A stretch of 41,043 bases of DNA, taken from an uncultured Candidatus Saccharibacteria bacterium (GTDB lineage Bacteria; Patescibacteriota; Minisyncoccia; UBA6257; XYB1-36-10). The stretch spans positions 1 through 41,043 of the forward strand of contig CAYIDJ010000004.1 of NCBI GenBank assembly GCA_964362215.1. The letters run 5' to 3'. The position numbers and the translations under genes are program-made. Of this stretch, positions 1 through 41,043 are shown one piece after another. The notes under the pieces were generated by a model, which did no database searches, had not been told where the DNA came from, and saw nothing but the letters and a program-made list of their open reading frames with translations. Numbering within the stretch: position 1 is the first letter of the stretch; the number at the start of each line of letters is the position of its first letter.

Positions 1-474
1 GAAGTGGGACAAACTTTCATCAATACGGCGGGTTTTCCAGCCGCGGCGGGCGGCATATTTGAGATACATTTTAAGAAGCTTGCGGGTCCAGTCGGGGGCG
101 TCTTCGCCGCCGGCGCCGGAGTAAAGGTAAAGAAAGGCATTGCCGGAGTCATACTTGCCGGTGAAACAGACCTTGGCTTCCAGGCCGCGGAGGAGGCGGC
201 GGGCATTATAGAAAGCGGATTCGGCGGGAGAAGATTTGAGTTCAGTAAGAGTGGTTTCTAATTCTTCAAATTCGGTGATGGAGTTTTCCAGCTGTCCGGC
301 TTCTTTGGATAATTTTTCGGCGCCGGACTGGTCTTTCCAGATGTCAGGAGAAGAAAGCCGGTCGGTTAGAGCGGTCAGTTTTTCTTTTTGTTGAGGAAGA
401 TTAAAACGATCCGCAAGGCGAAGAAAAGAAGCGTACAGTTCAGCAATACTTTCGGAAAGTTCTCTTTCAGTCAT
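1..474 (-). CDS. prfB: peptide chain release factor 2, N-terminal 158 codons (gene runs off window start)
   Basis: Minus frame is open from ATG 474-472 to position 1; it is missing from the ORF track because no stop lies in the window. Translation MTERELSES..LSSPDIWKDQSGAEKL..FTGKYDSGNAFLYLYSGAGGEDAPDWTRKLLKMYLKYAARRGWK matches the RF2 N-domain and the GGxExxDW region. No in-frame stop or frameshift site was seen. Confidence 0.8.
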   Translation of the reverse strand, partial: MTERELSESIAELYASFLRLADRFNLPQQKEKLTALTDRLSSPDIWKDQSGAEKLSKEAGQLENSITEFEELETTLTELKSSPAESAFYNARRLLRGLEAKVCFTGKYDSGNAFLYLYSGAGGEDAPDWTRKLLKMYLKYAARRGWKTRRIDESLSHF

Positions 475-622
475 AAATATTATATGAGCCACCTTGCGGA
501 TTCTCCCGATGCGAACCAAATTTATTAAATTTGGTAATCGCATCGAGGACTCTCGATTTTGTTCCTCCGCTTTCAGCGGAGTAACAAAATCGGAGGAACA
601 GCGGACCTATTTATCCTGTTAG

Positions 623-695
623 AGCCGGAGGGGAGATTCGAACTCCCGACCTCTGCTTTACGAAAGCATTGCTCTACCGACTGAGCTACTCCGGC
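623..695 (-). tRNA. tRNA-Thr (anticodon CGU)
   Basis: Minus-strand cloverleaf GCCGGAG-TA-GCTC/AGTCGGTA/GAGC-A-ATGCT-TTCGTAA-AGCAG-AGGTC-GGGAG-TTCGAAT-CTCCC-CTCCGGC-T. The anticodon loop gives CGT. CCA is not encoded. Confidence 0.9.
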
Positions 696-747
696 TCTAA
701 CGGGACAAGCTGAAAATCAGGTGGCGAATTAAGATAACACTATAATA

Positions 748-1062
748 CTATAAACTTTGGCGGCGGGCAATGTTGGCGAGGGCGTCAATATTATCGGCGG
801 CGGAGGCGATATTGCGTTTAGTAACGCCGCACTTGAGGCAGTGGTGGACGATGGAGTAAATATCTTTTTTCTTTTCTACCCAGATTGGTTCCATGAGGCC
901 GCCGCAGGCAGCGGCGCGGTCGCCGGGATGAATGTCCACGTGGCGGCTAAAGAGGCAACTGGGGCAATGATTGGTAAAGCCGTTGCCGTGGACAAAAACG
1001 CCGCAATGGCGGCAATGGAAAGATTCCACACGTTTTTGAAAACGCCTATCCCTTATTGACAT
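748..1062 (-). CDS. RNHCP domain-containing zinc-binding protein
   Basis: 104-aa ORF with CRHCG...TNHCPSCLFSRHVD...CLKCG, the cysteine/histidine pattern of the RNHCP domain family. Confidence 0.75.
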   Translation of the reverse strand: MSIRDRRFQKRVESFHCRHCGVFVHGNGFTNHCPSCLFSRHVDIHPGDRAAACGGLMEPIWVEKKKDIYSIVHHCLKCGVTKRNIASAADNIDALANIARRQSL

Positions 1063-1177
1063 AAAATATCTTCTGCGAGCAGTGAGATATTTTTTAAGAA
1101 CCCTAGGTTCTCAACGCTCGCTTAAGGCTCGCTACTTTCCGACACGGGGAAATTCTCCTTTCCCCGACCCCCTTTTA

Positions 1178-1197
1178 TTATGTCATTATTGACATAA
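1178..1197. promoter_or_regulatory. operator-like palindrome TTATGTCA-TTAT-TGACATAA overlapping a TTGACA box
   Basis: Perfect 8-bp inverted repeat with a 4-nt spacer, about 60 nt upstream of ORF 1257. The half-site TTGACATAA recurs at 1056-1064. Confidence 0.3.
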
Positions 1198-1256
1198 GTT
1201 ATGAAGGTGAGCACAATAATAAAAGTTATTTTACATTTTAATAAGGGGGTAGGCAA

Positions 1257-1499
1257 ATGAAGATATTGCTGACTATAGCGGCTATAAAGTACACGCTGAT
1301 TGCGGTGGTGTTGTTGTTGGGATGGCTGGGTATAAAAACCGGATTAGGGCATTATTTGATGGCGGCGGCTGATGCGGTTGATGCGGATAGAGTAATCAGT
1401 CGGCTATGGAACGCGTCGTGGATAGCCAGCTGGAGGGAACAGCACAGCGCTGTGCCCCGTCTTCGTTCTTTGGTTAAAAAAAGGAAAAGGAGGGAATAA
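1257..1499 (+). CDS. hypothetical small membrane protein (80 aa)
   Basis: ORF preceded by AAGGGGGT 6 nt upstream. N-terminal hydrophobic helix (LLTIAAIKYTLIAVVLLLGWLGI) and a basic C-terminus KKRKRRE. Confidence 0.5.
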   Translation: MKILLTIAAIKYTLIAVVLLLGWLGIKTGLGHYLMAAADAVDADRVISRLWNASWIASWREQHSAVPRLRSLVKKRKRRE

Positions 1500-1500
1500 A

Positions 1501-1614
1501 ATGTTTGAGATGATGGGAATGTTTGTATTTATACCGCTTGCGATAGCAGGAGCAATTTTCTTTCTATTGCGGGGAGTGTTTCCGGTGATAAGGAGAAAAA
1601 ATAAGGAGGGTTAA
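1501..1614 (+). CDS. hypothetical 37-aa membrane peptide MFEMMGMFVFIPLAIAGAIFFLLRGVFPVIRRKNKEG (below ORF-track cutoff)
   Basis: ATG lies 1 nt after the stop of the preceding ORF and is preceded by AAGGAGGG. One hydrophobic helix plus a basic tail. The stop is embedded in the terminator hairpin. Confidence 0.5.
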   Translation: MFEMMGMFVFIPLAIAGAIFFLLRGVFPVIRRKNKEG

Positions 1615-1630
1615 CCCTCCTTTTTGTTTT
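1603..1630. terminator. intrinsic terminator between convergent genes
   Basis: AAGGAGGG-TTAA-CCCTCCTT followed by TTTGTTTT, sitting between the + ORFs and the stop of the minus gene at 1642. Confidence 0.6.
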
Positions 1631-1641
1631 GAAAACTTGTT

Positions 1642-3243
1642 TTAGAGAGGGCATTCAGCTGGTTGGTTGAGATGGCGGACTTCGCCCTGGCGCATATTTA
1701 TAAAACTGTTTCCGGTCAGGTTTTCGTTGCAGGTTTTATTTAAGACGACGCCCCAATCCATCTTACCGGGACCGTCAACGCTGTTTAGAACAACGTTGCC
1801 GTTAATGAGGGAATTGTCGCCGGAGAGGAAGATGAGGCCGGCTTGGCCGGCAACGCCGCGGGTGTTGGAGTCGGTGATACTGTTGTTGGAAGCAGTAGCG
1901 CGGGTGCCAGTAATTTGGAGGCCGCTAGTGCCGGTTTTGATAATATTGTTTTGAAGAACTTGAATATCGGGACCACTGGCTTGAATGGCAAGAGCGTAGG
2001 GAGAAGTGATGGCGTTTTGCCTGATAATAGCGCCGGGAGCGTTTAGTCCGGCAATTTCGGGAATATAGATACCGAGAGCGAAGCCCTTAATGGAATTGAG
2101 GTCAATGATTAGATTGGTGAAGTTATGACCATTGGAAGAGGCGGGATTTAGACGAATACCGCTGCCACCAGTACCGGAGCTTAAGATGGCGTTTTGATGG
2201 ATGGTTAAGCCATCAAAGCCGTCCGGTGACCAGATACCAGCGTAGGAAGAGTTGTTAATAATGTTATCGTTTAAGATAATGTTGTGGTTGCGGGCACCGT
2301 TTGGAACATTACCAATAGCGCCGGAGACGACAATACCGCTAATACCACCAATAACAGTATTACCGGAAATAACAGAATTTTCGGAGGTGCCAAGATTGAT
2401 GGCGGAGACAGAACCGCTGACACCGCGGGAAGTAACATAATTGCCGGTGATGCGAGCGCCGGACTGATTGTTGACTTTGATGCCATTGCTGGCGGCATCG
2501 GCAATGACGGAGTTGTCGGCAACAATTATGCCGGGATTAGAGTTATAGGGGCCAGAGCCCTTGGGTAAAACTTCAATGCCAATAGCGGTGGGGTAAGTGA
2601 CTCCCGTCATATCAATGCGGTTATTAAGAATTTGGATACCGTGCAGACCGCCGAAATAAGGCGGAGATTTCTGATTATCGCCGGCGCCAATAGCGTATTG
2701 GCCGCAACGGCGGATATACATATTTTGAATAGTGACAAAACTGGAGCCGTCGGTAAGCATAACGGCGGCGCGCGCCGCTATGGTCGGATCCTGGCAGTCA
2801 ATTTGTAGGTCATGGACGACCACATTATTTTTTCCTTTTATCCAGATGGGATGATTAACGGGGGCGGAGGCATCGGCATCAGGAAGAAGAACGGCGGCAT
2901 CACTCTCACCAAAAACAGTGGAATCCGAGGGTGGAAAAAGATTTTGACCAAGGCGGTATCGGCCGTTGGGGAAGTAGATGCTGTCACCGGCCGAGATGGA
3001 GGAAAGGAGGGTGTTGATGGCAGGAGCGTCGTTGGTGATACCGTCGCCGACAGTGCCGAAGTCCTTGACGTTAAATACCGACGGCGGGTGACTGCCGAGT
3101 AATCCTTCCACCAGTGCTTGTTTGGATAAGGGGAAGCGGGAAGAGACATAGTCCCCGAGAAGGGAAGCTAAAACAAGTAAAATTAAACAAACAACGAGAG
3201 GCAAAAGAAACTTTTGAGGATTAGAGAATTTTTTAATATCCAT
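1642..3243 (-). CDS. membrane-anchored right-handed beta-helix protein (pectate-lyase-3 / GH28-like fold)
   Basis: 533 aa with an N-terminal TM anchor (LLPLVVCLILLVLASLL). FNVKDFGTVGDGITNDAPAINTLL is typical of pectate_lyase_3 starts, followed by many Asn/Gly/Ile-rich parallel beta-helix repeats. Confidence 0.7.
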   Translation of the reverse strand: MDIKKFSNPQKFLLPLVVCLILLVLASLLGDYVSSRFPLSKQALVEGLLGSHPPSVFNVKDFGTVGDGITNDAPAINTLLSSISAGDSIYFPNGRYRLGQNLFPPSDSTVFGESDAAVLLPDADASAPVNHPIWIKGKNNVVVHDLQIDCQDPTIAARAAVMLTDGSSFVTIQNMYIRRCGQYAIGAGDNQKSPPYFGGLHGIQILNNRIDMTGVTYPTAIGIEVLPKGSGPYNSNPGIIVADNSVIADAASNGIKVNNQSGARITGNYVTSRGVSGSVSAINLGTSENSVISGNTVIGGISGIVVSGAIGNVPNGARNHNIILNDNIINNSSYAGIWSPDGFDGLTIHQNAILSSGTGGSGIRLNPASSNGHNFTNLIIDLNSIKGFALGIYIPEIAGLNAPGAIIRQNAITSPYALAIQASGPDIQVLQNNIIKTGTSGLQITGTRATASNNSITDSNTRGVAGQAGLIFLSGDNSLINGNVVLNSVDGPGKMDWGVVLNKTCNENLTGNSFINMRQGEVRHLNQPAECPL

Positions 3244-3339
3244 AATTTAGCTAATTTTAATAAACAAGAGCGATTTGACTATAGTATATTAAAAAAACGA
3301 GTTTAAATCAATTGACGATAAAAAAAGAGGAAGGATATT

Positions 3340-3368
3340 TTGAACTTTACCGGCCGATTCGCTATTAT
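3340..3368 (+). promoter_or_regulatory. candidate promoter TTGAAC-17-TATTAT
   Basis: TTGAAC 3340-3345, 17-nt spacer, TATTAT 3363-3368. Only 8 nt lie between the -10 box and ATG 3377, and there is no SD. Confidence 0.45.
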
Positions 3369-3376
3369 AAAACAGT

Positions 3377-3655
3377 ATGCGGGAATGGAAACTATGGGTA
3401 GCTATCGCTTTTCTTGGCTTTATTCTTTTCTTGATTTTAATCGGCGCTTTCCGCCGCTATCGTGAGTATCGTTCCGAAGATGCTATCCGTTCCGCTTTGG
3501 AAGCGCAGGTCTGGCAATTGCGCGATGAAAACAGTAAAATAGGCGAAGATGTGGAGTATTACTCCAATCCCGACAATCTGGAAAAAGAGCTGCGCGCGCG
3601 CTTTAATCTGAAGAAGCTGGACGAGCGTCTTTTAATAATTGTTCCCGAAGAATAA
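3377..3655 (+). CDS. septum formation initiator family protein (FtsB/DivIC-like)
   Basis: 92 aa: an N-terminal TM helix, a coiled-coil segment, then a C-terminal YYSNPDNLEKELRARFNLKKLDE motif resembling DivIC/FtsB. Confidence 0.65.
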   Translation: MREWKLWVAIAFLGFILFLILIGAFRRYREYRSEDAIRSALEAQVWQLRDENSKIGEDVEYYSNPDNLEKELRARFNLKKLDERLLIIVPEE

Positions 3656-3729
3656 GCGGGAGTAGTACAGTGGCAGTACACTAGCTTCCCAAGCTAGGAA
3701 CGGGGGTTCAATTCCCCTCTCCCGCTCCA
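3656..3729 (+). tRNA. tRNA-Gly (anticodon CCC), CCA encoded
   Basis: GCGGGAG-TA-GTAC/AGTGGCA/GTAC-A-CTAGC-TTCCCAA-GCTAG-GAAC-GGGGG-TTCAATT-CCCCT-CTCCCGC-T-CCA. It starts on the nucleotide right after the TAA stop of the upstream ORF. Confidence 0.9.
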
Positions 3730-3730
3730 A

Positions 3731-3770
3731 AACACCCAGCCAATAAATTAGCTGGGTGTTTAGTGTTTCT
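3731..3770 (+). terminator. possible terminator after tRNA-Gly
   Basis: 9-10 bp stem ACACCCAGC/GCTGGGTGT with a 10-nt loop, followed by the T-rich TTAGTGTTTCT. Confidence 0.35.
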
Positions 3771-3799
3771 GGCTGCGAGATTACTAGCAGAGAAACACT

Positions 3800-3955
3800 A
3801 AAAACCCGGGAAAGTGGACTTCCCGGGCGTGGCGTACCCAGCTTAGTTAATTCCCGACTAAAAGTCAGGTGGGTGGCCTGCACTTTGCTCCACGGAGCAG
3901 AATAACTTGGCCTCCCTTGAAAAATTTATTTGATTCGGAATATTTTAAGCTTGGT
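3800..3955 (-). ncRNA. candidate ~155-nt rod-shaped small RNA (6S-like architecture; identity unknown)
   Basis: On the minus strand, TATAAT (3967-3962) sits just upstream of a 12-bp closing helix (3946-3957 pairs with 3834-3845, 1 mismatch). Inner helices are AUUCCGA/UCGGGAAU and GGGAGGCC/GGCCACCC, with an A/U-rich internal bubble. Next comes terminator CCCGGGAAG..CTTCCCGGG (3805-3827) plus T5. Confidence 0.35.
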
Positions 3956-4043
3956 ACACTTATTATAACGATTGAAGAAGGATTTTGTTACATAAAAATA
4001 TAGCGACTAGTAACCAGTAACTAACAACTAGGGACAGAATGTA

Positions 4044-5435
4044 TTATTGGTGGCGAGATTTAATAAAAAGGCCAAGTTCCTGAAGTTGGGCAGGGGTGGC
4101 GGGGGTCGGGGCGTCCATAACGGCGGTGCGGCCGGCGCCGGTCATGGGAAAGGCCTGAACTTCGCGCAGGTAGGACTCCCCCGTCAGATTCATAAGATTG
4201 CGTTCCACTCCCAGAGCGATGCCGCCATGGGGCGGAGCGCCATAACGGAAGGCGGCAAGTATGTGGCCGACGCTATTCTCTATCTCCTGCGGAGAGTAGC
4301 CCATAACGCGGTAGGTGGCTTCCAGTATCTCGGGGCGGTGAGCGCGAATACTGCCGCCGCCGGACTCAAAGCCGTTGCAGACAAGGTCATATTGGGTGGT
4401 TAAAATCTCGGGTATGTTTTTACCGGCAAGATGGTCTGCTAAGAATTCCGGCTTAGGCATAGAGAATGGGTTGTGAGTAAAGGTCCAACTACCATTGTCG
4501 GCTTTTTCAAAAAAGGGGAAATCCACTACCCAGGCGTAAGCGAGGATGCCGGCGGCTTTTTCCGACTCGTTACGCAGGTCAAACTTGTCGGCGCCGAAGC
4601 GTTCCACAGCTTCCCGATAAGAGAAACGAGGAAATGGTTTTTCTTTTATCTTATATCCCATTGCTTCCACCACTTGGGTCATCATGATTTCTATCTCCAT
4701 AATCACGTCCTCGCGTTCAACAAAAGACATTTCTATGTCAATCTGGGTGTGTTCAAAGCCGCGGTCGGCGCGCAGGTCTTCGTCGCGGAGGGCGCGAGCA
4801 ATCTGAAAGTAGCGTTCAAAACCGGAAACCATCAGAAGCTGTTTGTACTGCTGGGGCGATTGCGGCAAGGCGTAGAACTTACCCGGATATTGGCGGGAAG
4901 GCACCAGAAAGTCGCGCGAGCCCTCGGGGGTGGATTTAGTCAGAAGCGGCGTTTCTATTTCCAAAAAGTCGCGGCGGAAGAGAAACTCGCGGCATTTTTG
5001 GACGAAGTCGCTGCGGAGACGAAGGTTGCGTTGCATACGCTCGGAGCGCAAGTCAAGATAGCGGTATTTGAGGCGAGTTTCCTCGTTGACGGCGGCGGTG
5101 TCTTGACGGGGATCAAAGGAGGGTGTTTCCGCGGAACTCAAAACCGCGATGGCTTCCGCTTTTACTTCCACCCGGCCGGTGGGAAGGTCGGGATTAATCA
5201 TATCGGCGGGGCGGTCTTTAACTGTTCCTTTTATTTCCAGCACCCACTCGGGACGGACGGTTTTGGCGGTTTCATAAGCGGAAGATTTGGGGTCAATGAC
5301 GATTTGAGCCACACCACTCCGGTCACGCAGGTCAAGAAAAATGAGTTTGCCATGGTCGCGGCGGGCGACTATCCAGCCGGAGAGTGTTATTGTCTCCCCT
5401 GTTTTAGCGGCTGTCTCTAAAACTAAAGTACGCAT
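4044..5435 (-). CDS. aspS: aspartate--tRNA ligase, bacterial-type sequence but lacking the GAD insertion domain
   Basis: 463 aa with an OB-fold N-terminus (LSGWIVARRDHGKLIFLDLRDRSG). Class II motifs are present: FRDEDLRADR-like LRDEDLRADR, FEHTQIDIEMSF, GGGSIR, PPHGGIALG. Only about 10 aa separate DKFDLRN from WVVDFPFFE. Confidence 0.93.
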   Translation of the reverse strand: MRTLVLETAAKTGETITLSGWIVARRDHGKLIFLDLRDRSGVAQIVIDPKSSAYETAKTVRPEWVLEIKGTVKDRPADMINPDLPTGRVEVKAEAIAVLSSAETPSFDPRQDTAAVNEETRLKYRYLDLRSERMQRNLRLRSDFVQKCREFLFRRDFLEIETPLLTKSTPEGSRDFLVPSRQYPGKFYALPQSPQQYKQLLMVSGFERYFQIARALRDEDLRADRGFEHTQIDIEMSFVEREDVIMEIEIMMTQVVEAMGYKIKEKPFPRFSYREAVERFGADKFDLRNESEKAAGILAYAWVVDFPFFEKADNGSWTFTHNPFSMPKPEFLADHLAGKNIPEILTTQYDLVCNGFESGGGSIRAHRPEILEATYRVMGYSPQEIENSVGHILAAFRYGAPPHGGIALGVERNLMNLTGESYLREVQAFPMTGAGRTAVMDAPTPATPAQLQELGLFIKSRHQ

Positions 5436-5444
5436 ATTTTTATT

Positions 5445-5473
5445 ATTTTACCGCAAAACGCGGAGAGGAACAA
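5445..5473 (-). promoter_or_regulatory. candidate aspS promoter TTGTTC-17-TAAAAT
   Basis: On the minus strand: TTGTTC (5473-5468), 17 nt, TAAAAT (5450-5445), then 9 nt to ATG 5435. No SD. Confidence 0.4.
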
Positions 5474-5533
5474 TGTTGACAAATATAAAAAACCCAGTAG
5501 TATTAAGGCAGTTAAAATTGAAAGGATAAAAAA

Positions 5534-5776
5534 ATGAAAGGATGTCCGAAGTGCCACACGACTCGTTTTGGAAATTTTTGTCATAAGTGTGGAGAGGGGC
5601 TTGTTGAAGAGGGGTGGAAGGAGCAGGGAGTAAAAACAGAAATTGAATGTAAACAAAAAAATCCACATTTTATCATCTGTATAAATCCTGAATGCTCCAC
5701 AAAAATTATTGATGATTGTAAATTTTGTCCGATTTGCGGAGTAGATTTGAGGGTAGCGCAAATTACAAGAGTATAG
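5534..5776 (+). CDS. double zinc-ribbon protein (80 aa)
   Basis: CPKC..CHKCG and CINPEC..CPICG pairs, with a weak SD GAAAGGA upstream. Confidence 0.6.
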   Translation: MKGCPKCHTTRFGNFCHKCGEGLVEEGWKEQGVKTEIECKQKNPHFIICINPECSTKIIDDCKFCPICGVDLRVAQITRV

Positions 5777-5799
5777 GATTAAGAAAGGAGATGAGAAAG

Positions 5800-6027
5800 A
5801 TGAGGTTTTTCCGATGGATAATGTGGCTTTTCATGAGAAGAAAATATTGCCCGCGGGACAGAAATCATTTTGTTATTTTCAAAAAATTCTGTGATAAGTG
5901 CGGCGCAAGATTGAAATACGAGCGACTACCAAGATGCCGGCAATGCGGCGGAGCGGTATGGGAAGCCGAAAAATTTTGCGGTCATTGTGGAGTTTTACTT
6001 GAGCCGCGGGCAGTGAAAACAACCTAA
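5800..6027 (+). CDS. zinc-ribbon protein (start 5800 preferred; 5791/5725 also in frame)
   Basis: AAAGGAG lies 9 nt before ATG 5800. CDKCG, CRQCG and CGHCG motifs are present. Paralogous in style to the preceding ORF. Confidence 0.55.
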   Translation: MRFFRWIMWLFMRRKYCPRDRNHFVIFKKFCDKCGARLKYERLPRCRQCGGAVWEAEKFCGHCGVLLEPRAVKTT

Positions 6028-6051
6028 TAACACAACTGCGGGGGCGATTGA

Positions 6052-6080
6052 CCCTCTTCGAGAGAAGAGGGTTTTATTTT
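6052..6080 (+). terminator. intrinsic terminator
   Basis: CCCTCTTC-GAGA-GAAGAGGG followed by TTTTATTTT. Confidence 0.7.
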
Positions 6081-6326
6081 AGATAATAATTAGATAACTT
6101 GGTAATTGGGAATTGGAGGGAAAGAGAGGAAATCCCCCGTCCTGCGGACACCCTCTTTATAAAAGGAAATGGAAATACCTGACTCGCTCCGACTCGAGTC
6201 CTCGGGACTCTCATCGAGAGTCTCGGGACCGGCAGGCAGGCCTTGCTTTTTGAGCACTCCCTTCCCGCCGCTATGGGCGGGACAAGTTATGAAAAGGAGA
6301 ATGGGGATTTACTTACGATGTTTTTG

Positions 6327-7178
6327 TTAGCGGAGGGAGGAGACGAGGGCGTGGGAGTCGGTGAAGGTGATTTTGACGGTGCCGTTTTGGTCGGTGCGGA
6401 AAATACGGCTGCCGACGGCGGCGAGATTAGCGAGAGCGACGGGGGTGGGGTGGCCGTAAGAGTTACGGCCGACCTCAATCACACTGACGGCGGGACGGAC
6501 GGCGGAAAGGAAAGTGGGAGAGGAGGAATATTTGGAGCCGTGGTGGGCGACTTTGAGAATATCTATATCTTTGAGACCGTAGCGGGCGGTGATTTTTTCT
6601 TCGGTGGCGGCGTCAATGTCGCCAGTGAAGAGCGCGCGATGTCCGCCGGAGTCAAGAAGGAGAACAATGGCATTAACGTTTGTGTTGACGCCGGCAGCGT
6701 CGGGAGGAGGATAAAGAACGGAAACGGTAGAAGAGGCATAGAGAATGCGGTCGCCGGCGCGAAGGGAGACGGAGGGTATTTGGCGTTCTGTCAATGAGGT
6801 TTGGACTTTTTGCCAAGCGGCGGTGGCGCCGGGAAGGCCGCTGGCGGCGAAAACGGAGATGGGGTAGCGAGAAAAGACGTCCAGAAAACCGCCGCTATGG
6901 TCCAGATCGGCATGGGAAGCGATAGCAATATCAAGATGAGCGCCGAGCAACGGCATAACGGAAGAAAGAGCGGAGGTTACTCCCCCGCCGGGAGGACCGG
7001 AGTCAATAAGAAAGCGGACGGGACGGGGACCGGGGAGTTCTATAAGTTCAGAATCGCCTTGGCCGACGGAGAGAAAATAAAGAGAAAGTTCGGAGGGCGG
7101 AGAGAAGAAAGCGATGTACCAGAAGGAGGCGTCAAGGAGGAGGGCAGCGGTGAGAAGGAGAAAAAGTTTAGAGGGCAT
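6327..7178 (-). CDS. ComEC-type MBL-fold (metallo-beta-lactamase) domain protein, encoded separately
   Basis: 283 aa with an N-terminal TM segment. LSVGQGDSELIEL, IASHADLDHSGG and KVAHHGS motifs match the ComEC C-terminal nuclease-like domain. Confidence 0.8.
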   Translation of the reverse strand: MPSKLFLLLTAALLLDASFWYIAFFSPPSELSLYFLSVGQGDSELIELPGPRPVRFLIDSGPPGGGVTSALSSVMPLLGAHLDIAIASHADLDHSGGFLDVFSRYPISVFAASGLPGATAAWQKVQTSLTERQIPSVSLRAGDRILYASSTVSVLYPPPDAAGVNTNVNAIVLLLDSGGHRALFTGDIDAATEEKITARYGLKDIDILKVAHHGSKYSSSPTFLSAVRPAVSVIEVGRNSYGHPTPVALANLAAVGSRIFRTDQNGTVKITFTDSHALVSSLR

Positions 7179-7327
7179 AGCGGATATGGTGTATTAAGTA
7201 TATAGAAAATATGTGATGAGAACATAGGGAAAGGTTAGTTTATTTAGCGAGCCGTCTAATGTGTTTCATTTATTTCCTTTACTAACGAGAGAGGAGTCAT
7301 ACGTAAGGTAGTTTGCTCCGCAAACTT

Positions 7328-8761
7328 TTATTTTAGTGGGGGGCGGAGGGAGTGGTAGTAGCGGATGATAATGAGAACGAGGGCGAGGTAGTAAAGGAAA
7401 GCCAAGAGAAGGCCGAGGCGGCCAAATTCACTGGAGAGGCGGCCAAAAGATAAAGAGGAGAAAAACTCAATGACGCCAATCTGGTAAGTTAAAATGAGGT
7501 TAGCGGGAAGGGAAATAAATTCGGTCAGCAGATTGCCGGCAGAGCCAAAAATGCCGGCGGCGGCAAGCAATCCTCCAAAAAACATGGTATAAGGAACAGT
7601 TCCCAAAACCAAAAGATTGGATAGGATAGACAGGACGGAAACGGAGTGGAAGTAATAAAACAAGAGAGGAGCGACGGCCAGCTGGGCGGAGATGGTGGTC
7701 AATAAGTGGCCGCGCCAATTAAAAAAAGAGTTACTGGTTTTTTCATCCCAGCCGAGAAGTTCGGAGAGAGCGGGCATAAGGTAAACAATACCGAGAAGAG
7801 CGAGAAAAGACAGTTCAAAGCCGACACTAAAGAAGGCGGAGGGGTCGGCGATAAGCATCAGCAGGGCGGAAACAGCGATGGCGTTGCGCACCGAGTAGAG
7901 GCGGCCGTAAGCGAGAGCGAGAAGAGCGATGCCGCCCATAACGGCGGCGCGAACAATGGACGGTTCGGGACCGACCATAATGACGAAAAAGACAATGGCG
8001 GTAAAGGTGGCGATAAAAGTCAGGCGGCGGGAGAGCCAGGCGCCGAGAGCGGCGCCAAAGGCAGAAATAAGAATAGTAATGTTGTAGCCGGAGAGAGCCA
8101 CCAGGTGAGTGGTGCCGCTGGTGGCGAGAGAGTCGCGAAAGGCGGGAGTGAAGCCGGAGCGGTCGCCTAAGACAAGGCCGGAGAGAAGAGCGGCGGGAGC
8201 GGGCGGCAGGGCGCGGCGGAAAGAATCAATGATGTTTTGCCGGAGGCGGGAGAGAAGATTAAGAAAGCCGCGCGGATGTTCCAGTATGGAGACGGACGGC
8301 CAGCGGATAAGAGGGCGGCCGGAAGGCGAGATAAAGAGAACGCCGGTGACGGAAAGGCGGTCGCCGCGGGTTAGGTTCTCGGTTTGATTAACATAAACAG
8401 AAACCAGGCCGCGGTAAGGAGAGTTAAGACGCAAAAGAAAGGACTCAGAACGTTCATAAGAAAGTGTACCGCCGACGACTGTGCCGGTGAGGGAAATAGG
8501 AATACCGGCGGTAGGAAGATTTTCTTTATTTAAATCTGAAATTGCGAAGGAATAGCCGTAGCCGACAAGAGAGAGGAGGGTAAGGCCGGCCAGCCAAAGG
8601 CGGCGAGAAGAAAAATCAGAGAGGAGAGCGGCCAGAAACGCGGCAGAGAATAAGATGAAAGCGGCGGCAATGAAGACGGCGGGGCGGAGAGGAACGGCGG
8701 CGGCAATAATACCAGCGGTTAAAAACAATATCCCCCAGAAAGCTTTGTCGTAGAGAGGCAC
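7328..8761 (-). CDS. comEC: ComEC/Rec2 DNA-uptake channel protein (OB/DUF4131 plus competence TM domain, no MBL domain)
   Basis: 477-aa polytopic membrane ORF with GTG start. GDRLSVTG..., LLSGLVLGDRSG and TTHLVALSGYNI are typical of the Competence domain. Confidence 0.8.
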   Translation of the reverse strand: MPLYDKAFWGILFLTAGIIAAAVPLRPAVFIAAAFILFSAAFLAALLSDFSSRRLWLAGLTLLSLVGYGYSFAISDLNKENLPTAGIPISLTGTVVGGTLSYERSESFLLRLNSPYRGLVSVYVNQTENLTRGDRLSVTGVLFISPSGRPLIRWPSVSILEHPRGFLNLLSRLRQNIIDSFRRALPPAPAALLSGLVLGDRSGFTPAFRDSLATSGTTHLVALSGYNITILISAFGAALGAWLSRRLTFIATFTAIVFFVIMVGPEPSIVRAAVMGGIALLALAYGRLYSVRNAIAVSALLMLIADPSAFFSVGFELSFLALLGIVYLMPALSELLGWDEKTSNSFFNWRGHLLTTISAQLAVAPLLFYYFHSVSVLSILSNLLVLGTVPYTMFFGGLLAAAGIFGSAGNLLTEFISLPANLILTYQIGVIEFFSSLSFGRLSSEFGRLGLLLAFLYYLALVLIIIRYYHSLRPPLK

Positions 8762-8764
8762 AAA

Positions 8765-9367
8765 TCAGACGCCGGAGGGGTGGCGGAGGAGAAGCGCCGT
8801 TTTGGCGATGATTTTAAGGTCAAGCCGCAGTGACTTGTGGCGGGCGTAGTAGGCGTCGTATTCCAGCACTTTAGCGTAAGAAAGATTCCAAGAACCGTTA
8901 ATTTGGGAGAGGCCGGTGATGCCAGCTTTTTCGTAGCGGAGGAATTGGTAAGCGGGCGGATAGCTGGCGATTTCTTCCGGTTCGTAGGGGCGGGGGCCGA
9001 CGAGAGAAATGTCGCCGCGAAGAACATTCCAGAGTTGGGGTAGTTCGTCCAGCCAATACTGGCGCAGGACGCGGCCGACGCGGGTAACGCGCGGGTCGCG
9101 GCTGATTTTGAAGAAGGGACTGCCGCGGCGTTCGTTTAGGTGGAGAAGAGAGGACTTCTCCGTTTCGGCGCTGGCTCTCATAGTGCGGAATTTAAAAATA
9201 GTGATGACGCGGCCGGCGGAAACGCGACGGGCGCGAAAAAAAACAGGACCGGGACTATCCAGTTTAACAGCCAGAGTTATAAAAGGGAGGCAGATACCCA
9301 AAAAAATAAGGCCGACCGCGGAAACAATGATGTCCACTCCCCTTTTGGCGGCCGCGTACATGTACAT
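8765..9367 (-). CDS. polyprenyl-phosphate sugar phosphotransferase (bacterial sugar transferase family)
   Basis: KRGVDIIVS.., FKFRTM, DELPQLWNVLRGDISLVGPRP motifs. ATG 9367 or 9361 is preferred over the track's GTG at 9376. Confidence 0.88.
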   Translation of the reverse strand: MYMYAAAKRGVDIIVSAVGLIFLGICLPFITLAVKLDSPGPVFFRARRVSAGRVITIFKFRTMRASAETEKSSLLHLNERRGSPFFKISRDPRVTRVGRVLRQYWLDELPQLWNVLRGDISLVGPRPYEPEEIASYPPAYQFLRYEKAGITGLSQINGSWNLSYAKVLEYDAYYARHKSLRLDLKIIAKTALLLRHPSGV

Positions 9368-9378
9368 ACTTGCCACTT

Positions 9379-9400
9379 ATTATAACAGAAGTGCTATACT
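9379..9400. promoter_or_regulatory. back-to-back extended -10 elements for the divergent glycosylation genes
   Basis: Minus strand: TGT-TATAAT (9387-9379), 11 nt before ATG 9367. Plus strand: TGC-TATACT (9392-9400), 7 nt before ATG 9408. Confidence 0.4.
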
Positions 9401-9407
9401 GGTGGCT

Positions 9408-10523
9408 ATGAAGATGGCGCTGGTTTACGATTATTTGAATCAGTACGGCGGCGGCGAGCGAGTTTTGCGCACACTGATGGATATGTTTCCGGAGGCGCCG
9501 ATTTACACGCTTTTTCACGACGAGGAAGGAACGTGGAAGCAGTTTCCCCGCGAGCGGATAGCGGGAACAAGTTGGCTTGATCGGAAGATAGTCGCCCGCT
9601 ACCACCGCGCTTTTATACCGTTTTTTCCGCGAGCGGCGGAGTCAATTGATTTAGGGGACCGTTATGATTTGATTGTGACGGTCGGCGCGGGATACGCCAA
9701 GGGAGTATCCTATCGTAGCGGCTACCATCTGGATTATTGTTTTACGCCGATAAGGTACGCGTGGGAACCGGCAACTTATCTGCCGAGCAAGTTCGGGCGA
9801 GTGAGGGGGGCAATGATGAGAGCGGCGGGAGCGCCGGTGCTGCGGTATTTAAAAAAATGGGACTGGCGGGCGGGACAGAGGCCGAATAAGATAATGGCCA
9901 TTTCCGAATATATTGCCGGACGAGTGCGAGAATGCTGGGGACGGGAGGCATCAGTGCTTTATCCGCCTGTTGACAAGACTGTGTTTTTTATGGAACTGCC
10001 CTCAAAATACCGGCAGTATTATTTGGCTGTCGGAAGGTTTTTACATTACAAAAAGTTTGATTTGGTGATAAGCGCGTTTAATGAGCTGAAACTGCCGCTT
10101 AAGGTGGTGGGGCGGGGGCCGGAGTTTTTTAGATTAGCCGCGTTGAATACTTCGCCCTTTACTTCGTTTATAACCGCCCCGATGTCGGACGAAGAGATGC
10201 GAGGATTATACAACAACGCCGTGGCGCTTATATTTCCGCAGGTGGAAGATTTTGGTTTGGTGGCGGCGGAAGCGATTGCCTGCGGCACGCCGGTGGTAGC
10301 TTACCGGTGGGGGGGCGGGGCGGCGGAAATAGTCAGAGACGGTGAGAATGGCATTTTAATGGATAATCAAAGTTCAGAGGCGATTATTGAGGCAGTGAGG
10401 CGATTAGCGACAAGCAGACGCTTTGACGCGTCTAAGGTGGAGGCGACAGCGGTAAGATTCTCGCTGGAAAATTTTAAGAATTCACTGCGAGAGGAGATTG
10501 GGAAGATAAGTTTAGGCACATAA
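9408..10523 (+). CDS. glycosyltransferase family 4 (GT-B, group 1)
   Basis: In-frame ATG 9408 (MKMALVYDYLNQYGGGERV..). C-terminal EDFGLVAAEAIACGTPVV..G..E is the GT4 EX7E-type region. The track's 5' extension to 9009 overlaps the opposite-strand gene. Confidence 0.85.
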   Translation: MKMALVYDYLNQYGGGERVLRTLMDMFPEAPIYTLFHDEEGTWKQFPRERIAGTSWLDRKIVARYHRAFIPFFPRAAESIDLGDRYDLIVTVGAGYAKGVSYRSGYHLDYCFTPIRYAWEPATYLPSKFGRVRGAMMRAAGAPVLRYLKKWDWRAGQRPNKIMAISEYIAGRVRECWGREASVLYPPVDKTVFFMELPSKYRQYYLAVGRFLHYKKFDLVISAFNELKLPLKVVGRGPEFFRLAALNTSPFTSFITAPMSDEEMRGLYNNAVALIFPQVEDFGLVAAEAIACGTPVVAYRWGGGAAEIVRDGENGILMDNQSSEAIIEAVRRLATSRRFDASKVEATAVRFSLENFKNSLREEIGKISLGT

Positions 10524-10569
10524 AAGCCCCGATATAAAGTCGGGGAGCGGTATCATTAATACCTCTCTG

Positions 10570-10603
10570 AAAAGCAAAACGCCCCGACCTAAGTCGGGGC
10601 GTT
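10570..10603 (-). terminator. intrinsic terminator after the RRM gene (hairpin usable from both sides)
   Basis: AACGCCCCGAC-CTAA-GTCGGGGCGTT. On the minus strand it is followed by TTTTGCTTTT. Confidence 0.65.
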
Positions 10604-10648
10604 TGACGGCAGTTTAACCGTGCACCGGATTATTCCGGCAAGCGATTT

Positions 10649-10903
10649 TTACTCCCGAGACTTCAACGGACGAGCTTCATTAACTTTGAGAGAGCGGCCG
10701 TCCAAATCCTGGCCATCCCACATCTCAATAGCTTTTTGCCCTTCCTCGTCGGTGTTAAACTCGACGAAGCCGAAGCCGCGAGAGCGGCCAGTCATCTTGT
10801 CAACAACCACAGTGGCGGACTGAACATCTCCGGCCTTAGAAAAGGCGCCGCGGAGAGAATCATCCGTCGTGGTGTACGACAGATTGCCAACGTAAAGCTT
10901 CAT
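10649..10903 (-). CDS. RRM-type RNA-binding protein
   Basis: 84 aa with KLYVGNLSY (RNP2) and RGFGFVEF (RNP1). Confidence 0.9.
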   Translation of the reverse strand: MKLYVGNLSYTTTDDSLRGAFSKAGDVQSATVVVDKMTGRSRGFGFVEFNTDEEGQKAIEMWDGQDLDGRSLKVNEARPLKSRE

Positions 10904-11012
10904 AAATACAAAACTAATAGCGCGTAAGGCGACCTCTTACGGTCTTGTGGTCCTTACGCTTATTTAAGGCGAAAAGGGGAACCAACAACCGAAGAACACT
11001 TACTGCAGGGGA

Positions 11013-11041
11013 AGTATAACACAGCCGGTTAAGGAAAGCAA
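11013..11041 (-). promoter_or_regulatory. candidate promoter TTGCTT-17-TG-TATACT for the RRM gene
   Basis: On the minus strand: TTGCTT (11041-11036) and TGT-TATACT (11021-11013). This leaves a ~100-nt leader with stem GCGTAAGG/CCTTACGC. Confidence 0.35.
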
Positions 11042-11153
11042 GGAGAGGTACTGGTAGGGTACATCTGTGAATTAACAGGTGGTGGAGGGTGGTAGAAAAT
11101 GGAGCCAGAAGGCAAGGGTCTATATTTGAAAAGGAGGAAAAGGCGAATCGTAT

Positions 11154-13730
11154 TTATGCTCCGTGGCACTTTTTATATTTTTTGCCGGAGCCGCATGGGC
11201 AGGGGTCATTTCTACCTACAGCAGAGAATTGTTGGGGGTGGGAGTGGGTGGGAGAAGGAATTTTACTATTTCCTTCTTTTGATTCCTGAAGCGTCAGACG
11301 GAAAATGTTTTCAAAAAGCCAGGCGCGGAAGTTGATGAAAAGACGTTCAAAAAGATCGTGGCCTTCCTTGCGGTATTCCACCAGAGGGTCGTGCTGGCCA
11401 TAGGCGCGCAGGCGGACGGACTCGGCCAGCGCTTCCATATCTTCTAAATGATTCATCCAGAGCATATCAAAAATGCCGAGGAGGTGATTTTTGAGGTGAG
11501 GGTTGCCGGAGAGGGAGGTCAGGCGGCGGTCAAGGGCGGCAGAGAAAAAATCGGTAAGAGAAGAACGGCCGGCGGAGAGAGCGTTGCGAAAAGAGGCGGC
11601 TTCCTCCGTAGTTATTACTTTGGCGGTAGTAAGAAGATTCACAATTTCTTCGGCTTCGGCGGCGGAGACGGAACGGTTGGAAAGGCTGGCAGCGAAAGAG
11701 TCCAGGTGGCGGTTAAGTTCATCGCGCAGGAGGTTTAAGATATCGGTCTCGGGGAGAGTGAGTAGTTCCTGGCGATAGCGATAGGTGCGGAAGCGTTGTT
11801 TATTAAGTACGTCGTCGTATTCCAATAAGTGTTTACGAGAGTCAAAGTGAAGGCCCTCTATTTTTTCCTGCGCCTGGCGGACGGAACGGCTAACCATACT
11901 CATTTCAATCGACTCGTTTTCCGGGAAGTTAAATCTGGTAAGCAGACGCTGGATGCGCTCGCCGCCGAAAATGCGTAGGAGGTCGTCGTCTAAGGCCAGA
12001 CAAAACAAACTGGCGCCGGGGTCTCCCTGACGACCGGAGCGGCCGCGCAACTGGTCGTCAATACGGCGAGCCTCATGGCGTTCGGTGCCGAGAACAAGCA
12101 AGCCGCCGGCGGCTTTGACCGACTCATATTTATCTTGGTCAAAAGGAGCGCCACCCAAGATGATGTCAACGCCGCGGCCGGCCATGTTAGTGGCGACGGT
12201 AATGGCGCCCGGGCGACCGGCTTGGGCGATAATAGCGCCTTCATGTTCGTGGTTTTTGGCGTTTAAAATTTCATGCGGCAGGCCGACACGAGACAGAGCG
12301 GCGGAAACAAACTCATTTTGGGCGATGGAGGTGGTGCCGATAAGGACGGGCTGGCCAGCGGCATGAGCTTCTTTGACACGCTCTACGACGGCGCGCATTT
12401 TGGCGGCAGAGTCGCGATAGACGCGGTCAGGAAGGTCAAGACGGGCACTGGGACGATTAGGAGGCACAATAACCACTTCCATGCCGTAAACCTGCTCAAA
12501 CTCTTCGGCGGAGGTTAAGGCGGTGCCGGTCATACCGGAGAGCTTGGGATACATTTTAAAATAATTCTGAATGGAGATTTTGGCGTAGGTGCGCGATTCC
12601 TCTTTGACGGCCACACTTTCTTTAGCTTCAATGGCCTGGTGCAAACCGCCGGAATAACGGCGGCCGAGCATCAGCCGACCGGTGAATTCATCAACAATGA
12701 CAATGGCGCCATCTTTGACAACATAATCTTTATCAAGACGGAAGATAACGTGCGCGCGCAAACTTTCTTCCAAATAATGGACAAGTCGCAGATTTTCCGG
12801 AGCATAAAGGTTGTCAACGCCGATAGTCCTCTCCACCCGTTCAATACCTTCGTCGGTGATGGCGACGGAGCGCAATTTTTCATCCACGGTATAATCGCGT
12901 CCGGAGACGAGACCGGAAACAAGACGGGAGAAGTCGCGGTACCAGCGGCTAGATTCGGTATCAGGAGCGGAAATAATAAGCGGCGTGCGGGCTTCATCAA
13001 TCAGGATGGAGTCCACTTCATCAATGACGGCGAAGTGAGGAAGACGCTGGACTTGAGAAGCCGAGCTTTGTGTTAAGTTGTCGCGGAGGTAGTCAAAGCC
13101 GAATTCGTGATTGGTGCCATAGGTGATGTCGGCGGTGTAAGCATCAGCGCGGGAGACGGGACGAAGAAAATCCATATCTATTTTGAAACTGCCGGTTAGG
13201 TCGCGGGCGCGATCGTCGGCGGCGGGAGAAAAATTAGGGTCATAGAGGAAGGCGCGGCCGTCGGCGACCAGACAGCCGACGGAGAGCCCCAGCAGATAAT
13301 AAATCTGTCCCATCCAGACGGTGTCGCGGCGAGCCAGATATTCGTTGACGGTAACAACGTGAGCGCCGCGGCCGGTTAAGGCATTAAGGTAAACGGGAGC
13401 GGTGGAGGCAAGCGTCTTGCCTTCACCGGTAGCCATCTCCGCGACTTTCCCCCGATGGAGAACAATGCCGCCAAGCATTTGAACGTCAAAATGGCGCTGG
13501 CCGAGCGTGCGGCGCGCCGCTTCGCGAACAATAGCAAAGGCGTCAGGAAGAAGATCATCCAAAGTGGTCTCGGCAGAAAGACGCCGTTTGAAACTGGCGG
13601 TAACTTCCGGAAAAGAAGAATCGGATAAATCCTTAGCCCAAGATTCGCGGGCGTTTATTTTGGCCACTTCGGCAAGCAACGGATGGACAGGGTTAAAAAG
13701 CCGCCGAGTGAGTGAGTTAATAAAAGACAT
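11154..13730 (-). CDS. secA: preprotein translocase ATPase SecA
   Basis: MATGEGKTL Walker A, DEVDSILIDEARTPLIIS, TNMAGRGVDI, and a C-terminal zinc motif CPCGSGKKYKKCHG. ATG 13730 is preferred over the TTG at 13739. Confidence 0.97.
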   Translation of the reverse strand: MSFINSLTRRLFNPVHPLLAEVAKINARESWAKDLSDSSFPEVTASFKRRLSAETTLDDLLPDAFAIVREAARRTLGQRHFDVQMLGGIVLHRGKVAEMATGEGKTLASTAPVYLNALTGRGAHVVTVNEYLARRDTVWMGQIYYLLGLSVGCLVADGRAFLYDPNFSPAADDRARDLTGSFKIDMDFLRPVSRADAYTADITYGTNHEFGFDYLRDNLTQSSASQVQRLPHFAVIDEVDSILIDEARTPLIISAPDTESSRWYRDFSRLVSGLVSGRDYTVDEKLRSVAITDEGIERVERTIGVDNLYAPENLRLVHYLEESLRAHVIFRLDKDYVVKDGAIVIVDEFTGRLMLGRRYSGGLHQAIEAKESVAVKEESRTYAKISIQNYFKMYPKLSGMTGTALTSAEEFEQVYGMEVVIVPPNRPSARLDLPDRVYRDSAAKMRAVVERVKEAHAAGQPVLIGTTSIAQNEFVSAALSRVGLPHEILNAKNHEHEGAIIAQAGRPGAITVATNMAGRGVDIILGGAPFDQDKYESVKAAGGLLVLGTERHEARRIDDQLRGRSGRQGDPGASLFCLALDDDLLRIFGGERIQRLLTRFNFPENESIEMSMVSRSVRQAQEKIEGLHFDSRKHLLEYDDVLNKQRFRTYRYRQELLTLPETDILNLLRDELNRHLDSFAASLSNRSVSAAEAEEIVNLLTTAKVITTEEAASFRNALSAGRSSLTDFFSAALDRRLTSLSGNPHLKNHLLGIFDMLWMNHLEDMEALAESVRLRAYGQHDPLVEYRKEGHDLFERLFINFRAWLFENIFRLTLQESKEGNSKIPSPTHSHPQQFSAVGRNDPCPCGSGKKYKKCHGA

Positions 13731-13751
13731 TAAAGTCAAGAAAAACCGGAA

Positions 13752-14060
13752 TTACGAATGGAGAAGACGAGCCAGCTCCCGTTTGAGAGTGTTTCTTACC
13801 ATATTAATGGCGCGGTAAAGGTCTTCGGCTGATTCCTCGGCGCGGATGAGGCGGCCGCTAAGATGAAGGTTTACCTCCGCATAGAAAACCTCTCCTTTGC
13901 GGTGGTGGCGGGTGGTACGAGCTAATTCAATGTCCATAGAGACGGCGCCGAGAGATTCAAACCGGCGGGTTAAACGGCTGATAAAACCAAACTGTTTGGC
14001 AACATAATCGCTAATAGCGTCAGTCAGCGTCAGATTTTTGGTCTGGATATTGACGGTCAT
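13752..14060 (-). CDS. hpf: ribosome hibernation promoting factor / RaiA family (short form)
   Basis: MTVNIQTKNLTLTDAISDYV...YAEVNLHLSG..IRAEESAEDLYRAI matches the S30AE/sigma-54 modulation protein family. ATG 14060 is preferred over 14111. Confidence 0.85.
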   Translation of the reverse strand: MTVNIQTKNLTLTDAISDYVAKQFGFISRLTRRFESLGAVSMDIELARTTRHHRKGEVFYAEVNLHLSGRLIRAEESAEDLYRAINMVRNTLKRELARLLHS

Positions 14061-14178
14061 CAACTTTAATACACTTTTTTTAAGAAATGGATTACAGGAG
14101 AAGTCACGCATATGTTAGCACATAAAAACCGTTCCGACCAGTGGCCGGAGCGGTTTTTAATGAAAAGCTTTAAAAAGC

Positions 14179-14280
14179 TTATCGGCGGCGAGAGCGTTTC
14201 TTGGTTGACTTCTTCGTTTTCTTTGCCTTACTTGACCGCTTCGTCTTCTTGGCTGCTTTCCGCCGTTTCTTGGCTGCCAT
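14179..14280 (-). CDS. possible 33-aa Lys/Arg-rich peptide MAAKKRRKAAKKTKRSSKAKKTKKSTKKRSRRR
   Basis: ATG-to-TAA ORF below the track cutoff. A hairpin (about 14128-14152) plus T-run follows downstream on the minus strand. No SD. Confidence 0.3.
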   Translation of the reverse strand: MAAKKRRKAAKKTKRSSKAKKTKKSTKKRSRRR

Positions 14281-14555
14281 ATGCTTGAAGAATAACTTAC
14301 TTATAATATCCGACTGAGTGAAGTGACGAGCAGCACTCATCGAATAACATGGGGAAATTTTTACAATGAAAAAAACTTCCGCGTTAAACTTTTAACAGAA
14401 AAGCTTAACTTAGTTTAATTTTAGAACAAATTGGAAATAAAATGTACTGTGGAAAACTTTTGGACATAAAAATTTTTGGAAAAATTTCAAAAAATGTTGA
14501 CGCGAAAATTATTTTTATTTGTTTCTGATTGTAATCTTGGCAGAAAAACAAATTA

Positions 14556-14590
14556 AAAACAATCCGTTTTTGGGCGGATTGTTTTTTATA
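14556..14590. terminator. bidirectional intrinsic terminator after rplL
   Basis: AAAAACAATCCG-TTTTTGGG-CGGATTGTTTTTT, with A/T runs on both sides. Confidence 0.7.
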
Positions 14591-14610
14591 AATAGAGAAG
14601 TAGGCTATTA

Positions 14611-15036
14611 CTATTTTAACTCGGCGGAAGCTCCAGCCGCTTCCAGTTTCTTTTTCAGCTCTTCTGCTTCTTCTTTCTTTAATCCTTCTTTAATGATTTT
14701 GGGGGCGCCATCCACCATATCTTTGGCTTCTTTAAGTCCCAGTCCGGTAACTTCGCGCACTACTTTAATAACGTTTATTTTTTGCTCACCGGCGGATTTA
14801 AGCTCTACATTAAAAGAGTCCTTTTCTTCAGCGGCGGCGACGTCGGCGCCATTACCGGCGGCGGCAACGGCGGAGGCGGAAACACCAAATTTTCTTTCCA
14901 GAGTTTTTATCAGTTCGGAAAGCTCTAAAACGGAAAATTTTTCCAACTTGTCCACGATGTCCTTGAATTTGGGATCAACGGCCGCGGATTCTTGTTCAGC
15001 GGAATCGGCGACGGGGTTTTTTGTTTCTTTACTCAT
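14611..15036 (-). CDS. rplL: 50S ribosomal protein L7/L12
   Basis: 141 aa with an Ala-rich hinge and C-terminal domain [39 protein letters not shown]. Confidence 0.96.
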
Positions 15037-15104
15037 AAGTTAAGTTAAAAGCTAAAAGTCTATAAAGTCCATAAAGAAAACCTTAAAGACTTGTTTAATT
15101 TTAA

Positions 15105-15605
15105 TTAAGCGGCAGCTTCCAGTTTGGCGGCGCGCTCTTTAAGCACAAGCATAAACATCTTAAGGGGCGCCGCAATCATGCCGACCAACTGACTGAGAAG
15201 AATGTTGCGGCTGGGAAGGCGGCTGATTTCATCCACAAACGACTTTGACAGGACAGAACTTGCGGCCAGGTCATAACCGCCGAGAACGGCGAATTTTTCT
15301 TGAGCGCGGGCAAATTTAAAAACCGGACCAACGATATCAGTAAGTGTCAGCGGAGAAAACACCACGCCTAATTGAGAGGGAAAATCTTCCGGATTAACGG
15401 CAATCCTCTTGGCCGCAAAGGCAAGGCGAAGGAGGCGCTTTTTGGAAACCTTAAATTCGGAATCAAAACTTTTCAGTATCTGGCGAAAAAGAGTGATGTC
15501 ACGAGCGGGAACGCCGGAGAAGTCCGCGAAGAGGAGAGTGCGGAACTTATCAAGACGAGCGAGCTGTTCGGAAAGTTCCTGTTCTTTTTGTTGTCGGGAT
15601 TTCAT
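15105..15605 (-). CDS. rplJ: 50S ribosomal protein L10
   Basis: 166 aa immediately upstream of rplL, with an L10-like N-terminus (KSRQQKEQELSEQLARLDKFRTLLFADFSGV). Confidence 0.9.
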   Translation of the reverse strand: MKSRQQKEQELSEQLARLDKFRTLLFADFSGVPARDITLFRQILKSFDSEFKVSKKRLLRLAFAAKRIAVNPEDFPSQLGVVFSPLTLTDIVGPVFKFARAQEKFAVLGGYDLAASSVLSKSFVDEISRLPSRNILLSQLVGMIAAPLKMFMLVLKERAAKLEAAA

Positions 15606-15749
15606 AACAAATTAAATCCTAAATCCTAAACAAATTCAAAACTCAAAAGTTATAAATTCAAAATAAAATTTAGGAAGAAGGGTGAGGGGTTATTTATTTT
15701 TAGCTGCGATAGGAATCGCAGAGAAATAAATAAAAACGACCTTTATAGG

Positions 15750-15831
15750 CCGCAGATGGATACGAACGCTTTAAAAGCGAGTAGTCCTCGGCAGGAGATT
15801 AAGCCCTTATTTGGACACCTGCTGTCTGCGG
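15750..15831 (-). promoter_or_regulatory. structured 5' leader element of rplJL (candidate L10-leader analogue)
   Basis: Closing helix CCGCAGA/TCTGCGG encloses hairpins CGCTTT..AAGCG and GGCAGG..CCTGCT. It starts ~6 nt after the predicted TSS. A second long hairpin lies at 15699-15745. Confidence 0.35.
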
Positions 15832-15843
15832 ATTATGTTTAAG

Positions 15844-15872
15844 ATGATAGCAAAGCAGAAAAAGAATGTCAA
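15844..15872 (-). promoter_or_regulatory. candidate rplJL promoter TTGACA-17-TATCAT
   Basis: On the minus strand: TTGACA (15872-15867), 17 nt, TATCAT (15849-15844). Confidence 0.5.
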
Positions 15873-16020
15873 TAAGTTACCAGAAAAGTGAGTACAGTGT
15901 GTATTTGTTGGCGCAAAAAGAGCGGTTACTACAATATTATCCCGATCGGAACATATTGTAGTAGAGTAGTTTTGGAAAGTGAATCTCCATGGGCTTCCGC
16001 CCGTAGTTTTTACTAGATAA

Positions 16021-16051
16021 TAAAAAATCCCTTAGAGGGTATCCAAGGGAT
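16021..16051 (-). terminator. intrinsic terminator after ORF 16088-16738
   Basis: On the minus strand: ATCCCTT-11 nt-AAGGGAT followed by TTTTTT. Confidence 0.55.
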
Positions 16052-16087
16052 AAAGAGATAGGGATAAAGAGATAAAGTAAAAAAGAG

Positions 16088-16738
16088 TTAAGCCAGTTGC
16101 AAAATAACCACCCGATAACCGCGCTCGGCACACCAGTCGCGGTCGCCCAGAAATCGGTGAACGTTCACGTAGAGCGAAACGCCCGAACCCACGCCAACGC
16201 TAGCAAAAAAGAACTCACTATGCGACTTAAATAAGAAGAAAGTCGCGTAGCCGTCTTCCCGGAGCCATTTTCGGTGTCTCACCACAAAGCCCTTTATCTG
16301 GGCCTGGGTTAAGCATAATTTGCTGGTGTCGGGGGAGATATCAAACATCTGTTTGAAGGCGCCGTTCTTTATCAGTTCATAGACGGCCACCTTGGCTTCA
16401 GGGGTTGCCTTTCCCTTCTCGTCCGCCTTCCAATTTCGGAAGTCCGAATCAATTCCGGCGGTAAACACGTCTGTCGCCTCCGCCAGAATCTCGGTACCAT
16501 CACACGCGTCAATGGTAAGCCACTCGTTACCGGAGATGGGGCGAAGGTAATCGGTTTGTGGGATTGGCGGGGGCACTAGCCAGCAGGGCTCCTTGCGGAG
16601 GAATAGTTTTCCTTCATTAAACCATTCTTCTCCGTTTGGACCACCCAACTTTTCCGAAAGATCGCAGAGAATTCCCAATTGTTCTTCGGAAATAGTCACG
16701 ATCTTCCGTACGACTTTGCCGAGCATGTCTTTTGCCAT
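16088..16738 (-). CDS. hypothetical protein (216 aa), no family recognised
   Basis: Clean ORF with a perfect SD, AAAGGAGG, 6 nt before the ATG. No motif I can assign. Confidence 0.7.
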   Translation of the reverse strand: MAKDMLGKVVRKIVTISEEQLGILCDLSEKLGGPNGEEWFNEGKLFLRKEPCWLVPPPIPQTDYLRPISGNEWLTIDACDGTEILAEATDVFTAGIDSDFRNWKADEKGKATPEAKVAVYELIKNGAFKQMFDISPDTSKLCLTQAQIKGFVVRHRKWLREDGYATFFLFKSHSEFFFASVGVGSGVSLYVNVHRFLGDRDWCAERGYRVVILQLA

Positions 16739-16789
16739 GGTCAGCCTCCTTTAAGGGGATTTTAAGATACGGCGTAGGCCGTATTCTTT

Positions 16790-17248
16790 TTAACTTAGGT
16801 TTAGGCGCATATACCTTGATAGGGCCTCACGATGAGAAAAAATCAGATTGTGGAAGTTTGCTTTTATATCTTCCAAAGACATAATGCGTGGTACTTCGCC
16901 GGTAATGCCCCGATGAGGAAATCGAGGCGCCCTGGGAAGAACGACCCTAAAAACATAAAAGTCATGGAAAGGCAGGCTTTTAAAATATATACACCTGTCT
17001 TCCATTTCGTTTTCGTCAATTTTTATTCCTGTTTCTTCCCTTACTTCCCTAATAAGAGTTTGGAAGGGAAGTTCGTCATCATTCTTTTTTCCTCCGGGGA
17101 GCTTGAGTTTGTCCCGTTCGGTTCTGACAAGGAGGAAGCGGCGGCCAACTTTGGATGGAAATTCTATGATTCCAAAGACGGCAAAATCGTTGTCCACAGC
17201 CAAAAATAGACTTCTGATGTGCTTATAGTAAATGGTTCTTGAAACCAT
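16790..17248 (-). CDS. NUDIX hydrolase
   Basis: Nudix box GGKKNDDELPFQTLIREVREETGI (GX5EX7REUXEEXGU). ATG 17248 is preceded by AAAGGTGGTGA; the track start at 17308 is less likely. Confidence 0.85.
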   Translation of the reverse strand: MVSRTIYYKHIRSLFLAVDNDFAVFGIIEFPSKVGRRFLLVRTERDKLKLPGGKKNDDELPFQTLIREVREETGIKIDENEMEDRCIYFKSLPFHDFYVFRVVLPRAPRFPHRGITGEVPRIMSLEDIKANFHNLIFSHREALSRYMRLNLS

Positions 17249-17299
17249 AAAATCACCACCTTTCTTATTATATGGAGTATTTTTATAAGTCCTAATCTT

Positions 17300-17327
17300 A
17301 TTATACAACTGCGTATTATTTTGTCAA
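17300..17327 (-). promoter_or_regulatory. near-consensus promoter TTGACA-16-TATAAT for the NUDIX gene
   Basis: On the minus strand: TTGACA (17327-17322, inside the last codons of map) and TATAAT (17305-17300). Confidence 0.55.
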
Positions 17328-18071
17328 GATGAGAGGGGGGCCGGCGGTGATGGCGACGGTGTGTTCAAAGTGAGCAGATAAGGAGTGGTCGCGGGTGCGG
17401 TAAGAGTCGTCGTCTTCACGGACGATGTCGCCGCCGCCTAAAGAGAACATCGGTTCAATGGCTATGGTCATACCGGGAACAAGTTCAATCCCCTCCCCCG
17501 GGCGGCCGACGTTCCAAACCACCGGCTCTTCGTGAAGCTCCCGCCCGATGCCGTGGCCGGTTAAACCCTTAATGACGGAGATTTTGTTTTTGCGGGCGTA
17601 GGAGGAGATGATATGTCCGATGTCGCCCAAAGTATGACCGGCGCGGGCCTCTTTTATGCCTAAATAGAGGGCGGCTTCGGTGATTTCCAGCAGACGGCGG
17701 GCGGCGGGAGAGCCGTTACCGACGATAAAAGTGCGAGCGCCATCGGTGCAGAGCCCTTTGAAGCGGACACCTAAGTCAATGGAAATGAGATCGCCGTCTT
17801 TAAGACAGTAGTCGCCAGGAAGGCCGTGGACAACATATTCGTTGACGGAGGCGCAAATAGAGGCCGGGTAGGGAGAAGAAGCGCCGTCGGGGCGGTAATG
17901 TAAAAAAGCCGGCTCTCCACCGGCGGCGCGGATGGCACGCTCGGCTATTTCGTCCAATTCTTTAAGGGAGACACCGACAGCAAGGCGCGCGGCTACCATG
18001 GAGAGGGCGGCAGACAAAATTTTGCCGCCCATCCGCATCACGGCAATCTCGTCCCGATTCTTGATGGTCAT
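17316..18071 (-). CDS. map: type I methionine aminopeptidase
   Basis: 251 aa with metal ligand contexts VVHGLPG, DLISIDLG, TDGARTF, GHGIGRELHEEP, IAIEPM and FEHTV. Confidence 0.96.
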   Translation of the reverse strand: MTIKNRDEIAVMRMGGKILSAALSMVAARLAVGVSLKELDEIAERAIRAAGGEPAFLHYRPDGASSPYPASICASVNEYVVHGLPGDYCLKDGDLISIDLGVRFKGLCTDGARTFIVGNGSPAARRLLEITEAALYLGIKEARAGHTLGDIGHIISSYARKNKISVIKGLTGHGIGRELHEEPVVWNVGRPGEGIELVPGMTIAIEPMFSLGGGDIVREDDDSYRTRDHSLSAHFEHTVAITAGPPLILTK

Positions 18072-18757
18072 TTAATACGCCTCAATATAGAGGCAAAGAC
18101 GCGGTAAGGCAAGGGAGAGCCGTCAACACGAATGAGGCGATAGCCATGTTCTTTGAATGCCTCTTCAAGCGGTTTGGTTTCACGGCGGTATTCTTCCAGA
18201 CGCTCGCGGATTATTTTTGGGTTATCAATCGCGCGGCGGCGCGTTAGTTTGGCGCCGGTAAAGGGGCTGGTAGTTAAGCGGTGGCCGGCAGTTCCCATAA
18301 TCGGCAAGTTCATAAGGGGGTCAAGCAGGCGAGTTTGATTGCGGCGCAGGGAAGCGTCAGGAGGAATGATAAGTTCAACCACATAAACGCGGTGACGACC
18401 GTAAAGACGTTCTAAGAATGTTATAAGCCCGACGGTTTTACTGTCGCCGAAAGCCTCAAAAGGACGACGGGGTGAGCCGGAGAGGACAATGCCGAAACCG
18501 GCGGCGTGAAGGCGGCGAATTTGATTGGTAACGATATTTAAAACTATATCGGAATCTAACAGGTCGCCGCGGTCAAAGGCGGCGTGGGCGGCTTTGAGTT
18601 TGGCGGTTTTGAGGTTGGCAGGGTTGTGGACAAACTTTTCCAGAAAGCGGCCGGTGTCATAGTGGATAAGATCAAAATGATGGGCGAGAAGGGAGGCCTG
18701 GGTGCCCTTGCCGGAGCCGGGGGGGCCGAATAACACTAGGGCAAGGTTTTGTTCCAT
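18068..18757 (-). CDS. adk: adenylate kinase-like nucleoside monophosphate kinase (divergent, no Cys4 lid)
   Basis: P-loop GPPGSGKGTQ and the position between secY and map. ATGA overlap with map. Confidence 0.8.
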   Translation of the reverse strand: MEQNLALVLFGPPGSGKGTQASLLAHHFDLIHYDTGRFLEKFVHNPANLKTAKLKAAHAAFDRGDLLDSDIVLNIVTNQIRRLHAAGFGIVLSGSPRRPFEAFGDSKTVGLITFLERLYGRHRVYVVELIIPPDASLRRNQTRLLDPLMNLPIMGTAGHRLTTSPFTGAKLTRRRAIDNPKIIRERLEEYRRETKPLEEAFKEHGYRLIRVDGSPLPYRVFASILRRIK

Positions 18758-18763
18758 AGTAAA

Positions 18764-18772
18764 AGTATAGCA
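18764..18772 (-). promoter_or_regulatory. extended -10 TGCTATACT 6 nt upstream of adk ATG
   Basis: On the minus strand, TGC-TATACT is the same 9-mer as at 9392-9400. No SD. Confidence 0.35.
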
Positions 18773-18854
18773 CTTTGGCCGACGTTATTGCTATGTTGCC
18801 AGACGGCTAATTACCAAATTAAGAATGACGAATGACGAATTTTGGATTATGGAG

Positions 18855-20129
18855 TTAGTCGTAGGCGCGGATGGTGAGCTGGGACTCAACTTGGCGCATG
18901 GTTTCCAAGGCAACGGAGACAACAATTAAAAGAGAGGTACCGCCGATAGTCAGGAAAGAAAGATTGGGAAAAAATCCCTGGACAACTAAGGGTAAAACGG
19001 CGATGGCGCCGAGGAAGAGAGAGCCAAACAAAGTGGTGCGGTTGATAACTTTAGAAAGGAAGGAACTGGTTTGGTCGCCGGGGCGGAGGCCGGGAACGAA
19101 GCCGCCGGCCTGCTGGAGGTTTTTAGATATTTCTTTGGGATCAAAAGTAACGGCGGTGTAAAAGTAAGTAAAGACGACTACCAACACAAAATAAGCAAGA
19201 CCATAGAGAAGAAGATTATTGAAAAAGGCGTTAGCCCACCCATTTAAGACAAGGGAAACGGCGGGCGAGATTAGGACGGCCGCTTGCGCGATAAACTGCG
19301 GAAAGAGAAGGATAGAAATAGCAAAGATAATGGGAATAACGCCGGCTTGGTTGACCCGAAGCGGCAGATAGGTGGAGACGCCGCCATAAAGTTTGTTGCC
19401 GCGCACCCGACGGGCGTAAGAGACGGGAATTTTGCGCTCGCCTTCAGTAATAAAGACAACACCGCCGATAACGATTAAGGCGATGACTAAAAAGGCGATA
19501 ATGGCGGCCGGGTCAAGAGTGCCGCTTTGCAGAGAGAAGAAAGAGGCCTGAATCGCCTGCGGCAAACCAGAGACGATACCGGCAAGGATGATTAAAGAAA
19601 CGCCGTTGCCGAACTTGTATTCGGTGATGAGTTCCCCTATCCACATCAAGGCGATGGAGCCGGCAGTAACGATAAGAACATCAAAGAGGAGGGTGGACGG
19701 AGTCAGGTTGAAAAAGACACCGCGGGAATTAAGGAAGTTGATAAAACCGTAGGACTGAACGGCGGCCAGCGGCACGGTAATGAGACGGGAGAGACGGTTA
19801 AATTTGGCGCGGCCGATTTCGCCTTCTTCAAAATAAAGTTTTTTTAGATTGGGAAAAACGATAGTCAAAAGCTGCATTATGATGGTGGCAGTAATATAGG
19901 GACCGACACCAAGCATGACAATAGAAAGATTGGATAGTCCGCCGCCGGAGAAGAGGTTTAAGAAACCGAGCAGTTGACTGCCGGCAAGAAGCTCCTCCAG
20001 ACGGAGAACGTCCACACCGGGGACGGGAACGGCGGCCATAATGCGGAAAACAGCGAGAAGTCCGACGATAGCCAGCAGGCGGCGGCGAAGATCGCCAATT
20101 TTGAATATGTTGAGGGGGTTTATCATCAA
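18855..20129 (-). CDS. secY: preprotein translocase subunit SecY
   Basis: 424-aa polytopic ORF following rplO, with typical SecY segments (GVGPYITATIIMQLL, RKIPV..AR). Confidence 0.96.
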   Translation of the reverse strand: MMINPLNIFKIGDLRRRLLAIVGLLAVFRIMAAVPVPGVDVLRLEELLAGSQLLGFLNLFSGGGLSNLSIVMLGVGPYITATIIMQLLTIVFPNLKKLYFEEGEIGRAKFNRLSRLITVPLAAVQSYGFINFLNSRGVFFNLTPSTLLFDVLIVTAGSIALMWIGELITEYKFGNGVSLIILAGIVSGLPQAIQASFFSLQSGTLDPAAIIAFLVIALIVIGGVVFITEGERKIPVSYARRVRGNKLYGGVSTYLPLRVNQAGVIPIIFAISILLFPQFIAQAAVLISPAVSLVLNGWANAFFNNLLLYGLAYFVLVVVFTYFYTAVTFDPKEISKNLQQAGGFVPGLRPGDQTSSFLSKVINRTTLFGSLFLGAIAVLPLVVQGFFPNLSFLTIGGTSLLIVVSVALETMRQVESQLTIRAYD

Positions 20130-20162
20130 GAAGTTAAAAAATTAAAAATCAAATATAGGTGA

Positions 20163-20618
20163 TTACTGGGATGATTGAGGAGAGTGGACGGTACCGCCGG
20201 CGGCTTTAATTTTGGCGGCGGCGGAAGCGGAAACGAGAACACCGGCGGCGATATTCAGCGCGCCGTCAGGGCGGCCAGTGGCGACAATTTTAACGGCGCG
20301 GCGGCCGCGGTCGGAGCGGGAAATGACGCTGGCGGCAAAAAGAGAAGAACGAGATATGTCTTTAATACCGAGGCGGGAAAGCGTCCGGAAAGTAACAATA
20401 AGAGTGACCGGTCGGGCGCGGCGGTTTTTGTTTTTGCCGACGCCGCGCAACTTAGGCAGACGCTGAATAAGGTCGCGTTCGGCTGGACGAATCCGGTGGC
20501 CGGAGCGTGCTTTCTGGCCTTTAATGCCGCGGCCGGAATAGGAGCCGCGTTTACCGCCGCGGCCGACGCGTTTAGAACGGGAACGGCGAGAGGAAGAGGT
20601 TATTTCGTGAATTAACAT
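20163..20618 (-). CDS. rplO: 50S ribosomal protein L15
   Basis: KRVGRGGKRGSYSGRGIKGQKARSG motif. It starts 2 nt after the rpsE stop, so there is no room for rpmD. Confidence 0.95.
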   Translation of the reverse strand: MLIHEITSSSRRSRSKRVGRGGKRGSYSGRGIKGQKARSGHRIRPAERDLIQRLPKLRGVGKNKNRRARPVTLIVTFRTLSRLGIKDISRSSLFAASVISRSDRGRRAVKIVATGRPDGALNIAAGVLVSASAAAKIKAAGGTVHSPQSSQ

Positions 20619-20620
20619 AT

Positions 20621-21088
20621 TTATTGAGGGCGGGTTTTAATCATTTTTAAGGCAACGACAGTGGCGCGAGCGTTAGAAATTTTGTTCTTGGTGCGCCCCA
20701 AGCATTTGGCGGTTATATCTTTTACACCGACCAGGGATAGAACGGAACGGACAGCGCCGCCGGCTTTAAGACCGTGGCCTTCCCGGGCTGGTTTCAAAAG
20801 CACGCGCGCGGCTCCGTATTTAGCGATAACTTCGTGGTTGATGGTGCGCCCGTTCAAAGGAATGGCAATCATATTCTTTCTGGCCTGGTTTTTGGCTTTA
20901 CCAATGGCATCCTGGACATCAGAGCCCTTAGCGACGCCGATGCCGACGCGGCCGCGCTCATCACCCAATAGAATAGTAACCCGAAAACGGAAACGTTTAC
21001 CGCCGGCAATCACACGAGTAACCCGGCGCAGGTCAATCACCTTCTCCTTAAACTCGCTATCTTTAACTTGATGTTTTCTCCTAATCAT
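20621..21088 (-). CDS. rpsE: 30S ribosomal protein S5
   Basis: VTRVIAGGKRFRFRV...GVGVAKG-like core. Confidence 0.96.
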   Translation of the reverse strand: MIRRKHQVKDSEFKEKVIDLRRVTRVIAGGKRFRFRVTILLGDERGRVGIGVAKGSDVQDAIGKAKNQARKNMIAIPLNGRTINHEVIAKYGAARVLLKPAREGHGLKAGGAVRSVLSLVGVKDITAKCLGRTKNKISNARATVVALKMIKTRPQ

Positions 21089-21106
21089 AAAGTTGGTATT
21101 TAAATA

Positions 21107-21469
21107 TTAAAATTCCAAGCCGCCGCCGCGAGCGCTTTCGGCTAAAGCGCGAATACGTCCGTGATAGCGGTAGCGGCCGCGGTCAAAAATCACCTTGGTA
21201 ATGCCGGCGGCGCGGGCGCGTTCGGCGATAAGTTTGCCAACCGAGCCGGCCACGGTGGTCTTATGGCCGCGAGACGCGTCTTTTTTAAAATCCAAGGAAG
21301 AAGCCACGGCCAGCGTGCGGCGGGAAGCGTCATCAATAACTTGAGCATAAATATTAGAATTACTTCTGAAAATGGAGAGGCGGGGGCGGGAGGGAGAGGA
21401 TAAAAGGCGGGCCCGGGTGCGAGTAAGACGGCGGCGACGTATGGAATTGGTGAGAGTTCGTGTTTTCAT
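21107..21469 (-). CDS. rplR: 50S ribosomal protein L18
   Basis: [19 protein letters not shown]...[26 protein letters not shown]. Confidence 0.96.
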
Positions 21470-21477
21470 AGGTAAAA

Positions 21478-22023
21478 TTAAGCGGCGGCGGCGCCGACCT
21501 TCTTGCCGGCTTTGCGGATAATTATTTCATCCGAGTATTTAATGCCTTTACCTTTATACGGTTCCGGTTTGCGGAAGGAGCGGATTTTAGCGGCGGTAAG
21601 ACCGACCAAATCTTTATCAATGCCGCTGACGGTGATGATATTCTTATCAACGGAAATAGAAATGCCTTCAGGAACAGGGAAACGGATAGGATGAGAAAAA
21701 CCAAGATTTAAAACAAGATGGGAGCCGGAAATTTCCGCCCGGTAGCCGACGCCGTTGATTTCAAGTTTTTTAGAAAAGCCGCCGGTAACTCCCAGAACAG
21801 CATTATTAAGCAAACTCCACATTGTCCCCCAGTTGGCACGCGCTTGCTTAAAACTTTGGCCGCAAGAAACCTTTATCTTGTCGTCAGTAATATCCACGGA
21901 AACATAAGGTATTTTCTTTACCGATACCTTGCCTTTGGCGCCAGAGACGACAAAACAGCCGTCCGAGTCGGAGACGGACACGCCGGAGATAAGAGAGATG
22001 GGTTTTTTGCCAAGCTTGCTCAT
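21478..22023 (-). CDS. rplF: 50S ribosomal protein L6
   Basis: SKLGKKPI..., [16 protein letters not shown]. Confidence 0.96.
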
Positions 22024-22056
22024 AATTTAATCAAACTCTAAAAACTTTGAATTTTT

Positions 22057-22440
22057 CTACCAGATTTGGAAAAGATACTCACCGCCGATTTTTCCCCGAC
22101 GGGCATTCTCGGCCGTCATAATACCTTGGGAAGTGGAAACAATACCAAGGCCAAATCCCTGGCGAACCGGACGGAGAGAAGATGATTTAACGTAAACCTT
22201 TTTCCCGGGACGGCTTATAAACTTGGCGGTGGAAACACGCGGGGAACCATCGGTTTCATATTTCAAGACAACATCAAGTGTGCGCTTGACTCCCCGTCCG
22301 CGTTTAGTGATATCCCCGATAAAATCGGCTGAGCGCATAACTTCTAAAATAGCCAAATCTTTCTTACTAAAAGGAAGTCTGACTCGTTCTTTGCCAACAG
22401 CCTGGGCATTTTTAATTCTGATAATGAGGTCGGAATACAT
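22057..22440 (-). CDS. rpsH: 30S ribosomal protein S8
   Basis: DLIIRIKNA..., GGEYLFQIW C-terminus. Confidence 0.96.
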   Translation of the reverse strand: MYSDLIIRIKNAQAVGKERVRLPFSKKDLAILEVMRSADFIGDITKRGRGVKRTLDVVLKYETDGSPRVSTAKFISRPGKKVYVKSSSLRPVRQGFGLGIVSTSQGIMTAENARRGKIGGEYLFQIW

Positions 22441-22453
22441 ATAATTTTATTTG

Positions 22454-22639
22454 TTACCAGCTGGATTTTTTAATACCGGGGATTTTTCCTTGAGAAGCCA
22501 TTTCCCGAAAACAGATACGGCATAATCCGAAGTCGCGCATAAAGCCGCGTTTGCGACCGCAATGAAAACACCGATTGACACGTCGGGTGGAAAACTTTGG
22601 TTTTTTCTTCGCGCGAGCGATGACGGATTGTTTAGCCAT
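22454..22639 (-). CDS. rpsZ: 30S ribosomal protein S14 type Z (zinc form)
   Basis: 61 aa with CxxC..CxxC ([23 protein letters not shown]). Confidence 0.96.
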
Positions 22640-23126
22640 GTTTTAAAGGGAGGCGGCAGGCCTCATAGAAAGATAATGCTTTAGCGCGATCACGGGTTAT
22701 GGGGATAATGGATACCTCAAGACCAAAGGAAACACGCGACTCCTCGGGAATAATTTCCGGAAAGATGGACTTGTCTTTAATACCGATATTTAAGACACCA
22801 CCGCGGTCAATAGAATCGGGAGAGAGGCCGCGAAAGTCCTTGATACGAGGCAGTACTATATTAATCAAACGGCTCAAAAAATCAACCGCGTGCGAACCGC
22901 GGATGGTGGTGCGGATGCCGACTACCTGTCCAATGCGAAGTTTGAATCCGGAGATGGCCTGTTTAGAACGGATAACTTGTCCGCGCTGACCGGTAATTAA
23001 AATAATTTCTTTCAGGATTTCCGGCAGGAGACGATTTTCAAAATCTCCCTCCCGGCTGGAGAGGCGACCAAGACCGATATTAACGACAATTTTTTCCAGA
23101 TTATTTTTTATAAATGACTTTTCCAT
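22632..23126 (-). CDS. rplE: 50S ribosomal protein L5
   Basis: VVNIGLG..., ITGQ..., FRGLS and position in the operon. The N-terminus is short relative to typical L5. Confidence 0.93.
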
Positions 23127-23128
23127 AT

Positions 23129-23440
23129 TTACATTGCGGATTGGCAGCGGCGGCAGAATCTGACCTTTTGGCCGTTGGCAGTTTTGACACCAACACGAAC
23201 GCCACGACCGCAGCGGCCGCAGACAGGCATAACATTGGACAGATCAACACGGCGCGGGCGCTCCACAATCTGGCCGGACTCTCCCTGACGGCGAGGGCGA
23301 AGATGTTTTTTAATTAAATTAAGATTTTCCACCGTTAATTTGCCTAATTGAGGATAAAGGCGAACAACCTTACCGGTTTTACCCCGATCTTTACCGACTT
23401 TTATTTGGACAAAGTCGCTCTTTTTGACGCGCTGATACAT
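23129..23440 (-). CDS. rplX: 50S ribosomal protein L24 (with Cys4 knuckle)
   Basis: KKSDFVQIKVGKDRGKTGKV KOW motif. C-terminal CGRCG...CRRC. Confidence 0.95.
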   Translation of the reverse strand: MYQRVKKSDFVQIKVGKDRGKTGKVVRLYPQLGKLTVENLNLIKKHLRPRRQGESGQIVERPRRVDLSNVMPVCGRCGRGVRVGVKTANGQKVRFCRRCQSAM

Positions 23441-23471
23441 ATGGTGGTTAAACTCTAAATAATATTGAATC

Positions 23472-23840
23472 TTAAACGATTTCTTCGGCTAAGTTAGCAA
23501 TCTTATCAAAACCTTTTTCTTTCAACTCGCGCGGAATAGGACCAAAGATGCGGGTAGCGACCGGCTCACGCTTGGCGTCAATAATGACGGCGGCATTATC
23601 GTCAAAACGGACGCGGGTGCCGTCAATACGTTTGACGGCGCTGCGGGAACGGACGATGACCGCTTTTATTATGTCTTTCTTTTTCAGGTTCTTGCGCGGC
23701 TCGGCGACTTGAACGGAAGCAACAATAATATCGCCCAAGCGGGCGTAGCGGCGACGAGTGCCGCCCAAAACACGGAAGCACCGAATGATTTTGGCTCCGG
23801 AGTTGTCGGCTACTTTAATAATGGCTCGTTCCTGGATCAT
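23472..23840 (-). CDS. rplN: 50S ribosomal protein L14
   Basis: MIQERAIIKVADNSGAK...IFGPIPRELKEKGF. Confidence 0.97.
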   Translation of the reverse strand: MIQERAIIKVADNSGAKIIRCFRVLGGTRRRYARLGDIIVASVQVAEPRKNLKKKDIIKAVIVRSRSAVKRIDGTRVRFDDNAAVIIDAKREPVATRIFGPIPRELKEKGFDKIANLAEEIV

Positions 23841-23848
23841 ATATTTAT

Positions 23849-23879
23849 AAACTCTAAATCCTAAATTCTAAACTCTAAA
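23849..23879 (-). repeat. two copies of the recurrent intercistronic element (mRNA sense TTTAGAGTTTA)
   Basis: Plus-strand AAACTCTAAA occurs at 22033, 23450, 23849, 23870, 25584, 26481, 29697 and 33730. Seven of the eight copies lie 8-13 nt upstream of an r-protein start codon. Confidence 0.8.
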
Positions 23880-23899
23880 CAATATTGAAACTATTACTT

Positions 23900-24205
23900 T
23901 TACAAATTTTCGCCAACGGGCGGCTGATTTTCCGATTTAGCGGTGCGGCCGATGATGCGCCAGCGTTTAGCGCGCGATAAGGGGCGTGTCTCCTCAATTA
24001 TCACTTCGGAACCGACGGGATAGGCATTGTTGGCATCATGCGCTTTGAAGGAATGAGTGGAGCGGATGTATTTTCCATACTTGGGGTGGCGGTGAGTTCG
24101 GGAAACTGAAACTACGCGTGTTTTGTTCATGCGGTCAGAAATAACTACGCCGATGAGACGTCTTTTTAATTTAGGATTAGCGGTTTTAGCTGTAAGGGTG
24201 GACAT
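23900..24205 (-). CDS. rpsQ: 30S ribosomal protein S17
   Basis: GVVISDRMNKTRVVSV...HPKYGKY...HD. Confidence 0.95.
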   Translation of the reverse strand: MSTLTAKTANPKLKRRLIGVVISDRMNKTRVVSVSRTHRHPKYGKYIRSTHSFKAHDANNAYPVGSEVIIEETRPLSRAKRWRIIGRTAKSENQPPVGENL

Positions 24206-24216
24206 AATATATAAAA

Positions 24217-24426
24217 TTAACGAGCTGAGCGACTAAGTTCGGAAAGTTTTGTTTTAAGCCGTGCCACTTCTTTTTTGGCGGCGGTGATGGATTTGACGTT
24301 TTTAACCTTACCGCTCAAAAGATCAAAACGCATGGTTTGTAAAGCGTGCTCGCGTTCTTTTATCATCCGCTCCAGTTCGGCGGTCGGTTTGTCGGCCAGG
24401 GATATTATAAATTGTTTGCGTTTCAT
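24217..24426 (-). CDS. rpmC: 50S ribosomal protein L29
   Basis: 69 aa, coiled and basic, lying between rplP and rpsQ. Confidence 0.9.
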   Translation of the reverse strand: MKRKQFIISLADKPTAELERMIKEREHALQTMRFDLLSGKVKNVKSITAAKKEVARLKTKLSELSRSAR

Positions 24427-24436
24427 AAAAATATAG

Positions 24437-24850
24437 TTAGCGCTTGAAAATTATTTTGGTTTTGACGGGAAGCTTGTGGCCGGCGAGACGGAAAGCAGAA
24501 CGCGCGAGCGTTTCACTGACGCCATCCAATTCAAATAAGACGCGGCCGGGGCGGACAGGAAAAACATAATGGTCGACCGCTCCTTTACCGGAACCCATGG
24601 TTACTTCGGCCGGTTTTTTGGTGACAGGCTTGTCCGGAAAAACTCTAATCCAAAGCTTGCCTTCACGCTTGAGATGGTTGGTAATCGCCCGGCGAGCGGC
24701 TTCAATCTGATTGGAAGAAAGCCAAGAGCTAGCAAGCGACTGCAGACCGAACTTGCCGAAAGAAACGTCTCGGCCGCGGGTTTCAACTGTGCGTTTCCGA
24801 GAACGCCCTTTTTGCCACTTGCGGTGTTTAACTTTTTTAGGAATAAGCAT
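24437..24850 (-). CDS. rplP: 50S ribosomal protein L16
   Basis: [11 protein letters not shown]..., [14 protein letters not shown]. Confidence 0.97.
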
Positions 24851-24859
24851 AGGATTTGA

Positions 24860-25573
24860 TTAACTGATACGGCGTTCTGAAATTGACTTTGATTCCCGTG
24901 GCGCTGGAGCCGCGGATAAGAAAGCTACTTCGCCCTTATTGACCCAAACCTTTATACCAATAGTACCGAAGGTTGTAAAGGCAGTGGCTTCTCCGTATTC
25001 AATGTTGACGCGTAATGTTTGGAGAGGAATAGTGCCTTTAGCAAACCACTCACGGCGCGCGATTTCGGCGCCGTCCAGACGTCCGGCAACTTTGATTTTA
25101 ACGCCGCGGACGTCCCGCCCGTGCATGGCCTGGTCAATATATTTTTTGACCACCCGGCGAAAACGAAGACGTTTTTCCAAATCCCAAGCGATTTGTTGGG
25201 CAGTATGCGCGGCCGAAACATCATTGCGTTTTAACTCTTCAATATCCAAGTTTAAAGGCGGAGAAACGGATGGCGGTAATTTGAGTTTACTTAAGGCCTG
25301 ATTCAGCTGCTGGCGAAGGCGATTGATGCCCTCGCCGCCACGCCCGATAATAATACCCGGACGGGCGGCGCGAACAGTGACGCGGCAGCCGCCGGTAGTG
25401 CGGTCTATGGTAATTTCGGCAATGCCGCTTTGGTTTACTTCCCGGCGGATGACCCGGCGAATAGTTTCATCGGCCTCCAAAAAGGGCTGATAACTGCCTT
25501 TAAAGAACCAGCGTGAAATCCAAGATTTGGTGATTCCTAAGCGGAATGAGTCAGGTCTTATTTTTTGGCCCAT
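24860..25573 (-). CDS. rpsC: 30S ribosomal protein S3
   Basis: MGQKIRPDSFRLGI..., KH domain GIIIGRGG, and RREW..G. Confidence 0.97.
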   Translation of the reverse strand: MGQKIRPDSFRLGITKSWISRWFFKGSYQPFLEADETIRRVIRREVNQSGIAEITIDRTTGGCRVTVRAARPGIIIGRGGEGINRLRQQLNQALSKLKLPPSVSPPLNLDIEELKRNDVSAAHTAQQIAWDLEKRLRFRRVVKKYIDQAMHGRDVRGVKIKVAGRLDGAEIARREWFAKGTIPLQTLRVNIEYGEATAFTTFGTIGIKVWVNKGEVAFLSAAPAPRESKSISERRIS

Positions 25574-25603
25574 AATATAATATAAACTCTAAACAAATTT
25601 GAA

Positions 25604-26134
25604 TTAGATGCTTTTACGGCGGAAGAATCTTCGGAAGACGCCGCTCTTCTCGCTTTCGGGAATAACTTCTTTGCCGGAAGGCGGAAGAATATGTTTAGCG
25701 GACGATTTGGATTTGGTTTTAGTAACGGCAGCAGATTCTTTTTTATGCTTAGACTCGCGACGAGGAGGAGGAATGATGGTAAAGGCAGGTTTTATTTTAT
25801 CATTTTCCGACAAGATTACCGTAACAATGGAAGTGCGTTTTAAAATCGGGGAGGCGGAGCCGCGGGCACGAGGCATAAAACGTTTTAACATACGTCCGCC
25901 GTCAACAGTTATTGTTTTAATATACAGGCGGGCGGCGGCGGCAGATTGGTTGTGAGTAGCGTCAGCCACGGCGGAACGAACTAGTTTTAAGAGAGGGACG
26001 GAGGAGCGCTCGCGACTAAACATAAGTTCGGCTTCAGCGGCCGAAATGGAAAGGCCGCGCAGGCGGTCAGCAACCAACCGCACTTTGCGGGGAGCGATAC
26101 GCAGATTTCTTAAAATGGCGCGTTGGGTAATCAT
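25604..26134 (-). CDS. rplV: 50S ribosomal protein L22 with ~65-aa Lys/Ser-rich C-terminal extension
   Basis: Core LRIAPRKVRLVADRLRG...RARGSASPILKRTSIVTVIL, followed by an extra tail. Total 176 aa. Confidence 0.94.
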   Translation of the reverse strand: MITQRAILRNLRIAPRKVRLVADRLRGLSISAAEAELMFSRERSSVPLLKLVRSAVADATHNQSAAAARLYIKTITVDGGRMLKRFMPRARGSASPILKRTSIVTVILSENDKIKPAFTIIPPPRRESKHKKESAAVTKTKSKSSAKHILPPSGKEVIPESEKSGVFRRFFRRKSI

Positions 26135-26136
26135 GG

Positions 26137-26472
26137 TTATTTCTTATTTTGGTTGGGGGCGGAAGCGGGACTGCCGGCGGCGGTTTCTTGAGCTTTCTTT
26201 TCTAATTCTTTTTGGATTTTACCGCCATGGCGGATAAATTTGCGAGTAGGAGAAAATTCACCCAAATGGTGGCCGACCATGTCTTCCACAACCCGTACTT
26301 CTATAAAATTCTTGCCGTTATGGACGGCAAAAACGTGGCCGATCATTTCAGGAGATACTTCCGAAGAGCGCGACCAAGTTTTAATAACCGTTTCGCCGGG
26401 GTTGGTGACAGCGGCAACTTTTTTGAGCAGACGCGGGTCAACGAAAGGGCCTTTTTTTAGTGAACGAGACAT
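26137..26472 (-). CDS. rpsS: 30S ribosomal protein S19
   Basis: [11 protein letters not shown]..., VHNGK, GEF.PTR. Confidence 0.97.
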
Positions 26473-26502
26473 ATATTATTAAACTCTAAACAATGGTAAT
26501 TT

Positions 26503-27336
26503 TTAACTTTTACGGCGGCGGCGGGAAGAAATAATAAGAGCCGAGGACGACTGTTTTCGGTGGCGGGTACGGCGGCCGCCAGTAATGTTGCCCCAGATGT
26601 CTTTGGGACGCTTGGTGCCGCGCTGGGTTTGACCTTCACCGCCGCCGTAGGGATGGTCAACTGGATTCATAGCCGAACCGCGAACGGTGGGGCGGATGCC
26701 TAAGTGGCGGGAACGGCCGGCGTTGCCGATAACAACCAAGTTGTTTTCGGGATTGCTGGCGCGGCCGACGGTAGCAAATCCGTCAGAGAGAATCTTGCGC
26801 ACCTCGCCGGAGGGGAGTTTTAAGTTGGTGTATTTACCTTCTTGGGCGGACACTTCAACATAAGAGCCGGCCGAACGTGCTAATTGACCGCCGCGGCCGG
26901 GAGAAAGTTCGGCATTAAAAACTTGATAACCAACGGGAATGTTTTTGAGCGGCAGGCGGTTGCCGGAAGTAAGAGGGGCATCAAGAGAAGTGATGACCCT
27001 ATCCCCTACTTTAGCATCGGACCAAGCCAGAACATAAGAACGTCCGCCGTTGTCATAAACCAAGCGGGCGATAAAGGCCGTGCGATAGGGATCATATTCT
27101 ATGGCTTCAACGCGCGCCGGCAGATTGAGTTTGGATTGCTTGAAGTCAATTAAGCGATAAAGTTTTTTGTGTCCGCCGCCTTGGTGGCGCACAGTGATGC
27201 GTCCCTGGGAGTTGCGGCCGGAGTGAGACTTCAAGTGGACGGTCAAACGTCTAAAGGGACGAGATACAGAAATCGGCGACAGGTCAGTGACAGTCATCTG
27301 CCGGCGGCCGGGGGTTACTGGTTTAAATTTCTTCAT
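26503..27336 (-). CDS. rplB: 50S ribosomal protein L2
   Basis: MKKFKPVTPGRR start at 27336 (the track's 27378 extension is unlikely). GNR.P, MNPVDHPYGGGEG. Confidence 0.97.
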   Translation of the reverse strand: MKKFKPVTPGRRQMTVTDLSPISVSRPFRRLTVHLKSHSGRNSQGRITVRHQGGGHKKLYRLIDFKQSKLNLPARVEAIEYDPYRTAFIARLVYDNGGRSYVLAWSDAKVGDRVITSLDAPLTSGNRLPLKNIPVGYQVFNAELSPGRGGQLARSAGSYVEVSAQEGKYTNLKLPSGEVRKILSDGFATVGRASNPENNLVVIGNAGRSRHLGIRPTVRGSAMNPVDHPYGGGEGQTQRGTKRPKDIWGNITGGRRTRHRKQSSSALIISSRRRRKS

Positions 27337-27346
27337 AGAATAAATA

Positions 27347-27628
27347 CTACTGGGAAATAATATCAATGTGGTCGCCATCTTTGACGGTAACGACCGCTTT
27401 TTTAATCTTGCTTTTTTTGACCGAAGACCGGAAGCGAAATTTGGTGGCGGGGCGGGGGCGGTTTAAAACATTAACGGATACCACTTTGACGCTGTATATT
27501 TTTTCAATGGCCTGTTTAATTGATGGTTTGGTAGCATTGCCGTCAACGACAAACACATACTGGTTGTGGTGGGACAGATCGCCAGCCTTTTCAGTAATAT
27601 GGGGGTGTTTGATTAGAAGATTGTTCAT
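27347..27628 (-). CDS. rplW: 50S ribosomal protein L23
   Basis: HPHITEKA..., VFVVDGNATKPSIKQAIEKIY.VKV. Confidence 0.95.
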   Translation of the reverse strand: MNNLLIKHPHITEKAGDLSHHNQYVFVVDGNATKPSIKQAIEKIYSVKVVSVNVLNRPRPATKFRFRSSVKKSKIKKAVVTVKDGDHIDIISQ

Positions 27629-28305
27629 AAAACAATTTTCATTTGGGGTGATTTGCTTCGCAAATTTTTATCAGAAGAGGCAGTCAGAGCGGAAAAATCA
27701 GCAACGGCGGAGCGTTCCATTAGCAGCTGGCGGCGAGAGGATATGTCATAAACATTCAAAGAAGCCGGCGAAGAAGTAATAATATTGGAAATATTGCGCG
27801 CGCCGCGGACAAGGCCGGATTTAGCGTCACGACCGGATATTAATATGGCGCTGGGGAAAGGGCGGTGGAAATTTTTAACAAGGAAAGAGATGACACTCTT
27901 GGTTTGGCCGTCCGAAGGAAGAGATTCAAAAACCTTGAGATCACCATCGGTCAGGCGCTTAGAAAGAAGGGAGAAAAGAGCTGCCTGCTTTTGTTTTTTA
28001 TTTATTTTCTGGGTGTAAGAACGCTCGGAAGTCGGTCCGTGAGAAACGCCGCCGCCAGCCCAAATAGGAGAACGGCTGGAACCGTGGCGGGCGCGACCGG
28101 TTCCCTTTTGACGCCAGGGTTTGCGGCCGCCACCACGCACTTCGCCCCGTCCTTTGGTGTGAGCCAGGGGCTCGCGGGCATTGGCGCGATGAGCGAGAAT
28201 AGCAAAATGAACCAAAGTCGGATTCCAGGCAACGCCGAAGATGGTATCCGGAAGTTCTACAGCGCCAACGGTTTTACCTTCAATATTGTAAAGCGGAGTG
28301 TTCAT
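27625..28305 (-). CDS. rplD: 50S ribosomal protein L4
   Basis: KGRGEVRGGGRKPWRQKGTGRARHGS motif. ATGA overlap with rplW. Confidence 0.96.
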   Translation of the reverse strand: MNTPLYNIEGKTVGAVELPDTIFGVAWNPTLVHFAILAHRANAREPLAHTKGRGEVRGGGRKPWRQKGTGRARHGSSRSPIWAGGGVSHGPTSERSYTQKINKKQKQAALFSLLSKRLTDGDLKVFESLPSDGQTKSVISFLVKNFHRPFPSAILISGRDAKSGLVRGARNISNIITSSPASLNVYDISSRRQLLMERSAVADFSALTASSDKNLRSKSPQMKIVL

Positions 28306-28311
28306 AGCGCA

Positions 28312-28935
28312 TTAATTAGATTTATTTTCTTTGGCGGAAGCCGATTCTCCGCCCAAGGCGGAGGCAAGGCGACGAATAGTCAAAAGAGTGCGGCGATTAC
28401 CGGGAACGGCGCCTTTGATTAAAAGTTCGCCGGCGTCTGGATTTACCGCGATAACGGTTAAGTTTTTAATCGTGATCTTGCGTCCGCCCATACGGCCGCC
28501 CATGCGCATTCCTTTAAAAACCCGCTGGACGCCGCCGGCGCCGATAGAGCCAGGGGCGCGCAGGCGGTCTTTGGTGCCATGCGTTTTTTTAGAGCCGGCG
28601 AAGCCGTGCCTTTTAACAACTCCTTGAAAGCCCTTACCGATAGAAAGACCGGAAACAGAGATGTTGTCCCCGGGAGAAAAATCAGATACGGAAACGACGC
28701 GTCCCGCTTTTATTTCTTCCGGAAGAGAGGAAAGAAGGCGGAATTCGCGGTGGACGCGGCGGCGGCCGACGGGAGCGGAGGCAGAAAGGCGGACAGCGAT
28801 GTAGCCATCGCGTTCTTTGGTACGAATAAGGTCAATTTTATTGGGAGCGGCCTTAATAACAGTCACGGGAATGACCTTTTCATCTTTCCACACTTGAGTC
28901 ATGCCGGTTTTCTTGCCGAGGATAAATGCTTCCAT
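28312..28935 (-). CDS. rplC: 50S ribosomal protein L3
   Basis: ILGKKTGMTQVW..., KGFQGVVKRHGF.G....HG. Confidence 0.96.
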   Translation of the reverse strand: MEAFILGKKTGMTQVWKDEKVIPVTVIKAAPNKIDLIRTKERDGYIAVRLSASAPVGRRRVHREFRLLSSLPEEIKAGRVVSVSDFSPGDNISVSGLSIGKGFQGVVKRHGFAGSKKTHGTKDRLRAPGSIGAGGVQRVFKGMRMGGRMGGRKITIKNLTVIAVNPDAGELLIKGAVPGNRRTLLTIRRLASALGGESASAKENKSN

Positions 28936-29046
28936 AAATTTTACATATGTTCCGGCATAAAAAGAAGAGGGATGTCCCCTCCTCGCCAGAAGAGAGTTTT
29001 CTCTCTTCCCGCTTTAAATTCCGGGAACCGTATGTAAGATAGGGAT

Positions 29047-29076
29047 ATTGTAACTTATGGGGGGTGGATTTGTCAA
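29047..29076 (-). promoter_or_regulatory. candidate internal promoter TTGACA-18-TACAAT ahead of rplC
   Basis: On the minus strand: TTGACA (29076-29071) and TACAAT (29052-29047), the same hexamers as the tuf promoter. The ~105-nt leader carries hairpins GAAGAGAG/CTCTCTTC and GAGGG/CCCTC. Confidence 0.4.
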
Positions 29077-29117
29077 AGAGAGACTCGCCATATCAAAACA
29101 GGAAGTTGGTGTATTTA

Positions 29118-29214
29118 GAAAAAGCTTCCTTTCGAGACACGGGTATTTTTTTGCTAAAAAATCCCTCTAACTCGCACCGTCGTGCTCCGCGCGGTCTCGA
29201 AAGGAAGCTTTTTC
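29118..29214. repeat. perfect 21-bp inverted repeat GAAAAAGCTTCCTTTCGAGAC / GTCTCGAAAGGAAGCTTTTTC with 55-nt loop
   Basis: Arms at 29118-29138 and 29194-29214 are exact reverse complements, located in the rpsJ-rplC spacer. Confidence 0.9.
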
Positions 29215-29289
29215 TTCATAAATGATGCATAGAAGGAGGTTTTGATGTGGGCTCGCTAGGGTTGGTGGAGGAAGATTCACGTGTAATTG

Positions 29290-29316
29290 CAAAACTCCCC
29301 TTAAGGGGGAGTTTTG
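29290..29316. terminator. palindromic terminator-like hairpin just after rpsJ
   Basis: CAAAACTCCCC-TTAA(G)-GGGGAGTTTTG. A GC core is flanked by A4/T4, so it is usable on either strand. Confidence 0.5.
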
Positions 29317-29335
29317 ATAAATGTTTGGAGGGCGG

Positions 29336-29683
29336 TTACGCGCGGGCGCCAGTGCCGAGTCCGGTCTTAATTTCAATATCAATGCCGGCGGGAAGATTCA
29401 GGTTAGAGAGGGATTCAATAATTTCTTTATTGGGGTTTAAGATGTCAATAAGACGTTTGTGAATGCGAAGTTCAAACTGCTCACGGGCGGTTTTGTGGAC
29501 AAAGGTGGAGCGGTTGACCGTGTATTTTTTGAATTCGGTGGGAAGAGGAATGGGGCCAACGATGTCGGCATTATGACGTTTGGCGGTTTCAATAATCTGG
29601 CGGCAGGAGTTGTCAACCAGTCGGTGATCGTAGCCGCGCACCCGCAGGCGGAGAAATTCAGCTTGACTTTTTTTAACGGCCAT
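29336..29683 (-). CDS. rpsJ: 30S ribosomal protein S10
   Basis: LRLRVRGYDHRLVD.S...IV..A......GPIPLPT...YTV.RS.....S.EQFE.R.HKRLIDI. ATG 29683 is preferred over the TTG at 29698. Confidence 0.96.
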   Translation of the reverse strand: MAVKKSQAEFLRLRVRGYDHRLVDNSCRQIIETAKRHNADIVGPIPLPTEFKKYTVNRSTFVHKTAREQFELRIHKRLIDILNPNKEIIESLSNLNLPAGIDIEIKTGLGTGARA

Positions 29684-29753
29684 ATTCAGAATAATCAAAC
29701 TCTAAACCCTAAATAATGTCAAAATTCAAAATTATAAACTCAAAACGAATTGA

Positions 29754-30953
29754 TTATTTGACAATTTTAGTAACAACGCCGGCGCCGACAGTGCGTCCGC
29801 CCTCACGGATAGCAAAGCGCTGTTGTTCTTCCAGAGCGACCGGTGAGATAAGGGAAACCTTGAAGGTGATGGTGTCTCCGGGCATGACCATTTCCGTGCC
29901 TTCCGGAAGTTCAACCGAGCCGGTAACATCGGTGGTGCGGATATAGAACTGCGGCTTATAACCCTTAAAGAAAGGAGTGTGCCGTCCGCCTTCCTCTTTG
30001 GTTAAGACATAAACTTCGGCTTCAAAATCGGTGTGAGGAGTAACGGAGCCGGGCTTGGACAGCACCTGACCGCGCTCAATATCTTCCTTTTTGAGACCGC
30101 GCAAGAGGATGCCAACGTTGTCGCCAGCCTGGCCGGAGTCCAGTGTTTTGTTAAACATCTCAATGCCGGTAACGACAGCTTTTTGAGTGTCGCGAAGGCC
30201 AATGACTTCAATTTCTTCATTGGCGTTGACGACTCCCCTTTCAATGCGGCCGGTGGCAACGGTGCCGCGGCCTTCAATGGAAAAGATATCTTCAACCGGC
30301 ATCAGAAAGGGCTTATCAATTTCACGCTTGGGTTCGGGGATATAAGTGTCAAGTTTTTCCACCAGTTCCAGAATCGGTTTGGCGGCTTCATCATCGGCAG
30401 AAGCGGCCTCTAAGGCCTTAAGAGCCGAACCGCGGATAACAGGAGCGTTATCGCCGTCAAATTTATACTTTTTAAGAAGTTCACGAACCTCGGATTCAAC
30501 TAAATCAATGAGCTCGGGGTCGTCTACCTGGTCAACTTTGTTGATAAAAACAATAACATTAGGCACGCCGACTTGGTGGGCAAGTAAGATGTGCTCGCGC
30601 GTCTGCGGCATCGGGCCGTCGGTGGCGGCCACGACTAAAATAGCTCCGTCCATCTGGGCCGCGCCGGTAATCATGTTCTTAATGTAGTCAGCGTGGCCGG
30701 GAGCGTCAACGTGCGCGTAGTGGCGCTTGGCGGACTCATATTCGGAGTGGTGAAGAGCAATAGTAATACCGCGGGCTTTTTCCTCGGGGGCGTTGTCAAT
30801 CTGGTCAACCCTTTCCTCTTTCTTGGTCCAGCCTTTGAGGAAGAGAATGTGAGTAATAGCCGCGGTCAGCGTGGTTTTGCCGTGGTCGACGTGACCAATG
30901 GTGCCGACATTGATGTGCGGCTTGGAACGATTAAATTTTTCTTTTTCGGCCAT
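29754..30953 (-). CDS. tuf: elongation factor Tu
   Basis: [22 protein letters not shown], and full-length similarity pattern over 399 aa. Confidence 0.99.
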
Positions 30954-31004
30954 AGTAAAAAAATAGTTGATTAATAATAATAGCGAAAACGATCAGACTT
31001 GGTT

Positions 31005-31033
31005 AATTGTAGAGGGAGATGCTTTTAATGTCA
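31005..31033 (-). promoter_or_regulatory. near-consensus promoter TTGACA-17-TACAAT upstream of tuf
   Basis: On the minus strand: TTGACA (31033-31028) and TACAAT (31010-31005). The -35 box lies inside hairpin GAGGGAG..CTCCCTC (31011-31040). Confidence 0.5.
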
Positions 31034-31054
31034 ACTCCCTCAAACTGTCTATGG

Positions 31055-33160
31055 TCATTTTCGGCCGGCAATGATTTCTAGTTCAACGTTTTTAGGCGCC
31101 GGCTCATAGGCGAAGAATTCCATAGTGAAGTTGCCGCGGCCTTGGCTTAGAGAACGCAGTTTGGTGGCATAACCGAACATTTCGGAAAGCGGCACTTTGG
31201 CGTCAATGACCTTTATTCCTCCTTCGCGGTCTTCCATGGATTCAATCTGGCCACGTTTGGAGTTAAGGTCGCCGGTGGCATCGCCTAAAAATTCGGCCGG
31301 CACGATAACTTGCACTTTCATAATCGGTTCAAGCAAAATCGGCCGGGCGGACTTAGCGGCGGAAGAGAAAGCCATAGAAGCGGCTATTTTGAAAGCGGCT
31401 TCCGAGGAGTCAACTTCGTGATAGGAACCGTCGTAGAGAGTAACTTCAACGTCAACGACCGGAAAACCGGCGACGACACCCTTACTTAAGGCTTCTTTGA
31501 CGCCTTTCTCCACAGCGGGGATAAACTCGTTTGGAATAGAGCCACCTTTAATGGCGTTGGTAAACTCAAAGCCGGAGCCGCGTTCCCGCGGGGCGACGCG
31601 CAGCCGGACATGGCCGTACTGGCCGCGGCCGCCGGACTGTTTGATATACTTACCCTCGCCTTCGGAGGAAGCGGAAACAGTTTCTTTATAAGCGACCTGC
31701 GGGCGGCCAACAGTGGCGGTTACGCCGAACTCGCGTTTCATGCGTTCCACCAGTATTTCCAGATGCAACTCGCCCATACCGGCGATAATGGTTTCACCGG
31801 TTTCAATGTTACCCGAGACACGGAAAGTGGGGTCCTCTTCCGCCAGGCGGTGAAGAGCTAAACCCATTTTCTCCTGGTCGGCTTTAGTTTTAGGTTCAAC
31901 TTTGACGCTGATAACCGGGTCGGGAAAATCAATTTTTTCCAAGAGGAGCGGGTGGTCGGGATCGCAGAGAGTGTCGCCGGTAGTGGTGTCTTTGGCGCCG
32001 ACTAAGGCGCCGATGTCGCCGGCACAGATTTCGTCCGCTTCTTCGCGCTGGTTGGCGTGCAGACGGACAATACGGCCAACCCGTTCCTGTTTGTCCTTGC
32101 TGGCATTTAAGATATAACTGCCTTTTTTAAAAACACCCGCGTAGACGCGGAAGAACACTAAACTGCCGACGTAGGGGTCGGTGGCCACTTTGAAAGCCAG
32201 CGCGGCCAGCGGCGCGGAGTCGTCGGCGGTGATTAAAATTTCTTGGTCGGTTTTCGGATTAACGGCTTTGACGGGAGGGACTTCAACCGGAGAAGGCAGG
32301 TAGTCAATGACGGCATCTAAAATAAGCTGAACGCCTTTGTTTTTGAGAGCGCTGCCGCAGAGCACCGGAATGAGTTTGCCCTCGATGGTGGCGCGGCGGA
32401 GGACCCGTTTTAAGTCGGCTAGTTCCGGTTCACGGCCTTCCAGATACAACTCCAGCAGTTTTTCATCCTGCTCCACTATTTTTTCAATAAGTCGCGCGCG
32501 GTAGGATTCCACTTCGCCGGTAAGATTGGCGGGAGTATCAATTTTTTCCAAATGCTCACCAAAATCGCCGCTAAAGCCGTAGGCCTGGCGCTCAAAAAGG
32601 TCAATAACGCCGGAAAAAGCCGATTCACTGCCGATAGGAATCTGAATGGGAATAGCCCGTTTAGAAAGACGACTATGAATAGAAGCTAAGCTTTTTTCAA
32701 AACTCGCGCCCAGGCGGTCAAGTTTGTTGATAAAACAAAGGCGAGGCACGTTGTATTTGTCGGCCTGACGCCAGACGGTCTCCGATTGGGGCTCAACACC
32801 GGCTACGCCGTCAAAGACAACCACGCCTCCGTCTAACACGCGCAGAGAACGTTCCACTTCCACGGTGAAATCAACATGACCGGGGGTGTCAATAAGGTTA
32901 ATGCGATGTTCGTAATTTTTGTCGCTGCCATGGGAGGTGGGAATCCAGAAGCAGGTGGTGGCGGCAGAGGTGATAGTAATCCCCCGCTCCCGTTCCTGCT
33001 CCATCCAGTCCATAATAGCCGCGCCTTCGTGCACTTCGCCGATTTTGTGAGAAATGCCGGTATAAAAAAGGATGCGCTCGGAAACGGTGGTTTTGCCAGC
33101 GTCAATGTGAGCGATAATGCCGATATCACGAACTCTGTCAATTGGGTATTGGCGAGGCAC
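31055..33160 (-). CDS. fusA: elongation factor G
   Basis: 701 aa with GTG start. [22 protein letters not shown] and EF-G domain IV/V motifs. Confidence 0.99.
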
Positions 33161-33224
33161 GTTAAAAATTTAAAGTTTAAATATTAAAATATAAAATCAG
33201 AGAAGAAAAAAAGAGGAGACGCGG

Positions 33225-33719
33225 TTAAAAGCTAACTTTCTTTTTCTTGGTAAAACGGGCGAAGTGAGCGAAGGCGCGATTGGCTTCCGCCATTTTGTGG
33301 GTGTCAGCTTTCTTTTTGATGGCGGCGCCGGCGTTGTCGGAAGCGGCCATCAGTTCCTCGGCTAAACGAGAAGCGATAGGCATGCCTTTTTTGGAGCGGG
33401 CGGCGTTCAAAATCCAGCGAACAGCGAGGATGAAACGGCGGTCAAGACGGACCTCAATCGGAATCTGATAGTTGGCGCCGCCGACGCGGCGGCTGGCAAG
33501 TTCCACGGCGGGAGAGACGTTTTCAATCGCTTTATCAAATACAGCTAAAGGGTCGCTGCTGGTTTTGGCCTTGATAATATCCAAGGCGCGGTAAAAGGCG
33601 CGTTCGGCAACTGTTTTCTTGCCGTTTTTCATAATGGCATTAATGAAACGGCCGACGTCCACACGCTGGTAGACGGGGTCGGGAAGATAGTGTTTTCGGT
33701 AAACGCGCTTTTTACGCAT
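33225..33719 (-). CDS. rpsG: 30S ribosomal protein S7
   Basis: DPVY...V..FIN.IM..GKK..AE..FY.A, VGGANYQIP.EV. Confidence 0.97.
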   Translation of the reverse strand: MRKKRVYRKHYLPDPVYQRVDVGRFINAIMKNGKKTVAERAFYRALDIIKAKTSSDPLAVFDKAIENVSPAVELASRRVGGANYQIPIEVRLDRRFILAVRWILNAARSKKGMPIASRLAEELMAASDNAGAAIKKKADTHKMAEANRAFAHFARFTKKKKVSF

Positions 33720-33776
33720 AGACAGTATTAAACTCTAAACAATATCAAAACTCAAAATCATAAATTCAAATATGAA

Positions 33777-34190
33777 CTACTTTTTGGGTTTTTTGGCGCC
33801 ATATTTTGACCTTTGCTGTTTTCGGTTGGCCACACCTTGAGTGTCAAGCACGCCGCGGACGATATGATAGCGGACACCGGGCAAGTCCTTAACACGGCCG
33901 CCGCGGATAATGACAACGGAGTGTTCCTGAAGGTTGTGCCCTTCGCCGGGAATATAGGCGGTAACTTCCTGACCGTTAGTTAGCTTAACGCGAGCAACTT
34001 TACGGAGCGCGGAGTTAGGTTTTTTAGGAGTAGTGGTTTTAACCTGCAGGCAGACACCTCGTTTGAAAGGCGAGGGAGAGAAAACCGGATGATTTTTAAT
34101 GGTATTGAAATAAGACCGCAGAGCGGGAGTTTTTGATTTTTGAGAGGATTGTTTTCTATTTTTCTTTACCAGTTGATTGATGGTAGGCAC
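33777..34190 (-). CDS. rpsL: 30S ribosomal protein S12 (with ~13-aa insertion after PAL)
   Basis: GTG start. PTINQLV..., [23 protein letters not shown], and [17 protein letters not shown]. Confidence 0.97.
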
Positions 34191-34287
34191 GTTAAAAGAT
34201 TAAAATTTAAAAATCAAAATGAAAAATGACTAATAACTACTTGATAACTAATAATCAAACAAATAGCGGAAGTTTCCGCAGTGTTTA

Positions 34288-34316
34288 AATATAGCGAAGG
34301 AAAGCGGTATTGTCAA
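34288..34316 (-). promoter_or_regulatory. near-consensus promoter TTGACA-17-TATATT for rpsL-rpsG-fusA
   Basis: On the minus strand: TTGACA (34316-34311) and TATATT (34293-34288), about 90 nt upstream of the rpsL start. Confidence 0.5.
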
Positions 34317-34390
34317 CCCCGTTAGAAAACATTTAACCACGCATCAACTTCATATATTTAAGCGCTTAGTTTACGCGTTTTCTAACGGGG
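34317..34390. repeat. perfect 14-bp inverted repeat CCCCGTTAGAAAAC / GTTTTCTAACGGGG with 46-nt loop
   Basis: Arms at 34317-34330 and 34377-34390. It directly abuts the -35 box of the rpsL promoter and follows the M50 gene stop. Confidence 0.9.
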
Positions 34391-34398
34391 TCAAATAA

Positions 34399-35010
34399 TT
34401 AAAAAGTAAATCCGGTGATGAGGGAAAAGAAGGTGTTGGCCAGCGGACTTAAAACAAGAAAGGCGATAGAAAGGGCGATAAAGATGCCGATGAAGCCGAG
34501 GCCGCCAAAATAACGCCAGTAGCCGGGAATAAGGTCGGCGGCAATTTTGGAGCCGTCCAAGGGCGGAATGGGAATAAGGTTAAAAAGAGCCAGAATAATA
34601 TTGACGTAGACAATAAGTTCAAGAAATTTAAGCGTTTCCAAAGGAAGAAAACCGGAGGAAATAAGAGGAGCGGCGGCGAAACGCACCAGGAGGCCGAGAA
34701 TAACAGCAATCAGGAAGTTAGCGGCGGGGCCGGCGAGGGCGACTTTGAGAGAGCCAAAACGTTTGTCGCGGAGAAAATAGGGATTATAAGGCACAGGTTT
34801 AGCCCAGCCCAAAAAAATACCGGAAGAAAATAAAAGCAGAAGCGGAATAATAACCGTGCCGACGGGGTCAATATGGCGGAAGGGATTTAAGGTAAGGCGG
34901 CCGGCGTTTTTAGCGGTAGGGTCGCCAAGTTCAAAAGCCATCCAGCCATGAGCGTATTCGTGAAAGACAGCCGAACCGATAATGACAAGGTAGAGAAAAA
35001 ATAATTCCAT
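34399..35010 (-). CDS. site-2 protease family (peptidase M50) membrane metalloprotease
   Basis: 203-aa polytopic ORF. HEYAHG (HExxH) lies in TM1, with NLIPIPPLDGS (the second M50 motif) downstream. Confidence 0.85.
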   Translation of the reverse strand: MELFFLYLVIIGSAVFHEYAHGWMAFELGDPTAKNAGRLTLNPFRHIDPVGTVIIPLLLLFSSGIFLGWAKPVPYNPYFLRDKRFGSLKVALAGPAANFLIAVILGLLVRFAAAPLISSGFLPLETLKFLELIVYVNIILALFNLIPIPPLDGSKIAADLIPGYWRYFGGLGFIGIFIALSIAFLVLSPLANTFFSLITGFTF

Positions 35011-35087
35011 AGGTGAAATAACTTGCTTTGAAGCTAATTATAGTGTACACTATTTTTGTTATTTTGGCTAAATATAAAAAAAAAAGT

Positions 35088-35270
35088 ATGAGACAGTGTG
35101 CTATCTGCGGCAAGGGGTCAATAATGGCCAACCGCCGCAAAAAATTAAGAGGAAATTATAATCCGACAGGTAGAAGCCGCCGGTATCCCAATTTACAAAA
35201 AACCACCTACGAAGGGGGGAAAGTTTTAGCGTGCACGGAGTGCATATCTAAAACTAAAAAAGTTGCGTAA
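35088..35270 (+). CDS. rpmB: 50S ribosomal protein L28
   Basis: MRQCAICGKGSIMAN...RRYPNLQK....GGKVLACTECI fits the L28 pattern. ATG 35088 is preferred over the track start at 35028. Confidence 0.8.
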   Translation: MRQCAICGKGSIMANRRKKLRGNYNPTGRSRRYPNLQKTTYEGGKVLACTECISKTKKVA

Positions 35271-35271
35271 A

Positions 35272-35622
35272 TTAGGGAGTTGATTTTTGAAGAGGCCGGC
35301 GCAAGCCGGTTTTTTGGCGGCGGACGTCAAGATATTTATGAAAACGGAAAACGGCGGGGGTGCGAAAGGTGGGACGGCCGGGGCGTTTGCCGACTTTGGA
35401 GTGATTCTTCATAATAAGATAAATTGTAAAGGATATTGACAAAAAAATGAAGCCGTAGAAGAATAAAGATAGAACATTGATTGATTTGATTTGACGGCGG
35501 CGGCGCGATGAATTCAGGTAGTTGTTATTCAGAGAAGAATCCGGGGATTCGCGCCGCCGCCGACCAAATTTAAAGTAGCCACTCTCACCCGCCGCTGGGG
35601 CTGATGGACCCGTAGCCATCAA
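35272..35622 (-). CDS. hypothetical basic single-pass membrane protein (116 aa); could be a non-coding structured region
   Basis: A strong SD, AAAGGAGGAAA, lies 9 nt before ATG 35622, and there is one TM segment. However, the ORF crosses a 14-bp GC-rich inverted repeat (35495-35508 / 35549-35562, giving two RRRR tracts) and the rpmB terminator. Confidence 0.35.
   Translation of the reverse strand: MMATGPSAPAAGESGYFKFGRRRRESPDSSLNNNYLNSSRRRRQIKSINVLSLFFYGFIFLSISFTIYLIMKNHSKVGKRPGRPTFRTPAVFRFHKYLDVRRQKTGLRRPLQKSTP
35294..35316 (+). terminator. intrinsic terminator after rpmB
   Basis: GGCCGGC-GCAA-GCCGGT followed by TTTTTT. Confidence 0.65.
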
Positions 35623-35753
35623 TTATTTCCTCCTTTCAATCATGCCCAGGCGGGTTTTTGTTTGGATAAGCTGGGATGGACTGGGTTGCTAGATTACTGG
35701 AGGATTAGTAACTTGATAAATTAGATAGTCGGATTATTGAATGAGGTGGGAAG

Positions 35754-35782
35754 TTGAGACAAAGTGGAAAGTAAGATACAAT
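35754..35782 (+). promoter_or_regulatory. candidate promoter TTGAGA-17-TACAAT
   Basis: TTGAGA 35754-35759, 17-nt spacer, TACAAT 35777-35782. Confidence 0.4.
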
Positions 35783-35788
35783 TAAAAT

Positions 35789-35916
35789 AGAACATCCGTC
35801 GGAAAAGCCCGCCGAGGGCCCAGAAAGGTAATTCTGCGTTTTATTGTATCAGGTCATTGCGTGGCCAAGAGGTACAAAAAACAGAAAAATCGACTAAGGG
35901 CTTGAGGCGGGTTTTA
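35789..35916 (+). ncRNA. candidate ~125-nt long-hairpin small RNA upstream of tRNA-Pro (identity unknown)
   Basis: Closing helix CCCGCC..GGCCC (35808-35821) pairs with GGGC..GGCGGG (35898-35911) and is followed by TTTT. Inner helices are UUCUG/CAGAA, UUGUAUC/GGUACAA and GGUCA/UGGCC, capped by UUGCG. Confidence 0.3.
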
Positions 35917-35990
35917 CTTTAGATAACTAGAAACTGGATGGTTGGATAAACTGGAGAGGAGATGAGATGGAAAAACCACAAGTTTTGGCT

Positions 35991-35996
35991 TATAAT
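35991..35996 (+). promoter_or_regulatory. TATAAT box 10 nt upstream of tRNA-Pro
   Basis: Exact TATAAT, but no convincing -35 box. Confidence 0.3.
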
Positions 35997-36006
35997 AATT
36001 TAAAAA

Positions 36007-36077
36007 CGGGCTGTAGTATACCGGCAGTACGCATGCATGGGGTGCATGTAGACCGGGTTCGATTCCCGGCAGCCCGA
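36007..36077 (+). tRNA. tRNA-Pro (anticodon GGG)
   Basis: CGGGCTG-TA-GTAT/ACCGGCA/GTAC-G-CATGC-ATGGGGT-GCATG-TAGA-CCGGG-TTCGATT-CCCGG-CAGCCCG-A. C1-G72, G37 and A73 are typical of tRNA-Pro. CCA is not encoded. Confidence 0.85.
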
Positions 36078-36085
36078 CAGTGGTG

Positions 36086-37096
36086 ATGAAAAATTTACTG
36101 GAGCAGGTAGGTAAAGTTTTGTTTATGAAAACTCAAGTTTTAAAAAATAAAAAAGAATTATTTATTTCCCCAAATTCGCCGTTCCATTTTGACGGTACTT
36201 TTCATAAACCCTCTCATTTCCCTGACAAGTTAGATGATTGGGAAAGTGGTAAATATTGGCAAGCTATCAGAATTGATAAAAAGTTGTTTGGTCTTAAAAT
36301 TGAAAACAAAGGCAAGACGCAAAAGCCAAAGATAAAAGTTTCGGTTTTTTATAATAAAGGCGTTTCTAACAAGGAAATTGAGGGTATAAAGCAGGAAGTT
36401 ATTTGGCGTTTTGACTTAAACGCAGACTTGAAAGAATTTAACAAGCTTGCTAAAAACGATAAACGCTTTTATCCAATTTTTAGAAAATGGTTGGGAATGC
36501 GAAATTCTAGTTCAGAGGATTTGTACGGATTGCTTATTGTTGCAGTGGTTTTGCAAAATGCGACAATTAGACGAACGGTTCAGATGATGAATGCCTTGCT
36601 TGATAACTATGGGACAAAACTAAAATTTGACGGCAAAGAAATTTTTGCGATTTGGCTTCCTGAAAACTTGGAAAATGTTTCTGAACAAGATTTAAGAAAT
36701 TTGAAAATTGGATATAGGGCAAAATTTATAAAGCGTTTATCGCAAGATTTTGCCGAGGGTAAAATTGACGAGCTGAAATTACGAACACTTGACCAAGAAA
36801 GTGCGAGGAAAGAGTTAATAAAATTGTATGGAGTCGGACCGGAAACCGCTCGCATTTTGCTTTTTGAGGTTTGTCATCAATATAATACTTTTGACCATGT
36901 CGCACCGTGGCAACAAAAAATATATTCTCGGCTCTTTTATGAAAAGCCACTTGTTCCGGCGAACAAAATCAGAGACGACATTAAAAAACAATATGGAAAA
37001 TACTCTATGCTCGCGGTTCATTACATTTGGGAAGATATTTTTTGGAGAAGAAAGAACGAAAAAATAGAGTGGTTGGAGAAAGAAATTAGACTTTGA
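36086..37096 (+). CDS. HhH-GPD superfamily DNA glycosylase (AlkA / 3-methyladenine glycosylase II-like)
   Basis: Helix-hairpin-helix LYGVGPETARILLFE with Asp 11 aa downstream of the motif (TFDHV). A+T-rich codon usage. Start uncertain (GTG 36080, ATG 36086 or ATG 36125). Confidence 0.7.
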   Translation: MKNLLEQVGKVLFMKTQVLKNKKELFISPNSPFHFDGTFHKPSHFPDKLDDWESGKYWQAIRIDKKLFGLKIENKGKTQKPKIKVSVFYNKGVSNKEIEGIKQEVIWRFDLNADLKEFNKLAKNDKRFYPIFRKWLGMRNSSSEDLYGLLIVAVVLQNATIRRTVQMMNALLDNYGTKLKFDGKEIFAIWLPENLENVSEQDLRNLKIGYRAKFIKRLSQDFAEGKIDELKLRTLDQESARKELIKLYGVGPETARILLFEVCHQYNTFDHVAPWQQKIYSRLFYEKPLVPANKIRDDIKKQYGKYSMLAVHYIWEDIFWRRKNEKIEWLEKEIRL

Positions 37097-37124
37097 TTTT
37101 GTCTGATAATCTAATAGATTAAAG

Positions 37125-37147
37125 ACCGCTGAAAATAGCGGTTTTTG
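37125..37147 (+). terminator. intrinsic terminator after the glycosylase gene
   Basis: ACCGCT-GAAAAT-AGCGGT followed by TTTTT. Confidence 0.6.
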
Positions 37148-37165
37148 CATTTCTGTGTTTTAGGT

Positions 37166-37247
37166 ACACACATATGGCGGTTTAATTAACTTGTAATCGG
37201 CCAGAAATTCATTTGGCGTTTTGCCGTTTAAACCGCCATATGTGTGT
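37166..37247. repeat. perfect 20-bp inverted repeat ACACACATATGGCGGTTTAA / TTAAACCGCCATATGTGTGT with 42-nt loop
   Basis: Arms at 37166-37185 and 37228-37247 are exact reverse complements. It ends 18 nt upstream of a consensus -35 box. Confidence 0.9.
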
Positions 37248-37265
37248 GCACATTACCCGTTTGGA

Positions 37266-37294
37266 TTGACATTTAACTTGCTATTTGCTATAAT
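37266..37294 (+). promoter_or_regulatory. perfect consensus sigma70-type promoter TTGACA-17-TATAAT
   Basis: TTGACA 37266-37271, exactly 17 nt, TATAAT 37289-37294. Confidence 0.65.
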
Positions 37295-37376
37295 AAATTA
37301 CCCCAACGTGAGGGATATAATTTGATGGTGCAAAGGTCAGTTACTGACCCAACACAAAGAGAAAGGAGGAAGGACC

Positions 37377-37532
37377 ATGTTTGCTTTTGGCTATATAAGG
37401 CAAGGGGCACAATGGCAAGGTAGTGGCGAGATACCAATCGTCATTGGGTTGATAATTTGGATTGGTTTTTTTGTCAGTTACCCCTGCGTTCTTTGGTATA
37501 TTGGTGAGATATTCTTTCGGCAAAAAACATAA
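37377..37532 (+). CDS. 51-aa hydrophobic peptide MFAFGYIRQGAQWQGSGEIPIVIGLIIWIGFFVSYPCVLWYIGEIFFRQKT (below ORF-track cutoff)
   Basis: AAAGGAGGAAGG ends 3 nt before ATG 37377, and the ORF is bracketed by the consensus promoter and a terminator. One long hydrophobic segment. Confidence 0.55.
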   Translation: MFAFGYIRQGAQWQGSGEIPIVIGLIIWIGFFVSYPCVLWYIGEIFFRQKT

Positions 37533-37556
37533 CTCCGTCACCATAATACTCGATCG

Positions 37557-37595
37557 CCCTGCGCGCATTATTATACGTCGCAGGGTTTTTTCTTT
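37557..37595 (+). terminator. intrinsic terminator of the small-peptide cassette
   Basis: CCCTGCG-15 nt-CGCAGGG followed by TTTTTTCTTT. Confidence 0.6.
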
Positions 37596-37871
37596 CCAAA
37601 AAAATTTCAAAAGGGTTTTTAAAAATATTAAAAAAAATTAAGGGCAAATAAAATTTCATATAACGTATCCGTATATCTGTAGTTTACATTGAGCGAAGCG
37701 AAATGTAAATTTGGGCGTAGCCAGATATACGGTGTTAGATAATGTAGCGACTGAAAGGAGCTATTTTATCTAACTCGTTATTATACGAATAAAATAAAGA
37801 TAGAATGACCTTTTTGGTGTCTTAGACGAAAACGGAATGATAATAACATATGATTATCGGCAGAAAGGCCT

Positions 37872-37899
37872 TTGATTTTATGGCAAGTTGTGATAAAAT
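37872..37899 (+). promoter_or_regulatory. candidate promoter TTGATT-16-TGA-TAAAAT (extended -10)
   Basis: TTGATT 37872-37877 and TGATAAAAT 37891-37899, with 8 nt to ATG 37908. No SD. Confidence 0.45.
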
Positions 37900-37907
37900 G
37901 AGTAATT

Positions 37908-38735
37908 ATGACAGCGTTATCTCTGAAAATAATGAATCAGCTGGATGATGCCGCTTGCGGTCCGACGTGTCTGCAGGCGATTTATAATTATTATGGAGAT
38001 AAAATTTCGCTTAAGGAGGTGGAACAGCAAGCTCATTCTTTATCCGGGGGAGGGACGCTGGCCGTGCTTTTGGCCAATCACGCCTTAAAAAGAGGGTATA
38101 AAGTTAAAATATACACTTATGACCTGGATATTTTTGACCCCTCCTGGTTTGATAAGAAAACCAATATCAGCGAAAAGTTAAGGGAACAGTTGCGCTACAA
38201 AAAAGGCAATAAGTTTCGCTACGCCAGCAAGGCCTTTTTGGAGTTTTTAAACTTGGGAGGGGTGGTTGAGTTTCAAGACCTTAACGCCGCGCTGTTGAGA
38301 AAATATCTGCATAGCAACATACCGATTCTGGCCGGTTTAAGTTCAACTTATCTTTACCGAAGCCCGCGAGAATATTACCGAAAGAGCGAATCGCGCTATG
38401 ACGATGTGCGCGGAGTTCCTATCGGGCATTTTGTGGTGTTGTTGGGACTGGACGATAAAAATGGAAGGGTGATTGTGGCCGACCCCTATAAAGACAATCC
38501 CCTATCCAAAGATAACTATTACTCGGTGGAAATCGGGCGCATTGTCAACGCGATTATGCTGGCGGTGGAGACATACGACAGCAACTTAGTAATCATTGAG
38601 CCGAAAGACAGTAAAATAAAATTAAAGGAGTCAAAGGAGAAATTCCTCCGGCCGGAGGGCGAGAAGAGGGAAAGTTTTTTCAGCAGATATTTTTACCGGC
38701 TGTCAAAGCTGTTAACGAAGGATAAGAAGCGGTAA
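37908..38735 (+). CDS. stand-alone peptidase C39-like cysteine protease domain protein
   Basis: QLDDAACGPTCLQAIYNYYG (Gln/Cys of the C39 catalytic site) and GHFVVLLGLDD..VADP (His/Asp). Lys-rich C-terminal tail. No fused ABC transporter. Confidence 0.7.
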   Translation: MTALSLKIMNQLDDAACGPTCLQAIYNYYGDKISLKEVEQQAHSLSGGGTLAVLLANHALKRGYKVKIYTYDLDIFDPSWFDKKTNISEKLREQLRYKKGNKFRYASKAFLEFLNLGGVVEFQDLNAALLRKYLHSNIPILAGLSSTYLYRSPREYYRKSESRYDDVRGVPIGHFVVLLGLDDKNGRVIVADPYKDNPLSKDNYYSVEIGRIVNAIMLAVETYDSNLVIIEPKDSKIKLKESKEKFLRPEGEKRESFFSRYFYRLSKLLTKDKKR

Positions 38736-38737
38736 AA

Positions 38738-41029
38738 TTATATTTCAATCCTTTTTAACCGGAGGGAGTTTAGAACAACACTTAAGCTGGAAAAGGCCAT
38801 GGCGGCGGCGGCGAAAATAGGATTGAGCAGAATGCCGAAGAACGGGTAAAGAACGCCGGCGGCGACTGGTATAAAAGCGGAATTGTAAAAGAAAGCCCAG
38901 AAAAGATTTTGTTTGATAATTTTCATGGTCCGTTTAGAGAGATTGATGACTTCGGGAATAAGCATCAAGTCCCCTCTCATCAGCGTGATATTGGCCGATT
39001 CCATGGCAATATCAGTCCCCTCGCCCATGGCGATGCTAATGTCAGCTTGAGTAAGCGCGGGCGCATCGTTAATGCCGTCGCCGATCATAGCAACAATTTT
39101 TCCTTTAGCTTGAAGCTCTCTTACTTTTTCCGATTTTTTGTCCGGCAGGACTTCGCTCATCACGTTGTCTATGCCGACTTGCGCGGCAATAGCTTTAGCG
39201 GTTCTTTGGTTGTCGCCAGTGATCATCCAGACATCCAAATGACTGTTTTTTAACGCCTCTATCGCTTTTTTAGATTCAGCTTTAAGCACATCGGCAACGG
39301 CCAGCGCGCCTTTGATTTGTTTGGCAACAACAAGAATCATTACGGTTTTGCCTTCGCTCTCAAGAGCCGCGATTTTGTTTTCATAGGGGGAGGTGTCCAG
39401 GCCTATTTCTTGGATTAAAGTACGGTTGCCAAGATAGGCCTCTACTTTTTGAGATTCTATCTGCAAAAACCCGCGTAATCCTTTGCCGGAAATCGCTTGA
39501 AAATTTTCCAATTTGTGCAGGTTAATTTTTTCTTTCGCGGCTTCATTTATTATCGCTTTATCAAGCGGATGTGAGGATTTCTGGTCTAAACTCGCGGCAT
39601 ACCGCAGAATAGCTTGAGCCAAGGGATGTTCTGACCTTTGTTCCAAAGAGGCCGCGAGGTGAAGAACTTCCGCTTGTTTTTCATCATTAAAGGCCAGGAT
39701 ATCCGTAAGTTGCGGTTTGCCTTGGGTAAGAGTCCCGGTTTTATCAAGAATGACCGTATTGAGCTTGCCGGCAATTTCAAGTGAAGCCGCGTCTTTAACT
39801 AAAATTCCTTTGGCGGCGGCGCTGCCGGAGGAAACCATAATCGCCATAGGAGTCGCCAAACCCAAAGCGCAAGGACAGGCAATAATAAGAACGGCCACAA
39901 AATTGATAAGGGCGAAACTAAAAGCAGGAGCGGGTCCGAAAAAATACCAGACGAGAAAAGTTAAAGCGGAGATAATAAAAACCGCGGGAACAAAGTAAGA
40001 AGAAACTAAATCAGCCAAGCGTTGGATTGGCGCTTTTGAACCCTGCGCTTCCTCTACCATTTTGATGATTTGAGAAAGAACAGTGTCTTTGCCGATTTTG
40101 GTGGCGCGGAAAGTAAACGTGCCAAACTGATTGACGGTACTGCCGATAACCGCACGGCCGATGATTTTATGAACTGGCATTGATTCTCCGGTAACCATTG
40201 ATTCGTCAATTTCGGAGTCGCCTTCGGTGATTTGGCCGTCTACGGGGACGCGCTCGCCGGGTCTGACAATCACTAAATCGTTAACATTAACTTCTGAAAT
40301 TGGAATTTCAATTTCTTTTCCGTCACGCAAAATTTTCGCGGTTTTGGGCTGAAGGCCAATCAGTTTTTTAATGGCTTCACTGGCTCGTCCTTTCATCAGA
40401 ATCTCAAAATATTTTCCCAGCAGAATTAAAACAATGATAATAGCCGAGGTGTCAAAATATATTCTCGGCGTTACTCCGCTTTGAGAAAAGAAAGCGGGAA
40501 AAATCGTAACGGCGGCGCTGTAGAAATAAGCGGCTAACGTGCCGATGGCGATAAGGGTGTTCATATCGGCAGTACGGTATTTGAAAAGAAGCTTAAGTCC
40601 GGCGTAAAATTGCCAACCGACCCAAAACTGCACAGGGGTGGTTAAAATAAGAAGAAGTCCATAGTCATTGAAAAACTTCGGCATAAAAGTAAACCACTCC
40701 GGAAAACTACCCAAGAATATGAGAATGGAAAGGAGGCCGCCGAGGATAAGTTTTTGCTTAAGGATATTTAGTTGTTTGGTTCTGGTGATTTTTTCTTTGT
40801 CTAAAATTTCTTCCGCTTCGCCTTCTTCGGCAATCGGTTTGTAGCCGGCGTCGGTGATGACTGTAAAAATTTTATCAAGGGAAAGTTCGCGGGGGTTAAA
40901 AACTATCTTGGCCCGCTGGTTGGAAAAATCCACATCAGTATTTTTTATACCCGGCAGTTTTTTCAGCGCACCCTCAACCACCATGGCGCAGTGGGGAGAA
41001 TCCATACCCAAGACCTTAATGGAAACCAT
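38738..41029 (-). CDS. copA: copper-translocating P1B-type ATPase
   Basis: 763 aa with an N-terminal HMA-like domain. TM CPC (IIACPCALGLATP), DKTGTLT, GDGINDAP, and YN and MxxSS motifs of Cu(I) pumps. Confidence 0.93.
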   Translation of the reverse strand: MVSIKVLGMDSPHCAMVVEGALKKLPGIKNTDVDFSNQRAKIVFNPRELSLDKIFTVITDAGYKPIAEEGEAEEILDKEKITRTKQLNILKQKLILGGLLSILIFLGSFPEWFTFMPKFFNDYGLLLILTTPVQFWVGWQFYAGLKLLFKYRTADMNTLIAIGTLAAYFYSAAVTIFPAFFSQSGVTPRIYFDTSAIIIVLILLGKYFEILMKGRASEAIKKLIGLQPKTAKILRDGKEIEIPISEVNVNDLVIVRPGERVPVDGQITEGDSEIDESMVTGESMPVHKIIGRAVIGSTVNQFGTFTFRATKIGKDTVLSQIIKMVEEAQGSKAPIQRLADLVSSYFVPAVFIISALTFLVWYFFGPAPAFSFALINFVAVLIIACPCALGLATPMAIMVSSGSAAAKGILVKDAASLEIAGKLNTVILDKTGTLTQGKPQLTDILAFNDEKQAEVLHLAASLEQRSEHPLAQAILRYAASLDQKSSHPLDKAIINEAAKEKINLHKLENFQAISGKGLRGFLQIESQKVEAYLGNRTLIQEIGLDTSPYENKIAALESEGKTVMILVVAKQIKGALAVADVLKAESKKAIEALKNSHLDVWMITGDNQRTAKAIAAQVGIDNVMSEVLPDKKSEKVRELQAKGKIVAMIGDGINDAPALTQADISIAMGEGTDIAMESANITLMRGDLMLIPEVINLSKRTMKIIKQNLFWAFFYNSAFIPVAAGVLYPFFGILLNPIFAAAAMAFSSLSVVLNSLRLKRIEI

Positions 41030-41043
41030 TTCGGAATTTCCGT

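Follow-up and report, generated by a model that had tools for sequence, protein, structure and literature searches.

In an uncultured Candidatus Saccharibacteria bacterium, the internal junctions of ribosomal protein (r-protein) operons carry short, U-rich cassettes built on tandem copies of the heptamer UUUAGAG, placed just upstream of start codons that lack a Shine-Dalgarno (SD) site. We analyzed a window of 41,043 nt (GCA_964362215.1 CAYIDJ010000004.1:1-41043), the whole stretch of DNA considered here. In this analysis the source was taken to be a groundwater member of the Parcubacteria, within the candidate phyla radiation (CPR). Our preferred reading, to which we give a probability of about 45%, is that the element is an SD-independent translation-initiation cassette read sequence-specifically by a single-strand RNA binder.

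An initial annotation of this DNA had reported eight plus-strand copies of AAACTCTAAA, and the count proved exact: matches begin at 22033, 23450, 23849, 23870, 25584, 26481, 29697 and 33730, compared with 0.15 expected, and none of 100 dinucleotide shuffles reached eight copies. All eight read UUUAGAGUUU in the sense of the minus-strand r-protein genes, whose identities are backed by Pfam, and all lie within intercistronic spacers, as had been claimed. The sites are listed below; z values compare folding with dinucleotide shuffles.

22024..22056, minus strand: S8-L6 cassette, 33 nt; core UUUAGAGUUU at 22033-22042, rplF ATG 9 nt on; unstructured (z -0.04).
23441..23471, minus strand: L14-L24 cassette, 31 nt; core at 23450-23459, rplX ATG 9 nt on (z +0.41).
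23841..23899, minus strand: S17-L14 spacer, 59 nt; exact cores at 23849 and 23870, lying 8 and 29 nt from the rplN ATG (z -0.01); array of 4.7 tandem heptamers at 23848-23880 (UUUAGAG, UUUAGAA, UUUAGGA, UUUAGAG, UUUA).
25574..25603, minus strand: L22-S3 cassette, 30 nt; core at 25584-25593, rpsC ATG 10 nt on.
26473..26502, minus strand: L2-S19 cassette, 30 nt; core at 26481-26490, rpsS ATG 8 nt on (z +0.97).
29684..29753, minus strand: tuf-S10 spacer, 70 nt; proximal cores UUUAGGGUUUAGAGUUU at 29697-29713, distal UUUUGAR heptamers at 29719-29745; a weak G-U hairpin at most (z -0.8).
33720..33776, minus strand: S12-S7 spacer, 57 nt; exact core at 33730-33739, rpsG ATG 10 nt on; degenerate UUUUGAGUUU at 33748-33757.
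15606..15680, minus strand: 5' region of rplJ, lying 3' of the Rfam L10 leader (15722-15849) and 5' of the ATG; arrays of UUUAGGA x2.6 (15613-15630) and UUUUGAA-type x4.6 (15632-15664), final copy 8 nt from the ATG; together with upstream UCCUAAAUUUUA the arrays form a hairpin (dG -17.3, z -2.09).
34191..34260, minus strand: rpsL 5' region; family B UUUUGAUUUUUAAAUUUUAAUCUUUUAAC abutting the GTG start; canonical promoter upstream.
33161..33224, minus strand: S7-fusA spacer; U-rich period-14 array at 33166-33195, family B-like.
20127..20162, minus strand: L15-secY spacer; uuugauuuuuaauuuuuuaacuucuug, of family B, upstream of the start codon (ATG, 20126).
15037..15104, minus strand: rplJ-rplL spacer; degenerate U-rich sequence with a period of about 7 nt (gacuuua, uagacuu, uuagcuu, uuaacuu) and no match to the core.

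At eight genes the copy nearest the start has its 3' end 8-13 nt from the ATG, and our measurements agree with the range annotated for rplF, rplX, rplN, rpsC, rpsS, rpsJ and rpsG. The largest distance, 13 nt, belongs to rpsJ, whose start is the ATG at 29683 rather than the TTG that opens the longest ORF. Degenerate versions were likewise found where they had been described, before rplJ and in the tuf-rpsJ and rpsL-rpsG spacers. Across the window, the degenerate core UUUWGRDUUU gave 21 sense matches (0.7 expected) versus 4 antisense, and all but one of the sense cores (20/21) fell in nine 5' spacers of translation genes. The element preceded 9 of 26 translation genes and 0 of 20 other genes in the window (Fisher p = 0.003), an enrichment that the annotation had proposed looking for. 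Two first cistrons with high expression, tuf and rplC, lacked it, which counts against the preferred reading. Spacer lengths in the window were bimodal, with spacers of at most 18 nt lacking a cassette and those of 30-59 nt containing one.

The annotation had described a single element of about 21 nt. A conserved element is indeed reused, but it is a tandem heptamer whose 7-nt period had been missed; the proposed extension to AAACTCTAAACAATATTGAA occurs as an exact 20-mer once (rplN), whereas the other copies agree with its 5' half at 1-3 mismatches. The unit UUUAGAG (DNA TTTAGAG) is present in 1.4-4.7 tandem copies per element, with the variants TTTAGAA, TTTAGGA and TTTTGAR in the window. At most sites, 1.4 exact copies are flanked by degenerate heptads inside U-rich, GC-poor, unstructured cassettes of about 30 nt (GC 13-26%, T-skewed; genome GC 48%), and the larger arrays hold 4.7 copies at rplN, 2.6 + 4.6 at rplJ and 2 + 3.9 at rpsJ. 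A weaker U-rich variant, UUUUGAUUUUUAAAUUUUUAAC (family B), precedes rpsL, fusA and secY, and both the S7-fusA spacer and the rpsL 5' region terminate in uuuuaacGUG. The UUUAGAG family and family B have UUU-GA-UUU in common. Family B had escaped the annotation, as had the wider period-7 pattern of related loci described below.

The absence of SD sites, another point of the annotation, was borne out. At motif-bearing genes, pairing with the canonical anti-SD ACCUCCUUA gave duplex energies of -2.4 to -4 kcal/mol, which do not qualify as an SD interaction, and SD-like sites occurred at 3 of 46 window genes, a background level. The proximal motif nevertheless occupies the location of an SD site, about 5-13 nt 5' of the start on the mRNA strand. 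It might be a new SD equivalent for a diverged 16S 3' tail (AAACUCUAAA-like) after loss of CCUCC, or the target of a small RNA. The SD-like distance, the single-strandedness and the exact conservation of the 10-mer suit such pairing, as do the background use of SD in the window and the shared UUU-GA-UUU, through which one partner could serve both families; moreover, the CCTCCT anti-SD motif is missing from about half the Parcubacteria (PMC9297842), which also speaks for the preferred reading. However, when 185,579 species genomes were scanned for a 16S end with AACTCTAAA following within 18-42 nt, one match was returned, which was not an rRNA gene, and the 41 kb contained no complementary copy of the motif. 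Neither the window nor the fetched loci include the 16S gene of the host. The three SD-like genes have perfect, correctly spaced AAGGAGG-type sites, and the heptamers of related lineages are completely different, so that pairing would require hypervariable 16S tails. We regard base pairing with a 16S tail or small RNA as quite unlikely.

Other conventional signals were rejected. Sigma-70 promoters (TTGACA-N17-TAnAAT) lie upstream of rpsL, tuf, rplC and rplJ, with 11-12 of 12 matching positions there and at 17327, and a single weak match (9/12, rpsC) overlaps a cassette. Because the operons have their own canonical promoters, located elsewhere, the cassettes are not promoters and instead mark internal cistron junctions. 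They were not more stably folded than shuffles of equal dinucleotide content (z -0.2 to +1), and the rplJ 5' region was the sole hairpin-forming one in the window's set. An intrinsic terminator or a REP/REPIN hairpin was dismissed as well, since there is no stable stem-loop and the copies lie mostly on a single strand (8/8 exact, 21/25 degenerate). Rfam covariance models, at the gathering score, gave no match at the cassettes; their matches in the window were the L10 leader and three tRNAs.

Lack of structure could also favor RNA processing, with single-stranded AG↓UUU steps serving as cleavage sites of an RNase E/G/Y type and the long hairpins of relatives as RNase III sites, the cuts splitting the polycistronic mRNA into units. 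RNase E prefers RN↓WUU, which AGUUU resembles; the sequence is A/U-rich and unstructured, and long near-perfect stems are present in relatives. Cleavage alone, however, does not account for a 7-nt period or for exact conservation over 38 nt (see below), and cleavage sites need no fixed distance to an AUG. We consider processing a highly improbable explanation.

Conservation was assessed against the closest relative, L006. A 38-nt cassette block in the S17-L14 spacer is identical there (38/38 nt), with 55.7% identity at 4-fold sites (P ~ 2e-10), and the order of heptamer variants is preserved exactly across 44% neutral divergence. The block occupies a different junction in L006; the two genomes have a matching set of occupied junctions in which UUUAGAG and UUUUGAU variants are swapped, and the L15-secY family B element is kept at the orthologous L006 junction. 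Judged from this comparison, the element is under sequence-specific constraint. Among the next relatives, the fully syntenic L212 included, junctions are compact and carry no cassette, which places the gain of the cassettes in the lineage of the window and L006. Absence from close relatives had been named in the annotation as evidence against its idea; given the copy in L006, the constraint and the enrichment at translation genes, that idea survives within the window and the fetched loci.

The same comparison bears on a non-adaptive origin, in which the arrays are slippage products or spreading small cassettes (gene conversion, MITE/REP-like) tolerated where compact operons admit DNA, and identity between genomes reflects recent spread or transfer, not function. 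According to Mrazek 2007, as relayed in PMC4679880, heptanucleotide repeats are the most abundant class of long simple-sequence repeats in bacteria and arise by polymerase slippage. The lineage-specific unit with several families per genome, the identical block at differing junctions and the lack of cassettes in close outgroups are compatible with this origin, and in L006 the family B element is the 3' arm of inverted-repeat elements of about 130 nt at two junctions. Because the ancestral junctions were compact, any insert would also have ended up near both stop and start, which weakens the positional argument. On the other hand, sense orientation was found in 11 of 11 exact copies in the two genomes together and in 21 of 25 degenerate cores, and single arms are the U-rich, start-proximal arm. 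Heptamer copy number is constant among population replicates and between L006 and L007, both genomes fill the matching junction set with variant order intact, and the 30-nt cassettes are flanked by neither terminal inverted repeats nor target duplications. We consider a non-adaptive origin unlikely.

Sequence-specific constraint suits a dedicated binder better than general A/U richness, and such a binder could repress instead of recruit. The protein bound to the heptamers might be a free r-protein, a Csp or the product of the RRM gene at 10649-10903, and it might block or tune several r-protein cistrons jointly, the element then being a regulon signal and not an enhancer. In E. coli, r-protein feedback acts at the rpsL-rpsG junction and the rplJ leader, and the element is located at both. 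Its confinement to translation genes in the window, the presence of an RRM_1 protein in the window and the heptamer footprint of CspB (PMC4679880) also fit an operator. Yet this binder is a candidate only, rplC and tuf lack the element, and SD-less cistrons still need ribosome recruitment, for which a purely negative role offers no explanation; we find an operator rather unlikely.

Beyond these two genomes, related L30-lacking (CPR-like) loci have r-protein operon spacers rich in lineage-specific period-7 arrays, whose heptamer sequence is wholly different between lineages and which form several families per genome. Many of these arrays are inverted pairs forming hairpins that begin at the upstream stop codon. 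Single arrays, which correspond to the U-rich, start-proximal arm, adjoin the start (median 7 nt), and pairs begin directly at the stop (median 0 nt). Short spacers of these loci are unstructured and long ones strongly hairpinned (z -2 to -5).

Under the preferred reading, a translation-initiation cassette, a lineage-specific (UUUAGAG)n direct repeat with its flanks (about 21-33 nt) would substitute for the SD site and fill r-protein operon junctions too long for stop/start coupling. On the polycistronic mRNA it would present an unstructured, G-punctuated, U-rich stretch ending 8-13 nt before the AUG. Its reader would be a sequence-specific single-strand RNA binder, most likely a ribosome-associated OB-fold/RRM-type protein (bS1 or Csp-like), each module of which may cover about one heptamer; binding would place the 30S subunit at the neighboring start codon with no need for SD:anti-SD pairing. 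In two-armed versions (rplJ here; common in relatives), the complementary arm just after the upstream stop may mask the U-rich arm, making initiation dependent on the terminating upstream ribosome or a regulator and thereby coupling translation. We infer the role in initiation from position, and the binder is a candidate proposed from sequence. Because the heptamer differs entirely between lineages, a universal factor such as S1 is not an obvious explanation, and S1 binding, being weakly sequence-specific, is a poor fit to 38/38 identity. The annotation's core idea, a reused A/U-rich element at a near-fixed 8-13 nt from SD-less starts, is supported in position, restriction to translation genes and conservation, although its description was incomplete.

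The element resembles several known systems in part. Like an SD site, it is a short, conserved, single-stranded mRNA element in a narrow range (8-13 nt) 5' of starts and is strongest at highly expressed genes; unlike an SD site, it is U-rich and not purine-rich, lacks canonical anti-SD complementarity and has a tandem 7-nt period. S1-dependent A/U-rich enhancers support SD-independent initiation in the E. coli rpsA leader, phage leaders, and SD-poor Bacteroidetes and Cyanobacteria. The element shares their sequence traits, an unstructured U- and A/U-rich stretch just 5' of the AUG of SD-less genes, but they show little sequence specificity, whereas here a periodic 38-nt block is exact over 44% neutral divergence. 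The cyanobacterial STRR heptanucleotide repeats, reportedly described by Mazel in 1990, and long simple-sequence repeats are likewise mainly non-coding tandem heptamers with species-specific units; they have been regarded as products of slippage or as markers for typing, and no anchoring to start codons or r-protein operons has been described for them. REP/REPIN and MITE-like palindromes are also lineage-specific, multi-copy and intergenic, and relatives show inverted pairs and long hairpins, but the window cassettes are one-armed, unstructured, in a single orientation, made of 7-nt units and inside essential operons. We know of no association of the cassettes with a RAYT or transposase.

The nearest counterpart among described systems is a set of direct repeats of the heptamer TAACTGA, known from Beggiatoaceae and some Cyanobacteria and Bacteroidetes (MacGregor 2015, PMC4679880). 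The window element would belong with them to a poorly understood type of start-codon signal, recorded previously in a small number of other bacteria. They lie a few nt upstream of SD-less starts, including internal r-protein operon sites; S1, Csp or CsrA were suggested as binders, with one heptamer per CspB protein, and their function is a proposal (PMC4679880). [quoted passage not shown] They differ in unit (UUUAGAG, not UAACUGA) and phylum (Parcubacteria/CPR). Moreover, window sites mostly have 1.4 copies inside a conserved cassette of about 21-30 nt and occur at translation genes only, whereas TAACTGA precedes all gene classes. Here the heptamer shifts by lineage and relatives hold hairpin-forming inverted array pairs; a Beggiatoaceae genome had one indirect repeat versus 169 direct sets (PMC4679880).

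A broader and quite unlikely possibility is that a CPR (Parcubacteria) lineage without SD:anti-SD use recruits ribosomes to r-protein cistrons through a fast-evolving tandem 7-nt code, its reader being either a 16S 3' tail that has diverged or a single-strand RNA-binding protein of modular build, with the stop-anchored arm as a coupling switch. In that case, the lineage-specific heptamer arrays of L30-lacking (CPR-like) r-protein operons would be what is visible of an alternative mode of initiation general to these bacteria.

The exact plus-strand 10-mer AAACTCTAAA occurs eight times in the window (at 22033, 23450, 23849, 23870, 25584, 26481, 29697 and 33730), as the initial annotation had listed, against an expectation of 0.15; none of 100 dinucleotide-preserving shuffles reached eight copies. 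In the minus-strand sense, the coding direction of a str/S10/spc-type ribosomal protein cluster, all eight read UUUAGAGUUU; Pfam and the gene calls of public contig copies agree on the identities of the cluster's genes. The start-proximal copies end 8-13 nt 5' of the ATG of rplF, rplX, rplN, rpsC, rpsS, rpsJ and rpsG, a spacing that had also been read correctly, and the eighth exact copy is the distal one within the rplN spacer. The element had been described as a unique unit of about 21 nt. Its exact core and its reuse held up, but the full 20-mer is exact solely before rplN, and a 7-nt periodicity had been overlooked: matches with up to two mismatches fall 7 nt apart, and TRF detected period-7 arrays of 4.7 copies before rplN, 2.6 and 4.6 copies before rplJ, and 3.9 copies in the tuf-rpsJ spacer. 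The element is therefore a heptamer direct repeat, UUUAGAG, with the variants UUUAGAA, UUUAGGA and UUUUGAR. At four junctions, the heptamer sits inside strikingly uniform cassettes of 30-33 nt, (a)UUCAAuAUUGUUUAGAGUUUAauauuau.

To quantify the distribution, a degenerate core, UUU[AU]G[AG][AGU]UUU, was counted in the window. The sense strand has 21 copies and the opposite strand 4, with 0.7 expected from shuffles preserving local composition, and 20 of the 21 sense copies fall in nine 5' spacers of translation genes. Of 26 translation-apparatus genes, 9 have such a core in the 45 nt preceding the start, compared with none of the 20 other genes (Fisher p=0.003). Upstream of rpsL, fusA and secY is a weaker, U-rich variant (UUUUGAUUUUUAAAUUUUUAAC, family B), which has UUU-GA-UUU in common with the main motif (family A). 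Both fusA and rpsL have GTG starts in the identical context uuuuaacGUG (33161-33165 and 34191-34195, respectively, minus strand). Spacer lengths in the operons are bimodal, with genes overlapping or separated by at most 18 nt where the cassette is absent, and 30-59 nt apart where it is present. The cassettes are T-skewed, with a GC content of 13-26% versus 48% in the window.

We also considered conventional signals. Sigma-70 promoters with 11-12 of 12 consensus matches were located upstream of rpsL, tuf, rplC and rplJ, and the cassettes matched no promoter, leading us to reject that reading; because canonical promoters lie elsewhere, the cassettes sit at internal cistron junctions. The antisense strand of the element resembles boxA, a likeness on the wrong strand. 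The cassettes folded no better than their dinucleotide shuffles (z from -0.2 to +1), which, together with their single orientation, rules out a terminator, hairpin or REP element. The sole hairpin among the motif-bearing regions is in the 5' region of rplJ, where UCCUAAA pairs with UUUAGGA (dG -17.3, z -2.1), forming a heptamer hairpin between the L10 leader and the rplJ ATG. A search against Rfam assigned no family to the cassettes and matched, in the window, only this leader and three tRNAs. A scan of viral contigs for TTGTTTAGAGTTTAA, testing phage carriage, returned single chance-level matches and no contig with several copies. The following features accompany the element in the window.

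Other features of the window
10649-10903, minus strand: RRM_1 protein of 84 aa with a single RNA-recognition motif (E 3.5e-22), a single-strand RNA binder
15722-15849, minus strand: L10_leader (Rfam) upstream of rplJ, 54.4 bits against a gathering score of 44
15753-15736, minus strand: terminator-like hairpin in the L10 leader
28936-29335, minus strand: S10-L3 spacer, an unusually long 400-nt gap between rpsJ and rplC
29076-29047, minus strand: rplC promoter in the S10-L3 spacer, canonical TTGACA-18-TACAAT
29112-29138 and 29194-29220: 27-nt inverted repeat in the S10-L3 spacer, 93% complementary

The S10-L3 spacer also holds terminator-like hairpins and may be an uncharacterised leader or attenuator of the rplC operon.

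The nearest named homologues belong to Candidatus Liptonbacteria and Paceibacterota, groups of Parcubacteria within the candidate phyla radiation (CPR). In the window, no L30 gene lies between S5 and L15; rplJ-rplL lacks an upstream rplK-rplA, and hpf and secA, rather than rpoBC, come after it. Identical contigs were found in 0.1-um-filtered Hainich groundwater metagenomes; a sequence-run search with the window sequence matched no RNA run, and its four DNA matches all came from that groundwater study. The CCTCCT anti-SD motif has been detected in only 48% of Parcubacteria (PMC9297842).

The motif-bearing genes indeed lack a Shine-Dalgarno (SD) sequence, as first proposed, and canonical anti-SD pairing there is negligible. 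Across the whole window, SD-like sites precede 3 of 46 genes, which is the background level. Strong AAGGAGG or AAGGGGG sequences at SD distance were found at ORF starts 1257 (plus strand), 16738 (minus) and 35622 (minus), whose products of 80, 216 and 116 aa have no Pfam match; either the anti-SD still works, or the ORFs were imported recently, or they are not real genes. Pairing of the element with a diverged 16S tail (AAACUCUAAA) or with a small RNA seems quite improbable. A scan of all GTDB species genomes for such a tail, as GTCGTAACAAGGTA-N18-42-AACTCTAAA, gave one match, which is not an rRNA gene, in sequences that do not include the window organism's own 16S; no 16S sequence was found within the window or any of about 210 related loci. 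UUUGAGUUU resembles the complement of 16S rRNA positions 907-915, a region that is inaccessible inside helix 27 and the central pseudoknot.

Among the loci compared, the exact motif is present only in the window organism and one relative (L006/L007), which has 82.8% amino-acid identity in ribosomal proteins and 55.7% identity at 797 four-fold sites. The block ATTGTTTAGAGTTTAGAATTTAGGATTTAGAGTTTATA is nonetheless identical at 38 of 38 positions (P~2e-10 at the neutral rate) and lies upstream of S3 in the relative, not of L14. Six junctions (S19, S3, L14, L24, L6 and secY) bear a cassette in both genomes, and at four of them families A and B have been exchanged. In the relatives next closest by S3 (72%, 67% and 64% identity), among them L212 with complete synteny, the junctions are compact and A-rich (uaaNNaccAUG) and carry neither cassette nor SD. 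This places the gain of the cassettes in the ancestor shared by the window organism and L006. Since then, sequence-specific constraint has maintained them, even as they were reshuffled among junctions. A metagenome scan with L14 recovered mostly distant relatives (55-66% identity), which are informative for the general pattern and not for tracing the motif.

The same comparison bears on whether the cassettes are merely tolerated repeats, born of slippage or mobile. With ancestral junctions so compact, any insert would land close to the start as a matter of course, and the block has changed its junction; however, the copies run in a single orientation, their sequence is exactly conserved, the same junctions are occupied and no copy-number hypervariability was seen (across three replicate assemblies and between L006 and L007, a small sample), which makes this explanation unlikely. 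In L006, 2809-2936 (L14-L24) and 4349-4519 (S8-L6) have in common a composite element of about 130 nt, consisting of an A-rich heptamer arm, a small GC hairpin (aaccgattcttatcggtt) and a U-rich family B arm abutting the ATG, which looks like a dispersed inverted-repeat module. L22 has 176 aa in the window (rplV, 25604-26134) and 194 aa in one replicate assembly of the same population (L002, 1969-2553), and the alignment break there would fit a coding-sequence insertion or duplication of about 54 nt.

To place the element in a wider context, we surveyed 91 sources (811 kb), mostly ribosomal protein clusters of metagenomic relatives with a few duplicates. Non-coding arrays had period 7 in 74 cases and period 14 in 32, with about 10 for any other period; autocorrelation in spacers peaked at lags 7 and 14, against the usual 3-nt period in coding DNA. 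Period-7 arrays were concentrated in L30-lacking, CPR-like loci, where they are by far the commonest tandem repeat of non-coding DNA. The heptamer unit is lineage-specific.

Heptamer units in related loci
L068: TTATGCG, AAATTAC, TAGTGAT
L022: YTGTTYA
L044: TTTTTAG
L090: CAACTAA
L009 (unit families): ATTCGCA, TTCGTAN, TAATTAC

In the window, the secY-adk spacer carries ATTCGTC x2.6 directly after the secY stop (18823-18840, minus strand), resembling the ATTCGCA and TTCGTAN families, which occupy the spacers of the Liptonbacteria relative L009. Many spacers in the survey pair two inverted heptamer arrays into long hairpins (dG -30 to -50). In eight loci (L068, L022, L044, L020, L013, L025, L029 and L070), such hairpins are near-perfect (dG -30 to -53) and the first array opens at the upstream stop codon. 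At well-defined ribosomal protein junctions, paired arrays start at the upstream stop codon (median 0 nt) and single arrays adjoin the start codon (median 7 nt). Spacers of 30-49 nt were unstructured (median fold z 0.2), and those of 50-99 and 100-250 nt were strongly structured (-2.1 and -4.8). In 63 of 94 spacers, A was more frequent in the 25 nt next to the stop than in the 25 nt next to the start. Within this architecture, the window cassettes represent the form with one arm, no structure and a start-proximal position. In L068 the hairpin is followed by a GGAG-type SD and ATG, and the ribosomal protein region of L013 holds a repeat of 68-nt period with four copies (2547-2760) and two more 9 kb away (11739-11812).

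Taken together, the data call for a sequence-specific constraint that acts on the sense strand just 5' of the SD-less starts of co-transcribed translation genes. The most economical reading of these sequences, to which we assign a probability of roughly 0.45, is that the element would be an SD-independent initiation cassette. It would present a single-stranded U-rich landing site to a ribosome-associated factor that binds single-stranded RNA. Where two arms are present, the site would be exposed by an upstream ribosome as it terminates, resulting in translational coupling. The RRM_1 protein as a candidate reader of the U-rich heptamers is pure speculation. The element might alternatively be an operator for a repressor or for coordinate control, which seems rather improbable, and a role as an RNase site, also raised initially, is very improbable.

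A candidate initiation cassette of this kind has a counterpart in the TAACTGA heptamer repeats, which lie a few nucleotides from SD-less starts in Beggiatoaceae, some cyanobacteria and Bacteroidetes, and also at internal sites of ribosomal protein operons (PMC4679880). For those repeats the same single-strand binder was proposed, with S1, Csp and CsrA as candidates and the function putative, and CspB binds one heptamer per molecule (PMC4679880). An earlier finding relayed there is that, of the long simple repeats in bacteria, heptanucleotides are the most frequent, perhaps through polymerase slippage (PMC4679880). By its structure, the window element qualifies as a heptamer direct repeat abutting SD-less start codons, but it differs in unit, phylum and gene set, and the hairpin-pair architecture of its relatives is not described for TAACTGA. 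Searches of one paper library returned no account of such an element, or of a replacement signal, in CPR bacteria. The dominance of period 7 and the stop-anchored inverted pairs in L30-lacking ribosomal protein spacers may be a new pattern.

How ribosomes find start codons in CPR bacteria is the question that the window addresses. It offers a concrete, testable candidate for SD-independent initiation, a constrained heptamer cassette at the SD position of ribosomal protein cistrons, gained in one lineage against compact cassette-free operons. The stop-anchored inverted pairs provide a simple model of translational coupling without SD. If the cassettes are non-functional, they would still be of use for tracing the dynamics of slippage or gene conversion in minimal genomes. 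The element links CPR to the TAACTGA repeats of Beggiatoaceae and cyanobacteria, suggesting that SD-poor bacteria have repeatedly arrived at start-adjacent heptamer arrays, either as a solution or as a by-product.

What the first reader, a model, noticed from the sequence alone, without database searches (positions are those of the whole stretch)
37266..37595. Orphan cassette: perfect consensus promoter, strong SD, 51-aa hydrophobic peptide, terminator (type I toxin-like) not in the ORF track
TTGACA-17-TATAAT (37266-37294) is the only perfect consensus promoter I found in the window. About 75 nt downstream, AAAGGAGGAAGG precedes ATG 37377. The ORF encodes MFAFGYIRQGAQWQGSGEIPIVIGLIIWIGFFVSYPCVLWYIGEIFFRQKT and is followed by CCCTGCG/CGCAGGG plus T6. 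The 5' UTR carries hairpin GGTCAG-TTA-CTGACC (37335-37349). On the opposite strand, TTGCCA (37418-37413) and TATATA (37397-37392), spaced only 15 nt apart, could start a ~50-nt antisense RNA. That RNA would cover the start codon and SD and end at the same hairpin followed by TTTG. A tiny membrane peptide with its own strong signals and a possible cis-antisense partner fits type I toxin-antitoxin loci. It could instead be a small effector or immunity peptide linked to the neighbouring C39-like peptidase.
Basis: partly seen in the sequence, partly recalled or inferred. Interest (0 to 1): 0.72.

Follow-up and report, generated by a model that had tools for sequence, protein, structure and literature searches.

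The report
Mobile mini-gene for a membrane peptide

Summary
The promoter is the only 12/12 sigma-70 match in the window. The three other matches with at most 1 mismatch lie upstream of the L10 leader, tuf and the S12 gene.

An exhaustive HMMER search found one homologue, a 53-aa peptide with 68% identity, on four short metagenome contigs. Promoter, leader, SD, ORF and terminator are all conserved there. The stop-to-terminator spacer is only about 54% identical. The ORF shows dN/dS of about 0.36 and an in-frame 6-nt indel. It is the only ORF kept in both copies, so it is probably coding. It is predicted to be a single-pass membrane helix.

The module looks foreign and mobile. Its GC3 is 0.38 against about 0.54 for host genes. 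The host almost never uses an SD. The closest relatives of both neighbouring genes lack it. Identical copies elsewhere have three different right-hand neighbours.

It abuts an attC-like junction hairpin of a family that forms arrays between small ORFs in phage contigs.

The C39 peptidase link is not supported.

Best reading: a moron-like or cassette-like mobile unit expressing a small membrane peptide. A type I toxin role remains possible but is unproven.

The parts
37266..37294 (+). Perfect sigma-70 promoter TTGACA-17-TATAAT with an extended -10 TG
   Evidence: It scores 12/12 and is the only perfect match in the window. L012 333-361 is also 12/12, with 26 of 29 nt identical.
37302..37314 (+). 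Small conserved hairpin (CCC-N7-GGG) at the predicted 5' end of the transcript
   Evidence: It is kept in the consensus fold of the window and L012. The CCCAAYGTGAGGG sequence is conserved.
37335..37349 (+). 5'-UTR hairpin GGTCAG-TTA-CTGACC, present here but not conserved
   Evidence: It folds. A 5-nt deletion plus substitutions remove it in L012.
37362..37373 (+). Strong Shine-Dalgarno AAAGGAGGAAGG, with AGGAGG at 37364-69, 7 nt before the ATG
   Evidence: Seen, and conserved as AAGGAG in L012. It is atypical for this genome: at most 3 of 37 other genes have any SD-like core.
37377..37532 (+). ORF for a 51-aa peptide predicted to be a single-pass membrane helix (residues about 18-50) with a basic C-terminus RQKT
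   Evidence: ORF listed. Homologue P0241 has 68% identity at E 8e-16. dN/dS is 0.36 with an in-frame 6-nt indel. It is the only ORF conserved in both copies. AlphaFold2 predicts a helix at 18-50. The best 19-residue hydropathy window is 2.39.
37533..37556 (+). Poorly conserved spacer between the stop codon and the terminator, used as a neutral yardstick
   Evidence: It is about 54% identical with indels between the window and L012.
37557..37591 (+). Intrinsic terminator: 10-bp G+C-rich stem with a bulge, inner mini-stem, then T6
   Evidence: It folds. It is about 95% identical in L012.
37592..37615 (.). Invariant block after the terminator (CTTTCCAAAAAAATTTCAAAAGGG). In L012 the same block also occurs as an inverted copy upstream of the promoter.
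   Evidence: It is part of a 41-nt invariant stretch. The L012 inverted repeats are 304-327/661-684 and 277-295/699-717.
37570..37599 (-). Candidate antisense promoter TTGGAA-18-TATAAT, with the -10 in the terminator loop and the -35 in the invariant block. Unverified.
   Evidence: It scores 10/12. It is conserved as TTGGAA-18-TATAGT (9/12) in L012. Matches of this quality are common by chance: 20 found against 11 expected in 6 kb.
37392..37418 (-).
   Evidence: The 15-nt spacer falls outside the scanned 16-18 range. Both hexamers are changed in L012.
37658..37740 (.). attC-like junction hairpin: ATATAAC-GTAT-CCGTATATCTG ... CAGATATACGG-T-GTTAGAT. Homology with the other module copies ends at TAA|C (37663|37664).
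   Evidence: It is the only such site in the window, against 0.07 expected in shuffles. The same architecture with different, always complementary stems occurs in L012, L013 and L014 and as arrays in phage contigs.
37734..37788 (.). Palindrome GTTAGAT...ATCTAAC followed by TCGTTATTATACGA, resembling the leader of the phage array
   Evidence: Inverted repeat I3. On the minus strand, TCGTATAATAACGAGTTAGATAAAATAG compares with L018 GCGTATAAAAAGAGTTAGATGAAATAT.
37164..37250 (.). Perfect long hairpin (20-bp arms, 42-nt loop) directly upstream of the promoter. It replaces the left flank seen in L012. Role unknown.
   Evidence: Seen (z = -7). There is no similarity to L012 upstream of the -35.

Best explanation
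The feature is a horizontally acquired, self-contained expression cassette, comparable to a phage 'moron' or a promoter-bearing integron-type cassette. A consensus sigma-70 promoter with an extended -10 drives a roughly 290-nt mRNA. That mRNA has a small 5'-terminal hairpin, a 75-nt leader, a strong SD, a 51-codon ORF and an intrinsic terminator.

**Shown**
- Every one of these parts, and the reading frame, is conserved in a second, diverged copy, while the intervening spacer is not.
- The unit is compositionally foreign.
- It is absent from the closest relatives of both flanking genes.
- It ends at an attC-like hairpin junction where identical copies elsewhere have different neighbours.

**Inferred**
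- The peptide inserts into the cytoplasmic membrane as one helix, with its basic C-terminus inside, and is made constitutively.
- It most likely serves the mobile DNA or its host at the membrane.
- I rate a protective, exclusion or immunity-type small membrane protein (like the small, inner-membrane HK97 moron protein gp15) at about 0.35.
- I rate a membrane toxin restrained at the RNA level (type I-like) at about 0.3.
- The remainder covers other small-membrane-protein roles.
For: **Signals**
- All signals are present and the promoter is unique in the window.
- The other near-consensus promoters lie upstream of the L10 leader, tuf and the S12 gene, so this promoter type is used in this genome.

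**Conservation in the second copy**
- The homologue P0241 comes with its whole module on L012-L015.
- Segment identities: promoter 26/29, leader about 80%, ORF 79% nt and 68% aa, spacer about 54%, terminator plus 24 nt about 95%.
- dN/dS is 0.36 with an in-frame indel.
- Antisense ORFs are not conserved.
- A transmembrane helix is predicted.

**Foreign origin**
- GC3 is 0.38 (0.33 for the adjacent HhH-GPD gene) against about 0.54 for host genes. An SD is used by at most 3 of 37 other genes.
- The module is absent upstream of the 93%-identical C39 gene.
- It is absent downstream of the HhH-GPD relatives checked, which are 86-92% identical.

**Mobility**
- L012, L013 and L014 are 100% identical up to GTTTAA|C(GT) and then diverge.
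- The junction hairpin family has covarying stems.
- In phage L018 it forms an array between the terminase and portal genes.
- The literature defines morons by their own promoter and terminator and by deviant composition (PMC3594210).
Against: - Only two family members exist, so conservation statistics rest on one pairwise comparison.
- Codon usage of the ORF is ambiguous: LLR is -0.02 per codon, lower than 96% of in-frame gene windows.
- No phage genes, integrase or transposase occur in the window, so 'moron' is an analogy and not a location.
- Only one junction hairpin flanks the window copy, and its left end is replaced by an unrelated perfect hairpin.
- Nothing tested here shows transcription, translation or membrane insertion.
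- Whether an SD-led gene is translated well in a host that hardly uses SDs is unknown.
Confidence: 0.6

Rival explanations
1. Type I toxin-antitoxin module. The peptide is a membrane-damaging toxin. An antisense RNA started inside the terminator (TTGGAA-18-TATAAT, 37599-37570, minus strand) pairs with the 3' end of the mRNA, as SR4 does with bsrG, and blocks translation or triggers decay. This would stabilise the mobile cassette.
For: - The peptide is small and hydrophobic with a transmembrane helix and a basic C-terminus.
- It sits on mobile DNA.
- The antisense promoter candidate is conserved, with an A/T-rich upstream block, inside a 41-nt invariant stretch that extends 24 nt beyond the T-tract.
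- The SD is predicted to be mostly paired in both mRNAs, with P(unpaired) of 0.28 and 0.16.
- Synonymous sites are unusually conserved at the ORF start, middle and end.
- The 3'-overlap architecture is known for bsrG/SR4 (PMC3834814).
Against:
- The alternative scores only 10/12 and 9/12, a quality that is common by chance.
- No conserved antisense terminator was found. The two mRNAs pair their SD with different partners.
- The mRNA fold z-score is only -1.7.
- A perfect promoter plus a strong SD on the toxin, set against a weaker antitoxin promoter, is an unfavourable ratio.
- There is no match to Pfam, NCBIfam, PHROGs or PADLOC toxin families.
- The invariant block also exists as an inverted copy on the other side of the L012 module, so it may be a recombination or repeat element instead.
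Confidence: 0.3
2. The transcript is a non-coding RNA and the 51-codon ORF is incidental.
For: - Promoter and terminator are more conserved than the ORF.
- Codon usage is ambiguous.
- A very strong promoter is typical of abundant small RNAs.
Against: - Start codon, stop codon, frame and SD are conserved.
- The only indel within the ORF is 6 nt and in frame, whereas the leader and spacer carry 5-, 7- and 4-nt indels.
- dN/dS is 0.36.
- There is no Rfam hit, even at E up to 10.
- Predicted structure is weak, with z = -1.7.
Confidence: 0.07
3. The peptide is a substrate, effector or immunity partner of the neighbouring C39-like peptidase.
For: - The cassette lies about 375 nt upstream of the C39-like gene.
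- The peptide has a G-S-G motif at residues 15-17 that could loosely resemble a double-glycine site.
Against: - The 93%-identical C39 gene in L003/L004 has no such cassette. Homology starts only at the C39 gene's own promoter, around 37868.
- The held sequence around the homologous module (L012-L015) contains no C39 gene, although those contigs are short.
- A terminator and an attC-like junction separate the two genes.
- There is no canonical leader motif.
Confidence: 0.03

Closest known systems
Phage morons (e.g. the HK97 gene 15 moron, encoding a small inner-membrane superinfection-exclusion protein)
   Same: - One small gene bracketed by its own sigma-70 promoter and factor-independent terminator.
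- Composition differs from the surrounding genes.
- It spreads horizontally.
- The product is a small membrane protein (PMC3594210).
   Different: - It is not inside a recognisable phage or prophage here.
- There is no sequence similarity to gp15/YebO or any PHROG.
- An exclusion function is untested.
Type I toxin-antitoxin loci with 3'-overlapping antisense RNA (bsrG/SR4, yonT/SR6 of Bacillus subtilis)
   Same: - A hydrophobic single-TM peptide of fewer than 60 aa, with its own promoter, a long leader and a terminator.
- A location on mobile DNA.
- A conserved candidate convergent promoter at the 3' end (PMC3834814, PMC5848175).
   Different: - No antitoxin RNA has been demonstrated.
- The candidate promoter is weak.
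- There is no homology to any described toxin family.
- The toxin-side expression signals are maximal, not restrained.
Integron gene cassettes and attC sites (CALIN; promoter-bearing toxin-antitoxin cassettes of chromosomal integrons)
   Same: - The module abuts an imperfect palindrome with RYYYAAC-like and GTTRRRY-like ends. Its inner stem differs in sequence from copy to copy but stays complementary.
- Identical modules have different neighbours, with the break at GTTTAA|C. That equals G|TTAAAC on the other strand.
- Related hairpins form arrays separating small ORFs.
- In integrons, cassettes that carry their own promoter are mostly addiction modules (PMC13108822, PMC4889954).
   Different: - No integron integrase was found in the window or in the L018 ORFs that were checked.
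- There is only one site in the window.
- Spacer geometry differs: 4-5 nt on one side against 1 nt on the other.
- In the phage arrays the ORFs read through the hairpin arm and end in the other arm.
- The arrays sit between the terminase and portal genes of a phage.
- The IntegronFinder attC model could not be run.
PeSL promoter/stem-loop motifs that shuffle small ORFs in T4-type phages
   Same: Repeated stem-loop motifs flank small orphan ORFs in hyperplastic phage regions and mediate gain and loss of the ORFs between them (PMC2839356, PMC4122927).
   Different: - PeSLs are a stem-loop plus an early promoter and recombine by sequence homology.
- Here the stems differ in sequence, the conserved parts are the AAC/GTT palindrome ends, and no promoter is evident in the junction.

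Membership tests
Type I toxin-antitoxin system | Small (under about 60 aa) hydrophobic toxin with a transmembrane segment | tested here: met
   The peptide has 51 aa. The best 19-residue Kyte-Doolittle window is 2.39 at residues 21-39. AlphaFold2 predicts a helix at 18-50 with pLDDT of about 86.
Type I toxin-antitoxin system | Antisense (or trans) RNA antitoxin with its own promoter, base-pairing with the toxin mRNA | tested here: inconclusive
Another candidate, TTGGAA-18-TATAAT/TATAGT, is conserved but weak, and no conserved antisense terminator was found. There are no transcript data.
Type I toxin-antitoxin system | Sequence membership of a described toxin family (Hok, Ldr, Fst, TxpA, BsrG and others) | tested here: not met
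   There are no hits in Pfam, NCBIfam, PHROGs or PADLOC, with E-value limits from 0.1 (Pfam) to 10.
Type I toxin-antitoxin system | Toxicity of the peptide on expression, relieved by the RNA | not testable with these tools
   This requires an expression experiment.
Phage moron | Single gene with its own promoter and its own terminator | tested here: met
   Shown, and conserved in L012.
Phage moron | [quoted passage not shown] | tested here: met
   GC3 is 0.38 against about 0.54 for host genes. The SD is atypical for the host. The module is absent from relatives.
Phage moron | Inserted between genes of a phage or prophage genome | tested here: not met
   The window carries ribosomal, SecA, ComEC, Cu-ATPase and similar genes and no phage genes. 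Only the adjacent hairpin family is seen in phage contigs.
Integron cassette / attC (CALIN) | attC: an imperfect palindrome with RYYYAAC ... GTTRRRY ends, conserved in structure and variable in sequence | tested here: inconclusive
   The ends are ATATAAC ... GTTAGAT with an 11-bp stem. Stems covary among copies. Spacer geometry is atypical. The curated attC covariance model was not available.
Integron cassette / attC (CALIN) | At least two attC sites clustered (CALIN), or an integron integrase nearby | tested here: not met
   There is one site in the window. No tyrosine recombinase was found among the window proteins scanned. Arrays exist only in other loci (L012, L018).
Integron cassette / attC (CALIN) | Same cassette found with different neighbours, with the break at G|TT of the R' box | tested here: met
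   L012, L013 and L014 are identical up to GTTTAA|C(GT) and then different.
C39 peptidase substrate (double-glycine leader peptide) | Conserved co-occurrence with the peptidase gene | tested here: not met
   The closest C39 relative lacks the cassette. The held sequence around the homologous module contains no C39 gene.
Known RNA families (Rfam 15) | Covariance-model match | tested here: not met
   There is no hit at gathering thresholds. At E up to 10 there are only spurious microRNA/snoRNA matches.

The most novel reading that the evidence does not exclude
The module may be a cassette of a previously undescribed, integron-like but integrase-less shuffling system, shared by groundwater phages and ultra-small bacteria. 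In this reading, structure-specific hairpin junctions (AAC ... GTT ends with variable complementary stems) mark the exchange points. The promoter-bearing, inverted 51-aa peptide cassette would act as a type I-like addiction or defence element that stabilises such arrays.
Probability: 0.15. Interest if true: 0.75.

Novelty: new member of a known kind. Interest (0 to 1): 0.4.

Why it matters
- It adds a new, very rare small-membrane-protein family, with two members among 1.84 billion representative proteins. The members come from two different metagenome studies.
- Gene callers annotated the wrong strand here.
- It shows a complete, consensus-signal expression unit imported into a genome that itself barely uses Shine-Dalgarno sequences. 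That makes it a natural test of how foreign genes are expressed in such hosts.
- The adjacent hairpin junctions, shared with phage cassette arrays, hint at a route of gene exchange between phages and these bacteria.
- None of this is a major surprise for specialists in small proteins or mobile elements unless the junction system proves to be new.

Tried and rejected
- **Word-indexed protein search** with the peptide found nothing.
- **Back-translated peptide scans** found nothing in JGI metagenomes, in GTDB genomes or in IMG/VR.
- **blastn of 37150-37900** against phage and plasmid collections gave no match.
- **An exact 39-mer of the invariant block** gave no match in IMG/VR.
- **A C39 protein scan of GTDB genomes** found nothing.
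- **Population variation**: replicate assemblies of the same population carry no SNP in the cassette, so they are uninformative.
- **Exact look-ups** of the L28 protein and the long HhH-GPD ORF found nothing.
- **Cluster look-ups for host taxonomy** returned no names.
- **Codon-usage test** was ambiguous.
- **SD-sequestration idea**: the SD is paired in both mRNAs but with different partners, so it gives no support.
- **Hammerhead ribozyme reading of the junction** was rejected, because CUGAUGA is not conserved among copies.
- **Invertible promoter switch reading of the L012 inverted repeats** was rejected, because promoter, ORF and terminator all lie inside the repeats.
- **A 16-mer junction scan of IMG/VR** gave mostly chance hits. 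Only L016, L036, L099 and L022/L024 showed real architecture.

Full report
**Observation**

- The promoter is TTGACA (37266-71), 17 nt, TATAAT (37289-94), preceded by an extended -10 TG.
- AGGAGG lies at 37364-69, 7 nt before ATG 37377.
- The ORF spans 37377-37532 and encodes 51 aa.
- The terminator stem is CCCTGCGCG / CGTCGCAGGG, followed by T6 (37557-91).
- The GGTCAG-TTA-CTGACC hairpin is at 37335-49.
- TTGCCA-15-TATATA is on the minus strand.

The promoter is not a chance match. With at most 1 mismatch allowed, TTGACA-N17-TATAAT occurs 4 times in the window against 0.21 expected. This is the only perfect copy. The other three lie directly upstream of the L10 leader, of tuf and of the S12 gene. 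So this genome appears to use consensus sigma-70 promoters for highly expressed operons, and the cassette has the best one.

Public gene calls placed a 61-aa ORF on the opposite strand here and missed the 51-aa ORF.

**Is the ORF real?**

Word-indexed and back-translated searches found nothing. An exhaustive HMMER scan of 1.84 billion representative proteins found exactly one relative, P0241. It has 53 aa, 68% identity and E 8e-16. It lies on four short metagenome contigs, L012-L015.

The whole module is there. L012 has a 12/12 promoter with TG, a homologous leader, an AAGGAG SD, the ORF, and the same terminator.

Identity differs sharply by segment:

| Segment | Identity, window vs L012 |
|---|---|
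| Upstream of the -35 | none |
| Promoter | 26/29 |
| Leader | about 80%, with 5- and 7-nt deletions |
| ORF | 79% nt |
| Stop-to-terminator spacer | about 54%, with a 4-nt indel |
| Terminator plus the next 24 nt | about 95%, inside a 41-nt invariant run |

Within the ORF the only indel is 6 nt and in frame. Start and stop codons are kept. pS is 0.39 against pN 0.18, giving dN/dS of 0.36. The antisense ORFs of the window (89 aa and 61 aa) are broken or absent in L012.

Codon usage is ambiguous. That is expected for a short, hydrophobic and foreign gene. I conclude the ORF is very probably translated, with the caveat that this rests on a single pairwise comparison.

**The peptide**

Both homologues share MFAFGY..QG.QW.G.G, then a hydrophobic stretch (VIGL.IW.GFFV.YPCVLW.IG), then RQKT at the C-terminus. 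The best 19-residue hydropathy window is 2.39. AlphaFold2 predicts a short N-terminal helix and one long helix at residues 18-50, with core pLDDT of about 86. No Pfam, NCBIfam, PHROGs or PADLOC family matches.

**Foreign and mobile**

- *Composition.* The ORF has GC3 of 0.38 and the adjacent HhH-GPD gene 0.33, against about 0.54 for host genes.
- *SD usage.* Only about 3 of 37 other genes have any SD-like core. Several ribosomal-protein genes instead carry TTTAGAGTTT upstream of their start codons: 9 copies against 0.43 expected.
- *C39 neighbour.* The closest relative of the downstream C39-like gene (93% aa identity; L003, L004) shares only the last 35 nt or so before the ATG. That stretch is the C39 gene's own promoter. 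The relative has a different upstream gene and no cassette.
- *HhH-GPD neighbour.* The upstream HhH-GPD gene is 80-92% identical in contigs that sources assign to several candidate phyla, and it sits in unrelated contexts. Those contexts have no cassette downstream.
- *Different right-hand neighbours.* L012, L013 and L014 are 100% identical through the module and then diverge abruptly after GTTTAA|C(GT) into three different sequences.

**What lies at that junction**

Directly after the conserved post-terminator region, the window has ATATAAC-GTAT-CCGTATATCTG ... CAGATATACGG-T-GTTAGAT at 37658-37740. It is the only such site in the window, against 0.07 expected in shuffles.

L012 (upstream and downstream of the module), L013 and L014 have the same architecture with different but complementary stems.

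A pattern search of IMG/VR recovered the same element in a phage contig (L016/L018). There, at least 9 copies separate small SD-led ORFs in a 2.4-kb array between the large terminase and portal genes. Further examples are in L036, L099 and L022/L024.

The ends resemble integron attC core sites (RYYYAAC ... GTTRRRY, from my own knowledge). The break GTTTAA|C equals G|TTAAAC on the other strand. The sequence-variable, structure-conserved stems are attC-like.

There are clear differences from integrons:
- No integrase was found.
- The spacers are asymmetric.
- In the phage arrays the ORFs read through one arm (N-S-D/E-Y) and stop in the other.
- The window has a single site, so the CALIN definition is not met.

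Relative to the phage arrays, the 51-aa gene is in inverted orientation. This fits with it needing its own promoter and terminator. In L012 the module is additionally bracketed by inverted repeats of about 50 nt, and one arm is the invariant post-terminator block. In the window that left arm is replaced by an unrelated perfect hairpin at 37164-37250.

**The type I reading**

TATATA becomes TACGCT and TTGCCA becomes GTGCCA in L012. The 5'-UTR hairpin proposed as its terminator is deleted there.

A different candidate is conserved. On the minus strand, TTGGAA-18-TATAAT (37599-37570) has its -10 in the terminator loop and its -35 plus an A/T-rich upstream stretch in the invariant block. In L012 it reads TTGGAA-18-TATAGT. 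This would resemble the 3'-overlapping bsrG/SR4 arrangement (PMC3834814).

However:
- Promoter-like matches of that quality are common by chance.
- I found no conserved antisense terminator.
- The two mRNAs pair their SD with different partners.
- The invariant block has an alternative explanation as a repeat arm.

The type I idea therefore stays open, at about 0.3.

**Other rivals**

- A pure RNA gene is unlikely. The frame is conserved and there is no Rfam match.
- A functional link to the C39 peptidase is not supported.

**Verdict**

The best description is a moron-like or cassette-like mobile transcription unit for a new small single-pass membrane peptide. It was imported next to a tRNA-Pro/HhH-GPD island in an uncultured groundwater bacterium.
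- The window's sequence recurs in ENA assemblies named Hain_H43_01um.
- No gene separates S5 from the ORF preceding SecY, so L30 appears to be absent. From my own knowledge, that fits the Candidate Phyla Radiation.

What the peptide does is inferred only. I favour a protective or addictive membrane role.

The kind of element is known, and the family is new. The more unusual item is the hairpin-junction system shared with phage cassette arrays, which I followed only partly.

Noticed in passing
L018 12400-14700 (same contig as L016 1600-3880); also L036 5800-6400, L099 5214-5407, L024: Phage contigs carry arrays of small SD-led ORFs separated by hairpins of the form xxxTAAC-A-stem ... stem'-GAAC-GTTAGAT. 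The stems differ in sequence between copies but stay complementary. In L018 the array lies between the terminase and portal genes. The ORFs read through the 5' arm as N-S-[D/E]-Y, stop inside the 3' arm, and the loops often encode Cys-rich tails. No integrase was seen among the ORFs checked.
   Followed up: partly
window 36007-37147: A 323-aa HhH-GPD-like glycosylase gene starts about 45 nt after tRNA-Pro. It is 80-92% identical (81-87% at nucleotide level) to genes on contigs that sources assign to several candidate phyla, in unrelated gene contexts. Its GC3 is 0.33. It looks like a frequently transferred gene.
   Followed up: partly
window 37164-37250: A perfect hairpin (20-bp arms, z = -7) lies directly upstream of the -35 box. 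Its 42-nt loop contains CAGAAATTCATTTGGCGTTTTG, which matches an internal segment of the HhH-GPD gene (36392-36413) at 19 of 22 positions. Origin and role are unexplained.
   Followed up: partly
window 22033-33739 (minus strand), e.g. 23450-23459, 25584-25593, 33730-33739: The host hardly uses Shine-Dalgarno sequences. Instead, TTTAGAGTTT occurs 9 times against 0.43 expected, always on the coding strand and mostly 8-15 nt upstream of ribosomal-protein start codons. It may be an alternative ribosome-binding motif.
   Followed up: partly
L012 277-327 and 661-717: In the homologous copy, the promoter-ORF-terminator module is bracketed by inverted repeats of about 50 nt (24 nt at 96% plus 19 nt at 100%). 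The layout is MITE-like. The window keeps only the right arm.
   Followed up: partly
L013 341-475: A palindromic element of about 135 nt (long hairpin TGGCCGCGG...CCGCGGCCA plus a small hairpin ending in CATAA) is inserted exactly at the GTTTAA|C junction. L012 and L014 do not have it.
   Followed up: no
window 35270-36007: A stretch of about 740 nt between the L28 gene and tRNA-Pro has no convincing ORF and no Rfam hit. It contains a G+C-rich inverted repeat (35490-35567) and an AGGAGG 6 nt before a TTG-started 116-aa ORF on the minus strand.
   Followed up: no
L004 390-700: In the sister genome, the region upstream of the C39 gene is a different structured stretch of about 300 nt (GCGGGCAAAAA...TTTTTGCCCGC, then AACGTCAGATTTGGG and CCGCGCGAAGCGCGG, ending in GGCGGTGTT). 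It loosely echoes motifs of the junction hairpins.
   Followed up: no
window 37474-37659 (minus strand): Public gene predictions call a 61-aa ORF on the strand opposite the conserved 51-aa gene. That ORF spans the terminator and is not conserved in L012, so it is likely a mis-annotation.
   Followed up: yes
L018 10001-12331: At 776 aa, the large terminase of the phage contig is unusually long. Related terminases (L019, L020) aligned only to residues 330-764. From reading its sequence I suspect an intein-like insertion, but I ran no domain search on it.
   Followed up: no
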